Assembly (NCBI GenBank): GCA_964420575.1
Contig: CAYQTU010000002.1
Location: 18,534 to 82,533, forward strand
Length of the DNA stretch: 64,000 bases
From: an uncultured bacterium
GTDB taxonomy: Bacteria; Omnitrophota; Omnitrophia; Omnitrophales; Aquincolibacteriaceae
Direction: 5' to 3'
Translations under genes and position numbers: made by a program
The notes under the pieces: generated by a model
Seen by the model: only the letters and a program-made list of their open reading frames with translations
What the model was told of the DNA's origin: nothing
Database searches by the model: none
Shown: piece by piece, positions 1 through 64,000 of the stretch
How the letters are laid out: every line of letters starts with the position of its first letter
Position numbering within the stretch: the first letter of the stretch is position 1

Positions 1-248
1 ATATTCTTTGCACAGATCTGACCATGCCAAAGATGCATGGCGATGAGTTCATCAAAATATTAAAAGCTTCACCTGAATACTCTTCAATCAAAATTTACAT
101 TGGCACAACTGGGGATCATTATGCGAATAATCGATTCCTTGCGGTGGGTGTGCGAGAAGTAATAAACAAGCCATTTGATCTCACGGGGCTTACTCTTGCG
201 ATGAGGCGATGGGCAGCCTGGGCAAATGAATTAAAGGAGACTAAGTAA
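1..248 (+). CDS. response regulator receiver domain protein, 5'-truncated by window edge
   Basis: In-frame translation from nt 3 reads ILCTDLTMPKMHGDEF..., closely paralleling the second receiver domain of the 6296..7093 protein (VLCTDLKMQEIDGDEL... KPVNLTDFLAALQRW); stop at 246-248. Confidence 0.7.
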   Translation, partial: ILCTDLTMPKMHGDEFIKILKASPEYSSIKIYIGTTGDHYANNRFLAVGVREVINKPFDLTGLTLAMRRWAAWANELKETK

Positions 249-251
249 AGA

Positions 252-644
252 ATGCCAGAAGCAGAGATCAAAAAATTACTGATCGTAGAAGATGATCCAG
301 GCGTGCTTGAAATGACCAGCGATCATTTCAAAGGAAAAGGATATGTGGTTCTGACCGCGAATAATGTCGAAGAGGGTTGGCGGACAGCTTATCGAGAGAG
401 GCCAGATGGCGTTTTGCTCGATTACAACTTACCCGATCATACTGGTGAAGAATTACTCAAACGGATAAAGAAAAATCTACCTCATATCCAAGTCGTTATT
501 ATTTCAGCCTGCGATGATGAGAAGATTAAAGAACAGCTCATGAAATCGGGGGCTGCTGCTTTTTTTGAAAAAGGTGATTGTTCAATTTCTAATGTGGAAA
601 AAAATATTAAAAAGTTGTTAGATGAGGCGGGAAAGATTAAATGA
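252..644 (+). CDS. CheY-like response regulator receiver (stand-alone)
   Basis: LLIVEDDPGVLE... acidic pocket, LLDYNLPDHTGEEL phosphoacceptor region, conserved K near C-terminus; 130 aa with no output domain. Confidence 0.85.
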   Translation: MPEAEIKKLLIVEDDPGVLEMTSDHFKGKGYVVLTANNVEEGWRTAYRERPDGVLLDYNLPDHTGEELLKRIKKNLPHIQVVIISACDDEKIKEQLMKSGAAAFFEKGDCSISNVEKNIKKLLDEAGKIK

Positions 645-1084
645 ATATAGTGTCATGCGACCATTGCCGGGATACGGAATATGTATTGGAATACCCGCTC
701 GAAAATACCTTACTCCAAAATGGCATCCACATGACCGATATTCCTCCGGATATTTTCAAAAAAATTCCTGTCGAATTACTACGCTACTGCCATTGTAATG
801 TTAGGATCCTTTTTTTCCCTCGCCAGATTAAAGCGATACATTGTTCAGGATGCGAAGACACGACGTGGCAGTTTTCTGAAAAAGCGAAACAAAAAGGATA
901 TTATTCGAAAAAGGTTCGAGATTTAAGCAGGAATGATCTTAAAAGTCTTCCCTGTGATTATTTTGAGCGTTGCCCATGCACAATTGATGAGCAAGGTTTC
1001 CGAGGGACAAAGCGTAAAAAAGCATTAAATGAGATTTTTGAATCTTTGAAGATCAGAATACCCAGATTCGGGTTTGGATTTTAA
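641..1084 (+). CDS. hypothetical Cys-rich protein
   Basis: 147-aa ORF overlapping upstream stop (ATGA); multiple CxxC/HC motifs; no recognisable family. Confidence 0.5.
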   Translation: MNIVSCDHCRDTEYVLEYPLENTLLQNGIHMTDIPPDIFKKIPVELLRYCHCNVRILFFPRQIKAIHCSGCEDTTWQFSEKAKQKGYYSKKVRDLSRNDLKSLPCDYFERCPCTIDEQGFRGTKRKKALNEIFESLKIRIPRFGFGF

Positions 1085-1164
1085 AGATTTATAGGCGTTA
1101 AAAGTGAAGCGTATCAGCCGATAATTTAGAGAGGTTAACTTTAAAAAGGTGGTCCATCGGCCGG

Positions 1165-1404
1165 ATGGAAAACATCGAGGAACAGGTAATAAAGATCATT
1201 GCGAGTCAACTTGAGCTACCTATCGAGAAAGTCAAACTCGAATCTCGTTTTGTGGAAGATTTAGGGATGGACAGCTTAGATAGCGTGGAGATCGTTATTG
1301 CTCTGGAAGAGTCATTTGGACGCCAAATTCCAGACATTGAAATTGAGAGGATGAAGCGAGTTGGCGATATGGTGAAATACCTGAAGCTACATCCCGAATC
1401 ATAA
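1165..1404 (+). CDS. acyl carrier protein
   Basis: 79 aa; canonical ACP phosphopantetheine attachment motif LGMDSLDSVEIVIALEESF; RBS AAAAGGTGG upstream. Confidence 0.85.
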   Translation: MENIEEQVIKIIASQLELPIEKVKLESRFVEDLGMDSLDSVEIVIALEESFGRQIPDIEIERMKRVGDMVKYLKLHPES

Positions 1405-1418
1405 AGGAAATCCGACCG

Positions 1419-1835
1419 ATGGAACAGAATCGTAAAGAACCAATCAAGATACTTTTTGTAGATGATGAAAGTGAAATTACAGAATTCCTCAATGATTTTT
1501 TTAGAGACAAAGGATATAAGCCTTATGTTGCCGGCACGGGTGAAAAAGCTATCGAACTTGTACATACGCAAAATCCAAACGTTGTTCTGCTTGATATACG
1601 GTTAACAGGGAGTCCAGGAAAAAATGACGGCATCGAACTGCTCAACGAAATAAAACAGTATGATGCCAAAATTAAAGTGATTATGGTTACCGGAGTCGAA
1701 GATTCATTCATTATAAACAAGGCTATGGAACTTGGGGCAAGCGATTATATTACTAAGCCGCTAAGCCTAGATTATCTCGAGAATACAGTAATCGCTAAAG
1801 TTCAAGAAGCTCTTTCGTCAAAACCGATCGCCTAG
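1419..1835 (+). CDS. CheY-like response regulator receiver (stand-alone)
   Basis: ILFVDDESEI..., VLLDIRL phospho-Asp region, MVTG...KP; 138 aa. Confidence 0.85.
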   Translation: MEQNRKEPIKILFVDDESEITEFLNDFFRDKGYKPYVAGTGEKAIELVHTQNPNVVLLDIRLTGSPGKNDGIELLNEIKQYDAKIKVIMVTGVEDSFIINKAMELGASDYITKPLSLDYLENTVIAKVQEALSSKPIA

Positions 1836-1857
1836 TTATAAAATTTTTAGATATGAA

Positions 1858-2085
1858 TTGGTAAAATTTGGTAGAAATACTATGACGAGTCCATGGTTTA
1901 CTATCGGACAAATTGCAAAGCATCTTCAAGTTTCGCGTGAGAAGATATACATCCTATGCCGGCAAGGGAAAATGCCTGCCTTCAAAGTTGGAGGCCAATG
2001 GCGTTTTGACGTGGAAGAAATTGATGCTTGGGTTAGACAATCAAGACAAAAGCAAAAAAGAAGCCATAACCTTAAAAGGAAATAA
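1858..2085 (+). CDS. excisionase/MerR-family helix-turn-helix DNA-binding protein
   Basis: TIGQIAKHLQVSREKIYILCRQGKMPAFKVGGQWRFDVEEIDAWV matches excisionase-type HTH (HTH_17-like) pattern. Confidence 0.6.
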   Translation: MVKFGRNTMTSPWFTIGQIAKHLQVSREKIYILCRQGKMPAFKVGGQWRFDVEEIDAWVRQSRQKQKRSHNLKRK

Positions 2086-2469
2086 TTGATGGTTAAAAAA
2101 AAGAAAATTCTTGTGATTGACGACGAAGAAATACTGACTCGAACATTTGTGAAGTTGTTGGAAAAAAGTGGCTATGATGCGTTTTTTGTTAAAACAGGTG
2201 ACGACGCTATCGAGATCTTTAAAGAAGTGGATTTTGATCTGATAATTTGTGATATGAGAATGCCGGGTATGAATGGATGTGAAACCTTAAAAGGCATTCG
2301 ATCAATGTTAAAAGAACAAAATAAAAAATATCCGCCAGAAATAGTGGTGACGGGTTATGCAGATGAAGATCTAGAACGGCAAGTTAAAGAATTACATCCC
2401 GCCGTTTATATGCATAAACCCTTCGATATTAACGAGCTTCTGAATCACGTTAAAAGGTTTATTTTATGA
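2086..2469 (+). CDS. CheY-like response regulator receiver (stand-alone)
   Basis: ILVIDDEEIL..., LIICDMRMPGMNG, HKPFDINEL; 127 aa. Confidence 0.85.
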   Translation: MMVKKKKILVIDDEEILTRTFVKLLEKSGYDAFFVKTGDDAIEIFKEVDFDLIICDMRMPGMNGCETLKGIRSMLKEQNKKYPPEIVVTGYADEDLERQVKELHPAVYMHKPFDINELLNHVKRFIL

Positions 2470-3455
2470 AATTTCTGGGCATTGTGCATTCATACGAAAA
2501 AGAAATTGATTTGTTAAAAAAGGCTATTGATAAGGAACAAGGCAATTGGTCCGCATATCAGCAGAAGGTTAATCAAATAATAAATTCAGTATTTGGTCTT
2601 TGTTGGGAATTTGAACGGCAGCATGCTGACAATGAAACGAAACTATACAAATTAAAACGATTGTTTAATAAGAATTTTATGCATTATTTCAGGCTCGGTC
2701 GATTGGGCAAGATGGTCATTGACAAGCCGTATGGCTATCATGGCGATTTTTATATTATTGATGAAATTTATAGAAATAAGGCCGCAACGTCGGGATTGGA
2801 AAGATGCCTAGATAATTATTTTCTTGAAACACCGGCATCTATCGCGACAAGAAACCGAAAGGAAGATTTTAAATCATACTTGAAAGAAATTATTGATAGC
2901 ACATCTTCAAACGAAATTCGCATAATGGATCTTGCGTCTGGTCCATGTCGCGATATCAAAGAATTGCTTGAAGAATATAAATCGGTTAGCGTTCCTATAA
3001 TCTTTGATTGTGTTGATCATGATCCTAATGCGATTGATTACGGCAAAAAAATATTAAGTGCTATCGACGCTAATGGAACCTCAATTAACTTTATTCAAAA
3101 AAATGCTATGAGGGTTGCTTTAACTAAATCAATCGAAAATTATTTTTGTTATAAATATGACGTAATTTTTTCTACGGGATTATTCGATTATCTCGATGAG
3201 CGTATTGCCACCCCTTTAATAAGAAATTTAAGAAAGATTCTAAAAAAAAATGGATTGCTCATAATTTCAAACTATCGGGACAAATGGGCTAATCCCTCTC
3301 GGCATTATATGGAATGGGGAGGCGGGTGGGAATTAATCTATCGAACAGAAGAACAATTTATTCAGTTATTTAAAGACGCTGGATTTAAGAATAATGAGTT
3401 ATCTTTAAAGTATGAACCTCAAAAAATAATGCAATATCGATTCGCAAGGAATTAA
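2466..3455 (+). CDS. class I SAM-dependent methyltransferase-like protein
   Basis: Motif I-like IRIMDLASGPCRDIKEL followed by acidic-loop FDCVDHD and motif IV-like DVIFSTGLFDYL; gene overlaps the histidine kinase gene start region (operonic). Confidence 0.5.
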   Translation: MKFLGIVHSYEKEIDLLKKAIDKEQGNWSAYQQKVNQIINSVFGLCWEFERQHADNETKLYKLKRLFNKNFMHYFRLGRLGKMVIDKPYGYHGDFYIIDEIYRNKAATSGLERCLDNYFLETPASIATRNRKEDFKSYLKEIIDSTSSNEIRIMDLASGPCRDIKELLEEYKSVSVPIIFDCVDHDPNAIDYGKKILSAIDANGTSINFIQKNAMRVALTKSIENYFCYKYDVIFSTGLFDYLDERIATPLIRNLRKILKKNGLLIISNYRDKWANPSRHYMEWGGGWELIYRTEEQFIQLFKDAGFKNNELSLKYEPQKIMQYRFARN

Positions 3456-3457
3456 AT

Positions 3458-5785
3458 TTGACCCCCGCGCAACATTATTTCACATCCGCGCTTATCACAG
3501 CTTTGGCCGCGTTCATTTTCGCGATATTTGTTTTTAAAAATTCACCAAATAGAAAATTGGCACATCATTTTATTTGGTATGCGCTCTGTATATCTCACTG
3601 GAGTTTTTTTGTTTTTGCTTGCACTTCTGTGTCAAACCATAAGCTTTCATACTTGTTGGCGCAAATATGTCATTTTATCGGCGTTTTTATACCCGTGGCT
3701 TTTTTACATTTTGTATATGTCCTAATGAATGATGAATCAAAAATTTTACGGCGAATTATAAAAATCTCATACGTAATTGTTGGATTGATATCATTGTGTA
3801 TTCTTATCAGGCCGCAACTTTTTATTACTGATGTTGTTCCAAAGCTAACGTTCTCATTTTTCCCAAATCCTGGACCACTATTCTATCTATGGACGGCTTT
3901 GTTTGTACTGCTTGTTCTGGTCGCTTTGATAGCCTTGTTTTTAGAAGCGAAAACAAAAAGCGGTGGCGAAAAGAAAAGAATATTATTTTTTTTAATCGCA
4001 AACTCACTTGGCTATCTAGGAGGAATCGGTTGTTTTTTTCCAGTTTATAACATTAGCGCGTTTCCGTTCCCCTACGGTATTTGGGGAGTGTTTTTTTTCG
4101 TCTGTGTTACTTTTTATGCCGTCCTCCGCTATCAGTTCATTGATGTTGAAATTATCGTCAAGAAGACATTGATTTTTGCTGGAGTGTTTTCTTTTATATT
4201 TGGGGTTCTTGCATTCGTACTCTTTTTTGCCATAGACATTTTGCAGCAACGCTTTGGAGGATCGCTGCGTTGGTGGTTGTTAGCAGTAACCACAGGTATT
4301 GTGGTATTTACAAGCAGAAAAGTAGAATTATTTCTTGTGGATGCGACTGACAAATATTTGTTTCAAAAAAAGTTTGATTATCGAAAAATTTTGAAGCATG
4401 CCAGTGATGGACTTTCGAGAGTCAATAGTCTGAAATACCAATTGGAGCTAGTAACTCACTTTTTGACATTGCGAACTCGAATAAGATCAGCAGCCATTTA
4501 TATCAGGGAAAATGGTGCGCCTGATTTTGTTCTTAAATCCTCTCGTTGCTTTGAAGGGGCGACATCATTTCCGACTCAACTATCCTTCGATTCCCAAATT
4601 ATTATGTATCTTAAAAAGGAAAGAACTAAACCATTTCTTGAACGATATGACATCGAGAATCAGAGCCGTAAGTATCAAAAAAACAGCTCCATGTTTCGCT
4701 ATGATTTGCTCGAGTTGAGAGATGAGATGCACAAGCTAAATGCCTATTTGGTTATTCCCAGTTTTTATCAAGATGAGTTGCAGGGTGTCCTCGTGCTTGG
4801 CGAGAAGCGTTCTGAAGAACCTTATAATGAGGAAGACATTAACCTCTTCCAGACGATCGCACAGGAGTCTGCGATTGCATTTGAGAATGCCCGCAAGCAC
4901 GATAAGTTAGTCGAACAGCATGAAGAAATGAAGCGCATTAACGAGGAACTCAGAAGAACACAGGAGGAAGTCATCCAGGCTAAGGAGGCCGCTGCGGTGG
5001 CTGCCATTTCAGCAGGCATTAGTCATGAGGTAAATAACGCTATTGTTGGTTTAACTGGCGCTATTGCAGAAATCAAGACCGTTTTCAATGGCGTTCGTAA
5101 AAGTATGATCGAATGGTTCCGATCCGGAGAAGCTGTGCCTGAGCGTCAGAAATACGACATCTTCATGAATTTAAAGTTAGCGACCGAGCATTTGACCTAC
5201 GCCAAAAACGCTAGTCACTATATCGAAGATGTCGTTCAAACTTTGAGTCAGATCGCTAAAGGCAAGAACGCGAAAATGACCAGGATTTCGCCCCGTATCT
5301 TTCTTAAAAATGCTGTCAGCGCGAGCATTCTTAGAACCTATGGGGACCGTGTGCGTAGCGAGGCTCTTGAAAATCCTCCCGAGCTTGATATGGAGAAGGA
5401 TATTCCTGCCATTAAAGGGCATACGGCTCTTCTCGATTCTGTATTTGTGAATCTCTTTAAAAATGCCATCTATGCCATGAAAGGTATTTCGCCCAAGAAA
5501 ATTAAAATTACCGCCATGGCCGATCCAGATGATAAAAGTATGGTTCGCATTGAATTTTCGGATAATGGCTGCGGAATCCCGCCGGAAGTGCTTCCAAAAA
5601 TATTCGATTATGGAGTCACTACCAAAGGAGAGCATGGTGAGGGGAAAGGCCTTTATAATGTTAAAATGATTATCGAGGAGCAGCACAAGGGAAAGATCGA
5701 TGTTCAAAGCGAAGTTGGGAAGGGTACGACATTTATTATTAGACTTCCTGTTTGGCAGGATGAGGAAGAGGACGAGGAAGAATGA
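3458..5785 (+). CDS. sensor histidine kinase, polytopic membrane N-terminus + GAF-like + HisKA + HATPase_c
   Basis: About 8 hydrophobic helices in aa 1-300; GAF-like region; H-box AISAGISHEVNNAIVGLTG; ATP-lid FSDNGCGIP...GEGKGLY...GKGTTFIIRLP; start codon TTG at 3458 per ORF track. Confidence 0.85.
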   Translation: MTPAQHYFTSALITALAAFIFAIFVFKNSPNRKLAHHFIWYALCISHWSFFVFACTSVSNHKLSYLLAQICHFIGVFIPVAFLHFVYVLMNDESKILRRIIKISYVIVGLISLCILIRPQLFITDVVPKLTFSFFPNPGPLFYLWTALFVLLVLVALIALFLEAKTKSGGEKKRILFFLIANSLGYLGGIGCFFPVYNISAFPFPYGIWGVFFFVCVTFYAVLRYQFIDVEIIVKKTLIFAGVFSFIFGVLAFVLFFAIDILQQRFGGSLRWWLLAVTTGIVVFTSRKVELFLVDATDKYLFQKKFDYRKILKHASDGLSRVNSLKYQLELVTHFLTLRTRIRSAAIYIRENGAPDFVLKSSRCFEGATSFPTQLSFDSQIIMYLKKERTKPFLERYDIENQSRKYQKNSSMFRYDLLELRDEMHKLNAYLVIPSFYQDELQGVLVLGEKRSEEPYNEEDINLFQTIAQESAIAFENARKHDKLVEQHEEMKRINEELRRTQEEVIQAKEAAAVAAISAGISHEVNNAIVGLTGAIAEIKTVFNGVRKSMIEWFRSGEAVPERQKYDIFMNLKLATEHLTYAKNASHYIEDVVQTLSQIAKGKNAKMTRISPRIFLKNAVSASILRTYGDRVRSEALENPPELDMEKDIPAIKGHTALLDSVFVNLFKNAIYAMKGISPKKIKITAMADPDDKSMVRIEFSDNGCGIPPEVLPKIFDYGVTTKGEHGEGKGLYNVKMIIEEQHKGKIDVQSEVGKGTTFIIRLPVWQDEEEDEEE

Positions 5786-6294
5786 TCCGGCAATTAATGG
5801 TGCTTGATAAGACGGGCGATATGGTTAAACACATCACTAAAGTGTTTACAGGGTTTATTCGAGGTTATCAAGTATTTCATGTTACCGATACCGATGAAGC
5901 GATCGCCCTAGCAAAGAAGCAGATGATAGACGTAGTCATCGTCAACGGTGAGGCATCTTTATCGGCGGATGCCATGAAAGTTCTAAAAGACAAGATCTAT
6001 CCTAAACCTAAAATTGTGTTATTGCTAGAACCAAACTTACTTGATACCCTTCCGGGGCTTGAAGGCAAGGCCGATTGTGTTATTAATTCTTCCAATTTTC
6101 GATCTTCTAAATTGCGGCGCACTATTATTGATTTGGCGCACAAGAAGTACATGGAAGAATACGAGCGTGAAAAAAAGGAGATCGTTGATCAAAAACATCA
6201 AGCCCAAATTGTCGAGCAAGAATTCGATGCAATTTGCGAGGAATTGAAGCAAAAATACGGGGATAAGCCGAAGGATTCGGAAGAGGAGAAATAA
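5782..6294 (+). CDS. degenerate receiver-like domain protein (phosphoacceptor Asp replaced by Asn) with C-terminal coiled-coil
   Basis: Receiver-like fold (LMVLDKTGDM...IDVVIVNGE...KPKIVLLLEP) but the beta3 position reads VIVNGE rather than D; overlaps HK stop (ATGA). Confidence 0.55.
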   Translation: MIRQLMVLDKTGDMVKHITKVFTGFIRGYQVFHVTDTDEAIALAKKQMIDVVIVNGEASLSADAMKVLKDKIYPKPKIVLLLEPNLLDTLPGLEGKADCVINSSNFRSSKLRRTIIDLAHKKYMEEYEREKKEIVDQKHQAQIVEQEFDAICEELKQKYGDKPKDSEEEK

Positions 6295-6295
6295 A

Positions 6296-7093
6296 ATGGG
6301 GAAAGAAAACGCGTATTCCGTACTGCTTTTGGATGATGAGATCATGGTTATTCGTCCTCTTGAAAGAGCGCTTAAAGCTAAAGGCTTTATCGTTTGGGGA
6401 ACCACGGATACGGAAGAAGCGGTTCATCTTGTTGAAGGGCACCGACCGAGCGTAGCGTGTATCGATCTTCATATGCCAAAAGTGAACGGTATTGAAGTGA
6501 TCAAAAAAATGCGGCAAATCATGCCCGACATTCGCATAGTTGTTGTTACGGGACATTTGGCAGAATTCCAAGAGGCGGTAGGAAGCCTTAATCTGCGAGT
6601 TGTTGAAAAAACTTCCCGCGTTGCACGAGAACTCGAAGCGGTCATTGCTGAGGAGCTGGAGCTTTCAAGGAAGGATCTTGATGGTCTCAAGACCCGCGAA
6701 AAGGTCAAGACCAAGCTCAGAGTTCTTTTTGTCGATGATGAAGCGGAGCAAGCCGATTTTAGTTGCGAAATAGTTACCTCTAGCGGCGCTGAGGCAGAAG
6801 CCGCGCACTCCCCGGAAGAAGCTATGGAGAAGATTCGGAATTTTAAACCAAACGTTCTGTGCACTGATCTTAAAATGCAGGAGATAGACGGCGACGAGCT
6901 GATTCGCAGGGCAAAAGCGTCCCCCGATAATTCCTGTATTAAATTGTATGTGGGGATGACCGGATTCTTTCACGAAAAAGAACGTTTATTGAATGCCGGT
7001 GCTGCCGAAGTGTTAACAAAGCCTGTCAATCTCACGGATTTCCTTGCCGCTCTCCAGAGGTGGGAAGAATTGATCGCCGGCCGTTCAAAATAA
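6296..7093 (+). CDS. tandem double receiver domain response regulator
   Basis: Two REC domains: VLLLDDEIMV...ACIDLHMPKVNG...VVVTGH and VLFVDDEAEQ...LCTDLKMQEIDGDEL...TKP. Confidence 0.85.
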   Translation: MGKENAYSVLLLDDEIMVIRPLERALKAKGFIVWGTTDTEEAVHLVEGHRPSVACIDLHMPKVNGIEVIKKMRQIMPDIRIVVVTGHLAEFQEAVGSLNLRVVEKTSRVARELEAVIAEELELSRKDLDGLKTREKVKTKLRVLFVDDEAEQADFSCEIVTSSGAEAEAAHSPEEAMEKIRNFKPNVLCTDLKMQEIDGDELIRRAKASPDNSCIKLYVGMTGFFHEKERLLNAGAAEVLTKPVNLTDFLAALQRWEELIAGRSK

Positions 7094-8479
7094 AGACGGA
7101 TTTGTAACGAGGAAAAAGTTAGTAGGTTCCGCAGGCGAGTAATTCCTGAACGAATAGCCAAGCGACATATCGCAGTAGATGGTATCTTCCCGGTCGATAT
7201 CCGGGTAATTGTGCCGCTCTCCAAGCTGGGCCCCAATTTTTCCATTCATTCCTTTGACAAGTAAATACCCGGGATTTTTTCCTTCCCATATCTTTTCTTT
7301 CAGCGGCGTGCTTCCTACGGTTGCTCCCTGTGGCATTGAATGAGTGCCCATGTTGGCTTGCCCCATAAAGAAACGCTGTTTTTCCAATCCGATTTTAAGC
7401 CAGGGATAAAAAGTCATTCCGAACCTGGCGCTATAATCATAAATCCCGCGCTCCGATCCTTTTGTGATCTGTGCATTCAGGCCGGAATTGAATGGTTCAC
7501 CGCGGAAGAACTGATCCATCGAGACCCCTACGCATTCGGCCAGACGTTCGAGTTTATCGATGGGGAAATTAAGGACCATCCCTTTCATGACTCTATCCAA
7601 ATCTCTCGGCGGAAGACCCGCTAGGAGCGCCACCTCACTCAATGGGATGGGCTTCTCGGGATCCGGCGATAACCAGATGCGAACCTGTTCAATGAGTGCG
7701 GGAATATCGAGATTCTCGCTTGTGAATCGTTTTGAACGGGGCATTTTTTTATCGTAGGCCAATACCGCTGTTGGGCTAAAACTTATAAGGATTTCCGCTT
7801 CGCGGTCTTTAGAAAGATTGACGATCGAATGTTCAACGCCTCCATTAAAAAGCACCGGCTGTCCGGCCATAATTTCTTCCGTTTCATTTTCCTCCGATAA
7901 AATTTTGATTCGTCCATTCATGTTCGCAAGATGAATGGTTATTGGTTTCGGAAGTTTTAAGCCAGTTATCGTTTTCCCCGGGGCGATCAGGAATGATGCC
8001 GCGAAAAAGTCCACCAGACTTTCAACCGGTGGGGTATGGACAATCACCCGGAAATCCGGCGATTCGGTATTTGGGTATTTGAAAAGCGTTTGTAAGTGTA
8101 AAAAAACACCATGCTTTGCATAGTCTTTTACTTCTTTTTCCGGAGGCATTGCCGCTTTCGTGATAAAAAAGTTGCCATAAAATTCTTCCCGCGCCATCTG
8201 AAAAAAATCATCAAGATTTGTATCTACCGCATGGGCCAGTTGCTTCACTTTTTGGGGGGTTGTAGTGAGCTGATGTGATGCACTCATTCGGATAATCGAC
8301 CCTTCCGAGATCCCAGTTTTCGTGGCGATTTGGATGTATTTGATTCGCTTTTGCCGGCTGATCGCCCAAAGCGCTCTTCCCACGGAAAATGTCTTTTGCC
8401 GCGGGAGCCGCGGGTTTTTTCTGAAGAATTCCTTTTGATAGTCCTTCCAGATCCTCGAGTACATACCTTTACTATACAT
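7085..8479 (-). CDS. XRE-family HTH / cupin-domain transcriptional regulator
   Basis: N-terminal HTH (IKYIQIATKTGISEGSIIRMSASHQ), central cupin-like beta region (GRIKILSEENETEEIMAGQPVLFNGGVEHSIVNL), second HTH-like segment (PLSEVALLAGLPPRDLDRVM); only long minus-strand ORF in this region. Confidence 0.7.
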   Translation of the reverse strand: MYSKGMYSRIWKDYQKEFFRKNPRLPRQKTFSVGRALWAISRQKRIKYIQIATKTGISEGSIIRMSASHQLTTTPQKVKQLAHAVDTNLDDFFQMAREEFYGNFFITKAAMPPEKEVKDYAKHGVFLHLQTLFKYPNTESPDFRVIVHTPPVESLVDFFAASFLIAPGKTITGLKLPKPITIHLANMNGRIKILSEENETEEIMAGQPVLFNGGVEHSIVNLSKDREAEILISFSPTAVLAYDKKMPRSKRFTSENLDIPALIEQVRIWLSPDPEKPIPLSEVALLAGLPPRDLDRVMKGMVLNFPIDKLERLAECVGVSMDQFFRGEPFNSGLNAQITKGSERGIYDYSARFGMTFYPWLKIGLEKQRFFMGQANMGTHSMPQGATVGSTPLKEKIWEGKNPGYLLVKGMNGKIGAQLGERHNYPDIDREDTIYCDMSLGYSFRNYSPAEPTNFFLVTNPSLF

Positions 8480-8585
8480 GATAAATTCTTAAATTGCAAT
8501 TTAGAGTGATAAATCAGCGTATATATTCAAGGGCCCAATTATTTGACTAACGCAAACTGATCGAGCATAGTTAGGTTAGAAGGAG

Positions 8586-9077
8586 GTGATGAAAATGGAG
8601 ATAACGGAAGCGAAACAAGGAGAAGCTGGAGTGGGAGAAAGCCATCGTATAAAGTCATATATTAGTCATAATTCTCGTATTTATGGCGGTGGCTTATTTA
8701 AACCCTTAGCAACGGCTAACAAGAAGATGGAAGATTTAGCTCATAGAGCGGCCATCATGAAAGCGTGGTTCGATAACCGGATGTGCTTAATTCTCATGCT
8801 TATTGAAATTCCGCGCTTCAAGGATCTGCGTACGATGCTGAAAAACGAGATGTTCCTGGAAGACATTGAACGTCATTTTATCGAATCGGGTGCTGCTGCC
8901 TATTTCCGGAACGCGTTTCGATATTTGCGGTGTTATTTTGGAGCTTATCCATGCGTAAAAAGACGTCAATCGGAAAAGGCCATTGAAATGATTGGACGGA
9001 TTTATCACGCCATGGGTTATGAGTTCCATTATTCGACCGGTCGCAGGCCGGTCCTAGCGCAAGCGCTTATTGCTTAA
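8586..9077 (+). CDS. hypothetical protein
   Basis: 163-aa ORF with RBS-like GGAGGTGA upstream; no family recognised. Confidence 0.5.
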   Translation: MMKMEITEAKQGEAGVGESHRIKSYISHNSRIYGGGLFKPLATANKKMEDLAHRAAIMKAWFDNRMCLILMLIEIPRFKDLRTMLKNEMFLEDIERHFIESGAAAYFRNAFRYLRCYFGAYPCVKRRQSEKAIEMIGRIYHAMGYEFHYSTGRRPVLAQALIA

Positions 9078-9256
9078 AACTTTAAAGCCGGCTTACTGCC
9101 GGCAGAAAAGGAGAATACAAGATGAACGGTAAATCGAAAAATAAACGGAAAGGATCCTTGATGTGGCACGTGGCCCTTCGTTACCGTTGGCTGCGCCGGA
9201 ACTGGAGTTATGTGCAGAGGATCATGTCAACGGAGCGCGAGATCGGAGGCGAGCTT

Positions 9257-9707
9257 CATGCGTGTTAATCAAGCGGACTTAACTTCTGATAAGCCCGTAT
9301 GGAGGAAAGATTTTTTAACCGTCGAATGGAACGGCCGGACTTTTCCCATCATGAGTTTTTACATGATCCACAAGGTCACCAAGCAGTTTTTGAATATCCT
9401 TGAATCGGATCAAGAAAGCAATGAAGACGAGAAAGTCCGGAGCTTCACTCCTCTCATGAATTGGTATCAGAATTTAAGTCAGTCTGTTCAGAATCTTTTT
9501 GCATCCGAGCTTTGGTGCGAATCCTTTAATGCGTGGCTTGCGATGCAGCGCTGGTGGTGGGAGGACGATGAGGTGAGTCGGTATGAAGCGATCCTGAAGT
9601 ACCACAAATTACGTCTTATTCTCAATCTTGATGAGCTTTTTGCGGGGCGCGCTGTAGCGGAAGAAGTGAAACAAGAAGGAGTTCGGAGTTTAGCAGTAAG
9701 TCGATAA
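9257..9707 (+). CDS. hypothetical protein
   Basis: ATG at 9257 preceded by GGAGG (9244-9248); in-frame with ORF-track 9210 start; Trp-rich C-terminal half. Confidence 0.5.
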
Positions 9708-9811
9708 ATCCCTGAATAGGGATCCGCCAGGATACTGGCGGAGGCAAACCCGCCGAAAGGCGGGGACGCAAAACCACGGATCTAAATCTTCCTTAAGGGG
9801 GATAAGATGGC

Positions 9812-9853
9812 CGGGTTACCGATGAGAAAAACGGTAACCCGGTTTTTTATTTG
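9812..9853 (+). terminator. rho-independent terminator
   Basis: CCGGGTTACCG-loop-CGGTAACCCGG 11-bp stem followed by TTTTTTATTT. Confidence 0.7.
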
Positions 9854-9896
9854 AACGGGAAATCGGAAAAATGAATGGGAGAGGACCCTTTTTAAA

Positions 9897-10112
9897 ATGT
9901 CTCAAGCGGAAGATTTGAAAAAGATCGTTGAAGCGCTTGTTCTCGAGAAGAACAAGACCGCTGCTGAAGTCCGGGATGCCGCTCGGGAGGGCCAAGAAGC
10001 GGTTGAGCGGATGCAGCGTTCCGTTTATCGCTTATACGATCTCGTCAGCAAACTATCGGAAAAACTCCTTCGCGTTGCCGGAGAATTCCAGAAAGAAGGG
10101 AATGCCCAATGA
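9897..10112 (+). CDS. hypothetical small coiled-coil protein
   Basis: 71-aa ORF overlapping the next gene by ATGA; heptad-like sequence. Confidence 0.45.
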   Translation: MSQAEDLKKIVEALVLEKNKTAAEVRDAAREGQEAVERMQRSVYRLYDLVSKLSEKLLRVAGEFQKEGNAQ

Positions 10113-10507
10113 TTCACGACCTAAAAGATCTTCGCGCCAAAAATAGCGCTGCCTATGACCTTATGGTGGAATTTTTGACAAGCGCCCGTGGTTCCAACCG
10201 GTTCTATGCGATCCGGAAATTTATGGAGCATCTTCTCCAGGAATGTTCCGAGAAGGAGATGGAAGCGGTGGATTTGAATGAAGTATTTCAGTTCGCTTTT
10301 TTCGGGTCCCATCTTTTGGTGATCCCTAAGGATCCTTTTGGGGATAACGATTTGCTGGTTTTGAAGAATTTTCGGGGAACTCATGATTTTGAATCCGAGC
10401 GGATTGTATTTTCGGAAGATTCTTTTAAAGTCGAGCCTTCGTTTTCGCTCAAGGACTATATCAAACGCTGTCTTTTAAGAGGAATTAACCGTGGATTTCT
10501 TTGTTAG
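10109..10507 (+). CDS. hypothetical protein
   Basis: 132-aa ORF translationally coupled to 9897..10112. Confidence 0.5.
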   Translation: MIHDLKDLRAKNSAAYDLMVEFLTSARGSNRFYAIRKFMEHLLQECSEKEMEAVDLNEVFQFAFFGSHLLVIPKDPFGDNDLLVLKNFRGTHDFESERIVFSEDSFKVEPSFSLKDYIKRCLLRGINRGFLC

Positions 10508-10843
10508 GTTTGGGACGGATAAGAAACGGGGAAAGTGGCGAAAAAGTCTTCCGGCCGAAGGCCCTGGTAGTTGCGCTCTGGCTGAGTTCGCGCTGCCTAG
10601 CTGCTTTCCCTCTACTTTCAAGCCTAACTGATCAAATTTGAGTTGTAAAGTTGCTGGGAACAAAAAATCGCATAAATTTTCTATAGATTTTAAAGGGAGT
10701 ATAAGGGGTCCGGTGCCTTATTTGCCGTAGAGTGCTTGGAAAAATAAAAATAAGTTAGTAAAAAATTTGAAAAATTCAAAGGTGTCGGGTATACTTCGAA
10801 ACGCTTTCGGAAGTTTTCGAGATAAAAGATTTCCCGAAAGCTA

Positions 10844-10908
10844 ACTCAGCCAAATAGACTCAGCCAGCAGTTCAAATAAACTCAGCCAACAAAATTAGAC
10901 TCAGCCAG
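10844..10908 (+). repeat. four direct repeats of ACTCAGCCA(A/G) in leader of giant gene
   Basis: Copies at 10844, 10858, 10880, 10899 (14-22 bp spacing), each followed by A-rich sequence; a fifth copy in inverse orientation (CTGGCTGAGT) at 10578-10587. Confidence 0.7.
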
Positions 10909-10988
10909 AGCGGAAGCGGTCCGCATTATTAAGGAGCGTTTAGCTTCTTAAGGGCTAATTAAAACTTTCGTTCTTCACAGGATTTCTT

Positions 10989-13900
10989 GTGAAGACTATT
11001 GGCTGGCTGAGATTCCGATTTGCGTTCAGGCTTATTTCTCTCGTTTTAATCCTAAGCCTCATTTCTTCGGATATTCTCTGGGCAAATCCCGTCTCCATGG
11101 TTCCATCTGCGGGGCAATCCGTCTATTCGCCGGGAACGGGTCTTGAGGGTTTTGCCCGTTTAAACGAATCCACTCGCTCCGATCAAAAAGATAAATCCCC
11201 GATTATCTACCACATTCAAGACGCGCATGCGGTCTTTGAAGCTCAACAAAACCTGGCGAAGATTGTTGAGGCGCTTATTCAGAAGGAAGGCATTGATCTT
11301 GTTTTGGTGGAAGGCGGTGCCGGGAATGTCAGCCTGACTTCTTTAAGGAGTCTAGCTTGGAAAAAAGTCCGTAAGCGCGTTGGCGAATCTTTTCTAAGGC
11401 AAGGAAAGATTACTGGCGAAGAATTCCTCGAACTTTCAAGCGATTATCCTTTTGAGCTTTATGGGATCGAAGACCCCGCGCTTTACCGCCAGAACCTGGA
11501 TGTTTTCTTAAGCGGCATCAGCAAAAAAGAGAAACTCTCAAAAGAGCTTGGGCGTCTTGATAGCGCTTTTTCGTCCCTGGAGTCATCCATTTATCCTTCC
11601 CGGTTTCGGGATCTCGAGGAACTGCGTTTGGCATGGCGGTTCGGGAAAGGAGATTTTCAGGTTTATCTCAATACCCTTCGCAAACTCATCAATGAATCTA
11701 AAGTCCCCGCGCATGATCTCCTGGAATGGCGTAAGCTCGGCAACTCCGAAACTGTGCGCTCCATTGACGCAGAGAAATTCCTGAAAGAGATAAACGTCCT
11801 TGAATCCAGACTCAGGGAGTCATTGCTTAATACTCAAGCGAAAAGGTTGTGGCGAGCACAGGAACACTTGAGGCTTCTCGGCCGTCTTTTTTCTTTCGAA
11901 CTCACTTCGGATGAGTACGCGCTTCTTAACGGTCAGCAGCATTTTGATTTAAAAAAGACTGGAGCCGATATCGAGCGTTTAATCCAGGATTCAGTGCATC
12001 TCCGAAAATCCTTCGCGTTTCTTCGCTCCGAATTCCCGGAATTTCTCAAGTTCTACGATCTTGCCCGGAAACGCGATAAAGCATTTATCAAAAATATTAA
12101 CTCTATCCTTCGGGAAAAACGGGAACGAAAAGTCATTCTTATCACCGGCGGTTTCCATTCGAAACATCTAGGAGCTTTGCTTAAAGAAGAGGGCATCTCC
12201 CGTATTTTAATCTCTCCCGAAATCACGGGAGCCAGTAAAAACATTGATTCTGATTACGCAAAGATTTTACGGGCGAAATCGAAATCCACGCTTCGCGCGC
12301 CGGCAACTTTGGGAAGCCCCTTCTATCCTGAACTCAAAATAACATTGGGGCGTGAGCAGGCAAAGGAACTCGGGGGGCATATCAAGCAGCTCATCAGTTT
12401 ACTGAATGTCGATCATCTGATGGCACCGGCTGCCTCGAAATCCGTTCTCCTTCGTTCCGAGCTTCGCATGGAATTATTCAATCATCTTGGTACATTTTTC
12501 GCTTTATCCAATAATGGGACGGCAGTCCATTGGATAGTCATAGGGAGCGCGGGTATCCTGGGTATCGGGATACTCGCGTTTCTCCTATCCAAGTGGAAGA
12601 AAAAACATAAAGCTACCCATCAAAATCCAGTTTTATTAGCTGATTCCGAGTATTCAAGCGACACGGAGCTTTCTTCTGATGAAAACAACGCCGATGAAGC
12701 CTTTGCAAACTTCGAAGCGACACTTGGTCACGCGGCTACTCCCGCGCAGGCATTTGCTTTTGAAAGCGGCCGGTTCTTCGGTTCAAGTTTTCCCGTCGCT
12801 TCTCAGGACCAGCATCTTCCGCCTCCGCCTCAGGAACTTCCTCTGCCGGTTCCGTTAAACGCGATCCCGGCGGATCTTGATCAAAAGGGAAAAACCGTGT
12901 TTGTGCTTCGTGAAGTTTTGCAGGCGATGGAAACGATGGATTCGACCATGCGCGGCCACCAGAAAGAATCCGCGGAACGCGCGATTCGCCGTGTCGTTTC
13001 GGAGGGGGACGGCACCCTCGATCACAGACGGTTCAGACAGTATCTCGAGGAAGACATTCATCAGTTTTTCGGGACTATCTTTCGGGAGATGCAGAAGCTT
13101 TCAACTACGCACAGAGAAACCGGAAATTATCAAGTCTCGGAGGAGATTGAAAAAGCGTTTCCCCGGTTCCCGCGCTATGTGAAATCCATTCTTAGCGAAA
13201 ACCCTGGTCTTAGCGAGGATGTTGAAGTCAGAGGGCTCATGAACCGGATCTCCGCGAAGCTTGGCGCAAGACCGCCCGTCGCAGAAGACCTCGGCGATTA
13301 CGTGGAACGTTCCTTTTCTCGGATCATGGAAGAGCGCGCTCAAACTCGGATGCCGGTTCTTCCCGTAGTCGAAACTCCCAAGCCCGCTCCTAAGAAGACC
13401 GTGGACCTTGGAAGAATTCAAGGACAGTTGCGGGATGTTCAAAGAATGCGGGAACGTTTTGAGGCGGATCAAATCAGTCTTCATGTGGAACTTACGCAAC
13501 TCGAGACGGAGTACCGGGAGCTTCAGGAAAGCATGGAGGATGCGAGACAAAAGAATGACACCGTGATACAGGAGGCGTTAGGCCCCTCCATTGACGCTTA
13601 TGAGAGCCGCATTCAACTTCTCCGGCATAACGATGGGGAGATAAAGGACCGTCTTCGCCAGATCAAAGGCGAGGAAGCGAAATTATCCGAGGAGCTGGAT
13701 GAGGCGACCGGGAGATCGGAACTGCGTGAGTTTCTTTCTTTCCCGATTGTATTTTCCTCGCTCGGGACCGGACTTCTCATGCTAACGGCTCTTTATCTGA
13801 CTAAGATCAATAGAGCCATACACCGGATCAGGGAGCTTACGGTAAAGAGCGGCAGGAGCTGGCCCTTTACATGGAAACAAGTCTTTGATGAAACCGTTCA

Positions 13901-16900
13901 TCTCAAAAAGGAGGAGAAACTCAGCATTTTTGACGGAACCTCGGAGCCTCCCGCTCAAGGGTTTGCCGGGTTTGGGGTATTTCTCGGCTGGGTCATTGGC
14001 GGTTGGGCTCTTTATCAGGCATATCACGGATGGGGTTGGAACACGGCTAAGATTCTACGCGGCGAGGGCGATAGCGCGTTTACTTTCGGGGGCTTGCTCT
14101 GGTGCCTTGAAATCTTTGCCGCGCCTATCGTTGGCGCGATCGTAGCTCCATTTTTAGCGTTCTTGGGAACTATCGCGATCAATCGCGGGAGAATGATTGC
14201 CCGCATTCTCAAATTCCCATTCGACTACGAAAAAGTTTTAGAACTTCATCTATCTGACTTTCATGCATATCACCAGCCTTTCTTGAAAAAAGCAGCCCGG
14301 TTTCTTTCCCACATGAAAAGCTCTACTCTTGAAACGATCCTTCGTGGCTGGTTCGATCGCGGGGAGGATGAAAAACTCAAAGCCGTTTTGGAGAAAAACG
14401 TTTGGTCCGGCGAAAATTACGCGCTCATTGCCCGGTTCCGGGACGAATTCGGTCTTAAGGAAGCGAAGAAAGCGCTTTTTACTGCCGCTGGCGAGGAGTT
14501 TGGGGGAAGACTTCTCCAAATCATTGATACGTTTAAAGCGGGGCTTATCGCGAAGAAGGTGAGCGGTGCTGGAATATTAAAGGACGTGATCCTCGAGGTC
14601 TTGAAGACCGAGAAAGAAAAACACATGGCGACGTACTGGATGACGCAGCTTATGTCCGATCCCGCGACTCCGTGGAACGCGGGTTTCGATAAAGTAAAAG
14701 CTTATTACGCGGTCCGGAAACGCGTGGATGTCTTGAAAACCGACGCCGCAAAAAAGTTCGGGCTCGATAAGGAGGATCTGGCTCAGGTTGATGCTCACAT
14801 CGGGAAATGGCGGGAGCGAATTCTCGCTCCGGAAAATAAGGTAACGGAACCTTCATGGGTGTGGTCGCTTATCTCGGAACTTCTCGGGAAAATCATCGCC
14901 CGTTCATCTACAAAAGTTTGGTTCATGCACATCCTCGAAAAATCCCATAGCTTGAACGCACCGTTTTTTGCACCGGCCAGGCAGCGGGAGCTGCTTTCGA
15001 GGCTTGACTGGCTCATTAATTACGAGATCGCGAAAAGCGATGTTTGGGCATCTGCGAGCGAATCTGAAAAGTCCGTTCTTTTAAGCGAGATGACGAGTCT
15101 TGAAGCTTTCCTTAAAGAAAACGGGGTGGATTACTCAATAGCTCTTCCGGATACTTTCACGAAAATCAAGGCTCTGAGTGCGCCAGAGCGGATCATGGTT
15201 CTTCGTGCCTTTAGAGGCCTGAATCCATCGGTCTACAAAAAAGATCCTCAGGCGGCGGGCCGTGCTTTTCAGCTTTTAGCGGACAAAGAAATACTGCGGG
15301 GGAGACTTGCCGCGAATAACGGATCGGCGGGGAGCATTCGCGAGCTTGAAGCGAGACTTGCCGTGCAAACTCCTGAGGACATTCAAACCCTTAAGAGTTG
15401 TTACGGCGTTCTCGCTGAAAAAGCGGACGCGAAAGCGCAGGGTGTTTTACTCGCGCTTGCCGCTCGCGCTCCTCCCGCGGTACTTCCTGTTTTTCTTAAG
15501 TCCTCGGATCATCTTGTGAGTTATTACGCGGCCCATCCCAAGGGCCGGGATTACGACAACCTTCCACTGTTGGCCGATGAATACCGGAAACGTTACGGCA
15601 GTCTTTTTTCCCTGAACGGGATTCTTCTTAATATCCTTACCGATCCCTCAAAACCTCAAGCTGTAAGAATTGAGGAAGCCGGGAAAACCATCGCGGGACA
15701 AGTCTTGGTCCGGATGGGATTTCCCGAAAACACGATCGGGGTCTGGGACAGCGTGAGCCCCGAGGAAATCATCCATGCGGTCGGGTACGAGGTCTTAAGG
15801 TATTCGGAAGAAAAGAAATCCGACGACGAGGAGAAACGAAGTTATTTCAGTCCCGAAGAAATCCGAGGCGAGGGCGAGAGATTCCTTCCGGCGCGGACCC
15901 GAAACCCGGTCGTGCGGAAAGCTCTCGAGAAAATGGGCCGGTTCGGTCTTTACAGCCACTGGGAAAGCGCAAGGCCCGCCTATTACCTTCAGTTTCTTGA
16001 AGACACGAAGGGTCTTGATCCCGAGTTCTTTAAACCCGGTGAAAAGGTTCGGGCCTCTTACGACGGCGAGTTCGTTTCTCCGAGGCGCGCAGGTTCTCTT
16101 GCTCCCATCAAAGATCCCATTCAGACCATGAAAGGCCTGATTCGAAATCTCCGGGACCGTTATCCGAATATTTACGACAATTTCATTGGTCCGAAGCGCG
16201 AGATCCTTGCCGGGAAACCTCTCGAGGATTTCATCACCGACGAGAAGAGTTTAATGTCCGTTGCCGGTCAGTTCCGCAAGAAAGTCGCGGATTGGCCTCT
16301 CTCCGAGGATGAACGCGTTGAAATGATGATACTTATTTATCAGGTGGCCTTTTCAAGCTCTCTTCAGCCTGTGCTAGGGAAATCCTCCGAGACGGAAGAA
16401 ACGAGGTACTGGCAGGACACTTTAAAAGCGTTTCAATCGGCAAGCGGTCTTAAGAAACAATCGGAGCTTTACCGAAACGTCACGGCCCGGATCAAGAAAC
16501 GAATCGATGAACTCATTGAGGAGGCCGGAGCGGGCCGCGAGGGAGTCGTTCAGTTTGTTTTGACGCGTGGTAGCGTCTCCGATTTCTTCAGGGGCGAGAT
16601 ATCGGAAGACTGCACTTCAGAGTTATGGAACATGCATTTTACGGACACGGTCGGTCTTCCGACCGATCCCGCGTTTTTATCGTTCCGTCTTGTCGAGAAC
16701 GGACGATGGATCGGAAACGCATACGCAATCGTGTTAAAAGACTCTTCCGGGAAATTCATTTTTTATCTGGATAACATTCCGGTCATGCTCAGGCACCCCG
16801 CGACAACCGTTCAGGTTAAATCCGATAAACTGATCCAGAATTTCTTCAAACAGTTGAAACCCGTTCTCGAGAACGCGGGCTTCGATTATTTCGTGATCGC

Positions 16901-19900
16901 GAACGATCCGTCCTCCCGCGCCAATCTCAGGACGTCCATAAAAGCGCTCGGCGGATCGGCAGAAACGAAGACCGTAACAAAACCCGGTGGATTCGGCGGG
17001 CAAAGCGAGTTCGGCGTATCAAGCGAATACATTCAAGGTCTCGGGACGTTATCTTCCTCGATTTCCGCGGCCGGCACCTGGATCACTCTCGATAACCGCT
17101 CGGCGCAGGCGCAGAAAAGCAAAGCGGAGCTTACCGCCCTTGAAAAACAGATTCAGGCGATGGAAGAAGACCGGAAACGCCTCGCGGCGCTCAAGGCCGA
17201 AAAAACGGGTCGCGCGAATCATCTTAAGACCGTTCTTCAAACGATCTCGCAGGGCTCGAAACGCGCGACAGCGCAGGCGCTTAATGAAGCGGCGCAAAAA
17301 GAAGAACTCGAAGCCGAGAGACTTTCCATCGAAACAAGAACGCTTGAAGAACAGGTGAAAGCGGTCCGGGGCCGTCTTACCGGGCTAAGGAATGAAGTAG
17401 CGCAAAGAAGCGAATTGAGAATGCCGGCTCTTTTAGCGCAATCGTTATTTCCTGATCTGTCTCCTGGGTTATTGCTCTTCGGACTCTGCGCCCTTCTTTT
17501 CGGCGGTCTCATAGTGATCCTCATCATTGACTGGTATAGCGAGCAAGTGAAGCGGGATGAGGAATATACCCGCTCCCTTGAAAGACATTCCGATGATTTT
17601 AGATACACTCTAAGACCGATTAATGAAACTCCCGGATGGATGAAGCATCCTCTCGTCGTCGAAGTTGGTGAGCTTTTCAAAACGGTTCTCGCGAATGTCT
17701 CTGCCGAGATCCGGGAACTCGTTCCACACCGCATTTTTTTACCGATCATGGGTTGGAGTATGGACCTTTCAAAAGAGGTCGTTAATGTCCTTTCCACGGC
17801 CCGGATCGTGCTTCTTGCCCTTAAGGAAAAAGGCTCGCTTATCCCGTTTCTAAAAGAGCAGCCTTACTATCAGAAATTCAAGGAGGAGGCCTCCGCGTTA
17901 GGTCTTGATCCCGAGTTTGATAAGCCGGGTCTTGTCTCGGAATTCGAGCTTTCCCGGCATAACGGCACAAAGATTTCTTTTGCGCTCGAAGTATCGGAAC
18001 GCACAGCGGACGATTTATTGCGCGGCGATATCAGCCGCGATTGCACCGGGCTTGGCGCGCACGCCGCGTTTTACGAAACAATCCCGCAATTTTTGCTCGA
18101 TCCCGGGTTCATTGATCTGAAACTCAGGATGCATGGAAGATGGGTGGGAAACGTTTACGTGATCGCGATGAAACGGGAAGGGAAACCCGTTCTTGTCATT
18201 GACGCCGTACAGCTGCATCCCAGTTTTGTGCTGTGGCCGATTCGTCCGGCGACGATTGCCGATGAAGCGGTGAAGCAGGTGACGGAATGGGCGAAAACGA
18301 AGAACTTCCAAGCTGTGTATATGAGCCGATTCATTTCAAACTTCTTTTATCTATACGACCATTTCGATCCGAAATACCCGCCCCAAAAAACCGAGATCGA
18401 GAAACTCGGAGGATTCAAGCACCTGAAAGCGCTCGGGCTTTGGGACGCGGACACTCGCCGCAATCAATACATCGAAACGTTTTCTCCGCACTGGAACGAA
18501 CCGCTAAGAGTGGACGCAAATAGCGCTCACCAGACACTTCTCCTTCGTCCTATTTGGAGCGCCGAAGCTCCAGCCCGTTCCGAAATGCGGACGGATAAGG
18601 TGTGGGATCTTGACGGATTCCATTTCGAAGTTCCGGAAAGCGATTTGAAGGGACTCCGCGGTGTGGAGGCGGAAAAGGAATCCAAGAATCAGAACCTGCT
18701 TTTGCGCGCTCTTGCGAGCAAGGAACTCGGTCTTTCGGCGGCGCTCAAGGAAGCGGTTCTTGATCCCGCCACGAAAATCCGGGTAAGAATCCATGACGAG
18801 ACAAAAACGGAACGCATTTATAAATTCATCATCGTTCGTCCCGACGGCCGCCGGAATTTCATTCTGGAAATCAATCCAAGAGGCGGGAAGTTCCATCCCT
18901 ATACCGAAGAGCTGAATCTTGTGGATACTGCGCTTATGACGGCCACGGATTCAACTGGGGAGGTGGATCTTCGGGATATTTTCACCAAGTTCGGGGAGCC
19001 GCCCGATCCTAAACTTCACGTGATCCCGTCCTTCGGAACCCTTTATGCACAGGAAATCCACAAGCACGGGTATGTGGACCAGGGCATGAAGATATTCGAT
19101 CTTACGATTAAGGACCATCCCACTCCGTCTATCCGGATCGCGACGAAAGCAAAGAACGCTTCCGAATTCTCGGGCGCAAAAGTGATTTATGATTTTAATT
19201 GGCAGAAGACGCCGTATGTTTTGGCTGTTTATTCTCCGGGAGCGGAGGTTTCGTTATCCGAACCTAGTACACCAATTCCTTCTGAAACCGTTGTTGTAGA
19301 AGCGCCGGTGAAAGCGGAAGCTCCAGAAGATTTAAGTCCGGTGAGCGTGCCGGAGCCTCCAGAGCCCGAAACTCCGGAGCCTGCGGCCGCAGTTGCTCAA
19401 AGCGCGGGAACAGCGGGAGTGTTGGGAGCGGGTGCCGCTTTCATCAAAGCGATCCTTGCCAAGAAACGGGAATCGTTATTTAAGGCCTCCATCCAGAAGA
19501 TTGAAAGAATCGGAAGCGATATTCTCGGGATTGCCCGGAAAGCCAAGGAAGCGGTAGAAACTGCTGTGGAACCCTCAGACCTTGACCGGCTGGAAGCCGA
19601 GCTTGCGTCTTCAGCAAGCGCGATTGACGAAGGCCTCGCCAAGCTCGAAGCGGAAGTCGCCAAATACAAAGACGGTTCGAAGGAAAGAACGGAACTTGAC
19701 GCTCTGAAACAAAAAATCAGCGGAGAAATCGAAGCGCTTAAGGAAGCGGATATTGCTCGCGAGGCTGCGGTTCAAGCGACAGATGATCACGCTAAAGCGG
19801 AGGAAATCTCCCAGGCCTTGGCCGAGGAATCCAGGAAATTAACCGCTCTGAAATCTCAGACTGATAAGGCCCGTGAAGAACTCGAGCGTTTAGAGCAAAA

Positions 19901-22900
19901 GACGCGGGATTTCACTACCCAGGAAAAGAAACGCAATGACCTGCTTAAAACCGTGGAGGAATTAAGCGCGCGGATCCGGGGAGAGGAAGAAACCCTTGCC
20001 GCTCTTAGCGAAAAAACCACGCAGGCCGAACGTGATCTGGAAGTCAAGAGATCCCAAGGGGAGACTCTCGCCCGGGAACTCGCCAGCCAGGAGTCCCGGC
20101 TTAAAGCGCTCCAAGCGGACCAGGAACAAGCGAGAACCGAGCTGACTGAAATCCTTTCGAAACTCAAATCCGCGAAACGCAGAGCTTCGGATTTAGCGAG
20201 AAAAACGAAGCAACTCGAAGAAATTTCGCGAAAGACCGAAGAAAAAGACCGGAAACTTTCCGCGAAAAACGATGAGCTTTCAAAAGCCGATCAAGCTCTG
20301 ACCGAAAAACAAAGATCTCTTCAGGCCCTCGATGAGACGTTAGCGGCTCGTGGCAGGGAAATCGCGGCCTTGGAAGAAAAAGCGGCAGGTCTTCGAACCG
20401 AAACCGAGGCGCTCGAACGGAGAAAAGAAACGCTTTCGAAATCGACTGAGGAGCTTGGCACGATGCAGTCCGAGGTATCCGCTGCCGAAGCCGAGCTTTC
20501 AGGGATCCGAAAACAGTACGAGGACGCAAAAGCCGAGTATGAGCGTGTTCTCGCGCTTAGCCGGGAGGAGCGCGGTAACCTAGCAACCATTCAGGCCGAA
20601 CTTTCAAAAGCACAGGAAGCGGCGCAGGCGATGGAAACGAAATTATCCGATCTGAAGGAGCAGGAGCGGAAAAGAGAAGCGCTACTTCGTCAAATCGCCG
20701 AGGCTGAAAGAGAGCTTGAAGTAAAGGCCGCTTCCTTAAAAGAGATAAACGCGGAACTTTTAAAACTCGATTCGAAGAAAACGGAGCAAATTCAAGACTC
20801 GGAAAAAACGGACTCTGAAATCGCGGCAAAAGCCGCGGAGCTTACCCAAGTCAAGGCGGAGACGGCAAAGCTTCAGAGCGACCTCGAAACTTTAAGAGGA
20901 AACATCGCATCGCTTCTGGGTGACATCGAAGCTAAAAAGCGGGAGGCCGCCGCTTTAGAAGAGGAAAAAGTCCGGCTGCTTGGGGAAGCGAAATCCATTG
21001 AAGAGAAAAACCGGGAGATTGAGGAAGCCCGGAGAAAATTAGAGGCCGAGCAAGCCGAAAGAACCAAGGCCGAGCAGGCGCTTGCTGAGGAACAAAGAAA
21101 AGCAAGTGATACGGCTCAGGGTCTTAAGACAGTCGGGGAACGTTTGAAACAGACTGTTCGTGATATCGCGGACCGCGAGACAAAAATCGCGGGTCTTACG
21201 TCTGAGGTTGAGACTGAGAAAGCGAAGACAAGACAGGCCGAGGCCGGGAAATCCCAAGCCGAGGCCGAGCGCGAGCAGCTTGAAGCGGATCTCACGCATG
21301 CACAGCAGGAGAAAAATGTTTTAGAGGAAGCTTTACGACAGGCCCAGAAAACTTCAAAAGCGACCGGAACTACCGATTCCGTGCTGGAAGGGCGGGAGAG
21401 CCTCGAAGCCCTTCTTTCGGAACTTCCCGAAAGTTTATGGCAGCTTCTCGGGCGTCATTTTCCGGGGCAGCATCAAACTTCCTTTCAACTCACGGTAAGT
21501 TCTGTCGCGAATGAACTCGCTAACGCGTGGAGCCGGAGCCCATTTTTCAGACGCATCATAAAAAATCTCGTGCTTTACCGTTCTCTTTATGTCTGGCTTC
21601 AAAAACAACCGTTCTATCGAGAGTTTAAGAAGGAAGCGGAAAAACTCGGGGTAAAATCCGATTTCGATAAACCGGGGGAATGGATCCGTTTTAATATTCC
21701 GGGCGATTCCGAAGGCTATTCTCTCGAACTTTCCAAAAGGGACGCGGAATATCTTCTTCGCGGATTCATGTCCGGGGACTGCACGAACTGCGGTCCCGGT
21801 TATGTGACAGGCTCATTCCTGACCGCTACCGCAAGCCACATCGTCGATCCCGGTTTCTTTAACTTCAAGATCTTGAGGAACGGCGAGTGGGTCGGGAATG
21901 TCTACGTGATGGCGATCCGCGAGAAAAATAAACCAGTGCTCGTAATCGATGCGATGCAGATTCCGTGGCAGAGCGCTTCTCCTCTTTTCATTCCTTTTGA
22001 TTTATCGCAGAGCAAGTTCCCGATCGTAAGTGAGAAGGACGCGATCACGTTGGCGGACGCGGTGATTCGTGCGCTGTCCGAATACTCCTCAAAAGCCGGG
22101 TTCCAGGAGCTTTGGCTCTCGAGCTTCGTTTCCAATTTCAGCGCGCTCAAACATCATTTCTATGGCGCTAACCAAGATGAATTTGATAAGCGCGTAACCG
22201 GGGAAGCGAAGATCGGCGGCTGGAGTGCGTTAAAAGCGCTCGGGTACGAAGGTCATCCTTATGTGGAATCTATTGGGAACCCCGAAGCGAAGAAAGTCTG
22301 GGAAGCGGAGGAAGTGCCGCCTCCAACTCAAGTTGAACCGCCAAAAGTCACTCCATCCACTCCAGAACAGCCCGTTAAAGGAACCCAGAATATTAAAGGT
22401 CTTGTTCAGCAGATAAGAGAAAGCGTCATGTTCTCGTACGGGAACATTGTCCCTCGCGGCATGGAATTCGTCGTGAAAGCACCGGGAGCCGGAGTACGGT
22501 GGATCGCTTTTGATGAAACGGCCAATGAATGGAGACTTTACGAGAAAGCGAATGGCAGAACCGAGAGTTATCCCTTATTTGAGATAGGAAGCGGTGTTCG
22601 CCAGCAATCCGGAACTCTCAATCTTTCAGTCATTGCTGTGGAACGCGGCGGAAAGAGGATTCCTGTCATCAGATTCTTGATGCTTCCGCCCATTAAACCC
22701 GGAATTCTTGAAACGCACGTTGAAGAAGGCGGAGCTATTTTCGAGGAATCGGGTGAGATGAAAGTAATGCCTTTTACGAAGAAAGGCTTCATCGTGGACG
22801 ATTCCCGTGGCGCGTTCTTTGTCCATCCGGGCGGAGACCAAGGTCTTGATTCGAAGGAAAATATCTCATTGCCACTTTCGAATCATTATGACGTGAGCCG

Positions 22901-25900
22901 TTCAAGGTTCCCGACCGCGAAATTCATTCTTGGGTGGCACACGAACCCCGGAGGAGAGCCCGCGCTTCACTCCGAAGAAGAAAACGAGATAATCCGTTCC
23001 AATGTCGAAGGCTTCCAGCTTGTCGCGAGCCCAAAGGGTATTTCTCTTGTCAGGTATTACAAAGAGGGAGAAGCATGGAAGAAAAGAACCCTTTTCACGA
23101 AAACACTGAATGAGGATTGGGCGAGCGATCTTGAAGCGGCGTTACAGGCGGAACTGGACGACAACGTTAATTTCTCGGCATCCGGGTTCCAGTTAAAGCT
23201 GGAGGACCGGAAGCTTCTTGACGTGGCTCTTGAGGAAGGCTCCAAATCCGCGTCACGGAACATCAAACCCGAGATCGAAAGACTACGATTTGACCTGACC
23301 ACTTATTACGAACTTGTGCCGGAGTCGCTACTCTCGTTTATTCAAGATTCGGATTTTAAGCTTGTCGTGGTTCGTCCCAAAACCCCAAGGGGAGAAAGAG
23401 CGCCTCCCATGGGTCTTGGCGTGTATCTCGGAAAACCGGGGCGTGATGTGTTCGCATCATTCAACGTCGCTCCGAAGGAAGACGCGGATGGTTTCGATGT
23501 CACAATTTATGTTGGAAATGGTATTTACGAACTTGCCGGTGAAAAAGAACGCCTTGAAATCATCGCGCACGAGCTTTATCAAGCTTTTAAGGTTGTCAGC
23601 GCCCAAAATCCAAGGAAATATCAGGCTGACATCGATCTTGAGATCAAGATCGATCAGGAAATCCGAAACGCCGAAGCGTGGGAGGCCCGGATTCCGAATG
23701 AGGAACGAGCGGACCTCGGTTTGATCGGCGGCGTGGCGAATAGAACGAACGCGCATGTCCGGGCCCGCGCATTTGCCCGGTTGCTTGGTTCAAAAAGCTC
23801 GGACGGTGTCGGGACGACTTATACCGCGCTTCTCAGGAACGCATGGGCGCTTGCCCGTAGGTTCTCAGGGAACGTTTCTCAAGAGGATACTCTAAATCCC
23901 GTTCCGCCCGTTTCTCACGATGCGTTTCGTTATACCCAGGACAGTTATCAGAATGTGGTGAGCCCGGAAAGTCTCAAGACTCTTTTTGAGATGAGCGCCT
24001 ACGTTCATGAGAACAAAGAAGAAGACCTCCTTCAATTTTTAGATCGAAAGATCGAGGATGGGAAACGCGTTCTTCTTTTCAACACGAACGCTCCGACCCC
24101 TTGGATTTTGAAGGACCTCAGGAAGATCGTCGAAGGTCTTTCCGCGGAAGGGAAACTCGGGACGCTTTATATCGATTTGCCGCCCGAAAGCCAGCGCTTA
24201 ATCGATGAATTTTTGCGGACCGGGCAAAGCTCCGAGAAACTTTCGAAAATTCTCGCGACCCGTTTCCCGGTCTTTCTCCCGCGCGAGTTTCAAAGACCCG
24301 ATTTGTACGAAAATCTTCTGCGCGCGGTTTACGAATTCAATCTTGAGGCGCGTGATTCGCAGAAAATAAAGGTGGTTGCTTATTACCGGGGCCGGATGCT
24401 TCCGTCCATGCCGGGACCGGGACAGGTTCCAGGCCGGCCGGGCAATGTTCCGCAGCCACCCGCTGGGTTCCCATTTGGGAACGCCGGTGAAAACGAGTTT
24501 CCCGCCGTGATGCCGCGGATGAACGAGCTGCCGTTCGCTCAAGGGATGTCTCTTCCTCCGCTTCCGCTTACGCCGGGGGTGAGAGAAGCGTTTAGCAGCG
24601 CTCTCTCTGAAGCCGGGAGGAATCAAGGGATTGCAATATTCATAAAACCTTTGGATGAGTTTCTGCCGGAGGATCTTGTCAGGAATCCGGAAGTCGCTTC
24701 CATTCTTCAGATCGATAAATACACAGGATTCGGTCCTGAGAAACCCGAGAATAAACTCGCGCTTTATATGTCGGAGCAAGCCTCTCCGAACCAGAAATCC
24801 TTCGCACTTCCCATTGGTTCGGAAGCGCCGTTCTATGAGGAATCCATTAATCCCGGCCTTCCTGGAGGAATGCGTTTTAATGAGTTTAACGCGTACCCGG
24901 ACCTGATCCTGAGCACGGCGGGAGACGGAGAAGATACGTTTGAACCCACTCCCGACGAGCTTGTTCCCGACGAAATCGCGCCGCTTGTTCCGGTAGGGAG
25001 CCGTTCCGAACTCAGGTTGCAAACGACACCGGCCGCTATAAAAGCTCTTCATGAAAGAAAAGCGGCCATTCGTGAGCTTTCGCGGATCGGGGAGCCTGCT
25101 GTGGGTCCTTTGATCGAGGCTCTCAATTTCCCGAGCGTATCTGTGCAACTGGGCGCAATCCAAGCGCTTGGCGCGATTGGAAGCGCGCGGGCCGTGAACC
25201 CCATAAACCATGTTGCCCAGGCCGCCGCATTAAAAGACGCGGCTCGGCTCGCGGTCGAGGAGATAAAAAGCAAGACGCCCGTGCCATCGAAGCGGGAACC
25301 GAACCATCATCAGCCGGTTCCTCAAATCCCGTCCGGGCGTTCCATTTATTCTTCCTTTAACAGTACTCGTTCCGACGAATTTATCCGTGTTCTTTTGAAA
25401 GCCGCTCCGATTGCCCTTGATATCGATGCCGAGACATTGATCCGGAAAGAACACGGGCGACTTTCTCTTTCCGGCTGGGGATTCGTGGAAGCCATTAAGT
25501 CTCTTGAGCGGAAACTTCCGGACGAGCTTTTGGGGCGGATACAGATCCGTGTGATCAATCTGAATCCCGAACTTCGCGAGGAAGAGATTCGGCGCGCGTT
25601 TGGAATCACGCCGGAACTTCAGAGCCTGATCCGGATCGAGAATGTGCCCGTCCGCCACCGCGCGTTTAAAGGTCTTGGAAATTTCCTCGAGAAAACAGCG
25701 CTTAAGATCGGTTCTGAGAAAAACCAGGCGCTTTGGAAAGACAGTCTCGACATTCTGGTGGAGAACCCGCGGCCAAGCGAAGTAATCGACGGCAGAAAGC
25801 TGTTCCTTACGGCGCTGCTTCATAAAACGCTTCGTTCCAGGATTTCGGAGGCTCTGAAAGCCGTCGTCGTCCGGTTGCTTCACGAACTCGGGGAAAGCTC

Positions 25901-26006
25901 GTTCATGGCCCCGGTTCATTTCAGTTCCGAGAACCGGAGCGCGCTTGGCCTTGAGTTTGTCGCGGAGCTGGACCGGGTCAATAAGCTTCTGGCGACAATG
26001 GCATAG
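10989..26006 (+). CDS. giant 5005-aa secreted/membrane-anchored multidomain protein
   Basis: Single uninterrupted frame of 15,018 nt; GTG start. N-terminal signal-peptide-like MKTIGWLRFRFAFRLISLVLILSLISSDILWANP. Several internal TM helices; Pro-rich linkers; a triplicated ~170-aa module with G-x-S-x-DCT / DPxF / NGxWVGNxYV motifs; coiled-coil of ~680 aa; C-terminal HEAT/PBS-lyase-like repeats (PAVGPLIEALN...VQLGAIQALGAIGSARAV). Minus-strand ORFs inside are short. Confidence 0.8.
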   Translation: MKTIGWLRFRFAFRLISLVLILSLISSDILWANPVSMVPSAGQSVYSPGTGLEGFARLNESTRSDQKDKSPIIYHIQDAHAVFEAQQNLAKIVEALIQKEGIDLVLVEGGAGNVSLTSLRSLAWKKVRKRVGESFLRQGKITGEEFLELSSDYPFELYGIEDPALYRQNLDVFLSGISKKEKLSKELGRLDSAFSSLESSIYPSRFRDLEELRLAWRFGKGDFQVYLNTLRKLINESKVPAHDLLEWRKLGNSETVRSIDAEKFLKEINVLESRLRESLLNTQAKRLWRAQEHLRLLGRLFSFELTSDEYALLNGQQHFDLKKTGADIERLIQDSVHLRKSFAFLRSEFPEFLKFYDLARKRDKAFIKNINSILREKRERKVILITGGFHSKHLGALLKEEGISRILISPEITGASKNIDSDYAKILRAKSKSTLRAPATLGSPFYPELKITLGREQAKELGGHIKQLISLLNVDHLMAPAASKSVLLRSELRMELFNHLGTFFALSNNGTAVHWIVIGSAGILGIGILAFLLSKWKKKHKATHQNPVLLADSEYSSDTELSSDENNADEAFANFEATLGHAATPAQAFAFESGRFFGSSFPVASQDQHLPPPPQELPLPVPLNAIPADLDQKGKTVFVLREVLQAMETMDSTMRGHQKESAERAIRRVVSEGDGTLDHRRFRQYLEEDIHQFFGTIFREMQKLSTTHRETGNYQVSEEIEKAFPRFPRYVKSILSENPGLSEDVEVRGLMNRISAKLGARPPVAEDLGDYVERSFSRIMEERAQTRMPVLPVVETPKPAPKKTVDLGRIQGQLRDVQRMRERFEADQISLHVELTQLETEYRELQESMEDARQKNDTVIQEALGPSIDAYESRIQLLRHNDGEIKDRLRQIKGEEAKLSEELDEATGRSELREFLSFPIVFSSLGTGLLMLTALYLTKINRAIHRIRELTVKSGRSWPFTWKQVFDETVHLKKEEKLSIFDGTSEPPAQGFAGFGVFLGWVIGGWALYQAYHGWGWNTAKILRGEGDSAFTFGGLLWCLEIFAAPIVGAIVAPFLAFLGTIAINRGRMIARILKFPFDYEKVLELHLSDFHAYHQPFLKKAARFLSHMKSSTLETILRGWFDRGEDEKLKAVLEKNVWSGENYALIARFRDEFGLKEAKKALFTAAGEEFGGRLLQIIDTFKAGLIAKKVSGAGILKDVILEVLKTEKEKHMATYWMTQLMSDPATPWNAGFDKVKAYYAVRKRVDVLKTDAAKKFGLDKEDLAQVDAHIGKWRERILAPENKVTEPSWVWSLISELLGKIIARSSTKVWFMHILEKSHSLNAPFFAPARQRELLSRLDWLINYEIAKSDVWASASESEKSVLLSEMTSLEAFLKENGVDYSIALPDTFTKIKALSAPERIMVLRAFRGLNPSVYKKDPQAAGRAFQLLADKEILRGRLAANNGSAGSIRELEARLAVQTPEDIQTLKSCYGVLAEKADAKAQGVLLALAARAPPAVLPVFLKSSDHLVSYYAAHPKGRDYDNLPLLADEYRKRYGSLFSLNGILLNILTDPSKPQAVRIEEAGKTIAGQVLVRMGFPENTIGVWDSVSPEEIIHAVGYEVLRYSEEKKSDDEEKRSYFSPEEIRGEGERFLPARTRNPVVRKALEKMGRFGLYSHWESARPAYYLQFLEDTKGLDPEFFKPGEKVRASYDGEFVSPRRAGSLAPIKDPIQTMKGLIRNLRDRYPNIYDNFIGPKREILAGKPLEDFITDEKSLMSVAGQFRKKVADWPLSEDERVEMMILIYQVAFSSSLQPVLGKSSETEETRYWQDTLKAFQSASGLKKQSELYRNVTARIKKRIDELIEEAGAGREGVVQFVLTRGSVSDFFRGEISEDCTSELWNMHFTDTVGLPTDPAFLSFRLVENGRWIGNAYAIVLKDSSGKFIFYLDNIPVMLRHPATTVQVKSDKLIQNFFKQLKPVLENAGFDYFVIANDPSSRANLRTSIKALGGSAETKTVTKPGGFGGQSEFGVSSEYIQGLGTLSSSISAAGTWITLDNRSAQAQKSKAELTALEKQIQAMEEDRKRLAALKAEKTGRANHLKTVLQTISQGSKRATAQALNEAAQKEELEAERLSIETRTLEEQVKAVRGRLTGLRNEVAQRSELRMPALLAQSLFPDLSPGLLLFGLCALLFGGLIVILIIDWYSEQVKRDEEYTRSLERHSDDFRYTLRPINETPGWMKHPLVVEVGELFKTVLANVSAEIRELVPHRIFLPIMGWSMDLSKEVVNVLSTARIVLLALKEKGSLIPFLKEQPYYQKFKEEASALGLDPEFDKPGLVSEFELSRHNGTKISFALEVSERTADDLLRGDISRDCTGLGAHAAFYETIPQFLLDPGFIDLKLRMHGRWVGNVYVIAMKREGKPVLVIDAVQLHPSFVLWPIRPATIADEAVKQVTEWAKTKNFQAVYMSRFISNFFYLYDHFDPKYPPQKTEIEKLGGFKHLKALGLWDADTRRNQYIETFSPHWNEPLRVDANSAHQTLLLRPIWSAEAPARSEMRTDKVWDLDGFHFEVPESDLKGLRGVEAEKESKNQNLLLRALASKELGLSAALKEAVLDPATKIRVRIHDETKTERIYKFIIVRPDGRRNFILEINPRGGKFHPYTEELNLVDTALMTATDSTGEVDLRDIFTKFGEPPDPKLHVIPSFGTLYAQEIHKHGYVDQGMKIFDLTIKDHPTPSIRIATKAKNASEFSGAKVIYDFNWQKTPYVLAVYSPGAEVSLSEPSTPIPSETVVVEAPVKAEAPEDLSPVSVPEPPEPETPEPAAAVAQSAGTAGVLGAGAAFIKAILAKKRESLFKASIQKIERIGSDILGIARKAKEAVETAVEPSDLDRLEAELASSASAIDEGLAKLEAEVAKYKDGSKERTELDALKQKISGEIEALKEADIAREAAVQATDDHAKAEEISQALAEESRKLTALKSQTDKAREELERLEQKTRDFTTQEKKRNDLLKTVEELSARIRGEEETLAALSEKTTQAERDLEVKRSQGETLARELASQESRLKALQADQEQARTELTEILSKLKSAKRRASDLARKTKQLEEISRKTEEKDRKLSAKNDELSKADQALTEKQRSLQALDETLAARGREIAALEEKAAGLRTETEALERRKETLSKSTEELGTMQSEVSAAEAELSGIRKQYEDAKAEYERVLALSREERGNLATIQAELSKAQEAAQAMETKLSDLKEQERKREALLRQIAEAERELEVKAASLKEINAELLKLDSKKTEQIQDSEKTDSEIAAKAAELTQVKAETAKLQSDLETLRGNIASLLGDIEAKKREAAALEEEKVRLLGEAKSIEEKNREIEEARRKLEAEQAERTKAEQALAEEQRKASDTAQGLKTVGERLKQTVRDIADRETKIAGLTSEVETEKAKTRQAEAGKSQAEAEREQLEADLTHAQQEKNVLEEALRQAQKTSKATGTTDSVLEGRESLEALLSELPESLWQLLGRHFPGQHQTSFQLTVSSVANELANAWSRSPFFRRIIKNLVLYRSLYVWLQKQPFYREFKKEAEKLGVKSDFDKPGEWIRFNIPGDSEGYSLELSKRDAEYLLRGFMSGDCTNCGPGYVTGSFLTATASHIVDPGFFNFKILRNGEWVGNVYVMAIREKNKPVLVIDAMQIPWQSASPLFIPFDLSQSKFPIVSEKDAITLADAVIRALSEYSSKAGFQELWLSSFVSNFSALKHHFYGANQDEFDKRVTGEAKIGGWSALKALGYEGHPYVESIGNPEAKKVWEAEEVPPPTQVEPPKVTPSTPEQPVKGTQNIKGLVQQIRESVMFSYGNIVPRGMEFVVKAPGAGVRWIAFDETANEWRLYEKANGRTESYPLFEIGSGVRQQSGTLNLSVIAVERGGKRIPVIRFLMLPPIKPGILETHVEEGGAIFEESGEMKVMPFTKKGFIVDDSRGAFFVHPGGDQGLDSKENISLPLSNHYDVSRSRFPTAKFILGWHTNPGGEPALHSEEENEIIRSNVEGFQLVASPKGISLVRYYKEGEAWKKRTLFTKTLNEDWASDLEAALQAELDDNVNFSASGFQLKLEDRKLLDVALEEGSKSASRNIKPEIERLRFDLTTYYELVPESLLSFIQDSDFKLVVVRPKTPRGERAPPMGLGVYLGKPGRDVFASFNVAPKEDADGFDVTIYVGNGIYELAGEKERLEIIAHELYQAFKVVSAQNPRKYQADIDLEIKIDQEIRNAEAWEARIPNEERADLGLIGGVANRTNAHVRARAFARLLGSKSSDGVGTTYTALLRNAWALARRFSGNVSQEDTLNPVPPVSHDAFRYTQDSYQNVVSPESLKTLFEMSAYVHENKEEDLLQFLDRKIEDGKRVLLFNTNAPTPWILKDLRKIVEGLSAEGKLGTLYIDLPPESQRLIDEFLRTGQSSEKLSKILATRFPVFLPREFQRPDLYENLLRAVYEFNLEARDSQKIKVVAYYRGRMLPSMPGPGQVPGRPGNVPQPPAGFPFGNAGENEFPAVMPRMNELPFAQGMSLPPLPLTPGVREAFSSALSEAGRNQGIAIFIKPLDEFLPEDLVRNPEVASILQIDKYTGFGPEKPENKLALYMSEQASPNQKSFALPIGSEAPFYEESINPGLPGGMRFNEFNAYPDLILSTAGDGEDTFEPTPDELVPDEIAPLVPVGSRSELRLQTTPAAIKALHERKAAIRELSRIGEPAVGPLIEALNFPSVSVQLGAIQALGAIGSARAVNPINHVAQAAALKDAARLAVEEIKSKTPVPSKREPNHHQPVPQIPSGRSIYSSFNSTRSDEFIRVLLKAAPIALDIDAETLIRKEHGRLSLSGWGFVEAIKSLERKLPDELLGRIQIRVINLNPELREEEIRRAFGITPELQSLIRIENVPVRHRAFKGLGNFLEKTALKIGSEKNQALWKDSLDILVENPRPSEVIDGRKLFLTALLHKTLRSRISEALKAVVVRLLHELGESSFMAPVHFSSENRSALGLEFVAELDRVNKLLATMA

Positions 26007-26018
26007 GAAAGGGATGAC

Positions 26019-27824
26019 ATGATTACCATGGAGAAGAAGAAACCGGAGAATGGTATTTCTGAGGAAGATAAGATCTATTTAAACGTTATCGAGAAAGCGG
26101 CTTTTGAAGGGTTTGCGAAACTCATCGATCCGGTCACGGAATTCCCGGTGGATATTGCGTCCGTTACGGGCGGGAATCTCGAATGGGATTATAAAAATCC
26201 GTATCGCAGCAAAACCTCTCCCACCAATATCGCGCTTGGATTCTTGTATGTATTGCTCGCTTGCGAAAGAGGCTTTATCAGTTGGGTAAAGACATACGAA
26301 CACGCGCTTCGGATGTTTGGGATGCTCAGGCTTTTGGAAACGTTCGAAGGATTTCATTACAACTGGTATTACCTAAACGGGAAAAGCGAGACGGTGCCTG
26401 TCGTGACGTATAACCGTTTTATCTCGTCGGTAGATAACGGCAACCTCGATATTGCGCTTATGATCGTCGCGGAATATTTCAAGAACTCGACTCTCGCGAA
26501 AAAAATACATAAACTGCTTGTAAACAGGGACTACCGTTTCTTTTTTGATAAGAACCCGAGCCGGCCGGGAAATCAAATGATAAGCGTGGGGTTTGACGCA
26601 CGGAAGGAGCAGTTCACTCCCTCCGATTACTCGGTTTTTAATACAGAAGCGCGAATGATGGTTCTGCTTTCGGTTTTGAAGGACCATGTTCCGGAATCCG
26701 CGTGGAAAAAACAATCTAGGCTTGTACGTACTTACAAAACCACGGAAGGAGAAATTATTCCAGTCGTGGCTCCTTGGGGCGGCAATCTCTTTGAAGGACT
26801 CTTTGCGGATGAACTGATTGGGGGAGATAGAATTGCGCCGAAAGCGTTTCTTTCGAATGCGCTTAATTTAATCAAAATCCATCAGGATTACGGGAAACGA
26901 ATCTCGGAATCCGGGATTTGGGGGATCTCAAATGGGGAAGTGCCGGGAGAGGATCGTTACGAGATGGCGGGAGTAAGAGACATTGCTTACAGCCAGTTCC
27001 CCGGCGAGTTCGTTACACCGTACTCGACTTTTCTTGCGCTTAAATACGATACCGCTGCTGCCATAGAAAATTTGAGGAAGATGGAAGAGCTGAATCCCGA
27101 TAGCTTTAACCGGAATTTCGGGTTTGTCGATTCCCTCGATCCCAAGACCGGCGTAATTAACCGAAACATTCTGAGCCTTGATAAAGGAATGGAATGTTTG
27201 GCGCTTGGGAATTTCCTGAACGCTATGGATGGAAAGAAAAGGACTTCCGATTATTTCCAGGATTATTTGAAAAACTGTCTTTGGCGCGAGAAAGCGGAAA
27301 AACTTTTGAAGGATGAAGAACGCCATCCTTCGTTTCAGGCGCTATCGGTTACGGGAAAACGCACGAAAAGAATCCAAGCGTCCTTTGTGATCTATATCCT
27401 TGGCCTTGAACGGGAGATCGTATCTTTTAAGGGCGAGGGAAAAGCGAAGGCCGAGTTTGAAATCGTTGGAAATCAAAGCAATAAAACACTGTGTGTGCTC
27501 TATGACGTCAGTGAGCGGTATTCTTTCTCGGGGATCTCACTTCGGATGACGGAAATTGGCATCGAACCTTTTGAGAATCTTCTTTTTACAATAAAAGGCA
27601 ATGAAAGACTCGGGATTCCAAAAACCATAAAAGTGGATCTCAAATGGAAAGGCGAGCTGATTCAATTCGGACATTTTCCAATAACGAAAGACTGGACCAC
27701 TGCGAGCCTTTCTTGTCCCTCGTATCCGAAGAGGCTGGATGAAATCTCCTTTGTCTTTGAGAATTCGGCAGTGGGAGACGATTTAAGTGGGGAGATTTAT
27801 ATACAAGCGCTGGCTTTGAAATGA
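26019..27824 (+). CDS. putative glycoside-hydrolase-like protein (six-hairpin / glucoamylase- or DUF3131-like)
   Basis: 601 aa; motifs SPTNIALGFLYVLLACERGFISW, GFHYNWYYLNG, GFVDSLDPKTG...LSLDKGMECLALGNFLNAM reminiscent of (alpha/alpha)6-barrel glycosidases; family assignment untested. Confidence 0.4.
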   Translation: MITMEKKKPENGISEEDKIYLNVIEKAAFEGFAKLIDPVTEFPVDIASVTGGNLEWDYKNPYRSKTSPTNIALGFLYVLLACERGFISWVKTYEHALRMFGMLRLLETFEGFHYNWYYLNGKSETVPVVTYNRFISSVDNGNLDIALMIVAEYFKNSTLAKKIHKLLVNRDYRFFFDKNPSRPGNQMISVGFDARKEQFTPSDYSVFNTEARMMVLLSVLKDHVPESAWKKQSRLVRTYKTTEGEIIPVVAPWGGNLFEGLFADELIGGDRIAPKAFLSNALNLIKIHQDYGKRISESGIWGISNGEVPGEDRYEMAGVRDIAYSQFPGEFVTPYSTFLALKYDTAAAIENLRKMEELNPDSFNRNFGFVDSLDPKTGVINRNILSLDKGMECLALGNFLNAMDGKKRTSDYFQDYLKNCLWREKAEKLLKDEERHPSFQALSVTGKRTKRIQASFVIYILGLEREIVSFKGEGKAKAEFEIVGNQSNKTLCVLYDVSERYSFSGISLRMTEIGIEPFENLLFTIKGNERLGIPKTIKVDLKWKGELIQFGHFPITKDWTTASLSCPSYPKRLDEISFVFENSAVGDDLSGEIYIQALALK

Positions 27825-27990
27825 GCGCGCGGAACTTGTAAACACGGCAAGATAGTTCAAAAGATCGTCCTCAATGCAGAACGCTAAAAATTACAAGAGC
27901 CGGGAGGGGAAAGGCGGATGCTTATTTCGATGAATAAGTTCATTTTTCGGGTTCGAAAATTGATGAATTCATCACTGATCTCGACGGGGT

Positions 27991-28230
27991 TTAACCTTCT
28001 TCTTCCATCTTTTTTAGTAATTCCCATTTCAAAAGGCCAAGGCTTTTCGCGATCAGTCCGATTTTATGCAAGGTGACCGACGCCTCGCCTCGTTCTATTC
28101 TCCCTTGATAACTGCGGTCCACACCTACATGATCGGCGAACGCCTCCTGGCTGAATCGTTTCTCGATTCGTAGCTTCCGGACGGTGCTTCCAAACTTTCT
28201 TTCTTCTTCACCCACGTTCCTTCTTTTCAT
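27991..28230 (-). CDS. XRE-family HTH transcriptional regulator
   Basis: VRKLRIEKRFSQEAFADHVGVDRSYQGRIERGEASVTLHKIGLIAKSLG is a canonical Cro/C1-type HTH. Confidence 0.8.
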   Translation of the reverse strand: MKRRNVGEEERKFGSTVRKLRIEKRFSQEAFADHVGVDRSYQGRIERGEASVTLHKIGLIAKSLGLLKWELLKKMEEEG

Positions 28231-28267
28231 AGCGTGTATGGTGAGCGAATGTTTTATTTATGTCCAC

Positions 28268-28325
28268 GGACTATAATCCTTCATGTTGCAGGAAGGTTTG
28301 CGGGATCACATCAAGGACTATAATC
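28268..28325. promoter_or_regulatory. two direct copies of GGACTATAATCC in divergent XRE/LacI intergenic region
   Basis: GGACTATAATCC at 28268-28279 and 28314-28325; each contains a TATAAT -10 hexamer; located between minus-strand XRE gene and plus-strand LacI gene. Confidence 0.5.
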
Positions 28326-28389
28326 CGTTGAAAATACGTAATAAACACGTTACTTTTTATTTATCGTTACTAAGTCAGCGAGGATTGAT

Positions 28390-29475
28390 ATGAGCGAAGA
28401 ATCGAGATTTCAAAGCCCGAAAAAAAGACCATCGATGAAAGACGTGGCCCGCGAGGCTGGCGTTTCAACGATGAGCGTAACCCGCTTCCTGAACACCCGG
28501 AAGCGAATGGAACTAAGTCCCGAAACGCGGGCGAGGATTGAGCTTGCAATCCAGAAACTCGCGTATGCGCCGAGTCCTTTCGCGAGGAAGCGAAACGCCC
28601 GGGAAAAATACACCTTCGGGTTATTAACCTCTCTGTCCAAAGAGATCATGAAATCCGGCTATCACATGGGAATCCTGGGCGGGATCGTGGATCGGGTATT
28701 TCAGACGGGGCATGCGATCAAGTTCTTTCATTACGCGAATCGTCCTTATGAAAGGCTGGAAGAAATCCTTTATGAGCAGGGGGTGGACGGTCTTCTTATC
28801 ATCACCTGGAGAATGGAACCCTCGCTTGTGCGGCTCGTTGGGAAAAGCCCGGTCGATCTGCCTCTTATTATTTTCAATGATTATACTGAAGAACTTAAAA
28901 CCAATATTCTTTATACAGACGTTCGGACCGGCATGAAAACCGCCGTTTCATATCTCGTGAGCAAAGGGTATTCGAAAATCGGTCTGATCAAAGCTCCGTC
29001 TGAACTTCTTTTCCAAAACGGAGGTGAATCCGAGATGCTTCCCTCCATGGATATTCAGGAAAAACACAAAGGGTTTCTTGCCGCTTTAAAGGAATACTCT
29101 CTTTTAAAGAAACAGTCCTGGATCCGGGAATGTCCGACTTATAAAGAATCGGACGCTTATACCGTGATGAAAAAATGGATTCAGACGGGAAATCTTCCCG
29201 AGGCCATTATTTGCACGAATGACGAGATGGCCTTAGGCGCGCTAAAGGCCTTAAAAGAGGCGAAACTCTGGTGCCCTGAGAAGATCGCTCTCATGGGTTT
29301 TGACGATATTGACCGGGGCCGATGCATTTCTCCGTCGCTTACGACGATGCGTCAGCCGCTTCATCAGATGGGCTCTGACGCTGTGGATTCATTGATTGAC
29401 CGGATCCAGTTCCCGGAGCATAAACCAATCCAGAAGCGATACGACGCGGAACTGGTTCCCAGGCAAACGGCATAG
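28390..29475 (+). CDS. LacI-family transcriptional regulator
   Basis: N-terminal HTH MKDVAREAGVSTMSVTRFLN plus periplasmic-binding-protein-like sugar-binding core; 361 aa. Confidence 0.9.
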   Translation: MSEESRFQSPKKRPSMKDVAREAGVSTMSVTRFLNTRKRMELSPETRARIELAIQKLAYAPSPFARKRNAREKYTFGLLTSLSKEIMKSGYHMGILGGIVDRVFQTGHAIKFFHYANRPYERLEEILYEQGVDGLLIITWRMEPSLVRLVGKSPVDLPLIIFNDYTEELKTNILYTDVRTGMKTAVSYLVSKGYSKIGLIKAPSELLFQNGGESEMLPSMDIQEKHKGFLAALKEYSLLKKQSWIRECPTYKESDAYTVMKKWIQTGNLPEAIICTNDEMALGALKALKEAKLWCPEKIALMGFDDIDRGRCISPSLTTMRQPLHQMGSDAVDSLIDRIQFPEHKPIQKRYDAELVPRQTA

Positions 29476-29600
29476 CAGTTTTTTCAAAGTGTCTTGTTCT
29501 ATAAAATTTTAACAGGAGTTATTGGCGTCAAGCCGGAAGGTGTCACCGTAAGTGAATTGCGTTGCGGGACTACCTGGAGATTCCGAGGAGGTATCCGTGA

Positions 29601-30002
29601 ATGACCGCGGATGCAAGGATAGAAAACTCAATACGAAAACAAGAGCTGAAAGGCGGTTTTGGATTGGAGCGTTGCGCGAACCCGAACTGCTCGCAGGTGC
29701 TTTATGAGAAATCCCAGGCTTACTGGAAGCACGCTCCCCGCAGGATGGTTTGCGGTGAATGCGAAAGGGACGTCATATTCCAGGGCACGGCATTCGCATC
29801 GAGCAACATGGGCGAGATTATTTATGTGTATTGGTGTGATTTCTGCAAAAGCGAATATCACGTGCGTATCCCTCTCGTGAAAAAATTCTGTTCCGTTTGC
29901 AAAATCGAATGGTACAAAAGCCGTAGTTTTCATTTGAGGGCCCCGCTTCCTCCTCACGATCCATCGTCCATCTCCTGCGCTCCTGCCACGATCATCGGTT
30001 GA
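29601..30002 (+). CDS. hypothetical double zinc-ribbon protein
   Basis: Four CxxC pairs (CANPNC, CGEC, CDFC, CSVC). Confidence 0.45.
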   Translation: MTADARIENSIRKQELKGGFGLERCANPNCSQVLYEKSQAYWKHAPRRMVCGECERDVIFQGTAFASSNMGEIIYVYWCDFCKSEYHVRIPLVKKFCSVCKIEWYKSRSFHLRAPLPPHDPSSISCAPATIIG

Positions 30003-30062
30003 TGGCTTAGTCGCGCTCGGTCAACCCCTTAATCCGCTAACCGTTAATTTTTTCCAAGCCAT

Positions 30063-30215
30063 CCGGCTTCCGCACCCGGGCATGCCGCCTTTTGGCCGCC
30101 TCTACACGCTTTTTCAGGTGTACGAACCGTTCGACTACGCTCCCTCGTCATATTTATTTTGCCTCGGGACCGTAGTCGAACGCTTCTAAGCCGGCATGCC
30201 GGGTGCGAATTCAAA
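30063..30215. repeat. long imperfect inverted repeat, candidate element boundary / recombination site
   Basis: TTCCGCACCCGGGCATGCCG...GAACCGTTCGACTACG (30063-30145) mirrored by CGTAGTCGAACG...CGGCATGCCGGGTGCGAA (30170-30212), asymmetric spacing; lies exactly where the + strand-only conjugation gene block begins. Confidence 0.5.
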
Positions 30216-30263
30216 GAAAAACTCCTTTTCCAACCTCTATTTTTAAAAAACAGAAAAAATATT

Positions 30264-30321
30264 TCTCAAAACCTACGAAAACCTATTCCGAACCCCCCTG
30301 TTTTGGCCCAATACTATGAGA
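30264..30321 (+). promoter_or_regulatory. conserved ~60-bp promoter-like element, copy 1 of 3
   Basis: TCTCAAAACCTACGAAAACCTATTCCGAA-N8-GTTTTGGCCCAATACTATGAG; near-identical copies at 47305-47365 and 52998-53063, all ~80-100 bp upstream of + strand genes. Confidence 0.6.
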
Positions 30322-30406
30322 GAACCTATAAATCAAAACGACCAGTCTTAAACCTGGTGCTACTTTTTTGGCCTTAAAGCCATAGACATAGAAAAGGAGA
30401 ACGACA

Positions 30407-30850
30407 ATGAAACGAGAACTGGACATCAGACGACGTGACTGTGCAATTTCCGTGAACTCGCAAAAGACCGTTTCCGGAAGTTTTTTGGCAAGATTGGGAA
30501 GGTTATTCGGTGCTGGCGTAAGTCTTGGTTTTGTGCTTTTTGTGGCCATAACCTCTTGCGCTTTGATGAACCGTGGTTCCAATTTTGCGTGGGCATCCTG
30601 GCAGGAGATGTGGAAAGAAGAAACACCGAAGCAGTCCCGGGAGATTGCGCTTCCGGTGCTGCCGAGCACCCGGAAAGCCCAACCCTATCGTCCGCAGGTT
30701 GTTGTGGCGCAGCAGCCATCCGTTATGGCTGCGGCGACCGTGAGACCTGTGGAGGATTACCGAATCGCGCAAGAGCGGCGCTTGCTTTTGAGCGATCTCT
30801 GGAGCCGTTTGAATCAGACGTTATCAACGGCCCGAAGTTTTTCGCGGTAA
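30407..30850 (+). CDS. hypothetical membrane protein
   Basis: RBS AAAGGAG 7 nt upstream of ATG; one TM helix (GAGVSLGFVLFVAITSCAL). Confidence 0.5.
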   Translation: MKRELDIRRRDCAISVNSQKTVSGSFLARLGRLFGAGVSLGFVLFVAITSCALMNRGSNFAWASWQEMWKEETPKQSREIALPVLPSTRKAQPYRPQVVVAQQPSVMAAATVRPVEDYRIAQERRLLLSDLWSRLNQTLSTARSFSR

Positions 30851-30946
30851 TCTTGATCGCAGGGTAAAAGGGGGAAGAGAGCAAATCTTCCCCCTTGCGG
30901 CGGTAAGCTTCTCCTTGGCGGGCCATTTCACAAGGAGGAGCTTCTA

Positions 30947-31711
30947 ATGAATCAACCGCCCGATAGCGAAAGTACCGCAATCGACGATTCTGACGATGAG
31001 TCAAAGATTATCACCCCGATTGAGTTAACGGATCGAGACATCGCGATTTTTAAATTGATCCACGAACACCGGTATTTGGCCTACGGCCAGATCCGGGAAG
31101 CGTTCTGGAAAGAGCGTTCGGAGTCGGCTAAAGCCTGTTACCGGCGGATCGAGCGGCTCATTAATTCAGGGTATCTTTCGAAAGGTTATTCCGGCCGAAA
31201 GAATCTGAACATCTATTTCGCGACCGAAAAATCCCTGGAGATCCTGAAAACTCGAAATCTCGATTCCGATATCCGACTTTATGAGCCCACCCCGTATTTC
31301 GATCGCTCCATCGACCATGATTTGAAAGTCGCAAGCGTAAGGATTTTCTTCCGGGAGTTTGGCCTGAGTGACTGGACCCCCGAAAGGGTGTTAAGGGAAC
31401 GCGATCATTTCTTTCGCGTCCCGGACGGTGTTTTGAATATTCGCGGGAAAAAGCTCGCAATCGAGTTCGAAAATCATCTGACGAAGAGCATGAAACGCTA
31501 TCAGGAAGTTTTTGATTATTACAGCGATCACAAGATCTATCTCCTGCTTCTCATGATTATCGACGGGGATACCAAGGACTGGCTCGTTCACGGAATGCGC
31601 TATAACGCCCAGAAGATCTGGATCACAACGTATCAGGAGCTGCTGAATGACAGGGAAGACACGCTTTTTGAAAATAAACGGGCCAGTTTCAAGCTGAGCC
31701 GGCTCTTTTAG
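30947..31711 (+). CDS. replication-relaxation (Replic_Relax) family protein
   Basis: 254 aa; N-terminal wHTH-like LTDRDIAIFKLIHEHRYLAYGQIREAFW...RRIERLINSGYL and C-terminal core HDLKVASVRIFF...VPDGVLNIRGKKLAIEFENH typical of this mobile-element family; RBS AAGGAGG. Confidence 0.55.
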   Translation: MNQPPDSESTAIDDSDDESKIITPIELTDRDIAIFKLIHEHRYLAYGQIREAFWKERSESAKACYRRIERLINSGYLSKGYSGRKNLNIYFATEKSLEILKTRNLDSDIRLYEPTPYFDRSIDHDLKVASVRIFFREFGLSDWTPERVLRERDHFFRVPDGVLNIRGKKLAIEFENHLTKSMKRYQEVFDYYSDHKIYLLLLMIIDGDTKDWLVHGMRYNAQKIWITTYQELLNDREDTLFENKRASFKLSRLF

Positions 31712-31719
31712 GGGGCGCG

Positions 31720-33540
31720 ATGCAAAAACCTCCTGTTAAAAGAGAACCGTTCCTCGTCCGTATGATCGGCGGGATTTTTGTGGGGATCCCTTTCGGGATT
31801 TCGAAGAGCATTCTGAATCTTTTGACGAGCCTTAAGCGTCCATCGCTTCAAAGACTGATCCCTGGGATACTTGTCTCGTTTTCGCTGTTTTGTGTTTTAA
31901 GGCTCGGCGCTCTTTTCGATCTGCTCGACCTTCTCTTTCAAAGCAGGCGGGTCGATCCCGGCTGGGCTGCGGGCGTGAAATTCGGGTTCTTTTTCCTGCT
32001 TTATCTCGTCATCACTCTCCCCGTTTTCCTGTGCTTTGCTTATTTGAATCAGGAAGCACGATTTTTCAAACAGGATCCAGTCAAACGAGACCCGTCTCCG
32101 GAACGGATGCGGTCTTTCCGCATGAAATCCGATTATCACAAGGTTTATCTGGGGTACGGCCTGAACCAGGAGAAACCTCTTTATCTCACCAACGACCAGC
32201 GCCTGATGCACTGCGAGGTGGTGGGAAGCACCGGCACCGGAAAAACGGAGTCCGTGCTTCTTCCGATGCTCGCCCATGACATCTCGCATGGGAAAGGCGC
32301 GATCATCATTGACGGAAAAGGGGACCTGGAACTCAGGGACAAGATCCGTTACATCGTCCATAAACAGAAGCGCGAGGATGACTTTTACTTCTTCTCGTTA
32401 AGCCATCCCCAAAAATCGAATACTTATAACCCGCTTTACCGCGGGAACCCCACGGAACTGAAAGACAAGCTCGTCAACAGCATGTCCTGGAGCGAGGAGT
32501 TTTACCGGCGCATGGCGGAACAAGCTGCGCTCACGCTTCTTAACGCCATCGCTTCCGCAGGCCGGAAACCCCGGTTTCGCGAGCTTCACGGCTATTTAAC
32601 GGACCTGCAAGCCTTACAAAAACTCTCGGATGAAACCAGGAGCCCGGTCCTGAAGGAAGACATTGGAAAAATGGTCACGGGTTTCAAGGACAATCACAAG
32701 TTTCTGGCCGGGTTAATATCCGATCTTTTCCTCACCTCAAGGAGCGAGTTCTCGGACCTTCTGGATACGGATGATCCCGATATCGATCTGCTTTCGCTTT
32801 ACGAGAATAACCAAATCTGCTATTTCGCGCTCGATCTTCAGAAATACGCGGATACTTCGCGGCGTCTCGGCCGGATGATCATCCAGGATATCCGTGCCGC
32901 TTCGAGCCATATCGTGTCCCATCTTACGGCTTACCGCCGTCATTTCTTCCCGGTGTTTATCGATGACGCCTCGAGTTTTTTGGAGCTTAATTTCATCGAT
33001 TTCCTGAATAAATGCCGGGCGAGCGGATATGCCGTTACGATTCTCCATCAATCCCTGGGGGACCTTGTTTACCGGGGGATGTCCAATTTCCAACAGCAGG
33101 TGGTCGAGAACACCAATATCAAGGTCATTTTGCGCCAGGATGATCCCTTTTCCGTGGAGAAGTTCGTGAAAATCGCCGGGACGCGCCGCACCATGATCGC
33201 GACTTACCAGACGCAGGAACAAATCCTTGGAAAAGGACTGACCGGCGCGGGCTCCGTTCGCGAAGGCCAGACTTTCCGCATCGAGCCGGACCTGATCCGG
33301 GGCCTTAAACGCGGCGAGGCCGCCTTGATCTGGAAAAACCCGTCTTTGTTGACCGATCATATTAAACTCGATTTCTTCGGGTACTCGAGTTATCCGGAAG
33401 AACCGTCCTCAAAAGACAACGGGGAGAAGATTCCAAAGAAAAAACGTGCAATAAAAACTCTCACCGAAGAAAAGGAGAAAACTCATGAGGAGATCAAAAA
33501 TCCGCTTGATATCATCAATCAATTAGAAAAAGAGAAATGA
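31720..33540 (+). CDS. type IV secretion coupling protein (VirD4/TraD/TraG-like ATPase)
   Basis: N-terminal TM helices, Walker A VVGSTGTGKTES, Walker B-like region FFPVFIDDASSFL, 606 aa. Confidence 0.8.
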   Translation: MQKPPVKREPFLVRMIGGIFVGIPFGISKSILNLLTSLKRPSLQRLIPGILVSFSLFCVLRLGALFDLLDLLFQSRRVDPGWAAGVKFGFFFLLYLVITLPVFLCFAYLNQEARFFKQDPVKRDPSPERMRSFRMKSDYHKVYLGYGLNQEKPLYLTNDQRLMHCEVVGSTGTGKTESVLLPMLAHDISHGKGAIIIDGKGDLELRDKIRYIVHKQKREDDFYFFSLSHPQKSNTYNPLYRGNPTELKDKLVNSMSWSEEFYRRMAEQAALTLLNAIASAGRKPRFRELHGYLTDLQALQKLSDETRSPVLKEDIGKMVTGFKDNHKFLAGLISDLFLTSRSEFSDLLDTDDPDIDLLSLYENNQICYFALDLQKYADTSRRLGRMIIQDIRAASSHIVSHLTAYRRHFFPVFIDDASSFLELNFIDFLNKCRASGYAVTILHQSLGDLVYRGMSNFQQQVVENTNIKVILRQDDPFSVEKFVKIAGTRRTMIATYQTQEQILGKGLTGAGSVREGQTFRIEPDLIRGLKRGEAALIWKNPSLLTDHIKLDFFGYSSYPEEPSSKDNGEKIPKKKRAIKTLTEEKEKTHEEIKNPLDIINQLEKEK

Positions 33541-33585
33541 AAATAACCGCTATTTAAAAGAGTTTCATAAGCGTTCGAGTTGCAA

Positions 33586-33633
33586 GGGGAGAGCACTGGG
33601 TTTCGATCCGGCCGCTCTCCTCTTTTTTATTTT
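33586..33633 (+). terminator. rho-independent terminator
   Basis: GGGGAGAGC...GCTCTCC stem followed by TTTTTTATTTT. Confidence 0.65.
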
Positions 33634-33728
33634 CAGCCCGGAAAAAGGAGGTGATTTTGGCAAAGAAAAAAGCTTCAGCAGTTTCATAAATGTTTCAAAA
33701 AACCAATAAATCCAAAAGGAGAAAGACA

Positions 33729-34241
33729 ATGAATACCAAGAAAGAAAGCACCAAACACAGCGACAAGATCATCAAGGACGTTCCGCGTTTCGAGAACGAT
33801 ATTTACCGCGTCAGTTCGTGGACCGGTAAGGACGGAGCGTCCTTTTTGGATCTTCACGTGTATTACAAGAAGAACGGGGAGTTCACAAAAACGAAGGAAG
33901 GGATGAACGTCCGCTCGGACTTCCGCAAGGAAATCGCGGAAGCTCTTGTGGCCGCGAAATCCGCTCCGGCGCTTTCCCTTCCCGCCGAAGGCAAGAACTG
34001 TGAAACGGTTCTCGTGACAAGCGTCTCGATTTCCGAAACCGAGCAGTACCAGGTTTCGAAAGTCCGCGGTCCGAAGAACAGTTTCGTGCGGATCTCGTAC
34101 GCCTTCAAGGGGGACGAAGGAAACTTCATCCCGAATGGCAAGAAAGCCCTGTCCATTCTGGAGTCTTCCGTGGAAGGCGTGGTGGAGGCCCTCAAAAGCC
34201 CGGAAGCCGAGCCTGCGAAGGCGGCCGTTCACGCCGCTTAA
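33729..34241 (+). CDS. tandem PC4/YdbC-like putative ssDNA-binding protein
   Basis: ATG at 33729 after RBS AAAAGGAGAAAG. Two repeats resembling the PC4 fold signature: IYRVSSWTGKDGASFLDLHVYYKKNGEFTKTKEGMNV and YQVSKVRGPKNSFVRISYAFKGDEGNFIPNGKKALSI. Confidence 0.45.
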   Translation: MNTKKESTKHSDKIIKDVPRFENDIYRVSSWTGKDGASFLDLHVYYKKNGEFTKTKEGMNVRSDFRKEIAEALVAAKSAPALSLPAEGKNCETVLVTSVSISETEQYQVSKVRGPKNSFVRISYAFKGDEGNFIPNGKKALSILESSVEGVVEALKSPEAEPAKAAVHAA

Positions 34242-34268
34242 TTCGCGCGGTATCAACCGGAAACTTAA

Positions 34269-34312
34269 GGGAGAGGTGGTTTTAACAAAACCGCTTCTCC
34301 CTTTTTGTTTTT
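34269..34312 (+). terminator. rho-independent terminator
   Basis: GGGAGAGGTGGTTTT-AAC-AAAACCGCTTCTCCC stem then TTTTTGTTTTT. Confidence 0.6.
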
Positions 34313-34495
34313 CAAGGAGGAGGTGATTTTTGTGCGGCTCATCATTCGCAAGCAGGATGAACTAAAACACGCCCATCTGATCCAGCGTTTCAAGCGCTTC
34401 GGCTGGGAAGTGATCGTGAAATGAATATCGGAACATGGGCGGGAAGTAACGCGTTCATTCCCGCCCATGTCTTCTACCGGGAAAGGAGTAGTCGT

Positions 34496-34726
34496 ATGAC
34501 GCGTTGTATTCGTTGCAAGAAAAGAATCAAAAGGAACGGTTATCAAATTTCTATCGTAAGACGGACAAGATCCGCGAACATTTTTAAGCCCGTATTTTTT
34601 TGGCACAGGGTTCTTGTCTCATTTTTGTGCTGGGCTTGCGTTCAAAATCCGGTCCGAATTGACAGGTTATTCAACCCAAAAGAAAAAAAGCAGGCTCTGA
34701 AACTTGCCCGGCTACGGGACTGGTAA
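34496..34726 (+). CDS. hypothetical small basic Cys-containing protein
   Basis: ATG 34496 preceded by GAAAGGAG; the ORF-track start (34421) would run through a perfect 11-bp hairpin (34433-34470), so the downstream start is preferred. Confidence 0.4.
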   Translation: MTRCIRCKKRIKRNGYQISIVRRTRSANIFKPVFFWHRVLVSFLCWACVQNPVRIDRLFNPKEKKQALKLARLRDW

Positions 34727-34740
34727 AGGAGGTTTTAAAG

Positions 34741-35199
34741 ATGCTTACACGCAAAGAATTACTCGAAATCGTGAATGAATTGAACAGCCAGAACGCCGGC
34801 CGCCAGGTCGGATACATCTCAGGTTACCGCGATCAATGGTTCATCGGGGGTTATATCGGCAGGGATAACTCCGACCGTCAGGAACTCGAACTGCATTTTT
34901 GTCAGGGGAGGAATGTCGGCCGGATCAATTTCAACGGCGGGTACACGGTTACGTTGGATATTACCCGTTGCAAGAACCAGCAGGAGGTGTTCGAGGAATT
35001 CGAACTCCTCGATCATCACAAGCGCTGCGAGAAGGAGCGGGCGGAAGAGCGGCAGGCAAAACTCGATGCCCGCTGTTTACGCTGCGTCAATTTTCTCGGA
35101 AGACTTACGAGAAACTGCAAACCCTCTTCAGAGTGCGGCTACAAACGTACTCGCCGCCGCGTCAAAGAAGCCCTAGCCTCGGTTAACGCCGGCTCATGA
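34741..35199 (+). CDS. hypothetical protein
   Basis: RBS AAAGGAGG 8 nt upstream; 152 aa; C-terminal Cys pairs. Confidence 0.55.
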   Translation: MLTRKELLEIVNELNSQNAGRQVGYISGYRDQWFIGGYIGRDNSDRQELELHFCQGRNVGRINFNGGYTVTLDITRCKNQQEVFEEFELLDHHKRCEKERAEERQAKLDARCLRCVNFLGRLTRNCKPSSECGYKRTRRRVKEALASVNAGS

Positions 35200-35483
35200 C
35201 CGTTAACAGAAAGGAAACTCTTATGCAACTCACTCGCCTCACCAAAAAAATTCATGGCAGTACCGCCTATATCTTCACGCCGATTCAGCAGGAAACCGGG
35301 AAGCGGATCAAACTCTGGATCAAAGAGAAATGGACCCCGAGAGGAAGATTAACCGGTTTTGACGTTACGGACGCGCGGACGGGAAGGAAATACCAGGCTA
35401 GAACCGCGCACTGCGATTTAGAGGGCTGTATTTGCGATGCCGTCATTCTCGGTTATCCCTCCCGACCCGATCGCAAAAAATAA
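35196..35483 (+). CDS. hypothetical protein
   Basis: 95-aa ORF overlapping previous stop; alternative ATG at 35223 with AAAGGAAA RBS. Confidence 0.45.
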   Translation: MTVNRKETLMQLTRLTKKIHGSTAYIFTPIQQETGKRIKLWIKEKWTPRGRLTGFDVTDARTGRKYQARTAHCDLEGCICDAVILGYPSRPDRKK

Positions 35484-35516
35484 GCGTCGTCTCAAATCAA
35501 ACCTAAGGAGAAAGTT

Positions 35517-35873
35517 ATGAAACTAAGAAAAAGAGAACTCGCCACCGTGCTTGCCGCGCTTCGAATGTTTCAGGCCCGGCCATCCACCGAAACCGGTCAT
35601 TTTGAGGATGTCCGGCCGCTTGGCGCAAAAAAGATTGATGGTCTGTGCGAGCGTCTAAATTGCGGTGTTTGTATCGGAGGGCTCAGCCACCGTAAGAATA
35701 AGGTCTTAAAGATCGTGGTGCATATCGAGGAAGGAATCGTTCAGGCGGTATACGCGAACGTTCCAAAAGCGAACGTCAGTGTTTATGACACTGATCCCGA
35801 ATTTAGAGAACTCGAGAAAGAGAAAAGGAATTTGAAACGGGCCATTAAGGGATTAATCGACGTTCGTAAATAA
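35517..35873 (+). CDS. hypothetical protein
   Basis: RBS TAAGGAGAAAG; 118 aa. Confidence 0.55.
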   Translation: MKLRKRELATVLAALRMFQARPSTETGHFEDVRPLGAKKIDGLCERLNCGVCIGGLSHRKNKVLKIVVHIEEGIVQAVYANVPKANVSVYDTDPEFRELEKEKRNLKRAIKGLIDVRK

Positions 35874-35899
35874 ACCGCACCATTCATTTAGAAATTCAC

Positions 35900-35936
35900 C
35901 GGGCAGGGCCGTGAAAGCGTCCCTGCCTTTTTCATT
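35900..35936 (+). terminator. rho-independent terminator
   Basis: GGCAGGG-CCGTGAAAGCGT-CCCTGCC then TTTTTCATT. Confidence 0.6.
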
Positions 35937-35952
35937 AAAGGAGGGAGAGTTT

Positions 35953-36456
35953 ATGGAATATCCGAACCGCGAAACGCTTCAAGCGGAGCTTTACCAGGAC
36001 CTGAAAAAACTGCTTCTTGAATATCACTCCGGTCTTTTTGAAACGAAGAAAAAGGAGGATGAAGGGGAACTTCTTATCAAGAAACTTTATCTCGATTCGC
36101 AGGAGGGCTGCGTTCCCGACGAATTTATCGGGGAGGAACTTCTCTATGCCGTGAAAGAGAAGTTTTACGCGATTTTCAGCGTGATCCGGGACAAAGTAGC
36201 GGCGGATTATTTGCACAAGAAGAACATCCATTGCCCCCCGATTTCAATTCTCATTGAAGCCTCGTATGAGGATGTCACGTATGTCGTTGTCTTGTTTCAA
36301 AACGCAGTGATCTCGGAGTACAACGCGAAGGCCTGGAATTTCGTGTGGATTTCACCCGAGGAACTCCAAAAAGAAATGGCGGATCTCTTTTACAAGATGA
36401 GGGACCGCCTTAACCAGTATTTCGTCGAAGGCATTCGCTACGTTAAACAAAAATGA
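35953..36456 (+). CDS. hypothetical protein
   Basis: ATG 35953 with AAAGGAGGGAG RBS (ORF-track start 35911 overlaps the terminator hairpin). Confidence 0.55.
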   Translation: MEYPNRETLQAELYQDLKKLLLEYHSGLFETKKKEDEGELLIKKLYLDSQEGCVPDEFIGEELLYAVKEKFYAIFSVIRDKVAADYLHKKNIHCPPISILIEASYEDVTYVVVLFQNAVISEYNAKAWNFVWISPEELQKEMADLFYKMRDRLNQYFVEGIRYVKQK

Positions 36457-36486
36457 CCCTGCTCACTTTAAAAGGAGAACATTCCC

Positions 36487-37593
36487 ATGAAGAAACTTTA
36501 TACAGAGTACAAAGGCATTTACGTGCTTCAGGATCCGGGGGATCTCGCGGCCCTGAAACTTGATTCGTGCGTTGTTTCAAGGAAAAGACACCAGATTTAT
36601 ATCGCTCCGCTTGAGAATCTTCAAACAAAGCAGGTGGAGGACAAGCGTAGTTCCGGGTATTCCGACCCTGTTTTCGGATTTTACGCCGCGAAACCCGAAA
36701 GATTCCTCGTGATTAATGGCGAGCGCAAGAACTCGAAATTCTGCGATCTTTGCAAGGACCGGTTGCACGGGATCACCGGCAACTGTTTTAACTATGGGGC
36801 GAAACCAGGCGGCTGTTCTTTCCGTCCGGCAAAGGCTCCGGGGAAATTCAATATCTCGCTTGCCGGATGGAAGTATTTAAAGCCCTCGCGCGTCAATCAA
36901 TACTCACCCTTTAAGAAACCTTGGAGCGCGGAATACATCCATCTCGATTCGAAAATAATTAACCGGAACAAACGCGCCCTCGCCGCGCGCAATGATTTTT
37001 GGGGCCAGCTTGAGAAGAAGAAGGCGAAATATTGCGCCCGCTGCATCTTCAAAGGCCGCTGTTACATGAACAGCATGCGGATCGCAGAGCGCTGCATGGT
37101 CACGGTCGAGAAAACCGAGAAACGCTCTTTAGGGAAAATTCATTCGAGATTCGGAAGTGTTGAGGAGTTTTTGAACCGGCTTGCTTATTGCGGGAAGGAG
37201 ATCGTCTGCCGTCCGAAGGGCGAGAAGCGGAAAACGAGGTGGGTGGTCACGAAACCCGTAGGCCGTAACAAATTCCTCATTCGAAAAAGAAGCCGGCCTT
37301 TCAAAAGAGCGATCGTTTCAAAGACGAGAATCGAAAGAAACGTGGTTCCGGAAGCGTTGCCGTCGCTTGAGCGTGAGAAGATAGCGACTTTTGCCTGGTA
37401 CTTTTTCGAAAAGTACTGCGCGAAAGATCAGGACGCGTACCGGGGATACCGGGGCCGCACGATTCGTATTCTTTCGGTCACTCCGGTTCCTAGCGGCATC
37501 GAGGTGAGCTATTACCCTTACGGCTGGGGCACTCCAAGCATCTCTCGAAAACAATTCCATTCATTTAATGAGATTGTGAGTTTCGAGCGTTGA
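36487..37593 (+). CDS. Cys-rich hypothetical protein, paralog A of tandem pair
   Basis: 368 aa; RBS AAAGGAGAAC; conserved with 37622..38680 over whole length (KFCDLCKDRLHGITGNCFN / CSFRPA / KYCARCIFKGRCYMNSMRIAERCMVT). Confidence 0.7.
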   Translation: MKKLYTEYKGIYVLQDPGDLAALKLDSCVVSRKRHQIYIAPLENLQTKQVEDKRSSGYSDPVFGFYAAKPERFLVINGERKNSKFCDLCKDRLHGITGNCFNYGAKPGGCSFRPAKAPGKFNISLAGWKYLKPSRVNQYSPFKKPWSAEYIHLDSKIINRNKRALAARNDFWGQLEKKKAKYCARCIFKGRCYMNSMRIAERCMVTVEKTEKRSLGKIHSRFGSVEEFLNRLAYCGKEIVCRPKGEKRKTRWVVTKPVGRNKFLIRKRSRPFKRAIVSKTRIERNVVPEALPSLEREKIATFAWYFFEKYCAKDQDAYRGYRGRTIRILSVTPVPSGIEVSYYPYGWGTPSISRKQFHSFNEIVSFER

Positions 37594-37621
37594 TTCACAT
37601 TCAAACCAAAGGAGAACCAAG

Positions 37622-38680
37622 ATGGAAAAAGTTTATACGGAGATCGATGGGACTTATGTTTTTCCGAAGCCCCGCGACCTTAGATCCCTCAAGCCTGATT
37701 CGTGCGCGGTACGGATCATGAAGGATAAACCCTGCGTGATTCCATTGAAAAATCTTCAGGGGAAGGAGGTCGAGAATGGGAACCGGCACGGCTATTCTTG
37801 CGTGTGGGGATATCACGACGATAAGAGCGATCCTTACATCGTCATGAACGGCGAGAAAAAGAAACCGAAGTTCTGCGATTTCTGTAAGGACCGTTTGAGC
37901 GGGATTACCGGCAATTGCCTGAACCGGGCCGTTAAACCCTCAGGATGTTCGTTCCAGCCGGCGGATGATTTGAAGCCTTTTGAGATCAATTTGACGGGCT
38001 GGAAGAAACTCCGTGCGATCGATCTCAACGAACGGACTCCTTTTTTAAAACCGTACATGGGCGGTGTTTCTTTTGATCCGAAACTCATCAAACAAAACCG
38101 AAAAATCCGGATGATCGCGAGGCACCTCCCGGAATATCAGGAACGGAAGCTCGAGAAATACTGTTCCCGCTGTATTTTTCAGGGAACTTGTTATCTCTAT
38201 AGCACTAAAGTGGCCGAGCACTGCATGGTCACCGAGGAAAAGACCATAAAAGGGTGTTTGGTGCAGATTCGGCGGCGGTTTGGGAACGTCGATGAATACC
38301 TCGGAATGCTTGCTTACTGCGGCGGCAAATTGACGTACAAACCCGAGGGGCAACCCCAAGAATCGGAATGGCGGGTCTCGCAGCCTTTCAGCAAGAAACA
38401 GTATGAGATCGTCGGGTCTTATTCCGGGTATAGCGGTTCGAAAGCACCAAGAAAACTCGTCGAGGATTCCGTAACGCCCGTTCGTGTTCCGACACGGAAT
38501 CGTGAAAAGATCGCGGCCCTCGCCTGGTATTACCTGGATCACTATCCTTTTCACCGGCTCTGGATTTCGCTTAAACAGGGGGGTATTGAAGCGACGCATC
38601 AAGTGCACGGCCACAACCGTTTCTTCCGCGCTGAGGTTTTTACGTCCTTCAACGAGATCCATTACTTCTTCTGTCGTTAG
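37622..38680 (+). CDS. Cys-rich hypothetical protein, paralog B of tandem pair
   Basis: 352 aa; RBS AAAGGAGAACC; KFCDFCKDRLSGITGNCLN / CSFQPA / KYCSRCIFQGTCYLYSTKVAEHCMVT. Confidence 0.7.
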   Translation: MEKVYTEIDGTYVFPKPRDLRSLKPDSCAVRIMKDKPCVIPLKNLQGKEVENGNRHGYSCVWGYHDDKSDPYIVMNGEKKKPKFCDFCKDRLSGITGNCLNRAVKPSGCSFQPADDLKPFEINLTGWKKLRAIDLNERTPFLKPYMGGVSFDPKLIKQNRKIRMIARHLPEYQERKLEKYCSRCIFQGTCYLYSTKVAEHCMVTEEKTIKGCLVQIRRRFGNVDEYLGMLAYCGGKLTYKPEGQPQESEWRVSQPFSKKQYEIVGSYSGYSGSKAPRKLVEDSVTPVRVPTRNREKIAALAWYYLDHYPFHRLWISLKQGGIEATHQVHGHNRFFRAEVFTSFNEIHYFFCR

Positions 38681-38733
38681 TCCTTTCACTTAATTTCAAA
38701 TCCATCACAAAAAACCAAGGGAGAAAACTGTTT

Positions 38734-39780
38734 ATGAATACCGTCGATTTAGTGAAAATCCTGAAACAATGTTTCCAGGCGAATGTCACGCCTCTTATCT
38801 GGGGTCAGCACGGGATCGGGAAAAGCCAGATCGTGCAGGCCCTCGCTTCTGAACTGAAATACGAATGCGTGGATCTCCGGCTTGGCCAGATGGAGGTTGG
38901 AGACCTGATCGGTCTTCCCTCAAAGGAGGAGGGAAGAACCGTATGGCTCAAGCCCTCCTGGTTCCCGAAAGAAGGAACGGTTGGGATCCTATTCCTCGAT
39001 GAGCTGAACCGTGCGCGGCTTGACGTGTTGCAAGCGATCTTTCAGCTTGTCTTGGAGAGGAGACTCCACACCCATCGTCTTCCGGACGGCTGGAAAATCG
39101 TGTGCGCTTCCAATCCTTCCGGGAGCGATTATTTCGTCAATGAACTCGATCCGGCGCTTCTTGATCGGTTTCTTCACATTCAGTTCCGGCCGGAACCCAA
39201 CGAATGGATCGGCTGGGGCAAGGACACCGGCAAAATCCGGGGAGAGATCCTCGATTTAATCGCGCGGTATACGCATCTTCTCGGAAGCCCCTCGAACGAG
39301 CTTCCTCTCGAAGTGCTTCCATCCCCGAGGTCCTGGGAGATGCTTTCCCGGATGTTGAACGGTCTTGAGGACCGGCTCTGGCTGCAATGCTCGATGGGTC
39401 TTGTGGGGAAGGAGGCGGCCATCGCGTTTATCGAGAGCCTAAAAAAGGATCAGGAGATCCCGATCAAAGCCGAGGAAATACTTTCGGATTACGCGAAAGT
39501 GAAAGCACGCGTTAAAAAATACTCGTCCGGGAAGAAGGCGCGTCTCGATCTTCTCAGGATCACGGGCGACGAGTTTTTAAGGATCCTCGCCAAGGAAGGG
39601 AAAGCAAAAGCGTTAAGCGCGAAAGAGAAAACGAATCTCGTGGATTTTCTCGATGAACTTCCCGTCGATCTCGCGTTTGCGCTCGTCAAGGAACTCGTCA
39701 AGATCCCGGAAGTGAACACGCTTCTTCATTCCCAGGAGAAATTCACGGAGAAGCTCGCGCAGGCCGCGCAAGCCTCTTAA
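38734..39780 (+). CDS. MoxR-like AAA+ ATPase (AAA_5)
   Basis: Walker A LIWGQHGIGKSQ, Walker B ILFLDELNRA, sensor region IVCASNP; 348 aa. Confidence 0.8.
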   Translation: MNTVDLVKILKQCFQANVTPLIWGQHGIGKSQIVQALASELKYECVDLRLGQMEVGDLIGLPSKEEGRTVWLKPSWFPKEGTVGILFLDELNRARLDVLQAIFQLVLERRLHTHRLPDGWKIVCASNPSGSDYFVNELDPALLDRFLHIQFRPEPNEWIGWGKDTGKIRGEILDLIARYTHLLGSPSNELPLEVLPSPRSWEMLSRMLNGLEDRLWLQCSMGLVGKEAAIAFIESLKKDQEIPIKAEEILSDYAKVKARVKKYSSGKKARLDLLRITGDEFLRILAKEGKAKALSAKEKTNLVDFLDELPVDLAFALVKELVKIPEVNTLLHSQEKFTEKLAQAAQAS

Positions 39781-39800
39781 ACGTACTTTTCAGAAATATA

Positions 39801-39830
39801 GGCGGGGATTTTTTTCCCCGCCTTTTTTCT
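39801..39830 (+). terminator. rho-independent terminator
   Basis: GGCGGGGA-TTTTTTT-CCCCGCC followed by TTTTTTCT. Confidence 0.65.
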
Positions 39831-39853
39831 GTCTACCCAAGGAGGAAAACCGC

Positions 39854-40237
39854 ATGGGTTATTACACGGATTTTACGGGCTCCATTGATTTACCGGGCAT
39901 TTCCGAAAAAGACACGCAGCATCTTGAAAACATCATTCGTCGTCATTTCCGGAACGCGGAAAGCGGAATCCGTCTTGAGAAAAACAAAGACGGCTGTTCC
40001 CTTGAGTTTTTTGCCAACTGGAAAAACTATAACGAGGAGTTCCAGCGGTTCGTGATGGCGGTTGTCCGGGCGTTTCCCAAAGCCGCAGCCGGCCGGATTG
40101 ATGCCTGCGGAGAGGATAGGGATGACAACTGGGCGCTCGAAGTCGGAGGTGGCAAAGTGATTTATATCAGCTACGAACAAGTCGCGAAAGATCGAACCGT
40201 CTATTTTGACGCAAAAGGAGGAAGACATCATGATTGA
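39854..40237 (+). CDS. hypothetical protein
   Basis: RBS CAAGGAGGAAAAC; 127 aa; between MoxR ATPase and VWA genes. Confidence 0.55.
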   Translation: MGYYTDFTGSIDLPGISEKDTQHLENIIRRHFRNAESGIRLEKNKDGCSLEFFANWKNYNEEFQRFVMAVVRAFPKAAAGRIDACGEDRDDNWALEVGGGKVIYISYEQVAKDRTVYFDAKGGRHHD

Positions 40238-41315
40238 GGAAATGGTCGTTTCACTGGTACAGACAAAACCGTTTTACGCGCATTTCATCCAGCAGATGAA
40301 CCGGATCGAGACGGAGAAGATCCCGACGCTTGGCGTGAATATAAAAGAGCGCATCAACCTCTATTTCAATCCGAAGTTTCTGGACCATCTCCGATTTGAC
40401 GAACGGGTCGCGTGTCTGGAGCACGAGGTACTGCATCTTTTGCATCTCCATCTTTTCCGGGGCGATGGCAAGAACCACCGGGTTTTCAATATCGCCTGCG
40501 ATCTTGCCATTAACACCTATATCGAGAACCTTCCGAAGATCGCGCTTTTCCCGAAACTCTTCGGGTTCGAGGAAGGCCAAACCGCGGAATGGTATTACAA
40601 GAAATTAATCGAGAACTCGGAGAAGCTCGCAGCAAAGATCGCGAAGGCGGGAGAATCCTTCCTTGACGATCACGAACTTTGGAAAGACTCGGAAGGAGAT
40701 CCCGAGTATCAGCAGGAATTTTTAAGGCGCGCCATCAAGATCTCGCTTGATGAAACGCAGGACTACGGTTCTTTGCCTGGGAACATGAGCGAGGAACTGA
40801 AGGAATTCCTGAAAGGCTCCCGCGTGAATTGGAAGAGCGTGCTTGAGCGATTTTTGATTCACGCCACGCTTGTCCGTTCGATTTTCTCGAGGAAACGTCC
40901 GAACCGGAGGTTCGAGGAGTTCCCGGGCGAAAAAGTGGAACAGAAACTCAAGCTCCTGATCGGGCTTGATACGAGCGGGAGCGTAAGCGACTGTGACCTC
41001 GCGCTTTTCTTCGCCGAGATCGAGAAAATCAAAGCGCTCGGCATGGACATCACGGTCGCTGAGTGCGACACAGAGATCGGAAACGTTTACCGCTACAAAA
41101 CACGGCCGAAAGCCGTATCGGGCCGCGGCGGCACGAGTTTCCGGCCGGTCTTTGATTTGGCCGAAAAACTCCGGCCCGATGCCGTTCTTTATCTCACGGA
41201 TGGAGAAGGCGCTTATCCGGAACGTTCGAAGTATTCGACGCTCTGGTGTCTTACTCCGGACGGGAATTTCTCGGGCTCATTCGGCAAAGTCCTGAAACTT
41301 CCGCAGAAAAAATAA
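40230..41315 (+). CDS. putative metallopeptidase-like N-domain + VWA (MIDAS) domain protein (DUF2201-type MoxR partner)
   Basis: ATG 40230 with AAAGGAGG RBS. N-terminal HExxH-like LEHEVLHLLHLHLF, C-terminal MIDAS motif LIGLDTSGSVSD plus conserved GGTSF...YLTDGEG. Confidence 0.65.
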   Translation: MIEEMVVSLVQTKPFYAHFIQQMNRIETEKIPTLGVNIKERINLYFNPKFLDHLRFDERVACLEHEVLHLLHLHLFRGDGKNHRVFNIACDLAINTYIENLPKIALFPKLFGFEEGQTAEWYYKKLIENSEKLAAKIAKAGESFLDDHELWKDSEGDPEYQQEFLRRAIKISLDETQDYGSLPGNMSEELKEFLKGSRVNWKSVLERFLIHATLVRSIFSRKRPNRRFEEFPGEKVEQKLKLLIGLDTSGSVSDCDLALFFAEIEKIKALGMDITVAECDTEIGNVYRYKTRPKAVSGRGGTSFRPVFDLAEKLRPDAVLYLTDGEGAYPERSKYSTLWCLTPDGNFSGSFGKVLKLPQKK

Positions 41316-41386
41316 GCAGCTCACGGCAATTAACCGGATCGGGCGGGAATGAATTCTCGTCCTTCCATTTTTAAGGAGACGATCTT

Positions 41387-41599
41387 ATGAAACCGCTTAG
41401 CGTGAAAGGATTAGTCGAGGTTCTTGGCGTGTTGTGCGGGCAGGGAGCCATCAAAAAAGACTTTGAAGTGTGGCTTGCTTCGGATGAAGAGGGTAATAGT
41501 TTCAGTCCGCTTCTTAACGAAACCAAGATCAGTATCGGAGTCGAAGACGGGAAAATCATTTTTTATCCGTCCTCGGCGCATGAAGTAACGGAACTTTAA
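41387..41599 (+). CDS. hypothetical protein
   Basis: RBS TTAAGGAGACG; 70 aa. Confidence 0.5.
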   Translation: MKPLSVKGLVEVLGVLCGQGAIKKDFEVWLASDEEGNSFSPLLNETKISIGVEDGKIIFYPSSAHEVTEL

Positions 41600-41621
41600 C
41601 TGAAATTTATGGGAGGAACCT

Positions 41622-42263
41622 ATGAGCAGAACACCATCTCCAAGATCGAGATCTGAAATGATTGATTTTCTCGAAAATCATTTCAGATATCCCACGATGA
41701 ATTCGTGGAACCGCGCGACAAGTTACGCTCGGAATATCAAGATCCACCGGCTCGGTCTGGATCGGGATACCGAAAGCCGCTGCTTCGAAATGCTTGGAAT
41801 CGAAGAAGCTTTCGAAGATTTTTCCGGCGTGCTTCGTGAGTTCGCCATCCGCCATGATTATGAGTGGCAGATCGGTCAAAACGGACGAAGCGGAGGGTAT
41901 CTGGTCCTTTACCGTGGAGGGAAGAGGGATTCTGGCCACAAAACGCGGTGTAATGTTTGCCGGATCCCGACGTGGTACGAGACCGAACAGCCGTGTCATG
42001 TGAGCGGCTGTCAAGGAACTCTCGAGATCGTCAAATCGCCTGTTTTGGAAGTTTATACGCAGCCCGGATTAGGAGTTGATGACGATCGGGATTACGAGTC
42101 CATGAATTACGATGATCTCCGTAAGCGGGTGCTTTTGATCAAGGACTTTGACGAGACCTGCGAGCGCGCGGTGAAAGCGTTCGTGGATTTCGCACGGTCT
42201 CACAAAATCGCGGAAGAGGAGATCATGGTTCCGAAGACCGTGAAAGTCCCGGTCGAAATCTGA
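41622..42263 (+). CDS. hypothetical zinc-ribbon protein
   Basis: RBS GGGAGGAACC; RCNVCRIPTWYETEQPCHVSGCQG Cys cluster. Confidence 0.55.
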   Translation: MSRTPSPRSRSEMIDFLENHFRYPTMNSWNRATSYARNIKIHRLGLDRDTESRCFEMLGIEEAFEDFSGVLREFAIRHDYEWQIGQNGRSGGYLVLYRGGKRDSGHKTRCNVCRIPTWYETEQPCHVSGCQGTLEIVKSPVLEVYTQPGLGVDDDRDYESMNYDDLRKRVLLIKDFDETCERAVKAFVDFARSHKIAEEEIMVPKTVKVPVEI

Positions 42264-42349
42264 GCTTCCAACCGATCGTTTCAATACCCTCTCGGGATGC
42301 AATAACGCATCTCTTCATTTCAATTCCAATCTTACGAAGGAGGACACTC

Positions 42350-42739
42350 ATGAACGAATGCGATATGGCCTGCGACATTTTAAGAAAAACGAAGGACGGG
42401 GATGACCTGTCTCCGGAACATCTTTGGCTCGTGGAGAACGCGGTCAACGGATTTTTGAACGAGAAAGGGCAGGAAAAGTTCCGTGAGCTTTACGCGGAAG
42501 TATCGTCCGGAAAGTACCGGAAACCCTATCTCCACGATATCGAGTTTCTGACCATCAGCCATGAGGGATTTGTTCATTGGCGCGGCAAGCATGTGGAGCA
42601 TTACGACATCTCGTTTGCATTCTCGGAGAAAGGGCGGGAAGCCGCGCTTGAGCTTGCCAAGCGGTGCCGGTACTTGGAGCAAAAGGACATCGAGGTGAAC
42701 GCGACAAACGTTATCTGGCGCTGGAGTAAATTCCAATAA
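42350..42739 (+). CDS. hypothetical protein
   Basis: RBS GAAGGAGGACACTC; 129 aa. Confidence 0.55.
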   Translation: MNECDMACDILRKTKDGDDLSPEHLWLVENAVNGFLNEKGQEKFRELYAEVSSGKYRKPYLHDIEFLTISHEGFVHWRGKHVEHYDISFAFSEKGREAALELAKRCRYLEQKDIEVNATNVIWRWSKFQ

Positions 42740-42776
42740 AAGCATTCACGATTTAAACGAAAGAAAAAATCAACGC

Positions 42777-42812
42777 AAGAGAAGCGACTTCGGCCTCTTC
42801 TCTTTTTTATTT
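42777..42812 (+). terminator. rho-independent terminator
   Basis: AAGAGAAG...CTTCTCTT stem with GC-rich inner stem then TTTTTTATTTTT. Confidence 0.6.
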
Positions 42813-42828
42813 TTAAAGGAGGTTTCCG

Positions 42829-43290
42829 ATGGGATTTGACATTGTTGGGCACGATCCAAAAACAGAAAAAGGCGAATATTTCAGGAATAACGTCTGGTGG
42901 TGGCATCCGTTATGGGGGTTTGTATCCAAACATTGCCGGGACATTCTGACCCCTCAAGAGATCGAAGCCGGATCCTTTAATAACGGCACGCTTATTCCCG
43001 CAAGAAAAGCGCGTTTGATCGGGCTTCGCCTCAGGTTCCTGCTCGATCAAAAAGAAGTGAAAGAGTTCGAGGAGGAATACAGAAAACACCTCGATTCACT
43101 GCCGGATGAGCCCTGCGATCTTTGCGCGGGCACGGGGAAACGTTACGACGAATTCGTGAAAGGGGATTGCAACGGCTGTGGGGGCAAAGGGAAGAAACGT
43201 CCCTGGGTCACGAACTATCCGTTTAAGGAAGAAAACGTAAAAGATTTCGCGGATTTCGCGATCGAATCCGGAGGGTTCAGGATTTGTTAA
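42829..43290 (+). CDS. hypothetical protein with DnaJ-type CxxCxGxG zinc-finger repeats
   Basis: CDLCAGTGKRYDEFVKGDCNGCGGKGKK; RBS AAAGGAGG. Confidence 0.55.
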   Translation: MGFDIVGHDPKTEKGEYFRNNVWWWHPLWGFVSKHCRDILTPQEIEAGSFNNGTLIPARKARLIGLRLRFLLDQKEVKEFEEEYRKHLDSLPDEPCDLCAGTGKRYDEFVKGDCNGCGGKGKKRPWVTNYPFKEENVKDFADFAIESGGFRIC

Positions 43291-43332
43291 AACGTAAGTA
43301 ATCGCAACATTTCAATATTTCAAAACTACGGA

Positions 43333-43370
43333 AAAGCGGGACGCGTGAAAGTGCGCGTTCCGCTTTTTCT
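43333..43370 (+). terminator. rho-independent terminator
   Basis: AAAGCGGGACGCG-TGAAAGTG-CGCGTTCCGCTTT then TTTCTCTTC. Confidence 0.55.
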
Positions 43371-43390
43371 CTTCTAGGAGGAAAAATCAA

Positions 43391-44011
43391 ATGGGATACA
43401 CACATTATTGGTATCGCAAGGACAGGGAAATAGAAGGGAAGATATTTGAGCGGATCGTCTCGGATTTCAGGAAATTACTGCCGGCGATTGAGAAACTCGG
43501 GATCGCACTTGCCGGCGGCAATGGATCAGGAGATCCCGTGATTGACGGCACTCTCGTTTGTTTCAACGGTTTTGAGAAGTGCGGCCATCCGGCGTCTTAC
43601 GAGCTTGGGATCGCATGGCCGTCTCAGAACGCCAAGGGTGTTGCGAATCCTTGGCGGGAAGATGTCGAAAGCGGGCATTGGTTTGGCGGCGCGACGATCG
43701 ATAAACGTACGTGTTCCGGGGATTGCAGCCACGAAACCTGCTGGTTTCCGCGGATTCTTCCGGAGGACCGTCACACCCGGTTCGATTCACACCCCACCGA
43801 AGAAGGCGGCAGCGGCTGGCACTTCAGTTTCTGCAAGACAGCCTACAAACCATATGACCTCGCGGTGACCGCGTTTCTTGTGATTGCGAAACATCATCTA
43901 AAAGAGAAACTCTCGGTCCAGTCGGACGGCGAGACCCAGCATTGGGCGGATGCCCGGATCCTGTGCGAACAGGTTCTCAGCTACGGCATCGGCTTCGAAC
44001 TGGACCGTTAA
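43391..44011 (+). CDS. hypothetical Cys/His-rich protein
   Basis: RBS TAGGAGGAAAAATC; 206 aa; CSGDCSHETCWF. Confidence 0.55.
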   Translation: MGYTHYWYRKDREIEGKIFERIVSDFRKLLPAIEKLGIALAGGNGSGDPVIDGTLVCFNGFEKCGHPASYELGIAWPSQNAKGVANPWREDVESGHWFGGATIDKRTCSGDCSHETCWFPRILPEDRHTRFDSHPTEEGGSGWHFSFCKTAYKPYDLAVTAFLVIAKHHLKEKLSVQSDGETQHWADARILCEQVLSYGIGFELDR

Positions 44012-44086
44012 AGTCAACCCATCCCTTAAACGAGCGGAAGGCGCTTTAGGGCGTCTTTCGCTTTTTCATTTGAAAGGAGCTTCGTA

Positions 44087-44254
44087 TGCATGAGGTGCTT
44101 ATGGAAACCGATGATCGCAGTTATTACACGGATCGTCTTACCGAGTTCACGGGAAAACCCCGGATTTTCTGGGCTCATGTCCCGTTCTCCGAACTCAAAC
44201 GAATCTTCGTGAGAAAGATCAAGGAAAAGGAGGAGGTGATCAGCCGTGAATGAA
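44087..44254 (+). CDS. hypothetical small protein (55 aa)
   Basis: ATG 44087 preceded by GAAAGGAG; not in ORF track because shorter than its length cutoff. Confidence 0.35.
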
Positions 44255-44393
44255 ACAGATTGGATCATTCTGCTTTTCATCGTCATTCCGGGGATCATTC
44301 TTTGCGCCGTCTTGGATACCCGGCGTGAGCAAAAAGAATTCAGGAAATGGCTAAGAGAGGGCAGATGGAAATTTGAAAAATTCAAGCACTGAA
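44247..44393 (+). CDS. hypothetical small membrane protein (48 aa)
   Basis: GTG start overlapping previous stop; hydrophobic WIILLFIVIPGIILCAVL. Confidence 0.3.
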
Positions 44394-44421
44394 AATCAAG
44401 AACATCAAAAAACAAATCCAA

Positions 44422-44454
44422 AACGCGAGGCCTTTCCGCCTCGCTTTTTCATTT
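44422..44454 (+). terminator. rho-independent terminator
   Basis: GCGAGGC-CTTTCC-GCCTCGC then TTTTTCATTTT. Confidence 0.65.
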
Positions 44455-44473
44455 TAAAGGAGGATATAAACCC

Positions 44474-45544
44474 ATGAAACTCGAAGAATTGGTCAAGACA
44501 CTCGAATCCGAAAAACTGAGGAAGTTCGATTATCTGGTGGACTCCCGCGATCTTTCGGCCGTTTCACAAGTCGGAGGTTCGCACGGGATTTCGTTCCGGG
44601 ATGCCGGAAAATTCCGGGAGTTATCCGAAACCACTCAATTCAACCTGCTGCGCGGCGCTCACCGTCAGATCGCGGATAAACTGGAGATCCCGGAAAAGTA
44701 TTACGATCGCCTTCTCCTGCATCCCGACGCCTGGGCCTTCAATGTGAACTGGTGGCTTGAGCGGGAGCCGAAGCATTTTCTGATGCGGACTTTTCAGGAG
44801 AAAAATGACGGTATGGGAATCATCCGGGCGCTTCTTTCGAATAGATACCGGGTGATCGATCACATGGACGCGCTTTTTACCGCTCTTGAGGAACTCCGGA
44901 AGTTTTCGGGGGTCCGCGTCGAATCCTGCGATCTTACCGAAGACCGGATGTATTTGCGGGTGAGTCATCCCGGGATTCGTGCCGAGATAAAACCGGGCGA
45001 TGAAATACTTGCCGGGATGATCCTCGCCAATTCGGAAACCGGGATCGGCAAACTCTATGTGAAACCCCGGCTTCTTCGTCTGGTCTGCAAAAACGGATTG
45101 GTGACGGATCTCGGGGTGGAGCAGGTTCATCTCGGGAAAAAACTTTCCGAGGAGTTTCTTTACTCGGATGAAACCCAGCGTCTCGAAAACGAGCTTCTTT
45201 TTCGGAAGATCAAGGACATGGTCCGCTCTATTTTCTCGCCGGACACGTTTCAGAAACTCGTCGATCTTCTTCGCGAGTCCGCTGAAGTGCGCGTTCTCGA
45301 ACCTGAGAAAGCGGTCAAGAATATCGTCACCCGTTATGTCCTTCGGGAAACTCAAAAAGAAGAGATCCTCCGGAGTTTCATTGACGGCGGCGATTCCTCC
45401 AAGTACGGCCTGATCCAGGCCGTGACGCACGCTGCTCACGCGGAAACTGATCCAAATGAAGCGTCTCGAATTGAGGCGATTGGCGGTGAGATTCTCGAGA
45501 TGGACCCGGCTCGTTTCGAGGAGTTAGTTACGATTAAAGCCTAA
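44474..45544 (+). CDS. DUF932-family protein (conjugative-element/phage-plasmid-associated)
   Basis: 356 aa; RBS TAAAGGAGGATAT; pattern HRQIADKLEIPEKYYDRLL...PDAWAFNVNWWL...LSNRYRVIDHMD...GMILANSETGIGKLYVKPRLLRLVCKNG resembles DUF932; untested by search. Confidence 0.5.
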   Translation: MKLEELVKTLESEKLRKFDYLVDSRDLSAVSQVGGSHGISFRDAGKFRELSETTQFNLLRGAHRQIADKLEIPEKYYDRLLLHPDAWAFNVNWWLEREPKHFLMRTFQEKNDGMGIIRALLSNRYRVIDHMDALFTALEELRKFSGVRVESCDLTEDRMYLRVSHPGIRAEIKPGDEILAGMILANSETGIGKLYVKPRLLRLVCKNGLVTDLGVEQVHLGKKLSEEFLYSDETQRLENELLFRKIKDMVRSIFSPDTFQKLVDLLRESAEVRVLEPEKAVKNIVTRYVLRETQKEEILRSFIDGGDSSKYGLIQAVTHAAHAETDPNEASRIEAIGGEILEMDPARFEELVTIKA

Positions 45545-45636
45545 GATCTGCCGCATGCTCTGGCGGGGAGTTTTTATTCTCCCCGCCGGGGGTCCTCCCT
45601 GGATTTTTCAATTGCATCGAAAGTGAGGTGATAAAA

Positions 45637-46017
45637 ATGAGAGGTTACGTTCTTGGCGAGATGCGGAAAGCTTGGGCTTGGTATAAACGGATCGTTTCGT
45701 TTTTCGCGCAGTGGATATTTCAGATGTTTCTTCGTTTGTTTATTCTCTGCGTGACGCTCTATGTTCTGGGTGGCGGCTGCCTTTTAAAGTCCTATCAAAA
45801 TAGCGGAAAAGGATCTGAACCGCCCGTTTCAACTCCGCTTGGAAACGGTCCCACCAACACGGATTATGAGTTTAATTCGCGAGGAGCGGTTCCCATTTAC
45901 CGTGAAAGAAACGAAGGACTCCAGAGCCAGCTTCGAACCAGTCAGTCGCAAGTGCGATCGTGGGATTATACGATCAACTCGATTAAAAACGATATCGAGC
46001 GTTGGTTCCGGAAATGA
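45637..46017 (+). CDS. hypothetical membrane protein
   Basis: ATG 45637 after AGTGAGGTGA; TM helix FQMFLRLFILCVTLYVLGGGCLL. Confidence 0.5.
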   Translation: MRGYVLGEMRKAWAWYKRIVSFFAQWIFQMFLRLFILCVTLYVLGGGCLLKSYQNSGKGSEPPVSTPLGNGPTNTDYEFNSRGAVPIYRERNEGLQSQLRTSQSQVRSWDYTINSIKNDIERWFRK

Positions 46018-46025
46018 CGGGGATC

Positions 46026-46070
46026 GGGGAGAGGGGTTGCTCCCTCTCCCCGAAAAGCGCTCTTTTTTTT
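46026..46070 (+). terminator. rho-independent terminator
   Basis: GGGGAGAGGG-GTTGCT-CCCTCTCCCC then GAAAAGCGCTC-TTTTTTTT. Confidence 0.6.
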
Positions 46071-46289
46071 GCCCAAAATCAGCTAATAATTTCACGTTTT
46101 CCTATTGTGTTTCTCGCAATTTTGATCATCCCTCATCAACCTCAAAAAATGTTTCGGCCGCCCCTTGCAAAAAAGAATTTCATACATTACAGTTCCTTTG
46201 CCCAAATGGGCACCCTGAAAAAAGTCTTTTCTTTTTTCGGGACGTTTGCGGTGGGTGATATGAGGCATCCACGCATGACATAAAGAACC

Positions 46290-46620
46290 ACCTATAGTTG
46301 GAGGCGAGACGCAAGCGCGTCTCGACGTATGCAGACTATAACTCAAGGCCGTGTGAGTCTGGACACGGCAACGCGGAAGGGTTGTTCGCGTCAGAGTTGT
46401 AGTGTGCCTCCAATCCCTTTTCCCCTCAGTTCGATCTTCACTCCTGTTTAAGTCCTGACCCTGTCAGGCGTCTGATCCTGGCCTGAATTTTTCCATTCAG
46501 GAACCTTCTCTCTTTTTTCAATGTCGATCCCTATCTTGGGATTCCTTCCAATGGGCATGGTGTCTTCGCATACTTCGCGGCCTTAAAAATCTTTTTTCGT
46601 TTTTAAGGCCCTCATTTCTT
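46290..46620 (+). ncRNA. candidate structured noncoding RNA or oriT-like multi-hairpin locus
   Basis: No credible ORF. Nested long-range pairings (TGGAGGC 46297 / GCCTCCA 46406 enclosing hairpins GAGACGC-aagc-GCGTCTC, CCGTGT-gagtctgga-CACGG, ACGCG-gaagggttgtt-CGCGT); further hairpins CCTGAC/GTCAGG, CCTGAAT/ATTCAGG, 11-bp perfect IR GGCCTTAAAAA/TTTTTAAGGCC (46579-46610). Bracketed by its own terminator. Confidence 0.35.
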
Positions 46621-46623
46621 GAA

Positions 46624-46658
46624 ACGGGCAGCCCCTTTCCGGGTTGCCCGTTTTTTTT
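46624..46658 (+). terminator. rho-independent terminator
   Basis: ACGGGCAGCC-loop-GGTTGCCCGT 10-bp stem then TTTTTTTT. Confidence 0.7.
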
Positions 46659-46697
46659 CCTCATTCCAGTTCTTCGCACGGCGGAAAGGACACCGCC

Positions 46698-47306
46698 GTG
46701 TCTACAAAGAACGAAAACGAAGAACAGAATCAAAACCTTGCCGAGGAGGCTGGGGAAGAAAGAGAAGAACGAACCAAATCAAGAACAAGGGCGGTTGATT
46801 TCATGCGTGTGGAAGATACGCAAGGCCAAACTCTCACTCACTTTGAACTGAAAGTGAAAGAAAAGATCGCCTGTGTCCCGAGTCCTTTTGAAGAACTCGC
46901 CAGGAAGGAGGATGAGGAAAACCGGTCCGAAGAGGTTCGAAACACACTGAGGGACTTAGTGGAGAAGGCTTTGACCGAGAAACAGAAAGCCTGGTTCCAT
47001 CTTGCGTACGTGGAAGAACTCCCGGACTTTGAGATCGCGAAACGCCTCGGCGTTACGAAACGCCGGGTTTCGTCTCTTAGAGCCGAGGCCTTAAACGCCT
47101 TCAAGCGCGTTTATGAGAAAGAACGGCTCAAGCAATATCTGGACACCTGCGCTCTCACGGAAAAACAGAGGCTTGTGATCGAACTCCGCTTTGAGAAGCG
47201 GCTCTCCTATAAAGAGATCGCGGAACGGTTGGGAGTGACGGTTTGGGCCGTGGATGACGTTTTAAAACGGATCCGGAAAAATTTTTTCTCTCGGGAAAAT
47301 TCGTGA
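46698..47306 (+). CDS. transcriptional regulator with two tandem sigma-70 region-4-like HTH domains
   Basis: LTEKQKAWFHLAYVEELPDFEIAKRLGVTKRRVSSLRAEALNAFKRV and LTEKQRLVIELRFEKRLSYKEIAERLGVTVWAVDDVLKRIRKNF; no region-2 detected. Start taken as GTG 46698 (alternative ATG 46803) because the ORF-track start 46644 lies inside the upstream terminator. Confidence 0.6.
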   Translation: MSTKNENEEQNQNLAEEAGEEREERTKSRTRAVDFMRVEDTQGQTLTHFELKVKEKIACVPSPFEELARKEDEENRSEEVRNTLRDLVEKALTEKQKAWFHLAYVEELPDFEIAKRLGVTKRRVSSLRAEALNAFKRVYEKERLKQYLDTCALTEKQRLVIELRFEKRLSYKEIAERLGVTVWAVDDVLKRIRKNFFSRENS

Positions 47307-47365
47307 AACCTACGAAGACCTATTCCGAACAGGGTCGTTTTGGCCCAATACTATGAGGGGAGATG
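47305..47365 (+). promoter_or_regulatory. conserved ~60-bp promoter-like element, copy 2 of 3
   Basis: GAAACCTACGAAGACCTATTCCGAACAGGGTCGTTTTGGCCCAATACTATGAGGGGAGATG; begins immediately after the stop of the region-4 regulator gene and ~95 bp upstream of the pilin gene. Confidence 0.6.
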
Positions 47366-47461
47366 CCACCCATTCAAATTTATTTGTGAGCGTCGCGATT
47401 CGCGGCTACCCCAGGGGGTTTAAGGCAAATCCCCCCTCACCTTATGAGGAGGGTAAAGAAC

Positions 47462-47779
47462 GTGAATGGAAAAAGTATTGGTCCAAAAATTCAAAAACTG
47501 GCCCTGTTCGGATTGCTCCTGTTGATCCGGGCACAGGTCGCGTACGCGGAAGCGACCTCGGAATCGGATTTAGGATCGTTTCTCGAGGGTGTCGGTGATT
47601 TTCTGATCCGAACGGTCGGTCCCGCCGTGCTCGTGATCGGGGTCGGAGTGGCCGGGGTCGGGATGGCGCTTGGCGATGAGCGCGCCATGCAGCGCGGCGC
47701 GCTTGCCGCGGGCGGCGGCGCTCTCATTTTGCTTTCCCGCGCGATTCTCGATTTCATCACGCACATCGCGCATTTTTAG
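47462..47779 (+). CDS. VirB2/TrbC-like conjugative pilin precursor
   Basis: GTG 47462 8 nt after GAGGAGGG; signal peptide ...LLLLIRAQVAYA|EA, two hydrophobic helices (TVGPAVLVIGVGVAGVGMALG; AAGGGALILLSRAILDFI). Confidence 0.6.
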   Translation: MNGKSIGPKIQKLALFGLLLLIRAQVAYAEATSESDLGSFLEGVGDFLIRTVGPAVLVIGVGVAGVGMALGDERAMQRGALAAGGGALILLSRAILDFITHIAHF

Positions 47780-47790
47780 GAGGTTTTGAA

Positions 47791-48069
47791 GTGAAAACGC
47801 TGAAAGGTTTCACGAAAATTCAAAGCAAGAACAAGATCCTCGGGCTCGAGTTCCTTGATCTTTTGATCCTGCTTCTTGTTTATCTGGTGGTGTTCGTTTT
47901 CTCCGCGAACCTTCTCCTCAACCTCGCGCTCGTGGCGGGAGCCTATTTTATTTTACGGCTCTACAAAAAAGGGAAGGCCCCGCACTGGGCGGGTTCTGTG
48001 ATCCGGTTCTTGCTAAAGCCCCGGAAATACGTTTTATGCCGGGAAAAAGAAGAGGAGCTTCCCCGATGA
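47791..48069 (+). CDS. VirB3/TrbD-like small membrane protein
   Basis: GTG after GGAGG; 92 aa with one or two TM helices; position between pilin and VirB4-like ATPase with 4-nt overlap. Confidence 0.45.
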   Translation: MKTLKGFTKIQSKNKILGLEFLDLLILLLVYLVVFVFSANLLLNLALVAGAYFILRLYKKGKAPHWAGSVIRFLLKPRKYVLCREKEEELPR

Positions 48070-50579
48070 AAACGAGTCTTCTCACTAAAACTCGGGACCT
48101 CATCCAGCGGGAGAATAGTCCCTCGTTTCTGCGTCAGATCGATCTTTATGACATTGAGGACGGAATTCTGCTTGGGGTAAGCGGCAGCATGGCTCGCGGG
48201 TTCTGGTTTGGCGGAAAGGATGTACTGCTTTCAAGCGAGGCCGAGATCGAGGATTTCGAAAGAAAGATGCGAAAGTTCTTAAACGCGCTCCCGGAAGGAG
48301 CAACTCTCCATTTCGTGGTCCGATCCGGGACTGGGGATGAAGACTCACTCAAGCAATACGCCTCTTCGATTCAAAGCGGAGTTTCGCTTGGAAAAACCTT
48401 TCTTGACGCGAAACTCGGCGCGTACCGGAAACATCCTCTTTTGAAAAAGGAAGTTTTTTTGTTTGTGGTGATCCATCCGAAGACGAGAAAACCGCGTTCC
48501 TCGTTTCTTCCGGATCTGTCCGTCGCATTCGGGAAAAAAGCGCACCGCCTCTCCGAACTTGAATACTCCGCATCGAGAGAAACGCTTCACGCGCTTACGA
48601 CCGAGATCGAGGAAAGTTTCCGTACGCTCGGTTTCGATATGCGCGCGCTTTCCGACCCAGAACTCACCAAGTACTTGTATGAGTTCCTGAACCCGTTTTA
48701 TTCGAAGGAATTCGTTCCCTTCGAGAAAGCCAATTTTAAAGCGAGCGACTCTGACCCGGCGAGCCTCAGAAGCCGTCTTTCGCTTCATCCTCCGCGTCTT
48801 GGGTACGAGTATTTCTATCTCGACCACTATTTTTACCGGGCATTGAATCTCGTCCGTTTGCCTGACTCCACGACTCTTAAATCCATGAAAGATTTCGAGC
48901 GCTCGCTCGGTAACGATTATTTCCTTACGGTCACTTTCGAGGTTCCCGATCAGGACCGCGAGAAATCGGAGATCCGGCGGTACGGGAACTTCGCGAGAGC
49001 GAAAACCTTTTACTCCCGAGCGAAGGATCATGACGCGCTCGCGCAAGCCGGGGAAACGGACGAGCTTTTGACGGAGATTGCCCAAAGCGCGGACAAGCTC
49101 TTTTACGTTTCGTTTTCCGTGATGGTGCGTGCCGAGACCTTGGGAGAAAGCGTCCGGTCTTCCAGGCAGGCGCTTCGTGCTTTCCGGGATCTCGGGGACG
49201 CTCAGGGGATCGAGGACCACATGAATCACGACCGTTTATTTCTTTCGTTTTTGCCGCTTCAGGGCGATGAAAACCCGCTCGCGTTCATAGTTCGTTCCGA
49301 AGTCCTAACGCATCTTCTTCCGCTTCAGGCGAGCTGGCGAGGGACGGACCGGATCGGGCTGCTTCTCAAGACTTACCGTAACGAACCGCTCCGCCTCGAT
49401 CTTTTCGATTCGAAGCTTCAGGCGAAACACAGCGTAATGCTCGGCACGACCGGGAGCGGAAAGAGTTTTTTTACGAACCACTTACTCCTTCATTTCCTGA
49501 TTGAGTCTCTGGATCATGAAGTGATCGTGATCGACCTGGGCGGCAGTTACCGGAAACTGGCCGGAGTTCTGGGCGGGTCTTATCTCGAAGTAGAATGCTC
49601 GGAAAAATACGCGTTAAACCCTTTTCCTGCCAAGGCAGTTCTTTTCCCGGACGGAGGAGCGGACGCGACTTTCATTCAGTTCCTGAAGGAACTGCTCAGG
49701 CAGATGATCGCCCCGAGACGGGAATGGTCCTCAAGCGAGAAGATGATCCTTGAACGGGCGATTCTGGAAGTCTACCGGAATATTGGTGCCCAGGATGCCC
49801 CGCTTCTCGGGGACATCGAAAAATGCCTTCGCAATTTCCAGATCGGGGATGAGGAGGACCGCAAGAAAGCGTATCAGTTCGCGAAAGAACTTACGCTTTT
49901 CACGGAAGGCGAGTACGGGAAGATCCTTAACCGATGCGGGGTCTTTGATTTTAATTCGCGGTTCACGGTTTTCGATCTCCGGAAGATTTCGCAATACCCC
50001 GAGCTTCAGGAGATCCTGCTGCTCATTATTCCGTTCGCGCTTCGCCGTAAATTCGAGAACTTGAATCTAAAGAAGATCCTCGTTTTGGACGAATGCTGGC
50101 AGCTTCTGAAAGACAGTCAGGGGACGGATCTTGTCGAGACCTTCTACAGGACCGCCCGGAAAATGAACGCCGCGGTTTGCTCGATCTCTCAAAACCCAGC
50201 GGATTTTCTCGAGGCGTCCATCGCGAGCGTCATGATCAATAACTCTCCGGTTAAATACATCCTTCGGCTCAAGGAAGGCCACGGGAAACTCTCGCTTTTC
50301 GGGCTGAACGAAAACGAGATCAAAGCGGTCGGGGAGCTTGAGGTGAGACCGGGCCGGTACTCGGAAGTGTTTATCAAATTCGACGATCGAAGCGTCATTG
50401 CCCGTCTTGAGCCAAGCGCTCTCGAGTATTGGGCCGCCACGACGGACGCTCTGGATTTGGCAGAGGAAACCCGGCTCCGGAAAGAACATCCGGATTATCC
50501 GCCGATCAAGATCCTCGAAACGCTTTCCCGGGAGTTTCCAAACGGCGTTAAGAAATCAAACGAGGCGGATCATGTCTGA
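48066..50579 (+). CDS. VirB4/TrbE/CagE-like type IV secretion ATPase
   Basis: ATG 48066 after GAGGAG; Walker A MLGTTGSGKSFF, Walker B ILVLDECWQLL, ~840 aa, conserved C-terminal region. Confidence 0.9.
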   Translation: MKTSLLTKTRDLIQRENSPSFLRQIDLYDIEDGILLGVSGSMARGFWFGGKDVLLSSEAEIEDFERKMRKFLNALPEGATLHFVVRSGTGDEDSLKQYASSIQSGVSLGKTFLDAKLGAYRKHPLLKKEVFLFVVIHPKTRKPRSSFLPDLSVAFGKKAHRLSELEYSASRETLHALTTEIEESFRTLGFDMRALSDPELTKYLYEFLNPFYSKEFVPFEKANFKASDSDPASLRSRLSLHPPRLGYEYFYLDHYFYRALNLVRLPDSTTLKSMKDFERSLGNDYFLTVTFEVPDQDREKSEIRRYGNFARAKTFYSRAKDHDALAQAGETDELLTEIAQSADKLFYVSFSVMVRAETLGESVRSSRQALRAFRDLGDAQGIEDHMNHDRLFLSFLPLQGDENPLAFIVRSEVLTHLLPLQASWRGTDRIGLLLKTYRNEPLRLDLFDSKLQAKHSVMLGTTGSGKSFFTNHLLLHFLIESLDHEVIVIDLGGSYRKLAGVLGGSYLEVECSEKYALNPFPAKAVLFPDGGADATFIQFLKELLRQMIAPRREWSSSEKMILERAILEVYRNIGAQDAPLLGDIEKCLRNFQIGDEEDRKKAYQFAKELTLFTEGEYGKILNRCGVFDFNSRFTVFDLRKISQYPELQEILLLIIPFALRRKFENLNLKKILVLDECWQLLKDSQGTDLVETFYRTARKMNAAVCSISQNPADFLEASIASVMINNSPVKYILRLKEGHGKLSLFGLNENEIKAVGELEVRPGRYSEVFIKFDDRSVIARLEPSALEYWAATTDALDLAEETRLRKEHPDYPPIKILETLSREFPNGVKKSNEADHV

Positions 50580-50699
50580 GGCGGTAGCGGAACGGCACAA
50601 ACGATGGATCGGAAGAATTCGCCGGAGACTGTTTCTCCGGTTCTTTTTGGGGGTTCTGATAATTAGCCTTGGATTTTTACTTTTATTTGGGAGGTAATT
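50571..50699 (+). CDS. hypothetical small membrane protein (42 aa)
   Basis: ATG 50571 overlapping VirB4 end; RRRLFLRFFLGVLIISLGFLLLFG. Confidence 0.3.
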
Positions 50700-50700
50700 T

Positions 50701-51468
50701 ATGAGGAAATCATCAAGGATTCTATTTCTGGCGCTCTTTTTACTGAGCGCCGCGATTCCGAGATCTTACGCGCTCATCGTGAACGATCCAATTCACACCG
50801 CGGTCAATCAGCTTCAAAACTCGATCCTTCAAACCGAGTGGGCGAAACAGATTGCGCTCGCGATCGAGCATCTCAACCAGCTCACGAATCAAACTATGGA
50901 GATCTTCCGGTTTCATTCGGGGCTGGATGAGATTTTAAATTCCATCATCGGCGATCCTTTACGGAATCTTCTCGGGCAGGGCACCACGAATTTGCAGAAC
51001 GCTTTCAGAGATCTCGGCCTTACCGGTTCTCAAATCCAGATCGTGCAGGGAGCGACCGGTCCAGAAGACATCCGTTTCGCTTTGGAGGATCTCACCGGGA
51101 AAATCCCGGAAACGGACGCGAAACCCTACCTCGCGTTTGACGAGATGCAGGTGGTGGACGCCTTCGATCTCGCCCGGCAGATCCGGCAGGCGGGAGACAC
51201 GACGCGCACTGCCGCAACCCAGATCGCGGATGAGGCCGTGACCGCAAGCCCGAAAGGGGCTGTGCGCCTCCAGGCGCAGGCCATGTCCCAGCTCATGGTG
51301 CTCAGTCAACAGAACCAGGAAGCCATGGCGAAACTGCTTGAACTTGAAGCCACAAAAATCTCTCAGGTCACGCGCGAAGAAAAACGCGTGGAAACGGAAC
51401 GCCTCAAATTCATGGAAGACGCCGGCGATTACGCGGACGGTATTGCCCGGGCGTTTATAGGAGCGTAA
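50701..51468 (+). CDS. secreted alpha-helical protein, possible VirB5/TrbJ-like
   Basis: Signal peptide MRKSSRILFLALFLLSAAIPRSYA; helical/coiled content; position after VirB4. Confidence 0.35.
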   Translation: MRKSSRILFLALFLLSAAIPRSYALIVNDPIHTAVNQLQNSILQTEWAKQIALAIEHLNQLTNQTMEIFRFHSGLDEILNSIIGDPLRNLLGQGTTNLQNAFRDLGLTGSQIQIVQGATGPEDIRFALEDLTGKIPETDAKPYLAFDEMQVVDAFDLARQIRQAGDTTRTAATQIADEAVTASPKGAVRLQAQAMSQLMVLSQQNQEAMAKLLELEATKISQVTREEKRVETERLKFMEDAGDYADGIARAFIGA

Positions 51469-51475
51469 TTATTTT

Positions 51476-52336
51476 ATGGCTGGTTTCTTTAGCGCAAACG
51501 AAGGGTTCCTCTTCACGAATGTGTTGCAGATCCCGAATCTTTTCGAGCAGCCGTATCAGACCATGTCACGGATCGGGTTTATCCTGCTTTCGATCCTTTT
51601 CATCGTGGCGATCCTTCATGAGAATTTTCAGGCGCTTAAAGGCAAGTCCGATTACACGGGCCTTTTCATCCGGGTCCTCTTAGTCGTCGGGCTTCTCATT
51701 CTTTACGAGCGGTTCTTCATCTGGATCGTGTACGGCTCGGATCTTGTGTCGAACGCGATCATGCCGCATGAAGAATTCCAGGAAGTCATTAAAGCGTTCC
51801 TCAAACAACCGTTGAGCTGGAAAACTGCGTGGAAATTCGATCTAAGACTTACCGCCACGGTCCTAAATTACGTGACCTACGCGATTGCCGGGGCGCTCCT
51901 TGGCGCGATTATGATGCTCCGGTTTCTGCTTTTGTCGTTCCTGTATGTTGTCGGCCCGATCGTGATCTCGGCGGGGATCTATAAAGGGACCGCTCAGGGC
52001 CTAAACGCCTGGCTTAAAAGTCTCGTCTCCATTTCCTCATGGAATATTTTTCTCGCGGTTCTCATGAAAGTCGTCTCCGTCATGAATCTGACCGCGATCT
52101 ATCTCACGGAAGAAAGCAATTTCATGATGATCCTCGCCGCGAACGTGCTTTTTATCGTGCTCTTTGTGCTCGTCCCGCTTCTTTCCAACCAGTTCGTTTC
52201 CGGGGGGAACCTGGGCGGTCTTGGCTCCATCGCGCTGGGCGCGTTTACCGCGGTAGCGACCCGTTACATCATTCCTAAATCGCCTTCATCCTCAAAACCT
52301 CAAACCCCAACCGGGCAAGGAGCCGGTTACAAATGA
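51476..52336 (+). CDS. polytopic membrane protein, possible VirB6/TrbL-like
   Basis: 286 aa with >=5 hydrophobic helices; C-terminal Ser/Pro/Gly tail; T4SS operon position. Confidence 0.45.
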   Translation: MAGFFSANEGFLFTNVLQIPNLFEQPYQTMSRIGFILLSILFIVAILHENFQALKGKSDYTGLFIRVLLVVGLLILYERFFIWIVYGSDLVSNAIMPHEEFQEVIKAFLKQPLSWKTAWKFDLRLTATVLNYVTYAIAGALLGAIMMLRFLLLSFLYVVGPIVISAGIYKGTAQGLNAWLKSLVSISSWNIFLAVLMKVVSVMNLTAIYLTEESNFMMILAANVLFIVLFVLVPLLSNQFVSGGNLGGLGSIALGAFTAVATRYIIPKSPSSSKPQTPTGQGAGYK

Positions 52337-52980
52337 AAACTCGATTCCACGAAAGACTCGAGACCATGAAACGCCGTTATTATGAGGTGTTCGGAGATCT
52401 GGAAGCGCAAGTCGAATTCCTGAAACTCATCAGTCTTTTTTTGCTCGCGCTTCTTTTTTTCACGATCTTTGGCGCTTTTCTGCTCGCGAAACGGCCGCCG
52501 GTGGTGATCCGGGTAAATGAGGTGGGACGAGCCGAAGCGATTCACGATCTTGAGCAGAATAACGCTCCGAGCGATTTCGAGCTTTTCGATTTCTCAAAGA
52601 CTTTCACGAAAAGATTCCGGGAACTCAACTCCTATACGCTTGCAAACGATACCGCCGAGGCCTGGAACCGCATGACGACGCGGTATCGGAAAGTCGCGGA
52701 CCGGGATCTTGTGGACTCCGGATTCTTCGCGAAATTCCATGATACCGGTCTTTACACGCATATCGAGTTCAAGGAAGAATCGATCGACCGGAATACTCCG
52801 GAATACGTGAAAATCGCGCTGATCGGGGTGCGGACCATCCTCAATTACAACGACCGGGATTATAAGGAATCGAGTCTCTTTAAAGCCGAGCTGCTTTTAA
52901 AGAAGGTTCCGAGAAGCAAAGAGACGCCTTGGGGCGTCCTTGTCGAAGACTACCGCGAAATCCTCCTCAATAAACTCTAA
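52333..52980 (+). CDS. VirB8/TrbF-like bitopic protein
   Basis: Cytoplasmic N-term, single TM (LISLFLLALLFFTIFGAFLLA), periplasmic ~150-aa domain; 4-nt overlap with upstream gene. Confidence 0.5.
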   Translation: MKTRFHERLETMKRRYYEVFGDLEAQVEFLKLISLFLLALLFFTIFGAFLLAKRPPVVIRVNEVGRAEAIHDLEQNNAPSDFELFDFSKTFTKRFRELNSYTLANDTAEAWNRMTTRYRKVADRDLVDSGFFAKFHDTGLYTHIEFKEESIDRNTPEYVKIALIGVRTILNYNDRDYKESSLFKAELLLKKVPRSKETPWGVLVEDYREILLNKL

Positions 52981-52997
52981 AAATCTTCGTTTTTTTT

Positions 52998-53063
52998 CTC
53001 AAAACCTACGAAAACCTATTCCGAAACACCCCGTTTTGGCCCAATACTATGAGGGGAGATGTA
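52998..53063 (+). promoter_or_regulatory. conserved ~60-bp promoter-like element, copy 3 of 3
   Basis: TCTCAAAACCTACGAAAACCTATTCCGAAACACCCCGTTTTGGCCCAATACTATGAGGGGAGATG, ~85 bp upstream of the VirB9-like gene. Confidence 0.6.
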
Positions 53064-53144
53064 CCGGTCTCCCGGGGGCCATTCGGGCCCTTCAAGATGA
53101 CTTGGTTTCTCATCCCCTCCATTTACATAAGGAGCGGGGAATCC

Positions 53145-54170
53145 ATGAGAAAACCAAATCAAATCTTTAGTTTTGCGGTGCTTGCCGCATTCGTCCTTGT
53201 TCATGCTTATTCTCTTTCCGCCTCGGAGATCAAAGACCCGCAGTCAAATGATGAGCCCGCAGTTCAGGAAGAAAAACAGGACTCGCTAAAAGATCGCCAG
53301 CATTTCAACAAGCTCAAGCGCAGCACGCAGAATATCTACAAAGTGACCATGCGTTCTACGGTCGCCTTCAAACTTCAAACCGCGCTTGGGTACGTCTCTA
53401 CGATCGATCTTCCGGAAAAAGCCCTCAAGGTGTTCGTGGGAGACCAGGAGCTTTATAAAGTCGAGGTCTATGAAAAACAGGTCCTCATAAAACCCATTAC
53501 GGATGAGTTGGATGCGAAAACGAATCTCGTGATCATTACCGCTTCCACGCGTCTTGCGTTCGATGTTTCGGTCGGCCCTCCGGATACTGCCGATTTTGTG
53601 CTCGATTTCCGGCTTCCTCAGGATGACGAAACGCTCGTCCATAACGCGTTTGAGGAAAAGATCCAGGAAAAGGTTGAGGAACTCCAAACCGAGTTCCGGA
53701 AAAAAGAAGAAAAACTCGGAGAGAAGGCCGAGGTGCTTTCCGAAGAGAAGATCAAGGAGAAGGTGGCAAGCGGTGCCCGCGCGCTTGATCTCAAAAAATC
53801 CAAGGCCGAGTCCGAGGTGCAGCTTAATCTGCTTTCGCTTTCCCAGGTTGGAAACAAGCTCTATCTTCGTTTCTCGGTCCTGAATTATTCAAAAACACCA
53901 TACCGCGTTCTTAAAACCTTCGTGGGAATCCAGACCTACGAGAAGAAATTCCTCGGCAAGAAAGAATCCGGGATCATCGAAATCCCCTCCGAACTCAAAC
54001 TCGCTTCAGTCATTAATCCGGACAGCTATGAGTACGGGGTTCTTGTGTTCGATTACCGCGCGATGGGGAAGGATGAAAAACCCGTGCTCCGGCTCCTGGA
54101 AGATACGCCAGCGGCCGGTTCTTCAAAACCCCGGAATTTCGAAATCAAAGGATTCGAGTGGTTCAAATGA
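53145..54170 (+). CDS. VirB9/TrbG/CagX-like outer-membrane T4SS component
   Basis: ATG 53145 after AAGGAG; signal peptide MRKPNQIFSFAVLAAFVLVHAYS; N-domain pattern VAFKLQTALGYVSTIDLPEKALKVFVGDQELYKVEVYEKQVLIKP...TNLVIITASTRLAFDV. Confidence 0.6.
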   Translation: MRKPNQIFSFAVLAAFVLVHAYSLSASEIKDPQSNDEPAVQEEKQDSLKDRQHFNKLKRSTQNIYKVTMRSTVAFKLQTALGYVSTIDLPEKALKVFVGDQELYKVEVYEKQVLIKPITDELDAKTNLVIITASTRLAFDVSVGPPDTADFVLDFRLPQDDETLVHNAFEEKIQEKVEELQTEFRKKEEKLGEKAEVLSEEKIKEKVASGARALDLKKSKAESEVQLNLLSLSQVGNKLYLRFSVLNYSKTPYRVLKTFVGIQTYEKKFLGKKESGIIEIPSELKLASVINPDSYEYGVLVFDYRAMGKDEKPVLRLLEDTPAAGSSKPRNFEIKGFEWFK

Positions 54171-55147
54171 AGGAAAGGATAGAAATGTTTAAGAAAAAAC
54201 CAGAAAAGAAACCGGACGATTTAACGCCTCCGCCGGAACAGGAATTTTTCGATGAACCGAAGCGCGTGAATAAAGCGGCGGGGTTCGTTCAGGATCTGTT
54301 TGAGAAGAAACGGTTCCGTGTTGCATTCGTAATCGCCGGAGTTTTCATCCTTTCAGTGCTTCTTTTCTATAAACCGTCCCCCAAACATATCGAGAGGCCA
54401 GTTCCTCAGCCGGAAGAGAACCGGATCGTTATCACGAGCCAGTCCATGGAACGCGCGATCGATTCCTCTGCGAAAGGGAAGACCTCGCGTGTTAAGCAAA
54501 TCGAATCCCGCCAAAATCTTTCTCAAAAACGCAAATTCACGAGCGAAATGGCAGTCTTCATCGAAAAGGCCGAAAAACCAAGACCGGAACTCTCTTCTCA
54601 GGGACGTACTGTTGATGTGAAGCTCGGTATCCCTTCCGGGACGAAGATTCCGGCACTTTTGAGCGAGCGGATCTTTTCGTTCAATGTCGCCGCTCCCGTG
54701 ACGGCAGTGCTTACCAAAGATTTCAGCCTCAAAAATCAAGTTTTGATCCCCCAAGGTTCCCGGTTCCTGGGGGAAGTGAACGTCGTGAAATCGGTGGACC
54801 GGGTGAACGTTCGATTTGATCTTTTGATCTTTCCGGATGGACGCGAGCTTCGCATCCGGGCGATCGCTCTTTCCGAGGATGGTTCGGGCGGGATTAAAGG
54901 AAAAGTGGATAAACACACCGACACGAAAGTCCTCAAGGCCATTGGGGAGACCCTGCTTGCCGGCGCTTCTCTTTTTGTCGGCGGGAGAAGCCAGGACGCC
55001 TACAGCCTTGAAGATCAGATGCGTGTCAATCTCGCGGACAATCTCACGAATCAGGCGTCGCAGGACTTACGAAGCGTCAAAGTGGACAAGAGCATTACGG
55101 TCGATTCCGGGATCAACATCCAGGTAATGCTTCTCGAAGCAATTTAA
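54158..55147 (+). CDS. VirB10/TrbI-like T4SS protein
   Basis: Cytoplasmic N-term, TM (FVIAGVFILSVLLFY), Pro-rich linker, C-terminal barrel pattern GTKIPALLSERIFS...VTAVLTKD...LIPQGSRFLGEV...RFDLLIFPDGREL...GSGGIKGKVDKH. Confidence 0.7.
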   Translation: MVQMKERIEMFKKKPEKKPDDLTPPPEQEFFDEPKRVNKAAGFVQDLFEKKRFRVAFVIAGVFILSVLLFYKPSPKHIERPVPQPEENRIVITSQSMERAIDSSAKGKTSRVKQIESRQNLSQKRKFTSEMAVFIEKAEKPRPELSSQGRTVDVKLGIPSGTKIPALLSERIFSFNVAAPVTAVLTKDFSLKNQVLIPQGSRFLGEVNVVKSVDRVNVRFDLLIFPDGRELRIRAIALSEDGSGGIKGKVDKHTDTKVLKAIGETLLAGASLFVGGRSQDAYSLEDQMRVNLADNLTNQASQDLRSVKVDKSITVDSGINIQVMLLEAI

Positions 55148-55171
55148 TCAAACAAGGAGGAGTACAAAACA

Positions 55172-55420
55172 ATGAAGAAAAGATACGAAGGCGGATTCAA
55201 GGAAGTGAAGAAGGTGGCTGTGGTCGAGACGCGGGACGGTGAGGAACTGCATTTTACCAAAGTGGAAGTGGACGGAAAAATCCGGGGGGATATCCGGTAT
55301 TTCACAGCTCGGGAAGGACAATCGATGATGCCGGGAAGACGGGGGATCCTGATTCCTGAAAATCCGAAAACGTTTCAGGAGAACGTTGAAAAACTGATCA
55401 AGAGTCTTTCGGAAAAGTAG
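55172..55420 (+). CDS. hypothetical protein
   Basis: RBS AACAAGGAGGAG; 82 aa. Confidence 0.5.
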   Translation: MKKRYEGGFKEVKKVAVVETRDGEELHFTKVEVDGKIRGDIRYFTAREGQSMMPGRRGILIPENPKTFQENVEKLIKSLSEK

Positions 55421-55473
55421 ACAAGGACCGGTGAAAGATCATGTTCGAATCTAAAAGGGAGGAATCGCTCGTG

Positions 55474-56826
55474 ATGAAAAAGGGTAACGTGTGGGGTGTC
55501 GCCGTAACGCTTTTTGCGGTCGTTTTGTTTTCCGCGAATGCTTTCAACGCCGCAGCGGCGGATGTCGCCCTTTCGCCGGAGCAGTTTGGGTCCCTTTTAA
55601 CTCTCGATGAAGCCGTGGCAAGAGCGCTCAAAAACCACGCGGAAGTGAAACGGGCGGTTGCCCGGCTTCAAAAAGAGGAGTCCCTTTACAAAGGGGCCCT
55701 CGCAGAGTTTTTTCCCAAACTATCCGGCGAGATCACGTCCGCAGTCGCGACGGGCGATAAACATTTCGTGAATTACGTGGATACGGGGATTGAGCAGCCG
55801 ATTTTTCAGGGCGGGAAAGCGGTGGCGCAGAAACAGAAACAAAAGGCGATTGTTCAAAGCGAACAATTACGGTTGGAGCAGGCCAAACTCGATGTCGAAG
55901 CCGGCGTCCGGGTCTTGTACGCCGAGGTGCTTTCGGAAAAGGAACTGACCCGGATCGCGCAAGGCGAGGTCAAGGAACTTTCCACGCAGTATGAGCGGAT
56001 CAAGAAACTCGTCGAGCAGGAGGTTCTTCCTCGCTACGAATTTTTCAGGATGGAGACGCTTTTCCAGGGCGCGAAACAAGCGCTCGTCAAACACAAGGAA
56101 ACCTGCGATTACCTGTTTACGGTTCTTAAGGAAACGATCGGGATCGGGGAAGGAGAATCCCTGGATCTGGAACCTCTCGGGGATTTCCAGGAACTTGACG
56201 AGAACGCGCTTTCCTATCTTACAAGCGCCCGCAAAAGCGATCCGGTCTATAAACTCCGGGACCTCAAGATCCGCGAAAAAGAGTATGAGAAAAAGGAGCT
56301 TTCCGCCGACCGGTATCCGCACTTAAGCCTTACCGCGAAATGGAACGAGGCGAGCGATGTTTTCGTGGACACAAACCGCGTGATGGTTGGTTTTGTCGGG
56401 AAATGGAACATCTGGGATTTCGGCAGGCTCGGTTCGAAGATCAACGCGAAATCTCATGAGATCGAGGAAATGAAATGGGAAGGCGAACTTCAGGTGAAAA
56501 AACACGAACGCGGGATTCGCGAGGCGTTTCACGAGGCCCGCGCCGTCCGCGAAAAGATCAGGTTAACGGAAGCGCTCATCCGCGAACGCGAGGAACTCTA
56601 TAAAAACGAAAAGACAAGATTGATCGCCGGGGAAAAAGGCTCCGGAGAATTGATCGATTCCTTTATGGCGCTCGAGGAAGCGAAGATCAAAAACGTGCAG
56701 GCGGTGGCCGAATACCGCGTTCTTCTCGTGAAACTTGAGAAAAAAGCGAATTTCGAAACGGAATCGCAAGGTTCCGAGACCGAAATGCCGGTTCCGCCCT
56801 TCGACTCCGGGGAGGTGGAGGAATGA
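55474..56826 (+). CDS. TolC-family outer membrane efflux protein
   Basis: ATG 55474 after GGGAGG; signal peptide MKKGNVWGVAVTLFAVVLFSANAFNAAAA; two OEP-like repeats with coiled-coil character. Confidence 0.7.
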   Translation: MKKGNVWGVAVTLFAVVLFSANAFNAAAADVALSPEQFGSLLTLDEAVARALKNHAEVKRAVARLQKEESLYKGALAEFFPKLSGEITSAVATGDKHFVNYVDTGIEQPIFQGGKAVAQKQKQKAIVQSEQLRLEQAKLDVEAGVRVLYAEVLSEKELTRIAQGEVKELSTQYERIKKLVEQEVLPRYEFFRMETLFQGAKQALVKHKETCDYLFTVLKETIGIGEGESLDLEPLGDFQELDENALSYLTSARKSDPVYKLRDLKIREKEYEKKELSADRYPHLSLTAKWNEASDVFVDTNRVMVGFVGKWNIWDFGRLGSKINAKSHEIEEMKWEGELQVKKHERGIREAFHEARAVREKIRLTEALIREREELYKNEKTRLIAGEKGSGELIDSFMALEEAKIKNVQAVAEYRVLLVKLEKKANFETESQGSETEMPVPPFDSGEVEE

Positions 56827-58409
56827 TGACGATCAAGATCCCCGTTCCCGGGTGGTTCAAGGACCCTAGAAAAAGAACGGGGCTTTTTCTTGGGACAGTG
56901 TTCGTGCTGACGCTTGCCGCCACTTATCTTGTGGCCTCCTCCGTTGTTATGACGGAAGACACGTTTCTTTTGAGCGCGGCATGGATCGCTGGCTTCGGGT
57001 TTCTCTTCTTTAACGTGGCCTATCTTTTTCTGACAAGCGCGGTGCATCCATTCCTTAAGACGCCTATCCTGAAAGAAGACTACGTGAAACGGTTCCCGAA
57101 AGTGGCGCTGGTTTATCCGATCCGCAATGAATCCTACGGGATGTCGCAGAGAATGCATTATTCGTTTTCCGGCAATAAATTCCATAACGTGGATCTGTGG
57201 ATTCTTTCGGATTCTGCCGAGGAGTTTTCGCCCTATGAAGCGAACCTTGTCGCGAAACTCGAAGCTCTTCATCCCGGCCGCGTGTTTTATAGAAGAAGAG
57301 CGCATCCGGTTGAGCGGAAACAGGGGAATATCGCCGAGTTTCTGCATTCGCATCCGGAGTATGACTACCTATATATATGCGACGCGGATGGAATGGTGCC
57401 CAAGGGGACGCTCCTTAAGCTACTCAGGAAAGCGGAACATCCCGAAAACCGGGATATCGCGATCTTTCAGGCGTTCGTCAGGATCGCGCACGCGACGACC
57501 TGGTACTCGCGCTTTGAAAGGATCGGAACGCAGTTTGCGCAGCGCCTGAACTTCGTCGCGGTTCAAGCGATATTCGGGCGCACTATCTCTTTCGGGCATC
57601 ATCATCTTGCCCGGAGAGAAGCGATTTCCAAGATCCGACTCCCCAAGGGACTGCTTTCGCACGATAACTGGGACACCGTTCGCCTGGATCAGATGGGATA
57701 CCGGGTCGCGTTTTGTCCGGATGTGGAGGCTTATGACGAAGCGCCCTCGAACTACCTTGAGGCGAAGGCAAGGGCGAGCCGCTGGGCACAGGGAACGCTT
57801 CAAGGCGTGCCCCTTATTTTTGAGCCGAACGTGTCGCTCGCTTCCCGGTTTCTCGCCGGCTACGGTATTTATCTTTACCTTTCGGATATCGTGTTCTTTT
57901 TTTGGGTGTTGCTCGGGCTCTTTTCACATTCCTTGGTCACCGGGGAACTGATCTATTTCCGGATCGATTCGCTCTGGATGAATTTTTTCTCGAATCAGAT
58001 CCTGAAATGGATCCTTCTGTTCAGTCTTGCGGTTGTTTTTCTGCATAAAGCCGTGATCGTGAAAACGTGGGAAGATGTCCGCCATTATCTTTATGAACTC
58101 GTTATCTCGACTTTGGTCACGCTCAATAACTTTATCTACAGCCCGCTCGCCATTCTGAGCATCCCTTTAAAGAAGCTGAACTGGCGGCCCATGGTGAAAA
58201 ACCCGTTCGCCACGGTAGATTTCGCCACCGCGGTCCGCTCGCTATGGATCGGGACCGTGTTCGGGCTCTTCGGTCTTTATTTTTGCACGAATCTCACGCC
58301 GTACTTCGTTTGGCAGATAACGCCCATTCTCATCAGTCTTATTTTTTCGATACCTGCAGTCTATTTCACAGCAAAATCAATTCCCGCGAAATTGAGAAGC
58401 TGGATTTGA
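56823..58409 (+). CDS. membrane glycosyltransferase family 2, OpgH/MdoH-like
   Basis: KQGNIAEF, YLYICDADGMV (D,D), DNWDTVR, RASRWAQGTLQ (QxxRW-type) plus N- and C-terminal TM helices; 4-nt overlap with TolC-like gene. Confidence 0.7.
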   Translation: MMTIKIPVPGWFKDPRKRTGLFLGTVFVLTLAATYLVASSVVMTEDTFLLSAAWIAGFGFLFFNVAYLFLTSAVHPFLKTPILKEDYVKRFPKVALVYPIRNESYGMSQRMHYSFSGNKFHNVDLWILSDSAEEFSPYEANLVAKLEALHPGRVFYRRRAHPVERKQGNIAEFLHSHPEYDYLYICDADGMVPKGTLLKLLRKAEHPENRDIAIFQAFVRIAHATTWYSRFERIGTQFAQRLNFVAVQAIFGRTISFGHHHLARREAISKIRLPKGLLSHDNWDTVRLDQMGYRVAFCPDVEAYDEAPSNYLEAKARASRWAQGTLQGVPLIFEPNVSLASRFLAGYGIYLYLSDIVFFFWVLLGLFSHSLVTGELIYFRIDSLWMNFFSNQILKWILLFSLAVVFLHKAVIVKTWEDVRHYLYELVISTLVTLNNFIYSPLAILSIPLKKLNWRPMVKNPFATVDFATAVRSLWIGTVFGLFGLYFCTNLTPYFVWQITPILISLIFSIPAVYFTAKSIPAKLRSWI

Positions 58410-58428
58410 AGAGGAGGAGCCAAAAGAA

Positions 58429-59496
58429 ATGAGTGACACACAGACGAACGAAAAACCCGAGAAAGACAAAAATAAAAACACGCAGGAGCCAGCTCTTTTT
58501 GAAGAGAAAACGGAGGGGGGCGGTAAATGGAAAACGAGAGTTTTCCTGATCCTTCTTATCCTGGGAGTGGGCCTTATTTTCTGGCCCAAGGGATACATCA
58601 AGGGAGAAGGGATTGTTCAAGCCGATCGGTTTGCGAGGATCGGGCTTACGAGTTCGGGGATTCTGAGGGAGCTGCTGCATAAGAAAGGGGATACGGTGAA
58701 GAAAGGAGAGTTGCTCGTGCGTTTCGAGAATCCGGAACTCTCCCGGAAATTCGAGGAACGGAAACTGAACCTCGAGATCCTGAATCACGATAAAACACGG
58801 CTTGAAAAGCAGGTTGAATTTCTCGCTAAAGACAAAGACCGGAAGAGCATTCTTTTCGAGAACGGAGTAATCGGCCGTCTTCAGTTCGATAAAGCCGCGC
58901 TGGATTATACCCAGGTCGCGGAAGAACTCAGTATGCGCTTAAAAGAGATCGAGTCGGTTGAAGGGGAAGTGAAATATTTGAAGGAAAGAGCGGAGTCACT
59001 TGAGCTTAAAGCGCCGTTTGACGGAATGCTTCTTACGGATCCCGGTATTACGATCGGGAATCTCTTGAAGGAAGGCGATTTTGTTTTGGAATTTGCGGAC
59101 CCGCGAAGTTTCTTTCTTGAAGTTCTTGTGTTTGAAAAGGAAGTGGAAAAGGTCGCGCCGGGAAACACCGTCACGGCCCGATTCCGTGCTTTTCCCTGGA
59201 AGACTTATTCCGGGGTTGTGACGGAGGTTGGTCCTCGCACCACCGATGAGATCGAGAAAGTTTTTAATGTGAAACACGTGGTCCCTTGCGAGATCAAATT
59301 GGATGAGTTCCCATCAAACGCGAAATACGGAATGCGTGCCTGGATCAAGATCAGCGGAAGACGCCGGATCTTGCAAAATAAGACGCCAGTAATCCAAAAA
59401 CCTTCTCAGGAGGAGCTTGCGAGATTCATCAATCCGAAGGCGCTCGATATGAAAGCTCCGGGTAAGGAGAAAGCAAACGATGTACCGGTTAAATAA
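58429..59496 (+). CDS. HlyD-family membrane fusion / periplasmic adaptor protein
   Basis: N-terminal TM, biotinyl/lipoyl-like hairpin TSSGILRELLHKKGDTVKKGELLVRFENPEL, coiled-coil, beta-barrel C-term. Confidence 0.75.
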   Translation: MSDTQTNEKPEKDKNKNTQEPALFEEKTEGGGKWKTRVFLILLILGVGLIFWPKGYIKGEGIVQADRFARIGLTSSGILRELLHKKGDTVKKGELLVRFENPELSRKFEERKLNLEILNHDKTRLEKQVEFLAKDKDRKSILFENGVIGRLQFDKAALDYTQVAEELSMRLKEIESVEGEVKYLKERAESLELKAPFDGMLLTDPGITIGNLLKEGDFVLEFADPRSFFLEVLVFEKEVEKVAPGNTVTARFRAFPWKTYSGVVTEVGPRTTDEIEKVFNVKHVVPCEIKLDEFPSNAKYGMRAWIKISGRRRILQNKTPVIQKPSQEELARFINPKALDMKAPGKEKANDVPVK

Positions 59497-59538
59497 AACA
59501 GCTTATTTATCAATTATTAAAAGGAGGGGGCATTACAC

Positions 59539-60336
59539 ATGAACGCAATTATTCTGGCAGCCGGTTTTGGAACGCGCCTTTATCCGTTGACCCAATTCAA
59601 ACCGAAAGCGCTTCTTGAAATCGGAGATAAAACCATCCTCGATCATTTGGTCGAGAAATTGGAAGCTTCTCCGGTCATTCAAAAGATCGTTTTAGTGACG
59701 AATGGAAGGTTTGCCGTCGATTTCATGGAATGGGCAAAGAAAAGGACCGCGTTGACTCGAAAACCGATCCGGATCGTTGAAAATAACGTGTACGAACCGG
59801 AAAAAAGATTGGGAGCGGTTCAGGACCTGCGGCTTGGAATGCAAGTCGAACGAAACCGCACGGCTGGTTATGTTGTTTTGTGCGGGGACAATTACTTTGA
59901 TTATCCGTTGACGCATTTCATTGGTCTTTACTGTACCGGGCACAGGAACGGCGCTTTCGTCGGACTTTATGACGTGAAAGACAAATCCGTCGCGACGCAA
60001 TACGGTGTCGTGGAAGTCGATCACACGGGACGTATTAAGGATTTTCAGGAAAAACCGGAAAATCCAAAATCAACGCAGGTAAGTGTCGGTGTCTACTACA
60101 TTCCGAATAAATTCCAAAGGTACGTTACGGAATACCTCGAAATCGAGAAACTGAATCCCGACAAGATCGGCGATTTTTTCGCGTGGCTTGCCAAAAAGGA
60201 AATTCTGCACGGCGTGGACTTTGACGGAGCCTGGTTTGATATCGGTTCAATCGAATCCTACGAAGAAGCGAGAGAGTATTTCGATACCAAGCGGTCTGCT
60301 GAATGCGCCTCAAAGGAGGGCAAGGGAAATGAATGA
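59539..60336 (+). CDS. sugar-phosphate nucleotidyltransferase (NTP_transferase family)
   Basis: MNAIILAAGFGTRLYPLTQFKPKALL signature G-x-G-T-R-L. Confidence 0.85.
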   Translation: MNAIILAAGFGTRLYPLTQFKPKALLEIGDKTILDHLVEKLEASPVIQKIVLVTNGRFAVDFMEWAKKRTALTRKPIRIVENNVYEPEKRLGAVQDLRLGMQVERNRTAGYVVLCGDNYFDYPLTHFIGLYCTGHRNGAFVGLYDVKDKSVATQYGVVEVDHTGRIKDFQEKPENPKSTQVSVGVYYIPNKFQRYVTEYLEIEKLNPDKIGDFFAWLAKKEILHGVDFDGAWFDIGSIESYEEAREYFDTKRSAECASKEGKGNE

Positions 60337-61513
60337 AAAAAATAGTCTCGTGAAAAAGGGGGAGGAAATAGCGAAAAGATCGGCGGAATACCGCGAGCTT
60401 TTCACTCAGATTTCGACACTGATTGAGGAAGGAAGAAAAGCCGCGGTTCGTCAGATTAATACGACGCTGATTGCGACTTATTGGATGATCGGGATGAGGA
60501 TTGTTGAATTTGAGCAGGGAGGCAAGGAAAGGGCCGCTTATGGGGAAGAGACCTTACGAAATCTCGCTGGGGAGCTTTCGAAGAAGTACGGCAATGGATT
60601 CAGCTTCCCACAGCTTAAAAATATACGTCAGTTCTATTTGGTGTATCGACAAGATGGGTTTAAACCATCCAGTCAGGTAGCACTCCAAAAAGGCTACACA
60701 CTGTGTAGCCAATTTCCCTACCTTCTTAGAGAAATAAACACCCATTTCACTCTTTCATGGTCTCATTACCGGCTCCTTATGCGAATAGAAGATCCTTACA
60801 AGCGCTCTTTTTATGAAAAATTGAGTGTTCAGAATCATTGGTCGGTCCGACAGCTCGACCGGGAAATCAATGCGCTGCTTTATGAAAGAACAGCTCTATC
60901 GAAACGTAAGGATATTGTGCTTGCTCGAGCCAATGAGAACCCGATTGTCGCAAGACCTGAAGATGAGGTTAAAGATTCCTATGTTTTAGACTTTCTCGGG
61001 CTTAAAAAAGATTACGCGGAATCCGATCTAGAGGATGCGTTGATCCGCCATCTTGAGAATTTCCTCCTTGAACTTGGCCGGGGTTTTGCGTTTGTTGCTC
61101 GTCAGAAAAGATTTGCCGTAGACGGCGACGAATACCGGATCGATTTGTTGCTCTACAACATCCTCTTGAAGGCCTATATAGTTCTGGAGCTGAAACTTAC
61201 CAAGTTCACTCATGCCCACGCCGGCCAAACGAATTTCTATGTCAATTGGGTAAAAGACAACGTTCTGCCGCAAGCGGAAAATGATCCGATCGGCATTATC
61301 CTCTGTTCTGACAAGAACAATACGACCGTCAGGTACGCGACCGGCGGCCTCAATAACAAGATTTTTGTCTCCAAATACCAGCTTCAATTACCAAAACCGG
61401 AAGAACTCGAAAGAGAGCTTGAACGCGGGAAGCAGCTATTCTTGCAAAATCACGTTAACCGTGAGGCCGGTCTCGATCAGAAAGCCCAAGAGAAGCGGGA
61501 GAAAGAGCAATGA
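60329..61513 (+). CDS. YhcG/DUF1016-type PD-(D/E)xK nuclease family protein
   Basis: ATG 60329 after AAAGGAGGG; N-terminal helical domain (LSWSHYRLLMRIEDPYKRSFYEKLSVQNHWSVRQLDREI) and C-terminal restriction-endonuclease-like core (RIDLLLYNILLKAYIVLELK). Confidence 0.7.
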   Translation: MNEKNSLVKKGEEIAKRSAEYRELFTQISTLIEEGRKAAVRQINTTLIATYWMIGMRIVEFEQGGKERAAYGEETLRNLAGELSKKYGNGFSFPQLKNIRQFYLVYRQDGFKPSSQVALQKGYTLCSQFPYLLREINTHFTLSWSHYRLLMRIEDPYKRSFYEKLSVQNHWSVRQLDREINALLYERTALSKRKDIVLARANENPIVARPEDEVKDSYVLDFLGLKKDYAESDLEDALIRHLENFLLELGRGFAFVARQKRFAVDGDEYRIDLLLYNILLKAYIVLELKLTKFTHAHAGQTNFYVNWVKDNVLPQAENDPIGIILCSDKNNTTVRYATGGLNNKIFVSKYQLQLPKPEELERELERGKQLFLQNHVNREAGLDQKAQEKREKEQ

Positions 61514-62151
61514 GAAAGATGATTTTTTTGATCCTGTGTTTTATCACGGTTGCCGGATGTGCGGCGCCTAAGCTCCCGGGAAAACCAGATATCGATAGTT
61601 CGCTCCATTCGGATCAGAGGCTATCGGTTGGGGTGGCGAATACCATAGATGAAAGAGACAGTGAAAAAATAGGAATGATCGGCGCGGCAGCCGTCATTGT
61701 TAAGAAAAGCGATCTCGCTGACTTAGTGGGAAACCGTTTGATTCGCTACATCAATGAAAAAATTGGCCTCGATGTGGAACGCGTCCAGCTCAATGAAACA
61801 GATTCCATAAAATTGATCACGACTAGAAAAAAGATGAAAGGCGTCATTATTTTGAAAATCAAGTCACTTAGCATATTTGCGGCGGGGGCTTTAACTCATC
61901 CCATTGAAGCAAAAATGATCCTTGAACTGACCGTTCTGGATGAAACCGGCCAAAAAGTTTATCAAAGGATAGCGAATGGTCACCATAAACAGCAGGTGAC
62001 GATTCCCATAACCGAAGAAACAACGAAAGCTCTTGTTGAATCGGTTATTAAAACGGCGCTGAGGCAATACGGCGAAGACCCGGATTTGAAAAAAATAATC
62101 GCCAAATTCAAATATGGAACTATTGGCGGAGTGATCGCCAGCATTTTTTAG
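61510..62151 (+). CDS. lipoprotein, hypothetical
   Basis: Lipobox ITVAGC at N-terminus (MRKMIFLILCFITVAGCAAP). Confidence 0.6.
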   Translation: MRKMIFLILCFITVAGCAAPKLPGKPDIDSSLHSDQRLSVGVANTIDERDSEKIGMIGAAAVIVKKSDLADLVGNRLIRYINEKIGLDVERVQLNETDSIKLITTRKKMKGVIILKIKSLSIFAAGALTHPIEAKMILELTVLDETGQKVYQRIANGHHKQQVTIPITEETTKALVESVIKTALRQYGEDPDLKKIIAKFKYGTIGGVIASIF

Positions 62152-62219
62152 AAAAACAAAACAAGGCCTATTCTAAATTTAAACACGGGAAAGGTAATTC
62201 AAAGAAAGGAGTAAGTAAA

Positions 62220-62819
62220 ATGAGACAGAAATTCACGATTGGTATTTTGGCGGGTTTGATGGTCGCGGCCTTCGCGGTTCAATCGCAAGCGATGGCGGCC
62301 GCGGAAGAATTGGTTATCGCTGATTTCAATACGGGTGACAAACCTAATAATATCGGGGGTGATTTCGGCGTATGGAATAAGGATCCGGATGACTCAACGC
62401 AGAAATCCGAAATGAAATTTGAGTCGGATGATACATTGGGTGATAGTACTGGTTATTCGATTCGCTTGGACTATGATGTGGACTCTCCGAATCCTGCATA
62501 TAACGGGTTCTGGATGAAGCTGAACGGCGTGGATGCGACTCCCTATAATTCTCTGACGTTTTATGTGAAAGGGGATACGAAAGCAGGATTCACGAGGCGG
62601 GTAAAGATCGAATTGAAGGATAAGAGCAACAAACCTTCAGCCTACATTGTTGGAAATATCACGGACCAATGGCAAAAGGTTTCAATCCCGTTTGATAAAA
62701 TTCGTCACATTCAGGATTGGAATTCGCTCAACGAATTCGTAATTGTTTTTGATGATCTGAATTCAAATCCTAAAACGGGAACAATTTTTATTGATCAGAT
62801 TGCTTTTTCAAAAGAATAA
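62220..62819 (+). CDS. secreted beta-sandwich protein, possibly carbohydrate-binding (CIA30/CBM11-like)
   Basis: Signal peptide MRQKFTIGILAGLMVAAFAVQSQA; motif GFWMKLNGVDATPYNSLTFYVKGD resembles CIA30-type domains; weak. Confidence 0.4.
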   Translation: MRQKFTIGILAGLMVAAFAVQSQAMAAAEELVIADFNTGDKPNNIGGDFGVWNKDPDDSTQKSEMKFESDDTLGDSTGYSIRLDYDVDSPNPAYNGFWMKLNGVDATPYNSLTFYVKGDTKAGFTRRVKIELKDKSNKPSAYIVGNITDQWQKVSIPFDKIRHIQDWNSLNEFVIVFDDLNSNPKTGTIFIDQIAFSKE

Positions 62820-62913
62820 GTTGGCTCTACTGTAAAGTAGATGACAGGCAATGCCGTCTCTAAGTACAATACGACGATAAATCCTTTTTTATGATAAGAA
62901 TAGAGAGACGGTT

Positions 62914-63123
62914 ATGAGGATTCCTTCTGGATCAATAGAACTGCATGAGGCAGCTCAAAAATACGGTCTTACTTGGGGTGGATTACGGAAAGCCATTGAT
63001 AGAAAACGTCTCAAGGGTTTCAAGATCGGCTTGACATGGTTTACTACTACGAAAGAAGTGAAACAGTATCTAGAGAAGCGAAATGTGGATAAGATCCCAT
63101 TGAAGTACAGGAAAAAAGCTTGA
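62914..63123 (+). CDS. excisionase-like HTH protein (putative recombination directionality factor)
   Basis: LHEAAQKYGLTWGGLRKAIDRKRLKGFKIGLTWFTTTKEVKQYLEKR resembles Xis/HTH_17 pattern; located just upstream of the serine recombinase gene. Confidence 0.45.
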   Translation: MRIPSGSIELHEAAQKYGLTWGGLRKAIDRKRLKGFKIGLTWFTTTKEVKQYLEKRNVDKIPLKYRKKA

Positions 63124-63144
63124 GGGAGCAAAAATTTTTTGATA

Positions 63145-63169
63145 GTATGTGTCTATCAAATAGACACAT
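63145..63169. promoter_or_regulatory. perfect 11-bp inverted repeat TATGTGTCTAT-caa-ATAGACACATA
   Basis: Direct reading of sequence; sits between the Xis-like gene and the recombinase gene. Confidence 0.6.
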
Positions 63170-63478
63170 AAGATAAGCGAAAATTGGTCTAAGAAGAACC
63201 CCGGCTTCAGAAATTTCCTCTTTGGGGCGCATTTAAAACGCTTCCCAAGGGGGTGGGCAACATGGGAGATCATAAGATCTCTCGACCGGGACAAGAGACC
63301 AAAAAGACAAGATTACAAAAAAGAAAAAAGCTCCAAAAAGTCGAGGTTTTGCTCAGATGTGAAGGAGAGCGATCCACTGAAAATGAATCTAATGATAAGA
63401 AAAATTCAAAAAACTCTTGTGAGACGATCGAATCCTTTCGCGACTTTATCTATTATTGGGCATTGGAGGTTGCGATAA

Positions 63479-64000
63479 ATGAACAACACAAGAACAACGG
63501 CTATTTATTGCCGGGTATCGACGGAAATTCAACGGGAAAGAGAAACGATTAATACTCAGAAAAAAAGGCTCGGGGATTTTTGTGAACGACAAGGTTTTAA
63601 TCCATTCGAACAATATATTGATGACGGATTCTCTGGAGGGGATCTGGATCGTCCTGAAATGACAAGATTGTTAAAGGATATCAAAGGCGGGAAAGTTGGA
63701 ATTGTGCTTGTTACTGAACCTTCACGGTTAAGTAGGGACTCGGGCGATAATAGTCACTGGATAGGGATATTCGAAGAGTTTGATATTGAATTTTATGCCA
63801 TAAATTATGGACTTAGGATTAAGCGAAACGAAAATGGCGGGTATAAAAATCCAATTTTGAAAACAGGCAATTTTATATCCGAATCGGAAAGAGATAACAT
63901 TCGGAATCGAGTGAGTTTCGCAATGTATCAAAGAACTAAAGAGGGAAAGTGGAATGGCGGAGTTGTTCCTTTTGGATATACAACCTTTCATGAAGAAGTA
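63479..64000 (+). CDS. large serine recombinase (resolvase/invertase catalytic domain), 3'-truncated by window edge
   Basis: MNNTRTTAIYCRVSTEIQRE... with catalytic-Ser motif Y-x-R-V-S-T-x-x-Q, then DDGFSGGDLDRPEMTRLL and LVTEPSRLSRD conserved blocks. Confidence 0.85.
   Translation, partial: MNNTRTTAIYCRVSTEIQRERETINTQKKRLGDFCERQGFNPFEQYIDDGFSGGDLDRPEMTRLLKDIKGGKVGIVLVTEPSRLSRDSGDNSHWIGIFEEFDIEFYAINYGLRIKRNENGGYKNPILKTGNFISESERDNIRNRVSFAMYQRTKEGKWNGGVVPFGYTTFHEEV

Follow-up and report, generated by a model that had tools for sequence, protein, structure and literature searches.

Four short direct repeats ahead of a giant gene (R boxes), a structured RNA element encoded upstream of them (U), and the first codons of the gene itself together suggest a previously undescribed RNA switch acting on a giant surface protein of Omnitrophota. 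The stretch of DNA analysed, here termed the window, is 64 kb in length and comes from the genome of an uncultured member of that phylum. Judging from sequence, we consider it somewhat probable, if well short of assured, that the R boxes act as sites of RNA pairing, with pairing to the early coding sequence (CDS) holding the gene off and with U relieving that inhibition.

The repeats had originally been noticed as five copies of one motif, and that count is borne out. Exact copies of ACTCAGCCA are present on the + strand at 10844, 10858, 10880, and 10899, with the reverse complement at 10579-10587, i.e., five copies in 64 kb versus 0.22 expected. At least five copies were reached in none of 100 dinucleotide shuffles of the window, which places the motif's frequency there far above chance, and the R boxes are the sole intergenic cluster of at least three identical 8-mers within the window. 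Further exact copies are absent from the 64 kb, and there is thus no other visible target of U there. The inverted copy belongs to a longer, 17-nt stretch (10571-10587), of which 16 of 17 positions are complementary to 10899-10915, i.e., to R4 and the sequence on its 3' side. One more copy, the sixth, is inverted and near-perfect: GCTGGCTGAG at 11002-11011, that is, codons 5-8 of the giant open reading frame (ORF). The array and its gene consist of the following features:

10844..10853, + strand: R1 (ACTCAGCCAA), from the exact-copy search.
10858..10867, + strand: R2 (ACTCAGCCAG), the best match to the early CDS (10 bp, CTCAGCCAGC with GCTGGCTGAG).
10880..10889, + strand: R3 (ACTCAGCCAA), from the exact-copy search.
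10899..10915, + strand: R4 plus 3' extension (ACTCAGCCAGAGCGGAA), the longest U-loop partner.
10989..26006, + strand: giant ORF (5005 aa), owner of the leader.
11002..11011, + strand: early-CDS anti-repeat (GCTGGCTGAG), at +14 to +23, codons 5-8, Gly-Trp-Leu-Arg.

A promoter lies between the upstream inverted copy, i.e., that of U, and the four direct copies, and the 5' untranslated region (UTR) consequently should be about 187 nt rather than 480 nt in length. The interval 10508-10988, taken in the original prediction to be a single 480-nt untranslated leader, instead comprises an RNA element, a spacer, a promoter, and this ~187-nt 5' UTR. Numbered from the predicted start, the R boxes would span roughly +42 to +107 of the transcript. 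A hairpin, GCTTTCGG/CCGAAAGC, that had been proposed as well is indeed there, at 10803-10841, and would form the very 5' end of the mRNA; other loci display hairpins of different sequence at this 5'-terminal position in their minimum-energy folds. The structures of this region are:

10767..10795, + strand: sigma-70-type promoter TTGAAA-17-TATACT, with a predicted start near 10802.
10803..10841, + strand: 5'-terminal hairpin of the predicted mRNA, GCUUUCGG..CCGAAAGC extended, from the fold.
10908..10973, + strand: F stem, GAGCGGAAG (10908-10916) with CUUUCGUUC (10965-10973), from RNAalifold on nine loci.
10972..10995, + strand: weakly supported start hairpin UCUUCAC..GUGAAGA, with 79% of cells paired over nine loci.

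The F stem, the 5' strand of which is overlapped by the 3' extension of R4, encloses variable hairpins. Over nine loci 90% of its cells are paired and its changes are mostly from G-C to G.U; its covariation is not significant, the sequence being conserved, and that of the start hairpin likewise is not significant. Of the initiation signals, the Shine-Dalgarno sequence AGGA (10980-10983) would fall in the loop of the start hairpin, and the GUG start codon (10989-10991) would be part of the stem.

The same layout is seen in 11 other Omnitrophota loci, each with three or four identical R boxes at an equal distance from the start codon. Across the resulting 12 loci (the window, L121, L124, L125, and L161-L168) boxes are spaced 10-29 nt, the last box ends 76-91 nt before the GTG, the start codon is GTG in every case, and a TTGAC(A/G)-17-TAnnnT promoter occupies the equivalent position in each of the 12. 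What had been proposed as an array of binding sites for a dedicated regulator is, that is, a dedicated and conserved leader feature; it is the postulated reader, a DNA-binding protein, that fares poorly, as considered below. The word itself is not constant. There are six R words among these loci (ACTCAGCC, ACTTAGCC, ACCCAGC, GCCCAGC, ACCAGCCAG, and ACTCCGACC), which, all loci being from one lineage, amount to six independent words and not 12 independent observations. The core of the word is identical among the copies of a given locus and differs even between close relatives, e.g., ACTCAGCC versus ACTTAGCC. A functionless remnant of tandem duplication can be set aside, as spacers differ whereas cores are identical and conserved in 12 loci, and so too can a translational enhancer complementary to 16S rRNA, as the R word varies among loci.

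The informative loci were obtained with a narrow N-terminal profile of the giant protein, an N-terminal domain with homologues in Omnitrophota only. The first two protein searches returned mostly ~510-aa paralogues possessing other N-termini and no arrays. A scan of a genome collection with ACTCAGCCA-N(4-14)-ACTCAGCCA, a pattern that is too unspecific, gave 119 unrelated matches, e.g., to coding tandem repeats in Actinomycetes, with Omnitrophota absent among the 80 of these 119 matches listed and with no match to a covariance model of U in any of those 119 sequences. Two scans of viral contigs with conserved U and leader patterns produced chance matches only, and exact-protein look-ups of the window's proteins recovered a single 1.5-kb Logan contig, identical to 9213-10724 and uninformative for comparison.

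The upstream inverted copy is embedded within U, which presumably is expressed as an RNA and which consists of:

10530..10609, + strand: U, a structured RNA element of ~80 nt, from an alignment of eight loci and its covariation.
10530-10539 with 10600-10609, + strand: P1 stem of U, from the eight-locus alignment.
10545-10551 with 10557-10563, + strand: hairpin a of U, with conserved loop CGGCC, from the same alignment.
10566-10575 with 10589-10597, + strand: hairpin b of U, the 13-nt loop of which (10576-10588) carries the anti-repeat, again from the eight-locus alignment.
10571..10587, + strand: anti-repeat of the U loop (anti-R), TTGCGCTCTGGCTGAGT, from complementarity to the R boxes.

In the eight-locus alignment of U, pairing extends to 89.9% of cells, and both sides have changed in 12 of 25 pairs, a combination of pairing and compensatory change reached in none of 500 shuffles; slid controls were 43-51% paired. 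Many pairs are G.U, which points to the + strand. With a covariance model of U, each locus yields exactly one match (72-104 bits), and the rest of the window yields no other. One locus, L166, contains an additional U, distinct in its loop and found downstream of the first module's ORFs as if preceding another module. U is located 220-360 nt upstream of its own array (~300 nt in the window and on the same strand), directly behind the preceding small-ORF operon in the window, with both the sequence and the length between U and the promoter poorly conserved. A canonical terminator was not found after U, nor anything terminator-like between U and the array. Searching 9500-12000 against Rfam 15 with cmscan, at E values of up to 10, yielded only a c-di-GMP riboswitch (9734-9824), with U and the leader lacking matches. 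The same holds for L121-L125 plus L132, where a riboswitch in L123 was the one match, and for L161-L165, with no match at all. An RfaH ops-like element (GGTAG) in U was considered and rejected, this sequence not being conserved (other loci have GGTGG).

The U loop is complementary to its own locus's R word in eight of the eight loci with U on the contig, over 9-14 contiguous Watson-Crick nucleotides, as reached by none of 167-1020 background windows per locus. Changes in the R word are mirrored, over these eight loci, by complementary changes in the U loop. In the window, anti-R forms 10, 10, 10, and 14 contiguous Watson-Crick pairs with R1 through R4, respectively, 14 being found in none of 1020 background windows, and predicted duplex energies are -17.0, -22.5, -17.2, and -30.9 kcal/mol. 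U pairs with every box in all eight loci (8-14 nt each). The last repeat nevertheless stands out, as the longest match in six of eight loci by contiguous length and as the strongest in seven of eight by duplex energy (-18 to -31 kcal/mol for U:R4), with the match extending into the F stem in several loci. These comparisons rely on contiguous-helix statistics versus local background; a long-window cross-locus matrix of duplex energies was dropped as not discriminating, since most words share CAGCC.

The early coding region is a second partner for the same word. In 11 of 12 loci a complement of the R word, weaker than that in U, falls within codons 3-8 of the first ORF; the exception is L168, in which an array is present and the coding-region complement is absent. 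In the nine of nine loci tested this complement extends over 7-10 nt by Watson-Crick pairing alone or 7-14 nt once G.U is allowed, against a background for Watson-Crick matches of 0-7%. It follows the R word despite differences in the residues encoded, as in L165 (GGTCGGAG), L124 (GCTGGGTT), and also L125. Gly-Trp codons, GG(C/T)TGG, are common to six of the nine tested loci (the window, L121, and L161-L164), and also are seen in L166 and L167, so that part of the coding-region complementarity is not independent evidence. U:R duplexes (-13 to -31 kcal/mol) generally are stronger than CDS:R duplexes (-8 to -28 kcal/mol), with L121 as an exception, the prediction there favouring CDS:R4 over U:R4.

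Folding is consistent with this coding-region pairing. RNAalifold, as applied to nine loci, predicts an R4:CDS helix plus the F stem unprompted, and the early CDS pairs with some R box in every locus's minimum-energy fold, the array otherwise being mostly unpaired. In the folding model, blocking R4 alone results in another box taking over, with neither the CDS nor the ribosome-binding site freed. Blocking all boxes, by contrast, raises the unpaired probability of +7..+25 from 0.13 to 0.61 in L124, from 0.18 to 0.50 in L165, and from 0.08 to 0.36 in L121. The predicted accessibility of -14..+6 is barely altered by blocking the R boxes.

A mechanism may be sketched from these pairings. Any R box could pair with codons 5-8 (11002-11011) inside the giant-gene mRNA, and the resulting R:CDS helix, along with the F stem, would enclose the Shine-Dalgarno sequence and the GUG in a three-way junction, which we take to be the default, or OFF, state. 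The U loop, predicted to bind R boxes more strongly than does the CDS, and R4 most strongly of all, then would displace the inhibitory pairing, turning translation ON in keeping with the anti-antisense logic of DsrA-rpoS. This sign of regulation, we infer, is one of activation, and U may act in trans or only within read-through transcripts. The number of boxes would provide a threshold, as one free box should suffice for the OFF state. Since there is one anti-repeat per U as against three or four boxes, and since blocking R4 is insufficient, either several U molecules or cleavage would be needed. In the latter case the long U:R4 duplex may be cut, with R1-R3 thereby removed in a single step.

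The same pairing could lead to a different outcome. The array may be a Rho-loading or RNase-sensitive platform that is masked by U, or a decoy which titrates U, or U may be a repressor that locks the leader; we view this group of possibilities as rather unlikely, and they are not mutually exclusive with the anti-antisense model. If masking, then U would give rise to anti-termination or stabilization across the 15-kb gene. The array is A/C-rich and G-poor (33-46% A, 22-33% C, and 12-22% G over 51-76 nt in the 11 loci measured), and a word containing C recurs every 10-29 nt, a composition which we take to resemble that of Rho rut sites. In composition, and in per-locus folds where it is mostly unpaired apart from its pairing with the CDS, it fits the C-rich, G-poor, unstructured stretch of 60-80 nt of nascent RNA expected of a Rho site, with Rho dependence being a prediction. 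That U pairs with every box, and that blocking R4 alone leaves the ribosome-binding site closed in the models, also would be in keeping with an outcome of this sort. A rut site, however, requires neither identical 8-10-nt words nor a complement to the first codons, and yet 11 of 12 loci retain that complement. Nor does the window offer U a second target, there being no more exact copies in its 64 kb.

Quite unlikely, in our estimation, is that the switch is purely cis-acting, i.e., that U functions only in read-through transcripts, with a helix between the U loop and R4 enclosing ~310 nt and with short and long isoforms translated differently. Nothing terminator-like separates U from the array, U precedes its array by 220-360 nt in every case, the U:R4 helix appears in the minimum-energy fold of 10560-11030 (z = -2.66), and the second U of L166 is downstream of the first module's ORFs, all of which fit with read-through. 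The strong promoter between U and array in 12 of 12 loci nevertheless implies that most transcripts should lack U, the U-promoter interval is poorly conserved in sequence and length, and a single anti-repeat in cis cannot fill four boxes.

An inverton is very improbable. In this case the 17-nt inverted repeats (10571-10587 and 10899-10915) would recombine a 311-bp promoter segment, making the surface giant protein phase variable. Inverted repeats of 10-17 nt do flank the promoter in eight of the eight loci with U, the segment resembles fimS-type switches in size, and recombination also would maintain the exact Watson-Crick identity of the upstream copy and R4. The upstream arm, however, lies in an RNA hairpin loop, the stems of which covary along with the enclosing P1, and inversion would destroy this structure. 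One orientation is seen in all eight assembled loci, Pfam lists for neighbouring genes include no recombinase domain (one may be encoded elsewhere in the genome), and R1-R3, the coding-region copy, and the G.U-tolerant CDS matches all would be left unexplained.

Scarcely plausible is an array of DNA operators for a transcription factor, as the original prediction had it in naming the XRE-cupin protein as one candidate: response-regulator sites typically are direct repeats about one or two turns of the helix apart, and in several loci the leader shows synteny with the divergent XRE-cupin gene plus two response-regulator genes nearby, but the sites are downstream of a conserved promoter and inside the transcript, their spacing varies (10-29 nt), their changes are mirrored in a covarying RNA loop and in the first codons with G.U-compatible matches that are sensible only for RNA, and, contrary to usual operators, which are conserved across loci and degenerate within a locus, there are six words among loci, varying between close relatives, with identical cores within each.

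The RNA switch, as preferred here, may receive input from further upstream, where the window carries:

9734-9824, + strand: c-di-GMP-I-GGC riboswitch aptamer (Rfam RF03167, 68.5 bits versus a gathering threshold of 59, E 1.6e-15).
9811-9852, + strand: intrinsic-terminator hairpin, CCGGGUUACCG..CGGUAACCCGG followed by U6, as read from the sequence and overlapping the aptamer's 3' end.

The aptamer scores above its gathering threshold and the terminator supplies an expression platform. The riboswitch precedes ORFs 9897-10112 and 10109-10507, with the U element following, and it is from this gene order that we infer a link between riboswitch and U, one that would tie the switch to c-di-GMP. The riboswitch is not a general part of the module, as it is absent in L161-L165. 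In this genome, though, its presence suggests a cascade running from second messenger to RNA to RNA.

A broader possibility, put forward tentatively, is that these modules are address-coded, orthogonal RNA locks of an Omnitrophota lineage, each made up of a U loop serving as a 10-17-nt key, a promoter, and a leader with three or four identical keyholes that otherwise clamp the first codons of an operon for a secreted or giant protein. Keys then would diverge quickly, allowing several modules to coexist per genome without crosstalk. Modules may be chained, such that a U located 3'-terminally in one operon unlocks the operon that follows, and may be wired to signals, with the c-di-GMP riboswitch feeding U and U feeding translation of the giant protein. 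If this is true, then multiple keyholes would provide a sharp threshold for committing to a 5005-aa protein.

Among known systems, DsrA-rpoS provides the nearest logic. There, according to PMC2831331, a small RNA (sRNA) opens an inhibitory leader structure, with the duplex also creating an RNase III site. As in DsrA/RprA/ArcZ-rpoS and RNAIII-hla, a leader segment here is computationally predicted to pair with its own mRNA's initiation region (L168 excepted), and a separate RNA, complementary to that segment and able to displace it, pairs with it more strongly (L121 excepted). Unlike in those systems, the inhibitory segment exists in three or four identical copies, the partner comes from DNA immediately upstream of the one target it is seen to have, the pairing word is locus-specific (six words), U resembles no Rfam sRNA in sequence or structure, and activation is a prediction.

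As with CopA/CopT, hok/sok (fbi/tac/ucb), and pAD1 par RNA I/II, the recognition sequence is presented in a hairpin loop, several mutually exclusive complementary elements occur in one mRNA, and pairing sequences diverge fast, in the fashion of an address code. Every U loop in the eight-locus alignment begins, moreover, with a YUNR-like CUGG, UUGG, or UUAG. Unlike in those systems, U is not antisense to its target, being instead on the same strand and ~300 nt upstream, there are four tandem target sites, and what is targeted is an operon for a giant surface protein, on the chromosome, rather than a replication or toxin gene. CsrB/RsmZ decoys and sRNA sponges similarly display short identical motifs in unstructured, A-rich RNA, but here the motifs are found in an mRNA leader and base-pairing partners co-change with them, rather than a protein recognizing a fixed GGA-type motif. 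With fimS there is a likeness in the short inverted repeats around a ~300-bp promoter segment upstream of a surface-protein gene; differences are that one arm is in a covarying RNA hairpin loop, that there are extra direct and coding-region copies, and that no recombinase gene is nearby, with one orientation seen in eight of eight loci.

Omnitrophota are notable for giant genes, a hallmark of the phylum, with a presumed role in attachment to other cells or in predation on them. In those papers on giant genes that a full-text term search covered, riboswitch, UTR, promoter, c-di-GMP, and sRNA are unmentioned, and in one of them 'upstream' appears only for secretion-system loci. The module of R boxes and U as described here represents a first regulatory lead for giant genes, one that offers a concrete candidate mechanism in an uncultivated phylum. 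It is testable, too, without growing the organism, as U, the leader, and the first codons are transferable to a tractable host. In combining multi-copy, self-inhibitory boxes with a dedicated neighbouring RNA and with locus-specific words, an unusual design, the module bears as well on thresholds and on orthogonality in RNA control.

The giant ORF was originally noted to be preceded by five copies of a short motif, all within a single 480-nt leader. The repeats themselves hold up, and as read directly from 10200-11300 they consist of four + strand copies of ACTCAGCCA, here R1 through R4, plus one reverse complement. The motif is commoner than chance, that is, with five exact copies in the 64-kb window versus 0.22 expected, and with at least five found in none of 100 dinucleotide-preserving shuffles. 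Allowing one mismatch adds matches which are scattered, besides one at 11004-11012, just within the giant ORF. By k-mer screen the array is also the sole intergenic site in 64 kb at which any 8-mer occurs at least three times inside 200 nt. (Within the giant ORF, AGGCCGAG is present four times within ~230 nt, 21043-21270, these probably being coding repeats.) A repeat finder further reveals complements to the repeats on both sides, giving rise to the following arrangement.

Features of the window, 5' to 3'
7085-8479, - strand: 464-aa ORF, originally named XRE-cupin
9734-9852: c-di-GMP riboswitch, i.e., aptamer (9734-9824) and overlapping terminator hairpin
9897-10112 and 10109-10507: two small ORFs
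10530-10609, + strand: U, an ~80-nt structured element
10571-10587: 17-nt stretch including the inverted copy (10579-10587), 16/17 complementary to the fourth repeat and its 3' flank (10899-10915)
about 10664-10680: conserved spacer block, TCGCATAAAT
10767-10795: promoter-like TTGAAA-17-TATACT, between inverted copy and array
10844, 10858, 10880 and 10899, + strand: repeats R1 to R4
10908-10916 with 10965-10973: F stem, a leader helix
10989-26006, + strand: giant ORF (5005 aa), with GTG start
11002-11011: GCTGGCTGAG, in codons 5-8, fully complementary to the second repeat with its flank

Related DNA was obtained via a metagenome scan with the protein, two profile searches, and contig look-ups. 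The N-terminal 600 aa of the giant ORF yielded no Pfam domain, with protein matches exclusively to Omnitrophota. The same leader architecture is seen in 11 further loci (L121, L124, L125, L161-L168), several of them syntenic with the window, i.e., histidine kinase, response regulators, divergent XRE-cupin gene, small ORFs, and then leader. The window's 464-aa ORF has no Pfam match at E up to 0.01; HTH_3 and weak Cupin_2 matches are seen in the genes of 438-449 aa that occupy this syntenic position in L161, L163 and L165. The only other assembly of the exact sequence, L001 (Logan SRR15237810; window 9213-10724), ends in the A/T-rich spacer between U and promoter, away from the inverted repeats, which probably is a coverage or low-complexity break.

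Layout was scored in the window plus these 11 loci (n=12). A TTGAC(A/G)-17-TAnnnT promoter is found in 12/12, and every locus has a hairpin at the predicted transcript 5' end, an array of 3-4 copies of one 7-10-nt word (10-29 nt spacing) within an A/C-rich, G-poor stretch, 76-91 nt from the final copy to the start codon, an F stem (GAGCGGAAG ... CUUUCGUUC), a Shine-Dalgarno-like sequence, and a GTG start (12/12). As the promoter is conserved and the repeats lie inside the predicted transcript, the ‘480-nt leader’ is better described as U, a spacer, a promoter, and a 5' UTR of ~187 nt. The F stem is 90% paired, its covariation remaining below significance because the sequence is too conserved. 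The GUG lies within the 3' arm of a weakly supported small hairpin, the 5' arm of which changes correspondingly in some loci (CAC/GUG, CGCG/CGUG, CACG/CGUG). A block, TGCTATAAATCGCA, resembling an extended -10 element that lacks a -35, recurs between U and promoter (L121 about 2648-2662; L161 about 9697-9712; L163 about 2664-2678; L165 about 2444-2458), and another, ATACC(T/C)GATCA, lies immediately 3' of U.

Conservation of the array at related loci thus applies to its layout but not to its word. Within a locus the word is identical across copies, with unconserved spacers between them; between loci it varies.

Array words by locus, with early-ORF complements where the ORF differs
ACTCAGCC: window, L161, L162, L167
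ACTTAGCC: L163, L164, L166
ACCCAGC: L121
GCCCAGC: L124 (complement GCTGGGTT to AGCCCAGC, one G.U)
ACCAGCCAG: L125 (complement CTGGCT), L168
ACTCCGACC: L165 (complement GGTCGGAG to CTCCGACC)

Each word finds a complement at the beginning of the ORF behind its array, within 33 nt: 7-10 nt long if Watson-Crick pairs alone are counted (background 0-7%), or 7-14 nt when G.U pairs are permitted as well. This complement overlaps conserved Gly-Trp codons in the window, L121, L161-L164, L166 and L167, and to that extent is not independent evidence. In L165, L124 and L125, however, the ORF that follows the array is another, small one, and it still carries a complement to the locus's own word even though the residues encoded are unrelated. 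The counter-example is L168, the sole locus lacking the coding-region element, where the first 33 nt show no complementarity to the word. The gene there is N-terminally truncated, beginning inside the N-terminal domain; array (three AACCAGCCAG plus a degenerate fourth, ATCAGCCAAG), promoter and F stem are present at 230-460. RNAalifold, given nine loci and without prompting, predicts a helix between last repeat and early coding region that stacks on the F stem and surrounds the Shine-Dalgarno sequence and GUG. In minimum-energy folds one repeat pairs with the early coding region in each locus, another substitutes if the last is made unavailable, and in most loci that region becomes accessible only once all repeats are blocked.

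The second complement is that found in U, which is present in all eight loci with enough upstream contig, 220-360 nt 5' of the array and right behind the preceding ORF's stop codon. An alignment of the eight copies has three helices, i.e., P1 (the closing helix), hairpin a (with a conserved CGGCC loop), and hairpin b (with a 12-21-nt loop). Standard pairs fill 89.9% of alignment cells and 12 of 25 pairs have changes on both sides, values which none of 500 shuffles reached; when the partner is shifted by 1-3 columns, pairing falls to 43-51%. G.U pairs are numerous and on the opposite strand would become A.C, which indicates that U is read on the + strand, as is the giant gene. With a covariance model each locus yields a single copy (72-104 bits), whereas the remainder of the window and the unrelated loci yield none. 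The hairpin b loop always contains the reverse complement of its own locus's word, with 9-14 contiguous Watson-Crick nt, a match length not attained in any of the 167-1020 background windows for each locus. Its longest partner is the last repeat in 6/8 loci (window repeats: 10, 10, 10 and 14 nt) and the predicted duplex is most stable there in 7/8 (window: -17.0, -22.5, -17.2 and -30.9 kcal/mol). That match extends into the F stem 5' strand in the window, L161, L162 and L163, and hardly enters it in L125, L165 and L121. Hairpin a's loop (window 10552-10556, and the same place in all copies) is a conserved self-complementary (C/U)GGCC through which, speculatively, U might dimerise by loop-loop contact or bind a partner.

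A word that is uniform within a locus, diverged between loci, mirrored both in an RNA loop and in first codons, and tolerant of G.U is as expected with base pairing. The repeats are read here, from sequence and folding, as ‘boxes’ that pair at the RNA level, codons 5-8 and U being the partners that compete for them. Pairing inside a five-codon window blocks translation initiation. Boxes paired to codons 5-8 (+8 to +23, within or adjoining that region) would thus hinder 30S binding, while U, predicted to bind the same boxes more strongly, would relieve that inhibition, and where its match runs into the F stem 5' strand could help to open the junction. The sign of regulation, the expression of U, and action in cis versus in trans are what I infer. 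Having multiple boxes might provide a threshold, since one free box would repress, or instead cleavage of the long U:R4 duplex might remove R1-R3 in one step. Relief by U of a self-paired leader would follow the same logic as DsrA acting on the rpoS leader (PMC2831331).

Compatible with this pairing, and perhaps coexisting with it, is an array serving as a Rho-loading or stability platform that U masks, which fits the array's base composition but leaves the coding-region complement unexplained. A cis-only alternative, i.e., a long-range helix in read-through transcripts, is allowed by the lack of any terminator from U to array, though it is awkward beside a strong internal promoter. An invertible promoter would account for inverted repeats flanking a promoter, but not for one arm residing inside a covarying RNA loop, the extra repeat copies, a single orientation in 8/8 loci, or no recombinase among nearby genes. 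Least compatible are the originally suggested operator sites for a DNA-binding regulator, since despite direct repeats close to regulator genes the repeats lie inside the predicted transcript and the pattern of word change is the reverse of what such sites usually display.

Competitive box pairing may in this genome have an additional input. The aptamer is c-di-GMP-I-GGC (RF03167, 68.5 bits), its 3' end overlapped by a terminator hairpin with U6, and from there through the small ORFs, which have no Pfam matches, to U no terminator-like site was found; production of U therefore could respond to c-di-GMP. No such riboswitch was found in L161-L165, making it an add-on outside of the module. L123 carries a c-di-GMP-I riboswitch (2030-2107) 5' of a homologous gene cluster without a repeat array.

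What the leader precedes also differs. In fully syntenic L161 (10001-10981), the counterpart of the 5005-aa ORF is only 326 aa, followed directly by the glycoamylase gene also found downstream in the window, so that the giant body, as judged by this comparison, is gained or lost between close relatives. Several homologues are broken at or just before a conserved VVYHIQDAH motif (L121 about 3200-3560, with ~340 extra nt; L162 about 1990-2070; L163 3001-3835, where two small genes, one HTH-like, separate a 99-aa first ORF from the remainder; proteins P0113-P0115 and P0125), and P0114 and P0115 share the alternative continuation RIFKNPNSCSV.... These could represent insertion, fusion or fission of leader ORF and main gene, or assembly errors.

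L166 possesses a second U-like element (867-942; 41 bits; truncated where the contig ends), 3' of the small ORFs belonging to the first module, with a differing hairpin b loop, UUCCGGCUUUCGUA, that does not match that locus's ACTTAGCC array. This element may serve as ‘key’ to another module, a hint that one genome could contain several orthogonal ones.

Rfam contains no match to U, nor tandem identical boxes, a fixed key-lock neighbourhood, or locus-specific words, and in two Omnitrophota giant-gene papers the words riboswitch, UTR, promoter, c-di-GMP and sRNA are absent. The logic has precedents, both in self-inhibited leaders opened by complementary RNA and in loop-presented antisense recognition. 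The module is directly testable.

Follow-up and report, generated by a model that had tools for sequence, protein, structure and literature searches.

The 64-kb window, by which we mean the whole stretch of DNA analysed (64,000 nucleotides), carries a giant gene whose product, at 5,005 amino acids, is divided into segments by a recurrent pentapeptide, RSE[L/M]R, here termed the delimiter. The features of this gene and of its upstream region are as follows.

9734..9824: c-di-GMP riboswitch, 1.2 kb upstream of the giant gene
10767..10907, + strand: promoter-like site at 10767-10795 and, at 10844-10907, ACTCAGCCA as four direct repeats, both ahead of the start
10989..26006, + strand: giant ORF, 5,005 aa, GTG start, uninterrupted frame without internal stop; P0003 is a full-length collinear ortholog
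10989..11084, + strand: N-terminal leader, aa 1-32, with basic n-region, hydrophobic core and SDILWA/N; Kyte-Doolittle (KD) peak at aa 12-30
11166..12452, + strand: module 1 domain, aa ~60-488, candidate member of the ChaN/Tiki superfamily, predicted periplasmic
12453..12467, + strand: delimiter 1, RSELR, aa 489-493, conserved in P0003 and P0004
12534..12590, + strand: TM helix, aa 516-534, followed by KWKKKHK; KD 2.37
13392..13583, + strand: short coiled coil, aa 802-865
13713..13727, + strand: delimiter 2, RSELR, aa 909-913
13731..14174, + strand: polytopic hydrophobic region, aa 915-1062, ~3-4 helices; KD peaks at 915-938 and 1030-1060
15906..17018, + strand: GNAT-like 'DCT' domain copy A, aa ~1640-2010, internal repeat (alignment A1)
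17055..17423, + strand: coiled coil, aa 2023-2145
17406..17420, + strand: delimiter 3, RSELR, aa 2140-2144
17472..17528, + strand: TM helix, aa 2162-2180; KD 3.03
17775..18575, + strand: GNAT-like 'DCT' domain copy B, aa 2263-2529
18576..18590, + strand: delimiter 4, RSEMR, aa 2530-2534
18591..19298, + strand: uncharacterised domain, aa 2535-2770, conserved in P0003, P0004 and P0005
19302..19397, + strand: Pro/Glu-rich linker, aa 2772-2803 (PEPPEPETPEP stretch)
19446..21425, + strand: long coiled coil, aa 2820-3479, ~660 aa, heptad-type and Pro-free
21504..22358, + strand: GNAT-like 'DCT' domain copy C, aa ~3506-3790, internal repeat (alignment A1)
22476..23168, + strand: MPN/JAMM-like region, aa ~3830-4060, with degenerate metal site (LGWHTNPGG...S..E; alignment A6)
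23175..25001, + strand: conserved region, aa 4063-4671, with Pro/Gly-rich stretch at aa 4467-4499
25002..25016, + strand: delimiter 5, RSELR, aa 4672-4676
25056..25238, + strand: HEAT repeats, aa ~4690-4750; HEAT_2 E 6e-9
25359..26003, + strand: C-terminal domain, aa 4791-5005 (215 residues), predicted HAD/FCP1-like Rossmannoid fold

The sequence-only reading of this DNA had described a single forward-strand frame of 15,018 nt in which every competing ORF stays under ~340 aa, and both statements stand: the 5,005 codons contain no internal stop, and the largest competing ORFs measure 337, 229 and 186 aa. By our own arithmetic, the chance of a frame remaining open over 5,005 codons is ~(61/64)^5005, or ~e^-240. 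The GTG start is supported by the N-terminal leader (basic residues, hydrophobic core, [S/Y]D[LIV]xWA), which is kept in relatives. Since the sequence comes from a metagenome and the modules resemble separate proteins, an assembly chimera, or a run of genes falsely joined by sequencing errors, has to be considered. This explanation is effectively refuted: P0003 (5,012 aa), a relative from an independent assembly, aligns along the whole length as a single BLASTP segment (q89-5005 / s1-5012) at 56% identity, and the same end-to-end architecture is found in P0004 and in collinear relatives on the independent metagenome contigs L012 and L021. Furthermore, GC is even across the ORF (0.50-0.54), and the junction motifs are conserved and in frame.

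The 15-kb frame represents a true Omnitrophota gene, one of a rare family that encodes giant modular membrane proteins. The link to this phylum, first suggested from gene size, is borne out by a homolog in the metagenome-assembled genome (MAG) 'Candidatus Omnitrophota bacterium SO_2016_GW1_117', and flanking-gene taxonomy leads to the same lineage, as every named relative of the flank gene 59539..60336 is from Omnitrophota (best identity 80%). Relatives of the giant protein range from 2.5 to 7.6 kaa, and ten distant ones have no Pfam match at all. One of the longer relatives, P0004 (6,509 aa), possesses an extra module of ~1,300 aa accompanied by one extra RSE[L/M]R site, while P0012 is missing module 1 and still has six RSELR sites. 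The module formed by the HEAT repeats and the C-terminal domain is the sole part common to all giants of the RSELR clade; a word-indexed search with this last module was dominated by generic HEAT proteins and missed true relatives.

The giant protein is a chain of six modules with the strictly conserved RSE[L/M]R pentapeptide between them. Module 1 holds the predicted, exported ChaN/Tiki-like candidate domain, and module 2 a TM anchor, a predicted cytoplasmic domain and the short coiled coil. Module 3 consists of the polytopic membrane segment, a helical region, GNAT-like domain A and a coiled coil; module 4 combines a TM helix with GNAT-like domain B. The uncharacterised domain, the 660-aa coiled coil, GNAT-like domain C, the degenerate MPN-like region and the conserved region make up module 5, and the HEAT repeats and HAD-like C-terminal domain form module 6. 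Pro-rich linkers occur at aa 598-635, 2772-2803, 3771-3801 and 4467-4499, the second of which contains the PEPPEPETPEP stretch singled out at the outset, and the heptad-rich segment then placed at nt 19450-21500 coincides with the ~660-aa coiled coil, for which NCBIfam returned SMC/Rad50-type coiled-coil noise only. Family-library searches gave no match for the domain at aa 2535-2770 or for the region at aa 4063-4671, the latter being 38-58% identical to P0004, P0012 and P0013.

Topology was deduced from hydropathy alone (Kyte-Doolittle, 19-residue window, >1.6). The hydrophobic segments, at aa 12-30, 516-534, 915-938, 1030-1060 and 2162-2180, lie near the positions first given for the helices, and the polytopic region is conserved among homologs (q993-1260). 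The leader motif [SY]D[LIV]xWA is kept across family members; its sequence makes a Sec signal peptide or signal anchor likely, and the hydropathy peak and the conservation of the leader agree with the signal-type N-terminus originally proposed. Since several internal TM helices are followed by basic residues, the protein appears to be woven through the inner membrane. GNAT-like, HEAT and HAD-like folds are typically cytoplasmic. The earlier description of a cell-surface or envelope-spanning protein is not supported in that form: the protein is membrane-anchored, but its recognisable folds (three GNAT-like domains, HEAT repeats and a HAD-like domain) are of cytoplasmic type, a tentative, degenerate MPN-like motif recognised by eye would agree with them, and module 1 (aa ~33-490) is the only part clearly predicted to lie outside the cytoplasm.

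The same observations bear on a classical giant surface adhesin or exoprotein, largely extracellular and comparable to the LapA/RTX-type adhesins under c-di-GMP control. The signal-type leader, the long coiled coil as a 'stalk' and the c-di-GMP riboswitch 1.2 kb upstream would fit such a protein, and published giant Omnitrophota proteins have been interpreted as extracellular effectors. However, none of the libraries searched revealed repeats of the adhesin, Ig-like, RTX, dockerin, beta-helix or lectin kinds, and the profile libraries, including Pfam and NCBIfam, likewise gave no CPD in the giant protein. Together with the cytoplasmic-type folds and the TM helices with their trailing basic residues, this renders an adhesin improbable. 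Moreover, two small ORFs and a separate site resembling a promoter lie between the riboswitch and the giant gene. The segment 10767..10907 is, from its sequence, a candidate for the gene's own promoter and operator, the ACTCAGCCA repeat having 5 matches against 0.22 expected. A role of the riboswitch as a family-wide conserved regulator was rejected, as it was not found in the homologous loci L005-L007; a GGDEF/HD-GYP regulator is encoded upstream of the MAG homolog.

Tiled self-BLAST found repeats within the protein that correspond to a novel domain of ~300 aa, named DCT, present in three copies and predicted to be GNAT-like. Modelling places it in the GNAT alpha/beta fold, whereas searches of Pfam and NCBIfam gave no match and hence no curated GNAT profile, and no match was found among 72,556 plasmids. 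The domain differs from the GNAT superfamily in the acyl-CoA pyrophosphate loop (Q/R-x-x-G-x-G/A, beta4-alpha3), where alignment A1 contains no conserved Gly, in its own invariant motifs (RGxxSxDCT, DPxF, WxGNxY and KxGG) and in a long helical N-terminal extension. The stand-alone DCT-domain homologs inspected have, by eye, no obvious N-terminal signal peptide or TM segment.

The remaining assignments vary in firmness. For module 1, the match to PF04187 is below threshold (13.9 bits, cut-off 27.7, E 0.054); the same family matches three of five orthologs (best E 1.5e-4), the motifs HxxDAH...E and GGFH can be recognised by eye, and sequence searches of the PDB were negative. The MPN/JAMM-like assignment of aa ~3830-4060 is a lead from motifs spotted by eye: Prok-JAB matches one of five homologs (E 0.053), the PDB profile search was negative, and in place of the MPN+/JAMM site E...HxHx7Sx2D the giant protein reads H-T-N-P...S-E-E-E, with Asn for the second His. 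The HxH is present at this site in the relatives P0007 and P0030. The C-terminal repeats, described before as HEAT-like, pass curated thresholds (HEAT_2 36.5 bits against a cut-off of 27.7; HEAT_PBS 22.7 against 20.9). The C-terminal domain is modelled as a Rossmannoid HAD fold. Its motif I, [DE]xD[AV]x[ST], is one residue longer than the DxDx[TV] of FCP1/SCP1-type HAD phosphatases and the inactive TIM50, some relatives have Glu at the first acidic position, and only the second Asp is invariant. As motifs II-IV are not evident, phosphatase activity is doubtful.

The delimiter occurs at five sites in the giant ORF and in no other frame of the 64-kb window, and its codons vary among the five sites. 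Across 14 loci, frames of at least 1,000 aa contain 28 RSE-type sites in 35,854 residues; the shorter frames contain three in 87,612 residues, all within two truncated giant-gene pieces (cut by a contig end or gap). The absence of the motif elsewhere in the window, the differing codons and this restriction to giant frames indicate that the delimiter did not arise by chance and that selection acts on the peptide. An origin at the DNA or RNA level (recombination site, translated ribosome-binding site or internal starts) was rejected, given the differing codons and the lack of shared upstream sequence. RSE[L/M]R is kept at the same junctions in P0003, P0004, P0005 and P0012, and it also demarcates parts of unrelated giants from this clade. 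Its flanking residues are not conserved; the relative from the Omnitrophota MAG, P0013, has a looser motif (RNELR, RSEFH, RKEMR and RAEMR). A TM-grade hydrophobic segment follows within 45 aa at 12 of 31 sites, compared with 6% of random positions; no such segment follows two of the five sites here, or more than half overall. A literature search for the pentapeptide gave no relevant record, only software names matching the string RSELR.

Two observations place the delimiter at the edges of independent units: the AAA_5-VWA giants L016 and L019, unrelated to our protein in other respects, become similar to it from aa 4681-4686 onward, 5-10 residues past delimiter 5, and stand-alone homologs of the GNAT-like domain stop 7-10 residues ahead of the position of delimiter 4. 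Such boundaries could be read as demarcation points for module exchange by recombination, like VENN in CdiA or PxxxxDPxGL in Rhs, a role of the motif in the mature protein then being optional. The extra module and extra site of P0004 and the sharing of the last module with unrelated giants from exactly the last site onward make it clear that modules are shuffled at these points, and the carriage of the gene on a mobile element would also be in keeping with this reading. Yet the codons differ at the five sites, which leaves no shared DNA for homologous or site-specific recombination, the site spans only 15 nt with protein flanks that are not conserved either, and shuffling is equally expected where junctions are natural protein ends. 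We consider it quite unlikely that module exchange is what the motif is for.

In more distant relatives, other short motifs are over-represented. GLEE occurs six times in P0007 (0.27 expected) and six times in P0028 (0.42 expected), SSP[LIV] four times against 0.14 expected and SSS[LIV] three times against 0.15; where checked, these lie at equivalent junctions. Signal peptides of textbook n-h-c type, equipped with AxA sites, often come next after these motifs, at points thousands of residues from the start of the ORF, and in P0011 a motif-type junction, AVSSL, is followed by what appears by eye to be a lipobox signal. A sortase-type sorting signal (motif, TM segment, basic tail) was rejected: the relatives' basic residues precede the hydrophobic core and AxA comes after it, which is signal-peptide geometry. 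Peptidases of the Peptidase_C39 family cut after Gly-Gly. In P0033, DGG occurs 19 times where 1.76 would be expected (p 7e-14), and the N-terminus holds a Peptidase_C39 domain (E 1.2e-7), so an arrangement of a protease plus a repeated site exists within the family.

The giant gene is a conserved neighbour of one conjugative-element gene set, being located directly upstream of it in 10 of 12 related metagenome loci. The order is giant gene, glucoamylase-like gene, LacI, relaxase, coupling protein, MoxR ATPase and T4SS genes; the transfer-gene synteny also extends to L007 and L022, as expected of an accessory gene of a conjugative element. The exceptions are the Omnitrophota MAG locus (L006/L018), where the P0013 gene is outside any conjugative element, and L019. 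In the window, a GC island at ~6-59 kb takes in the giant gene, TraC reaches no more than 27% identity to any known plasmid protein, and no gene with exactly the product of the neighbour at 26019..27824 is on record. MoxR AAA_5 and VWA functions recur, either fused to giant genes or beside them. This conserved location, the delimiters, the triplicated domain and the HAD/FCP1-like fold of the C-terminus had escaped the sequence-only reading; the first three tell more than the size of the gene.

As the best explanation of these data, which we would place just short of probable, we propose that the giant protein is made as a polyprotein and cleaved at its RSE[L/M]R delimiters, so that it would amount to an operon whose products are joined in one chain. 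The mechanism that we infer is as follows. The polyprotein would insert into the inner membrane, a lineage-specific protease would cut at or near RSE[L/M]R, and signal peptidase would probably also cut at the N-terminal leader. Cleavage would free six proteins in stoichiometric amounts, which would assemble at the membrane. The resulting complex might help the mobile element during transfer, by remodelling the envelope or in contact between cells, and the three GNAT-like domains might transfer acyl or aminoacyl groups by means of a non-canonical cofactor site.

The recurrent short site at module junctions expected of a polyprotein is thus present; a cognate protease was found neither in cis nor in trans. 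The profile libraries, including NCBIfam, recognised no active protease domain in the giant ORF, its HExxH-like stretch reads HELYQ by eye, and no RSELR-specific protease was identified. The C-terminal domain was ruled out as the enzyme by its HAD-like fold and lack of an invariant Ser, Cys or His; candidates are a DUF2201 peptidase encoded at 40206..41315, together with the MoxR protein of 38734..39780, the 464-aa ORF at 7085..8479, and module 1, although the absence of module 1 from P0012 speaks against the last.

A role of RSE[L/M]R in docking, or as a hinge, is equally conceivable. HEAT repeats are scaffolds that bind peptides. It is possible, if on balance unlikely, that the protein stays one giant membrane-anchored scaffold, with RSE[L/M]R as a short linear motif of the linkers that is not cleaved, and that docks a partner (for instance the HEAT module of the same chain, or MoxR/VWA proteins of neighbouring genes) or acts as a regulatory or hinge element. 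The missing protease, the peptide binding of HEAT repeats, the HEAT and C-terminal-domain module common to the RSELR clade and the recurrent MoxR AAA_5 and VWA functions would suit such a scaffold, as would the R-x-x-x-R shape of the motif alongside two links to c-di-GMP (the riboswitch and the regulator by the MAG homolog). What a scaffold leaves unexplained, however, are the AxA signal peptides right after the relatives' delimiters, thousands of residues in, the stand-alone homologs that end at the delimiter position, and the double-glycine peptidase in the DGG-punctuated relative.

Polyprotein cleavage at delimiters has parallels in known systems. In viral polyproteins (Flaviviridae, picornavirus-like), one ORF encodes units split by short conserved sites that differ between lineages, and internal signal or TM segments steer membrane topology and signal-peptidase cuts; the delimiters here and the internal signal peptides of relatives are comparable, but this is a bacterial or mobile-element gene, no RSELR protease was identified in cis, and cleavage is a proposal. 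MARTX toxins are proteins of several kaa whose effector modules are freed at short inter-module sites by an internal cysteine protease domain. The giant protein shares this modular build and its short sites, whereas RTX repeats, a CPD domain and a T1SS signal were not detected and the site chemistry differs. P0033, with its C39 domain and 19 DGG, resembles C39 double-glycine leader processing and the C39-bearing Omnitrophota giants; in the protein of the window, a C39 domain is lacking and RSE[L/M]R takes the place of GG as delimiter.

A further likeness is to the Omnitrophota giants described previously (West-Roberts et al. 2023, bioRxiv 10.1101/2023.11.21.568195; Nielsen & Lui 2026, bioRxiv 10.64898/2026.06.07.730766), which are from the same phylum and have in common with it a single ORF of great length, TM helices and a leader of signal type, a mosaic with GNAT-type, HEAT and HAD-type content, neighbourhoods rich in mobile DNA and suspected proteolytic processing. 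In contrast, our protein, at 5,005 aa, falls under the catalogue criterion of at least 10,000 aa (Nielsen & Lui 2026), has no dockerin, TSP3, C39 or SecA and almost no Pfam-detectable content, and its gene lies by a T4SS conjugation cluster, not between T2SS/pilus and glycoside hydrolase flanks. In West-Roberts et al. (2023), giant proteins of Omnitrophota are proposed to undergo proteolysis, at cleavage points that the authors call unknown. Term searches of the two main texts turned up no delimiter motifs between modules, and in one of them internal signal-peptide calls are treated as artefacts. A literature search linking polyproteins to omnitrophs returned nothing relevant.

With RSELR there is, for the first time, a concrete candidate for the points at which such giant bacterial proteins may be divided into pieces. 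The known Omnitrophota giants may act as single chains or as cut pieces, and the delimiters offer concrete, mutable sites to tell these apart, as do the different motifs at equivalent junctions and the C39/DGG relative. The delimiters also provide rational split points of giant proteins for structure prediction, and internal signal-peptide calls that are now dismissed as artefacts may be real. Furthermore, these results connect a giant-protein gene with a conjugative element and define a new GNAT-like domain family, present here in triplicate. A broader proposition, which we find conceivable and advance with some reserve, is that Omnitrophota-type giant ORFs are true polyproteins whose delimiter code (RSE[LMVI]R, GLEE, SSP[LIV] and DGG) would be read by dedicated proteases, with internal signal peptides functional after cleavage. 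The RSELR enzyme would then be a new site-specific protease, and the gene described here, as a mobile case linked to conjugation, would supply a whole membrane complex in a single translation product.

The frame at 10989..26006 (+) of the window is a real gene, which runs for 5,005 codons from a GTG start and within which the longest competing ORFs measure 337, 229 and 186 aa, as the sequence-only reading of a single uninterrupted 15-kb ORF had it. The start codon is supported by the N-terminal leader (basic residues, a hydrophobic core and [S/Y]D[LIV]xWA), since other members of the family begin with the same leader. It ends in this motif in the giant protein, in its relatives P0004, P0012, P0009, P0028 and P0032 and in an ORF of locus L006, and is common even to giants whose architectures otherwise differ. 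The family-wide leader may be a dedicated targeting signal. An assembly chimera, which that reading had named as a possible artefact, is ruled out by the 5,012-aa relative P0003, aligning end to end in a single BLASTP segment (query 89-5005 to subject 1-5012, 56% identity), together with collinear relatives on two independent metagenome contigs (L012 and L021). The hydrophobic helices (the last four hydropathy peaks below), the Pro-rich linkers with a long coiled coil, and the HEAT-like C-terminal repeats of the same reading were likewise recovered.

Features of the giant protein (residue numbers; gene on the + strand)
aa 12-30, 516-534, 915-938, 1030-1060, 2162-2180: hydropathy peaks
aa 598-635, 2772-2803, 3771-3801, 4467-4499: Pro-rich linkers
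aa 802-865 and 2023-2145: two shorter heptad-type segments
aa 2820-3479: heptad-type, Pro-free segment
~aa 4690-4750: HEAT repeats, scoring above the Pfam threshold
~aa 1640-2010 (A), ~2263-2529 (B), ~3506-3790 (C): ~300-aa GNAT-like domain, three copies
starting at aa 489, 909, 2140, 2530, 4672: RSE[L/M]R sites

The architecture comprises six modules; apart from coiled-coil noise, the HEAT repeats were all that Pfam and NCBIfam recognised in them. The internal repeat came to light when tiles of the protein were compared with one another, and the protein contains a triplicated domain of predicted GNAT-like fold and a C-terminal domain of predicted HAD-like fold. Copies B and C of the former share 34% identity (E 1e-43), and alignment reveals the invariant motifs RGxxSxDCT, DPxF, WxGNxY and KxGG. 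This is a rare domain: word-indexed searching of 5.8 billion proteins turned up two relatives, and 174 (28 at E <= 1e-30) emerged when 1.84 billion representatives were searched exhaustively with a profile. The best of these are giants too (2.5-7.6 kaa); Pfam identified no domain in any of ten weaker relatives. In a low-GC organism (locus L001, 9081..11212; GCA_053938425.1, 28% GC), two such 'DCT' domains are encoded singly by neighbouring stand-alone genes, whose operon mates encode a 485-aa protein, a 70-aa protein and a ThiF-type E1-like protein; this operon may hint at a tie to a ubiquitin-like or sulfur-carrier system. Elsewhere in the protein we have leads: module 1 as a possible ChaN/Tiki-superfamily domain, from matches below threshold in three of five orthologs (best E 1.5e-4), and aa ~3830-4060 as a possible MPN/JAMM-like region, its metal site apparently degenerate here.

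The junctions between modules are marked by a peptide-level delimiter, RSE[L/M]R; beyond these sites, no copy exists in any of the six frames across the 64-kb window. The five sites differ in their codons, and therefore it is the peptide, not the DNA, that is conserved; this variation also disfavours the view that the motif demarcates recombination, which we regard as very unlikely. Delimiters lie at the same junctions in orthologs (five sites in P0003, three in P0005, six in P0012), P0004 has an extra module of ~1,300 aa along with one extra site, and RSEL/SELR is the most enriched 4-mer of P0012 in an unbiased k-mer scan. Across 14 loci, frames of at least 1,000 aa hold 28 sites in a total of 35,854 residues, against only 3 in 87,612 residues of shorter frames, all 3 of them within two giant-gene pieces cut short by a contig end or a gap; the residues surrounding the sites are not conserved in this set.

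Two midasin-like giants (loci L016 and L019), which combine AAA_5 repeats with a VWA domain, are otherwise unrelated to the giant protein, and their match to it starts 5-10 residues past its last delimiter, which identifies the HEAT and HAD-like module as a shared cassette. These frames (L016 188..10627; L019 14..10639) carry four to five AAA_5 domains, VWA, HEAT repeats, the same HAD-like C-terminal domain and RSELR delimiters, and a 90%-identical copy of the glucoamylase-like gene of the window lies downstream in L016. Stand-alone homologs of the GNAT-like domain (450-520 aa) stop 7-10 residues short of the delimiter position. Furthermore, a TM-grade hydrophobic segment follows within 45 residues at 12 of 31 delimiter sites, compared with 6% of random positions. 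In these respects, and in view of the separate genes for single GNAT-like domains at L001, the junctions resemble the natural ends of proteins.

Our leading reading, held tentatively and at somewhat below an even chance, is that of a polyprotein cut at its delimiters by a putative lineage-specific protease; cutting would yield subunits at a fixed ratio, some anchored in the membrane and others soluble. The main rival, an intact scaffold in which RSE[L/M]R serves as a docking or hinge element, seems to us rather unlikely, and a classical extracellular adhesin very unlikely, since both the types of fold and the TM helices inside the protein speak against it.

Distant family members that lack RSELR over-represent other short motifs, at equivalent junctions where checked: GLEE in P0007 (6 observed, 0.27 expected) and P0028 (6, 0.42), SSP[LIV] in P0009 (4, 0.14), SSS[LIV] in P0006 (3, 0.15) and DGG in P0033 (19, 1.76). 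In the unbiased scan, GLEE tops the 4-mers of P0007 and DGG the 3-mers of P0033 (p 7e-14). The latter, of 6,788 aa, has a Peptidase_C39 (double-glycine) domain at its N-terminus (E 1.2e-7). Members of this family cut after Gly-Gly, and P0033 is likely a self-processing giant polyprotein. After the delimiters of several relatives, thousands of residues into the ORF, lie textbook Sec signal peptides (n-region, h-region, AxA). Those directly following lineage-specific motifs are at aa ~3071 of P0009, ~2094 and ~1538 of P0008, ~2232 of P0028, ~154 of P0022, and ~434 and ~1000 of P0011, where the junction near aa 1000 is followed by a signal that is lipobox-like by eye.

The giant gene is of Omnitrophota origin; the named relatives of a flank gene of the window are all Omnitrophota (best 80% identity). 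It is also linked to a conjugative element. Downstream follow a glucoamylase-like gene, LacI, a Replic_Relax relaxase, a coupling protein (T4CP), a MoxR AAA_5 ATPase, a DUF2201 metallopeptidase-VWA protein, DUF932, TraC/VirB4, VirB6, VirB9 and VirB10. The transfer region (~30.9-55.1 kb) lies within an island of higher GC (0.45-0.54 at ~6-59 kb; flanks 0.35-0.42), and no integrase was seen within the window. The order giant gene, (glucoamylase-like) LacI, relaxase, coupling protein recurs at the P0012 locus and, among the 12 metagenome loci that a search with the C-terminal domain brought up, in 10; the giant gene is therefore a conserved neighbour of a conjugative-element family, and probably belongs to it as a part. 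TraC shares at most 27% identity with any PLSDB plasmid protein, placing the predicted T4SS only distantly from known plasmids. Two adjacent paralogous genes (36487..37593 and 37622..38680; 368 and 352 aa) have no Pfam match, and both match one and the same gene of the related element L007 (42% and 39% identity). There, the related giant gene P0012 has a 2,091-aa Rhs/Tc-toxin-type gene (1565..7840; SpvB, TcdB_toxin_midN, RHS repeats) upstream of it. From synteny, it can be weakly suggested that the modules, released or tethered, serve the mobile element in an envelope-associated function.

Features upstream of the giant gene
9734..9824 (+): c-di-GMP-I-GGC variant riboswitch, scoring 68.5 bits (gathering score 59)
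9897..10112: small ORF, 71 aa
10109..10507: small ORF, 132 aa
10579-10587: ACTCAGCCA, one inverted copy
10767-10795: promoter-like TTGAAA-17-TATACT
10844-10907: ACTCAGCCA, four direct repeats downstream of the promoter-like site

The riboswitch, which is followed by a U-rich hairpin, lies ~1.2 kb ahead of the giant gene, and neither small ORF in between has a family match. The ACTCAGCCA array (five matches at 10579..10907, 0.22 expected) looks like a candidate operator for the giant gene. A Candidatus Omnitrophota MAG provides a second, independent c-di-GMP link: its homolog, which has housekeeping-gene surroundings, directly follows a GGDEF/HD-GYP response regulator (L006 721..2475).

In their main text, West-Roberts et al. 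(10.1101/2023.11.21.568195) proposed that Omnitrophota giant proteins undergo proteolysis, and stated that information on cleavage points was lacking. That of Nielsen & Lui (10.64898/2026.06.07.730766) catalogues proteins of at least 10 kaa, describes mobile flanks as well as GNAT, HAD and HEAT content, and treats internal signal-peptide calls as (chunking) artefacts to be suppressed. Against such catalogued giants, ours is a known kind of protein, but smaller and conjugation-linked. At the level of terms, neither main text mentions delimiter motifs: 'polyprotein' is absent from both and 'cleavage' from the latter, and 'motif' occurs in the former only in its reference list. As far as these main texts go, the delimiter code appears undescribed so far, and it provides a feature of the giant protein that is open to direct testing.

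Follow-up and report, generated by a model that had tools for sequence, protein, structure and literature searches.

A predicted, highly divergent GNAT-fold module present in three copies in a giant Omnitrophota protein

GNAT domains are known from very large proteins. In the polyvalent proteins encoded by T4SS conjugative elements and by phages, Iyer et al. 2017 described RimI-like GNAT domains, which are predicted protein modifiers; the polyvalent proteins themselves are presented as soluble cargo that often carries zincin peptidases, and the word 'transmembrane' does not occur in that paper (PMC5512222). For the Omnitrophota, giant proteins rich in transmembrane segments and GNAT-class domains have been reported as common, with GNAT domains found on the giant proteins (West-Roberts et al. 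2023 preprint; 2026 Omnitrophota complete-genome preprint). Large parts of the giant proteins from uncultured Omnitrophota still lack annotation.

Here, we analysed a 64,000-nucleotide stretch of DNA (the window) from an uncultured member of this phylum, which encodes a megaprotein with three related modules. No other segments of the megaprotein are as well conserved as these modules, to which a predicted fold and a testable enzyme class can now be assigned, and the assignment reaches about 116 protein clusters missed by current Pfam and NCBIfam models. The GNATs of the Omnitrophota preprints, although from the same phylum, are PF00583 matches or results of fold searches on other proteins, whereas the present module escapes Pfam, forms its own family, carries a near-invariant Cys and occurs as fixed A-B-C subtypes.

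A triplicated module in one open reading frame

All three modules lie in a single open reading frame with a GTG start (Table 1). The N-terminus of the encoded megaprotein was judged by eye to be a signal or anchor, and the chain contains several hydrophobic helices, coiled coils and, at the C-terminal end, HEAT repeats. The N-terminal domain (aa 35-490) has no match in the PDB, and Pfam and NCBIfam searches of the megaprotein gave no known conflict or peptidase domain.

Table 1 Features of the megaprotein gene, in window coordinates
Feature	Position (nt)	Strand	Remarks
Megaprotein open reading frame	10989..26006	+	5005 aa
Module A leader	15960..16070	+	aa 1658-1694; two short helices and first beta strand; ends ...GLDPEFFKPG
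Module A insert	16071..16520	+	aa ~1695-1844; all-helical, between leader strand and GNAT core
Module A GNAT-like core	16521..16988	+	aa 1845-2000; Cys1875 at nt 16611-16613
Coiled coil, A to B	17034..17408	+	aa ~2016-2140; weak SMC-type model matches
Strongest predicted transmembrane helix	17445..17528	+	aa ~2153-2180; Kyte-Doolittle 3.03; between A and B
Module B, leader helices and complete GNAT-like domain	17835..18518	+	aa 2283-2510; Cys2352 at nt 18042-18044
RSEMR motif	18576..18590	+	directly 3' of module B
Coiled coil (long), B to C	19536..21458	+	aa ~2850-3490
Module C, leader and GNAT-like domain	21582..22313	+	aa 3532-3775; Cys3598 at nt 21780-21782

An earlier note on this DNA had described a triplicated module of about 170 aa, and the triplication is real. 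Modules B and C share 37% identity over 224 aa (E 3e-41), the core of A and module B 35% over 78 aa (E 3e-11), A and C match with E 3e-8, and the leaders of A and B with E 0.008; these values, together with conservation in orthologues, which keep all three copies in unchanged order, rule out a chance repeat and identify the copies as true paralogues. The proposed length was too short, given that B and C measure about 220-245 aa, and the proposed spans stopped short at their 3' ends, which extend in B and C to the limits given in Table 1. The alpha3-beta5-alpha4 part, with a conserved S-N motif, lies 3' of 'VLVID'. The leader said to precede each module is present in all three and ends in KPG (aa 1682, 2312 and 3561), except that in module A it does not adjoin the core; the two are split by the helical insert of about 150 aa, which is also kept in the A-type copies of orthologues. 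The motifs quoted at the time could be located as follows. The D-C-T motif (RGEISEDCT in A, RGDISRDCT in B, RGFMSGDCT in C) and DPxF (DPAF, DPGF and DPGF) occur in all three modules. NG(R/E)W(I/V)GN(A/V)YV holds for A (NGRWIGNAY) and C (NGEWVGNVY), while B has HG for NG (HGRWVGNVY), and KPVLVID..Q is found only in B and C, with GKFIFYLDNIPV at this place in A.

The suggestion that the copies are displayed on alternating sides of a membrane is not supported, because only one strong hydrophobic helix (aa 2162-2180) separates A from B and none separates B from C at the hydropathy cut-off. Judged from predicted helices, at most module A would be on a different side from B and C, and B and C may be outside the cytoplasm should the chain stay uncleaved. 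Five RSE[LM]R sites (nt 12453, 13713, 17406, 18576 and 25002) recur along the megaprotein at positions conserved in orthologues. Their codons vary among sites, which rules out a DNA-level repeat and points to selection on the peptide. A literature search on 'RSELR' gave irrelevant matches only.

Relatives, predicted fold and conserved residues

Given that a word-indexed search with module B alone returned no match, itself included, we used a profile search of all representatives over 1.84 billion proteins, which yielded 116 relatives. They comprise giant proteins of Candidatus Omnitrophota, in which 2-3 copies follow a fixed A-B(-C) order, and stand-alone proteins of 300-800 aa, such as the earlier note had proposed to look for, with archaeal proteins among the very distant ones. 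A tandem-GNAT architecture of the stand-alone proteins is not supported, given that hhalign found no relation between their N-terminal half and the module. By tblastn, module B has no match in plasmids or phages, and a pattern scan of IMG/VR was also without a match. Against orthologue P0001 the modules are 72-86% identical, compared with 57% for the megaprotein overall.

As the earlier reader had found by eye, the window copies carry no family signature at the sequence level: PDB sequence searches with a single module or a 59-sequence profile returned noise only, and no Pfam or NCBIfam family, GNAT models included, was reached by the megaprotein modules or by 10 stand-alone homologues. The module family thus has no Pfam or NCBIfam model. 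Within the family, 3/59 members match PF00583, among them P0057 (21.9 bits, the cut-off being 20.7, with the match inside its module), which NCBI names 'GNAT family N-acetyltransferase'; the window copies would be linked to PF00583 only by transitivity through such members. The AF2 model of module B (pLDDT 95.4, pTM 0.92) has the topology beta-beta-alpha-alpha-beta-beta-beta-alpha-beta-alpha, and all 22 Foldseek matches at E<=1e-3 are GNATs, with RimI and NatD the best. The predicted elements follow the GNAT order beta1-alpha1-alpha2-beta2-beta3-beta4-alpha3-beta5-alpha4-beta6, with two leader helices at the N-terminal side and an extra beta hairpin packed onto the core; in module C the beta4-alpha3 loop is longer. 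On this model, the modules are an unclassified and very divergent form of the GNAT fold; they add a new branch to a known enzyme superfamily and are not a new kind of protein.

The Q/RxxGxG/A pyrophosphate loop (motif A, between beta4 and alpha3) is absent in 59/59 aligned members, with a loop of variable length in its place, although the hydrophobic-x-Pro that precedes the lost glycine motif is often kept. An S-N pair after beta5, with Ser kept in 85% and Asn in 79% of the 116 copies and with S-S-R instead in module A, corresponds to motif B, whose Asn contacts pantetheine where beta5 meets alpha4; the pair aligns with the motif B 'SN' of Coxiella RimI (9mto) at an E-value of 1.3, which is not significant alone. 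The Tyr that usually acts as general acid is not conserved. The Cys, on whose conservation in orthologues the earlier note had staked its reading, is kept in them and also in distant relatives (115/116 copies). It sits in the alpha1-alpha2 loop, and once relatives are added the residues near-invariant beside it are G(-6), D(-1), the beta4 Asp (96%) and the Ser of the S-N motif. In no column does His reach 60% over the 116 copies, so there is no family-wide conserved His; in the loop between beta4 and alpha3 the A-type copies have an extra, invariant His (25/25), which is present in 13/58 B-like and 3/33 C-like copies.

Compared with the N-terminal acetyltransferases RimI, NatD/Naa40 and RimL/RimJ, to which the modules are about 10-15% identical, the S-N position is shared, and the leader helices can be likened to the N-terminal helical extension that reportedly wraps the NatD core. 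Unlike these enzymes, the modules lack the Q/RxxGxG/A loop, have a near-invariant D-C(T/S) in the alpha1-alpha2 loop, add leader helices, a beta hairpin and, in A-type copies, the helical insert, and are repeated 2-3 times in proteins several thousand residues long.

Candidate activity and alternatives

With moderate confidence, we regard the modules as highly divergent GNAT-type acyl- or aminoacyl-transferase domains, with protein or peptide amines as the probable acceptors; of the folds listed in the earlier note, acyltransferase is supported, and peptidase, transglutaminase and toxin-like fold are not, given that neither a papain-like fold nor a family-wide His is present. Each module would be an active transferase, with the donor thioester or ester placed in the beta4/beta5 splay by the Asp, a Gln/Glu and the Ser-Asn pair, and the Cys-bearing loop would form the acceptor-site wall, as in N-terminal acetyltransferases. 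The acceptor would most likely be a protein or peptide amine, as suggested by the RimI and NatD matches and by recurrent fusion or adjacency to M28/M20 and M14 peptidases, to ClpS-ClpA-Aat and to HEAT and ankyrin repeats. From general GNAT geometry we infer that the Cys lies near the beta4/beta5 site, where it may position or deprotonate the acceptor; that it carries the acyl group is less likely. A, B and C may be old, functionally distinct subtypes on one membrane-anchored coiled-coil scaffold. Acyl-CoA use is putative, since the CoA-binding loop is absent in all aligned members. CoA thioesters and aminoacyl-tRNA are absent outside the cytoplasm, so a possible extracytoplasmic position of B and C counts against a transferase using either.

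L/F-transferase (Aat), Bpt/ATE1, FemX and MprF have a GNAT-type fold without a CoA loop. The modules, which share this lack, could likewise be CoA-independent: the donor would be aminoacyl-tRNA or some other non-CoA compound, and a residue would be added to protein N-termini or to a different amine. The family is a test case for the use of non-CoA donors by this fold. In three Smithellaceae loci a stand-alone homologue adjoins the N-degron genes clpS-clpA-aat, an adjacency that survives a change of gene order, and aminopeptidase and carboxypeptidase families recur, with M28/M20 fused to family members and M14 and M20 genes also among the neighbours. However, the clpS/clpA linkage is confined to one family and missing in six other loci (Gemmatimonadota, Syntrophorhabdales and one unclassified bacterium); contexts beyond Smithellaceae are heterogeneous, and those of the stand-alone homologues P0016, P0067 and P0057 are uninformative. 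Furthermore, hhalign of A2 against Smithellaceae Aat (Leu_Phe_trans) gave a probability of 0.2%, Pfam gave no Leu_Phe_trans or ATE match (PF03588, PF04376, PF04377) and no Fem match, Aat and Bpt/ATE1 show no sequence or profile similarity to the module and are not among the top structural matches, which are all CoA-dependent GNATs, and the S-N pair resembles a motif that contacts pantetheine. We consider this reading unlikely.

The lost CoA loop and the unconserved Tyr could also indicate a catalytically dead GNAT-like module, a pseudoenzyme for binding or assembly on a membrane and coiled-coil scaffold, in which the Cys is structural or modified. The setting among coiled coils, HEAT repeats and transmembrane helices is consistent with this, as would be an extracytoplasmic location of B and C in an uncleaved chain. 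Against it, the cleft-type polar set (D-C, beta4 Asp, Gln/Glu, Ser-Asn) is kept in very distant relatives, archaeal and stand-alone ones included, which is typical of active sites, and constraint on the megaprotein is strongest in the modules. Inactivity is improbable.

Active-site cysteines of the GNATs characterised so far are not catalytic (PMC8072286). It is also improbable that the Cys serves as a genuine nucleophile, forming an acyl- or aminoacyl-enzyme, in a lineage without CoA loop that acts on protein termini, with the domain built three times into a membrane-anchored polyprotein of an Omnitrophota conjugative element and this polyprotein cut at RSE[LMVI]R into separately anchored enzymes; if true, no earlier GNAT in the literature consulted would have had a catalytic Cys. 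The near-invariant Cys and the lost CoA loop together make the family a test case for a covalent Cys mechanism on this fold.

A Cys-nucleophile hydrolase (peptidase, transglutaminase or toxin), for example one that cleaves its own chain at RSE[LMVI]R, would account for the near-invariant Cys with Asp before it, the His of A-type copies and the conserved sites, one of which is directly 3' of module B in all orthologues, but is very improbable, because the predicted fold is that of a GNAT and not papain-, NlpC/P60-, caspase- or transglutaminase-like, with no papain-like alpha+beta arrangement placing the Cys at a helix N-terminus, because the His is conserved neither in B- and C-type copies nor family-wide, and because no peptidase with a GNAT fold is known to us. 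The likeness of 'DCT/DCS-G' to NlpC/P60 is coincidental, with another fold and no His.

Conjugative-element neighbourhood

The megaprotein gene belongs to a conjugative-element neighbourhood, with Replic_Relax, T4CP, VirB4, TrbL and CagX genes at 30.9-54.2 kb of the window. In architecture and context the megaprotein resembles the polyvalent proteins, being a very large multidomain protein with GNAT-like domains beside T4SS conjugation genes. In contrast to these soluble cargo proteins, it has several hydrophobic helices and long coiled coils, and no conflict domain or processing peptidase is recognised in it. Through this context, a putatively membrane-anchored megaprotein is linked to a conjugative element in the Omnitrophota, for which mobile elements have hardly been described. 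Both in the window and on the contig of P0129, a close relative from the 90%-identity cluster of P0001, the megaprotein gene lies upstream of a relaxase-like gene and the T4SS coupling protein gene, and the order on the P0129 contig (megaprotein, 129 aa, 251 aa, T4CP) is the same as in the window.

Three copies of a divergent GNAT-fold module

The megaprotein carries three paralogous modules, here called A, B and C, each with a leader, a short N-terminal segment ending in KPG (n = 3). When each segment is compared by BLASTP with the full megaprotein, the proposed triplication is borne out: B and C share 37% identity over 224 aa (E 3e-41), the A core and B share 35% over 78 aa (E 3e-11), and A and C match at E 3e-8, as do the leaders of A and B at E 0.008. 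All of the motifs quoted in the earlier note are present, with the conserved Cys at aa 1875 in A (RGEISEDCT), aa 2352 in B (RGDISRDCT) and aa 3598 in C (RGFMSGDCT), a second motif reading DPAF in A and DPGF in B and C, and a third reading NGRWIGNAY, HGRWVGNVY and NGEWVGNVY, respectively; however, NG is replaced by HG in B, and KPVLVID..Q is limited to B and C. The module boundaries need correction, given that B and C are both longer than the ~170 aa first assigned and that the leader of A is split from its core by ~150 aa. Display of the copies on alternating sides of a membrane is not supported by the helices, because A and B are separated by one strong helix (aa 2162-2180) and the B-C stretch has no comparable one.

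Coordinates of the megaprotein, its modules and the downstream conjugation genes
Feature	Window (nt)	Strand	Megaprotein (aa)	Remarks
Megaprotein ORF	10989..26006	+		single ORF, 5005 aa, GTG start
Module A leader			1658-1694	
Module A core	16521-16988		1845-2000	
Module B			2283-2510	
Module C			3532-3775	
RSE[LM]R sites (n = 5)	12453-12467, 13713-13727, 17406-17420, 18576-18590, 25002-25016			in megaprotein
Conjugation module	30947-54170			Replic_Relax, T4SS coupling protein, VirB4/TraC-like ATPase, TrbL/VirB6, CagX/VirB9

Pfam and NCBIfam gave no match on the modules, and elsewhere in the megaprotein only matches of the coiled-coil type plus a HEAT repeat at the C-terminus; PDB sequence searches with the module returned noise only. 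An AlphaFold2 model based on a 59-sequence family alignment headed by module B (mean pLDDT 95.4, pTM 0.92) opens with two leader helices and a beta hairpin; alpha1 and alpha2 come next, then three strands, and a long alpha3 leads into beta5, alpha4 and a short final beta6. This predicted structure is a GNAT topology with an N-terminal extension, and all 22 Foldseek matches to it at E<=1e-3 are GNATs. PF00583 is matched by 3 of the 59 alignment members; in P0057, a relative named GNAT family N-acetyltransferase by NCBI, the match lies inside the module and, at 21.9 bits, exceeds the cut-off of 20.7. At the sequence level, these matches appear to bridge the family to GNAT. The C-terminal domain of the stand-alone subfamily shares homology with the module (hhalign probability 99.9%, E 4e-33). 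We are confident that the module has a divergent GNAT fold. The structure prediction proposed in the earlier note has yielded this fold, and it, together with the absence of a family-wide His (every His column is below 60% across 116 domain copies), rules out the peptidase, transglutaminase or toxin-like folds considered there.

Conservation and likely activity

Searched against 1.84 billion representatives, a HMMER profile of the three copies recovered 116 proteins at E<=1e-3, of which 47 reach E<=1e-10. With module B as the sole query, a word-indexed search gave no match. The relatives comprise giants of 1.4-7.5 kaa, each with 2-3 copies, and stand-alone homologues of 300-800 aa. Named members of the relatives' clusters are Candidatus Omnitrophota MAGs, and the stand-alone forms come from Smithella and Smithellaceae, Syntrophorhabdales, Gemmatimonadota and one Undinarchaeales archaeon. 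The megaprotein orthologue P0001 (5012 aa) is 57% identical overall, whereas its modules are 72-86% identical to their counterparts. In the other giants, each of the three window copies is matched by a separate orthologue and the order A, B(, C) is invariable, so, judged from sequence, the triplication appears to be old and A, B and C to be distinct subtypes.

The Cys, whose conservation the earlier note had put forward as a check, is retained in 115 of 116 domain copies, alongside the Gly at -6 (96%), the Asp at -1 (94%), the Asp of LVID (96%) and the Ser (85%) and Asn (79%) of an S-N pair. In the model of B, the Cys lies in the loop joining alpha1 (model residues 58-67) and alpha2 (77-87); in published GNAT structures this loop lines the acceptor-binding site on one side. 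Strand beta4 bears a conserved Asp and Gln/Glu, and beta5 is followed by the S-N pair, which aligns with the motif B SN of Coxiella RimI, a match that is not significant alone. These conserved polar residues at GNAT-cleft positions, and the stronger constraint on the modules than on the remaining protein, favour an enzymatic role over that of a scaffold.

The acceptor is most likely a protein or peptide amine, on soft evidence: N-terminal acetyltransferases are the closest structural matches, and recurrent fused or neighbouring partners act on protein termini. The Q/RxxGxG/A pyrophosphate loop (CoA loop), between beta4 and alpha3, is absent from every aligned member, and its loss admits a non-CoA donor such as aminoacyl-tRNA; no sequence link of the module to L/F-transferase was found. 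The beta4-alpha3 loop varies among members and is much longer in C. In A-type copies it contains a His in 25 of 25 cases, 5-11 residues past the beta4 Asp at the CoA-loop position; among B-like copies the count is 13 of 58, and among C-like copies 3 of 33. The A subtype may therefore have a different chemistry from the other subtypes.

GNAT domains on Omnitrophota giants have previously been reported, and polyvalent proteins of T4SS elements are known to carry RimI-like GNATs (PMC5512222). New here is a GNAT branch without an existing family model that combines an invariant Cys, a lost CoA loop and leader helices with three fixed subtypes, all within one membrane-anchored coiled-coil protein. 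Active-site cysteines were not catalytic in the GNATs studied so far (PMC8072286), which would make a catalytic Cys in this module a first for GNATs.

Genomic neighbourhoods

In three Smithellaceae loci (L002/L005, L006 and L007, from Smithella and Smithellaceae MAGs) a ~500-aa stand-alone homologue directly adjoins clpS-clpA-aat, genes of the N-degron pathway, and L007 keeps this adjacency despite an altered gene order. Six other loci (Gemmatimonadota, Syntrophorhabdales and one unclassified bacterium) have varied neighbours, including an M14 carboxypeptidase and an M20/M28 peptidase; fusion partners in other family members are M28/M20 peptidase, HEAT, ankyrin and beta-propeller domains. Upstream of the stand-alone P0016 (locus L014, 1-5013), genes with no Pfam match correspond to internal parts of the module-bearing giants P0071, P0108 and P0013, which suggests that the giants arose from operon neighbours that fused, or that the process ran the other way.

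Downstream of the megaprotein lies the conjugation module, which also contains DUF932, MoxR AAA and DUF2201 genes. Given this module and a GC content of ~0.50 over 11-60 kb versus ~0.40 at the window ends, the megaprotein gene is probably carried on an integrative conjugative element. The contig of P0129 (5092 aa, in the 90%-identity cluster of P0001) preserves the connection between megaprotein, relaxase-like gene and coupling protein seen in the window, with the order megaprotein, 129 aa, 251 aa and coupling protein, then RadC, amidoligase, GATase and an IS1595 transposase. At the locus of P0130, another protein of the P0001 cluster, the upstream region holds Mu-like, IS21 and mutator transposases, and the P0002 locus matches the window in the order histidine kinase, response regulator, 464-aa gene, megaprotein, glucoamylase and LacI.

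The glucoamylase-like gene and LacI-family regulator (window 26019-29475), between the megaprotein and conserved backbone genes, are missing at the same spot in the P0130 locus and present downstream of P0002, and look like variable cargo. The lower-GC left end (window 252-7093) holds a 775-aa gene and a run of receiver-domain genes, the latter recognized by eye from translations. At the P0002 locus, the genes in synteny carry recorded Pfam matches, one to a response regulator and one to a 7TM histidine kinase.

A recurrent pentapeptide and the N-terminal domain

RSE[LM]R is absent elsewhere in the six-frame translation of the window, and RSE[LMVI]R recurs at equivalent positions in the orthologues P0001 (5 times), P0002 (6) and P0012 (6), with diverged flanks. 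Its codons vary from site to site, showing that selection operates on the peptide. At three sites a hydrophobic helix comes next and then a basic or mixed-charge stretch, and one site lies immediately after module B; the pentapeptide may mark polyprotein cleavage or a fusion junction.

Pfam and PDB sequence searches with the N-terminal domain (aa ~70-440; window 11190-12300) gave no match. After a signal-like helix, this domain reads 'YHIQDAH ... LVLVEGG ... ITGGFHSKH', which by eye resembles the paired GxxH motifs of TraB/PrgY/Tiki-type proteins.
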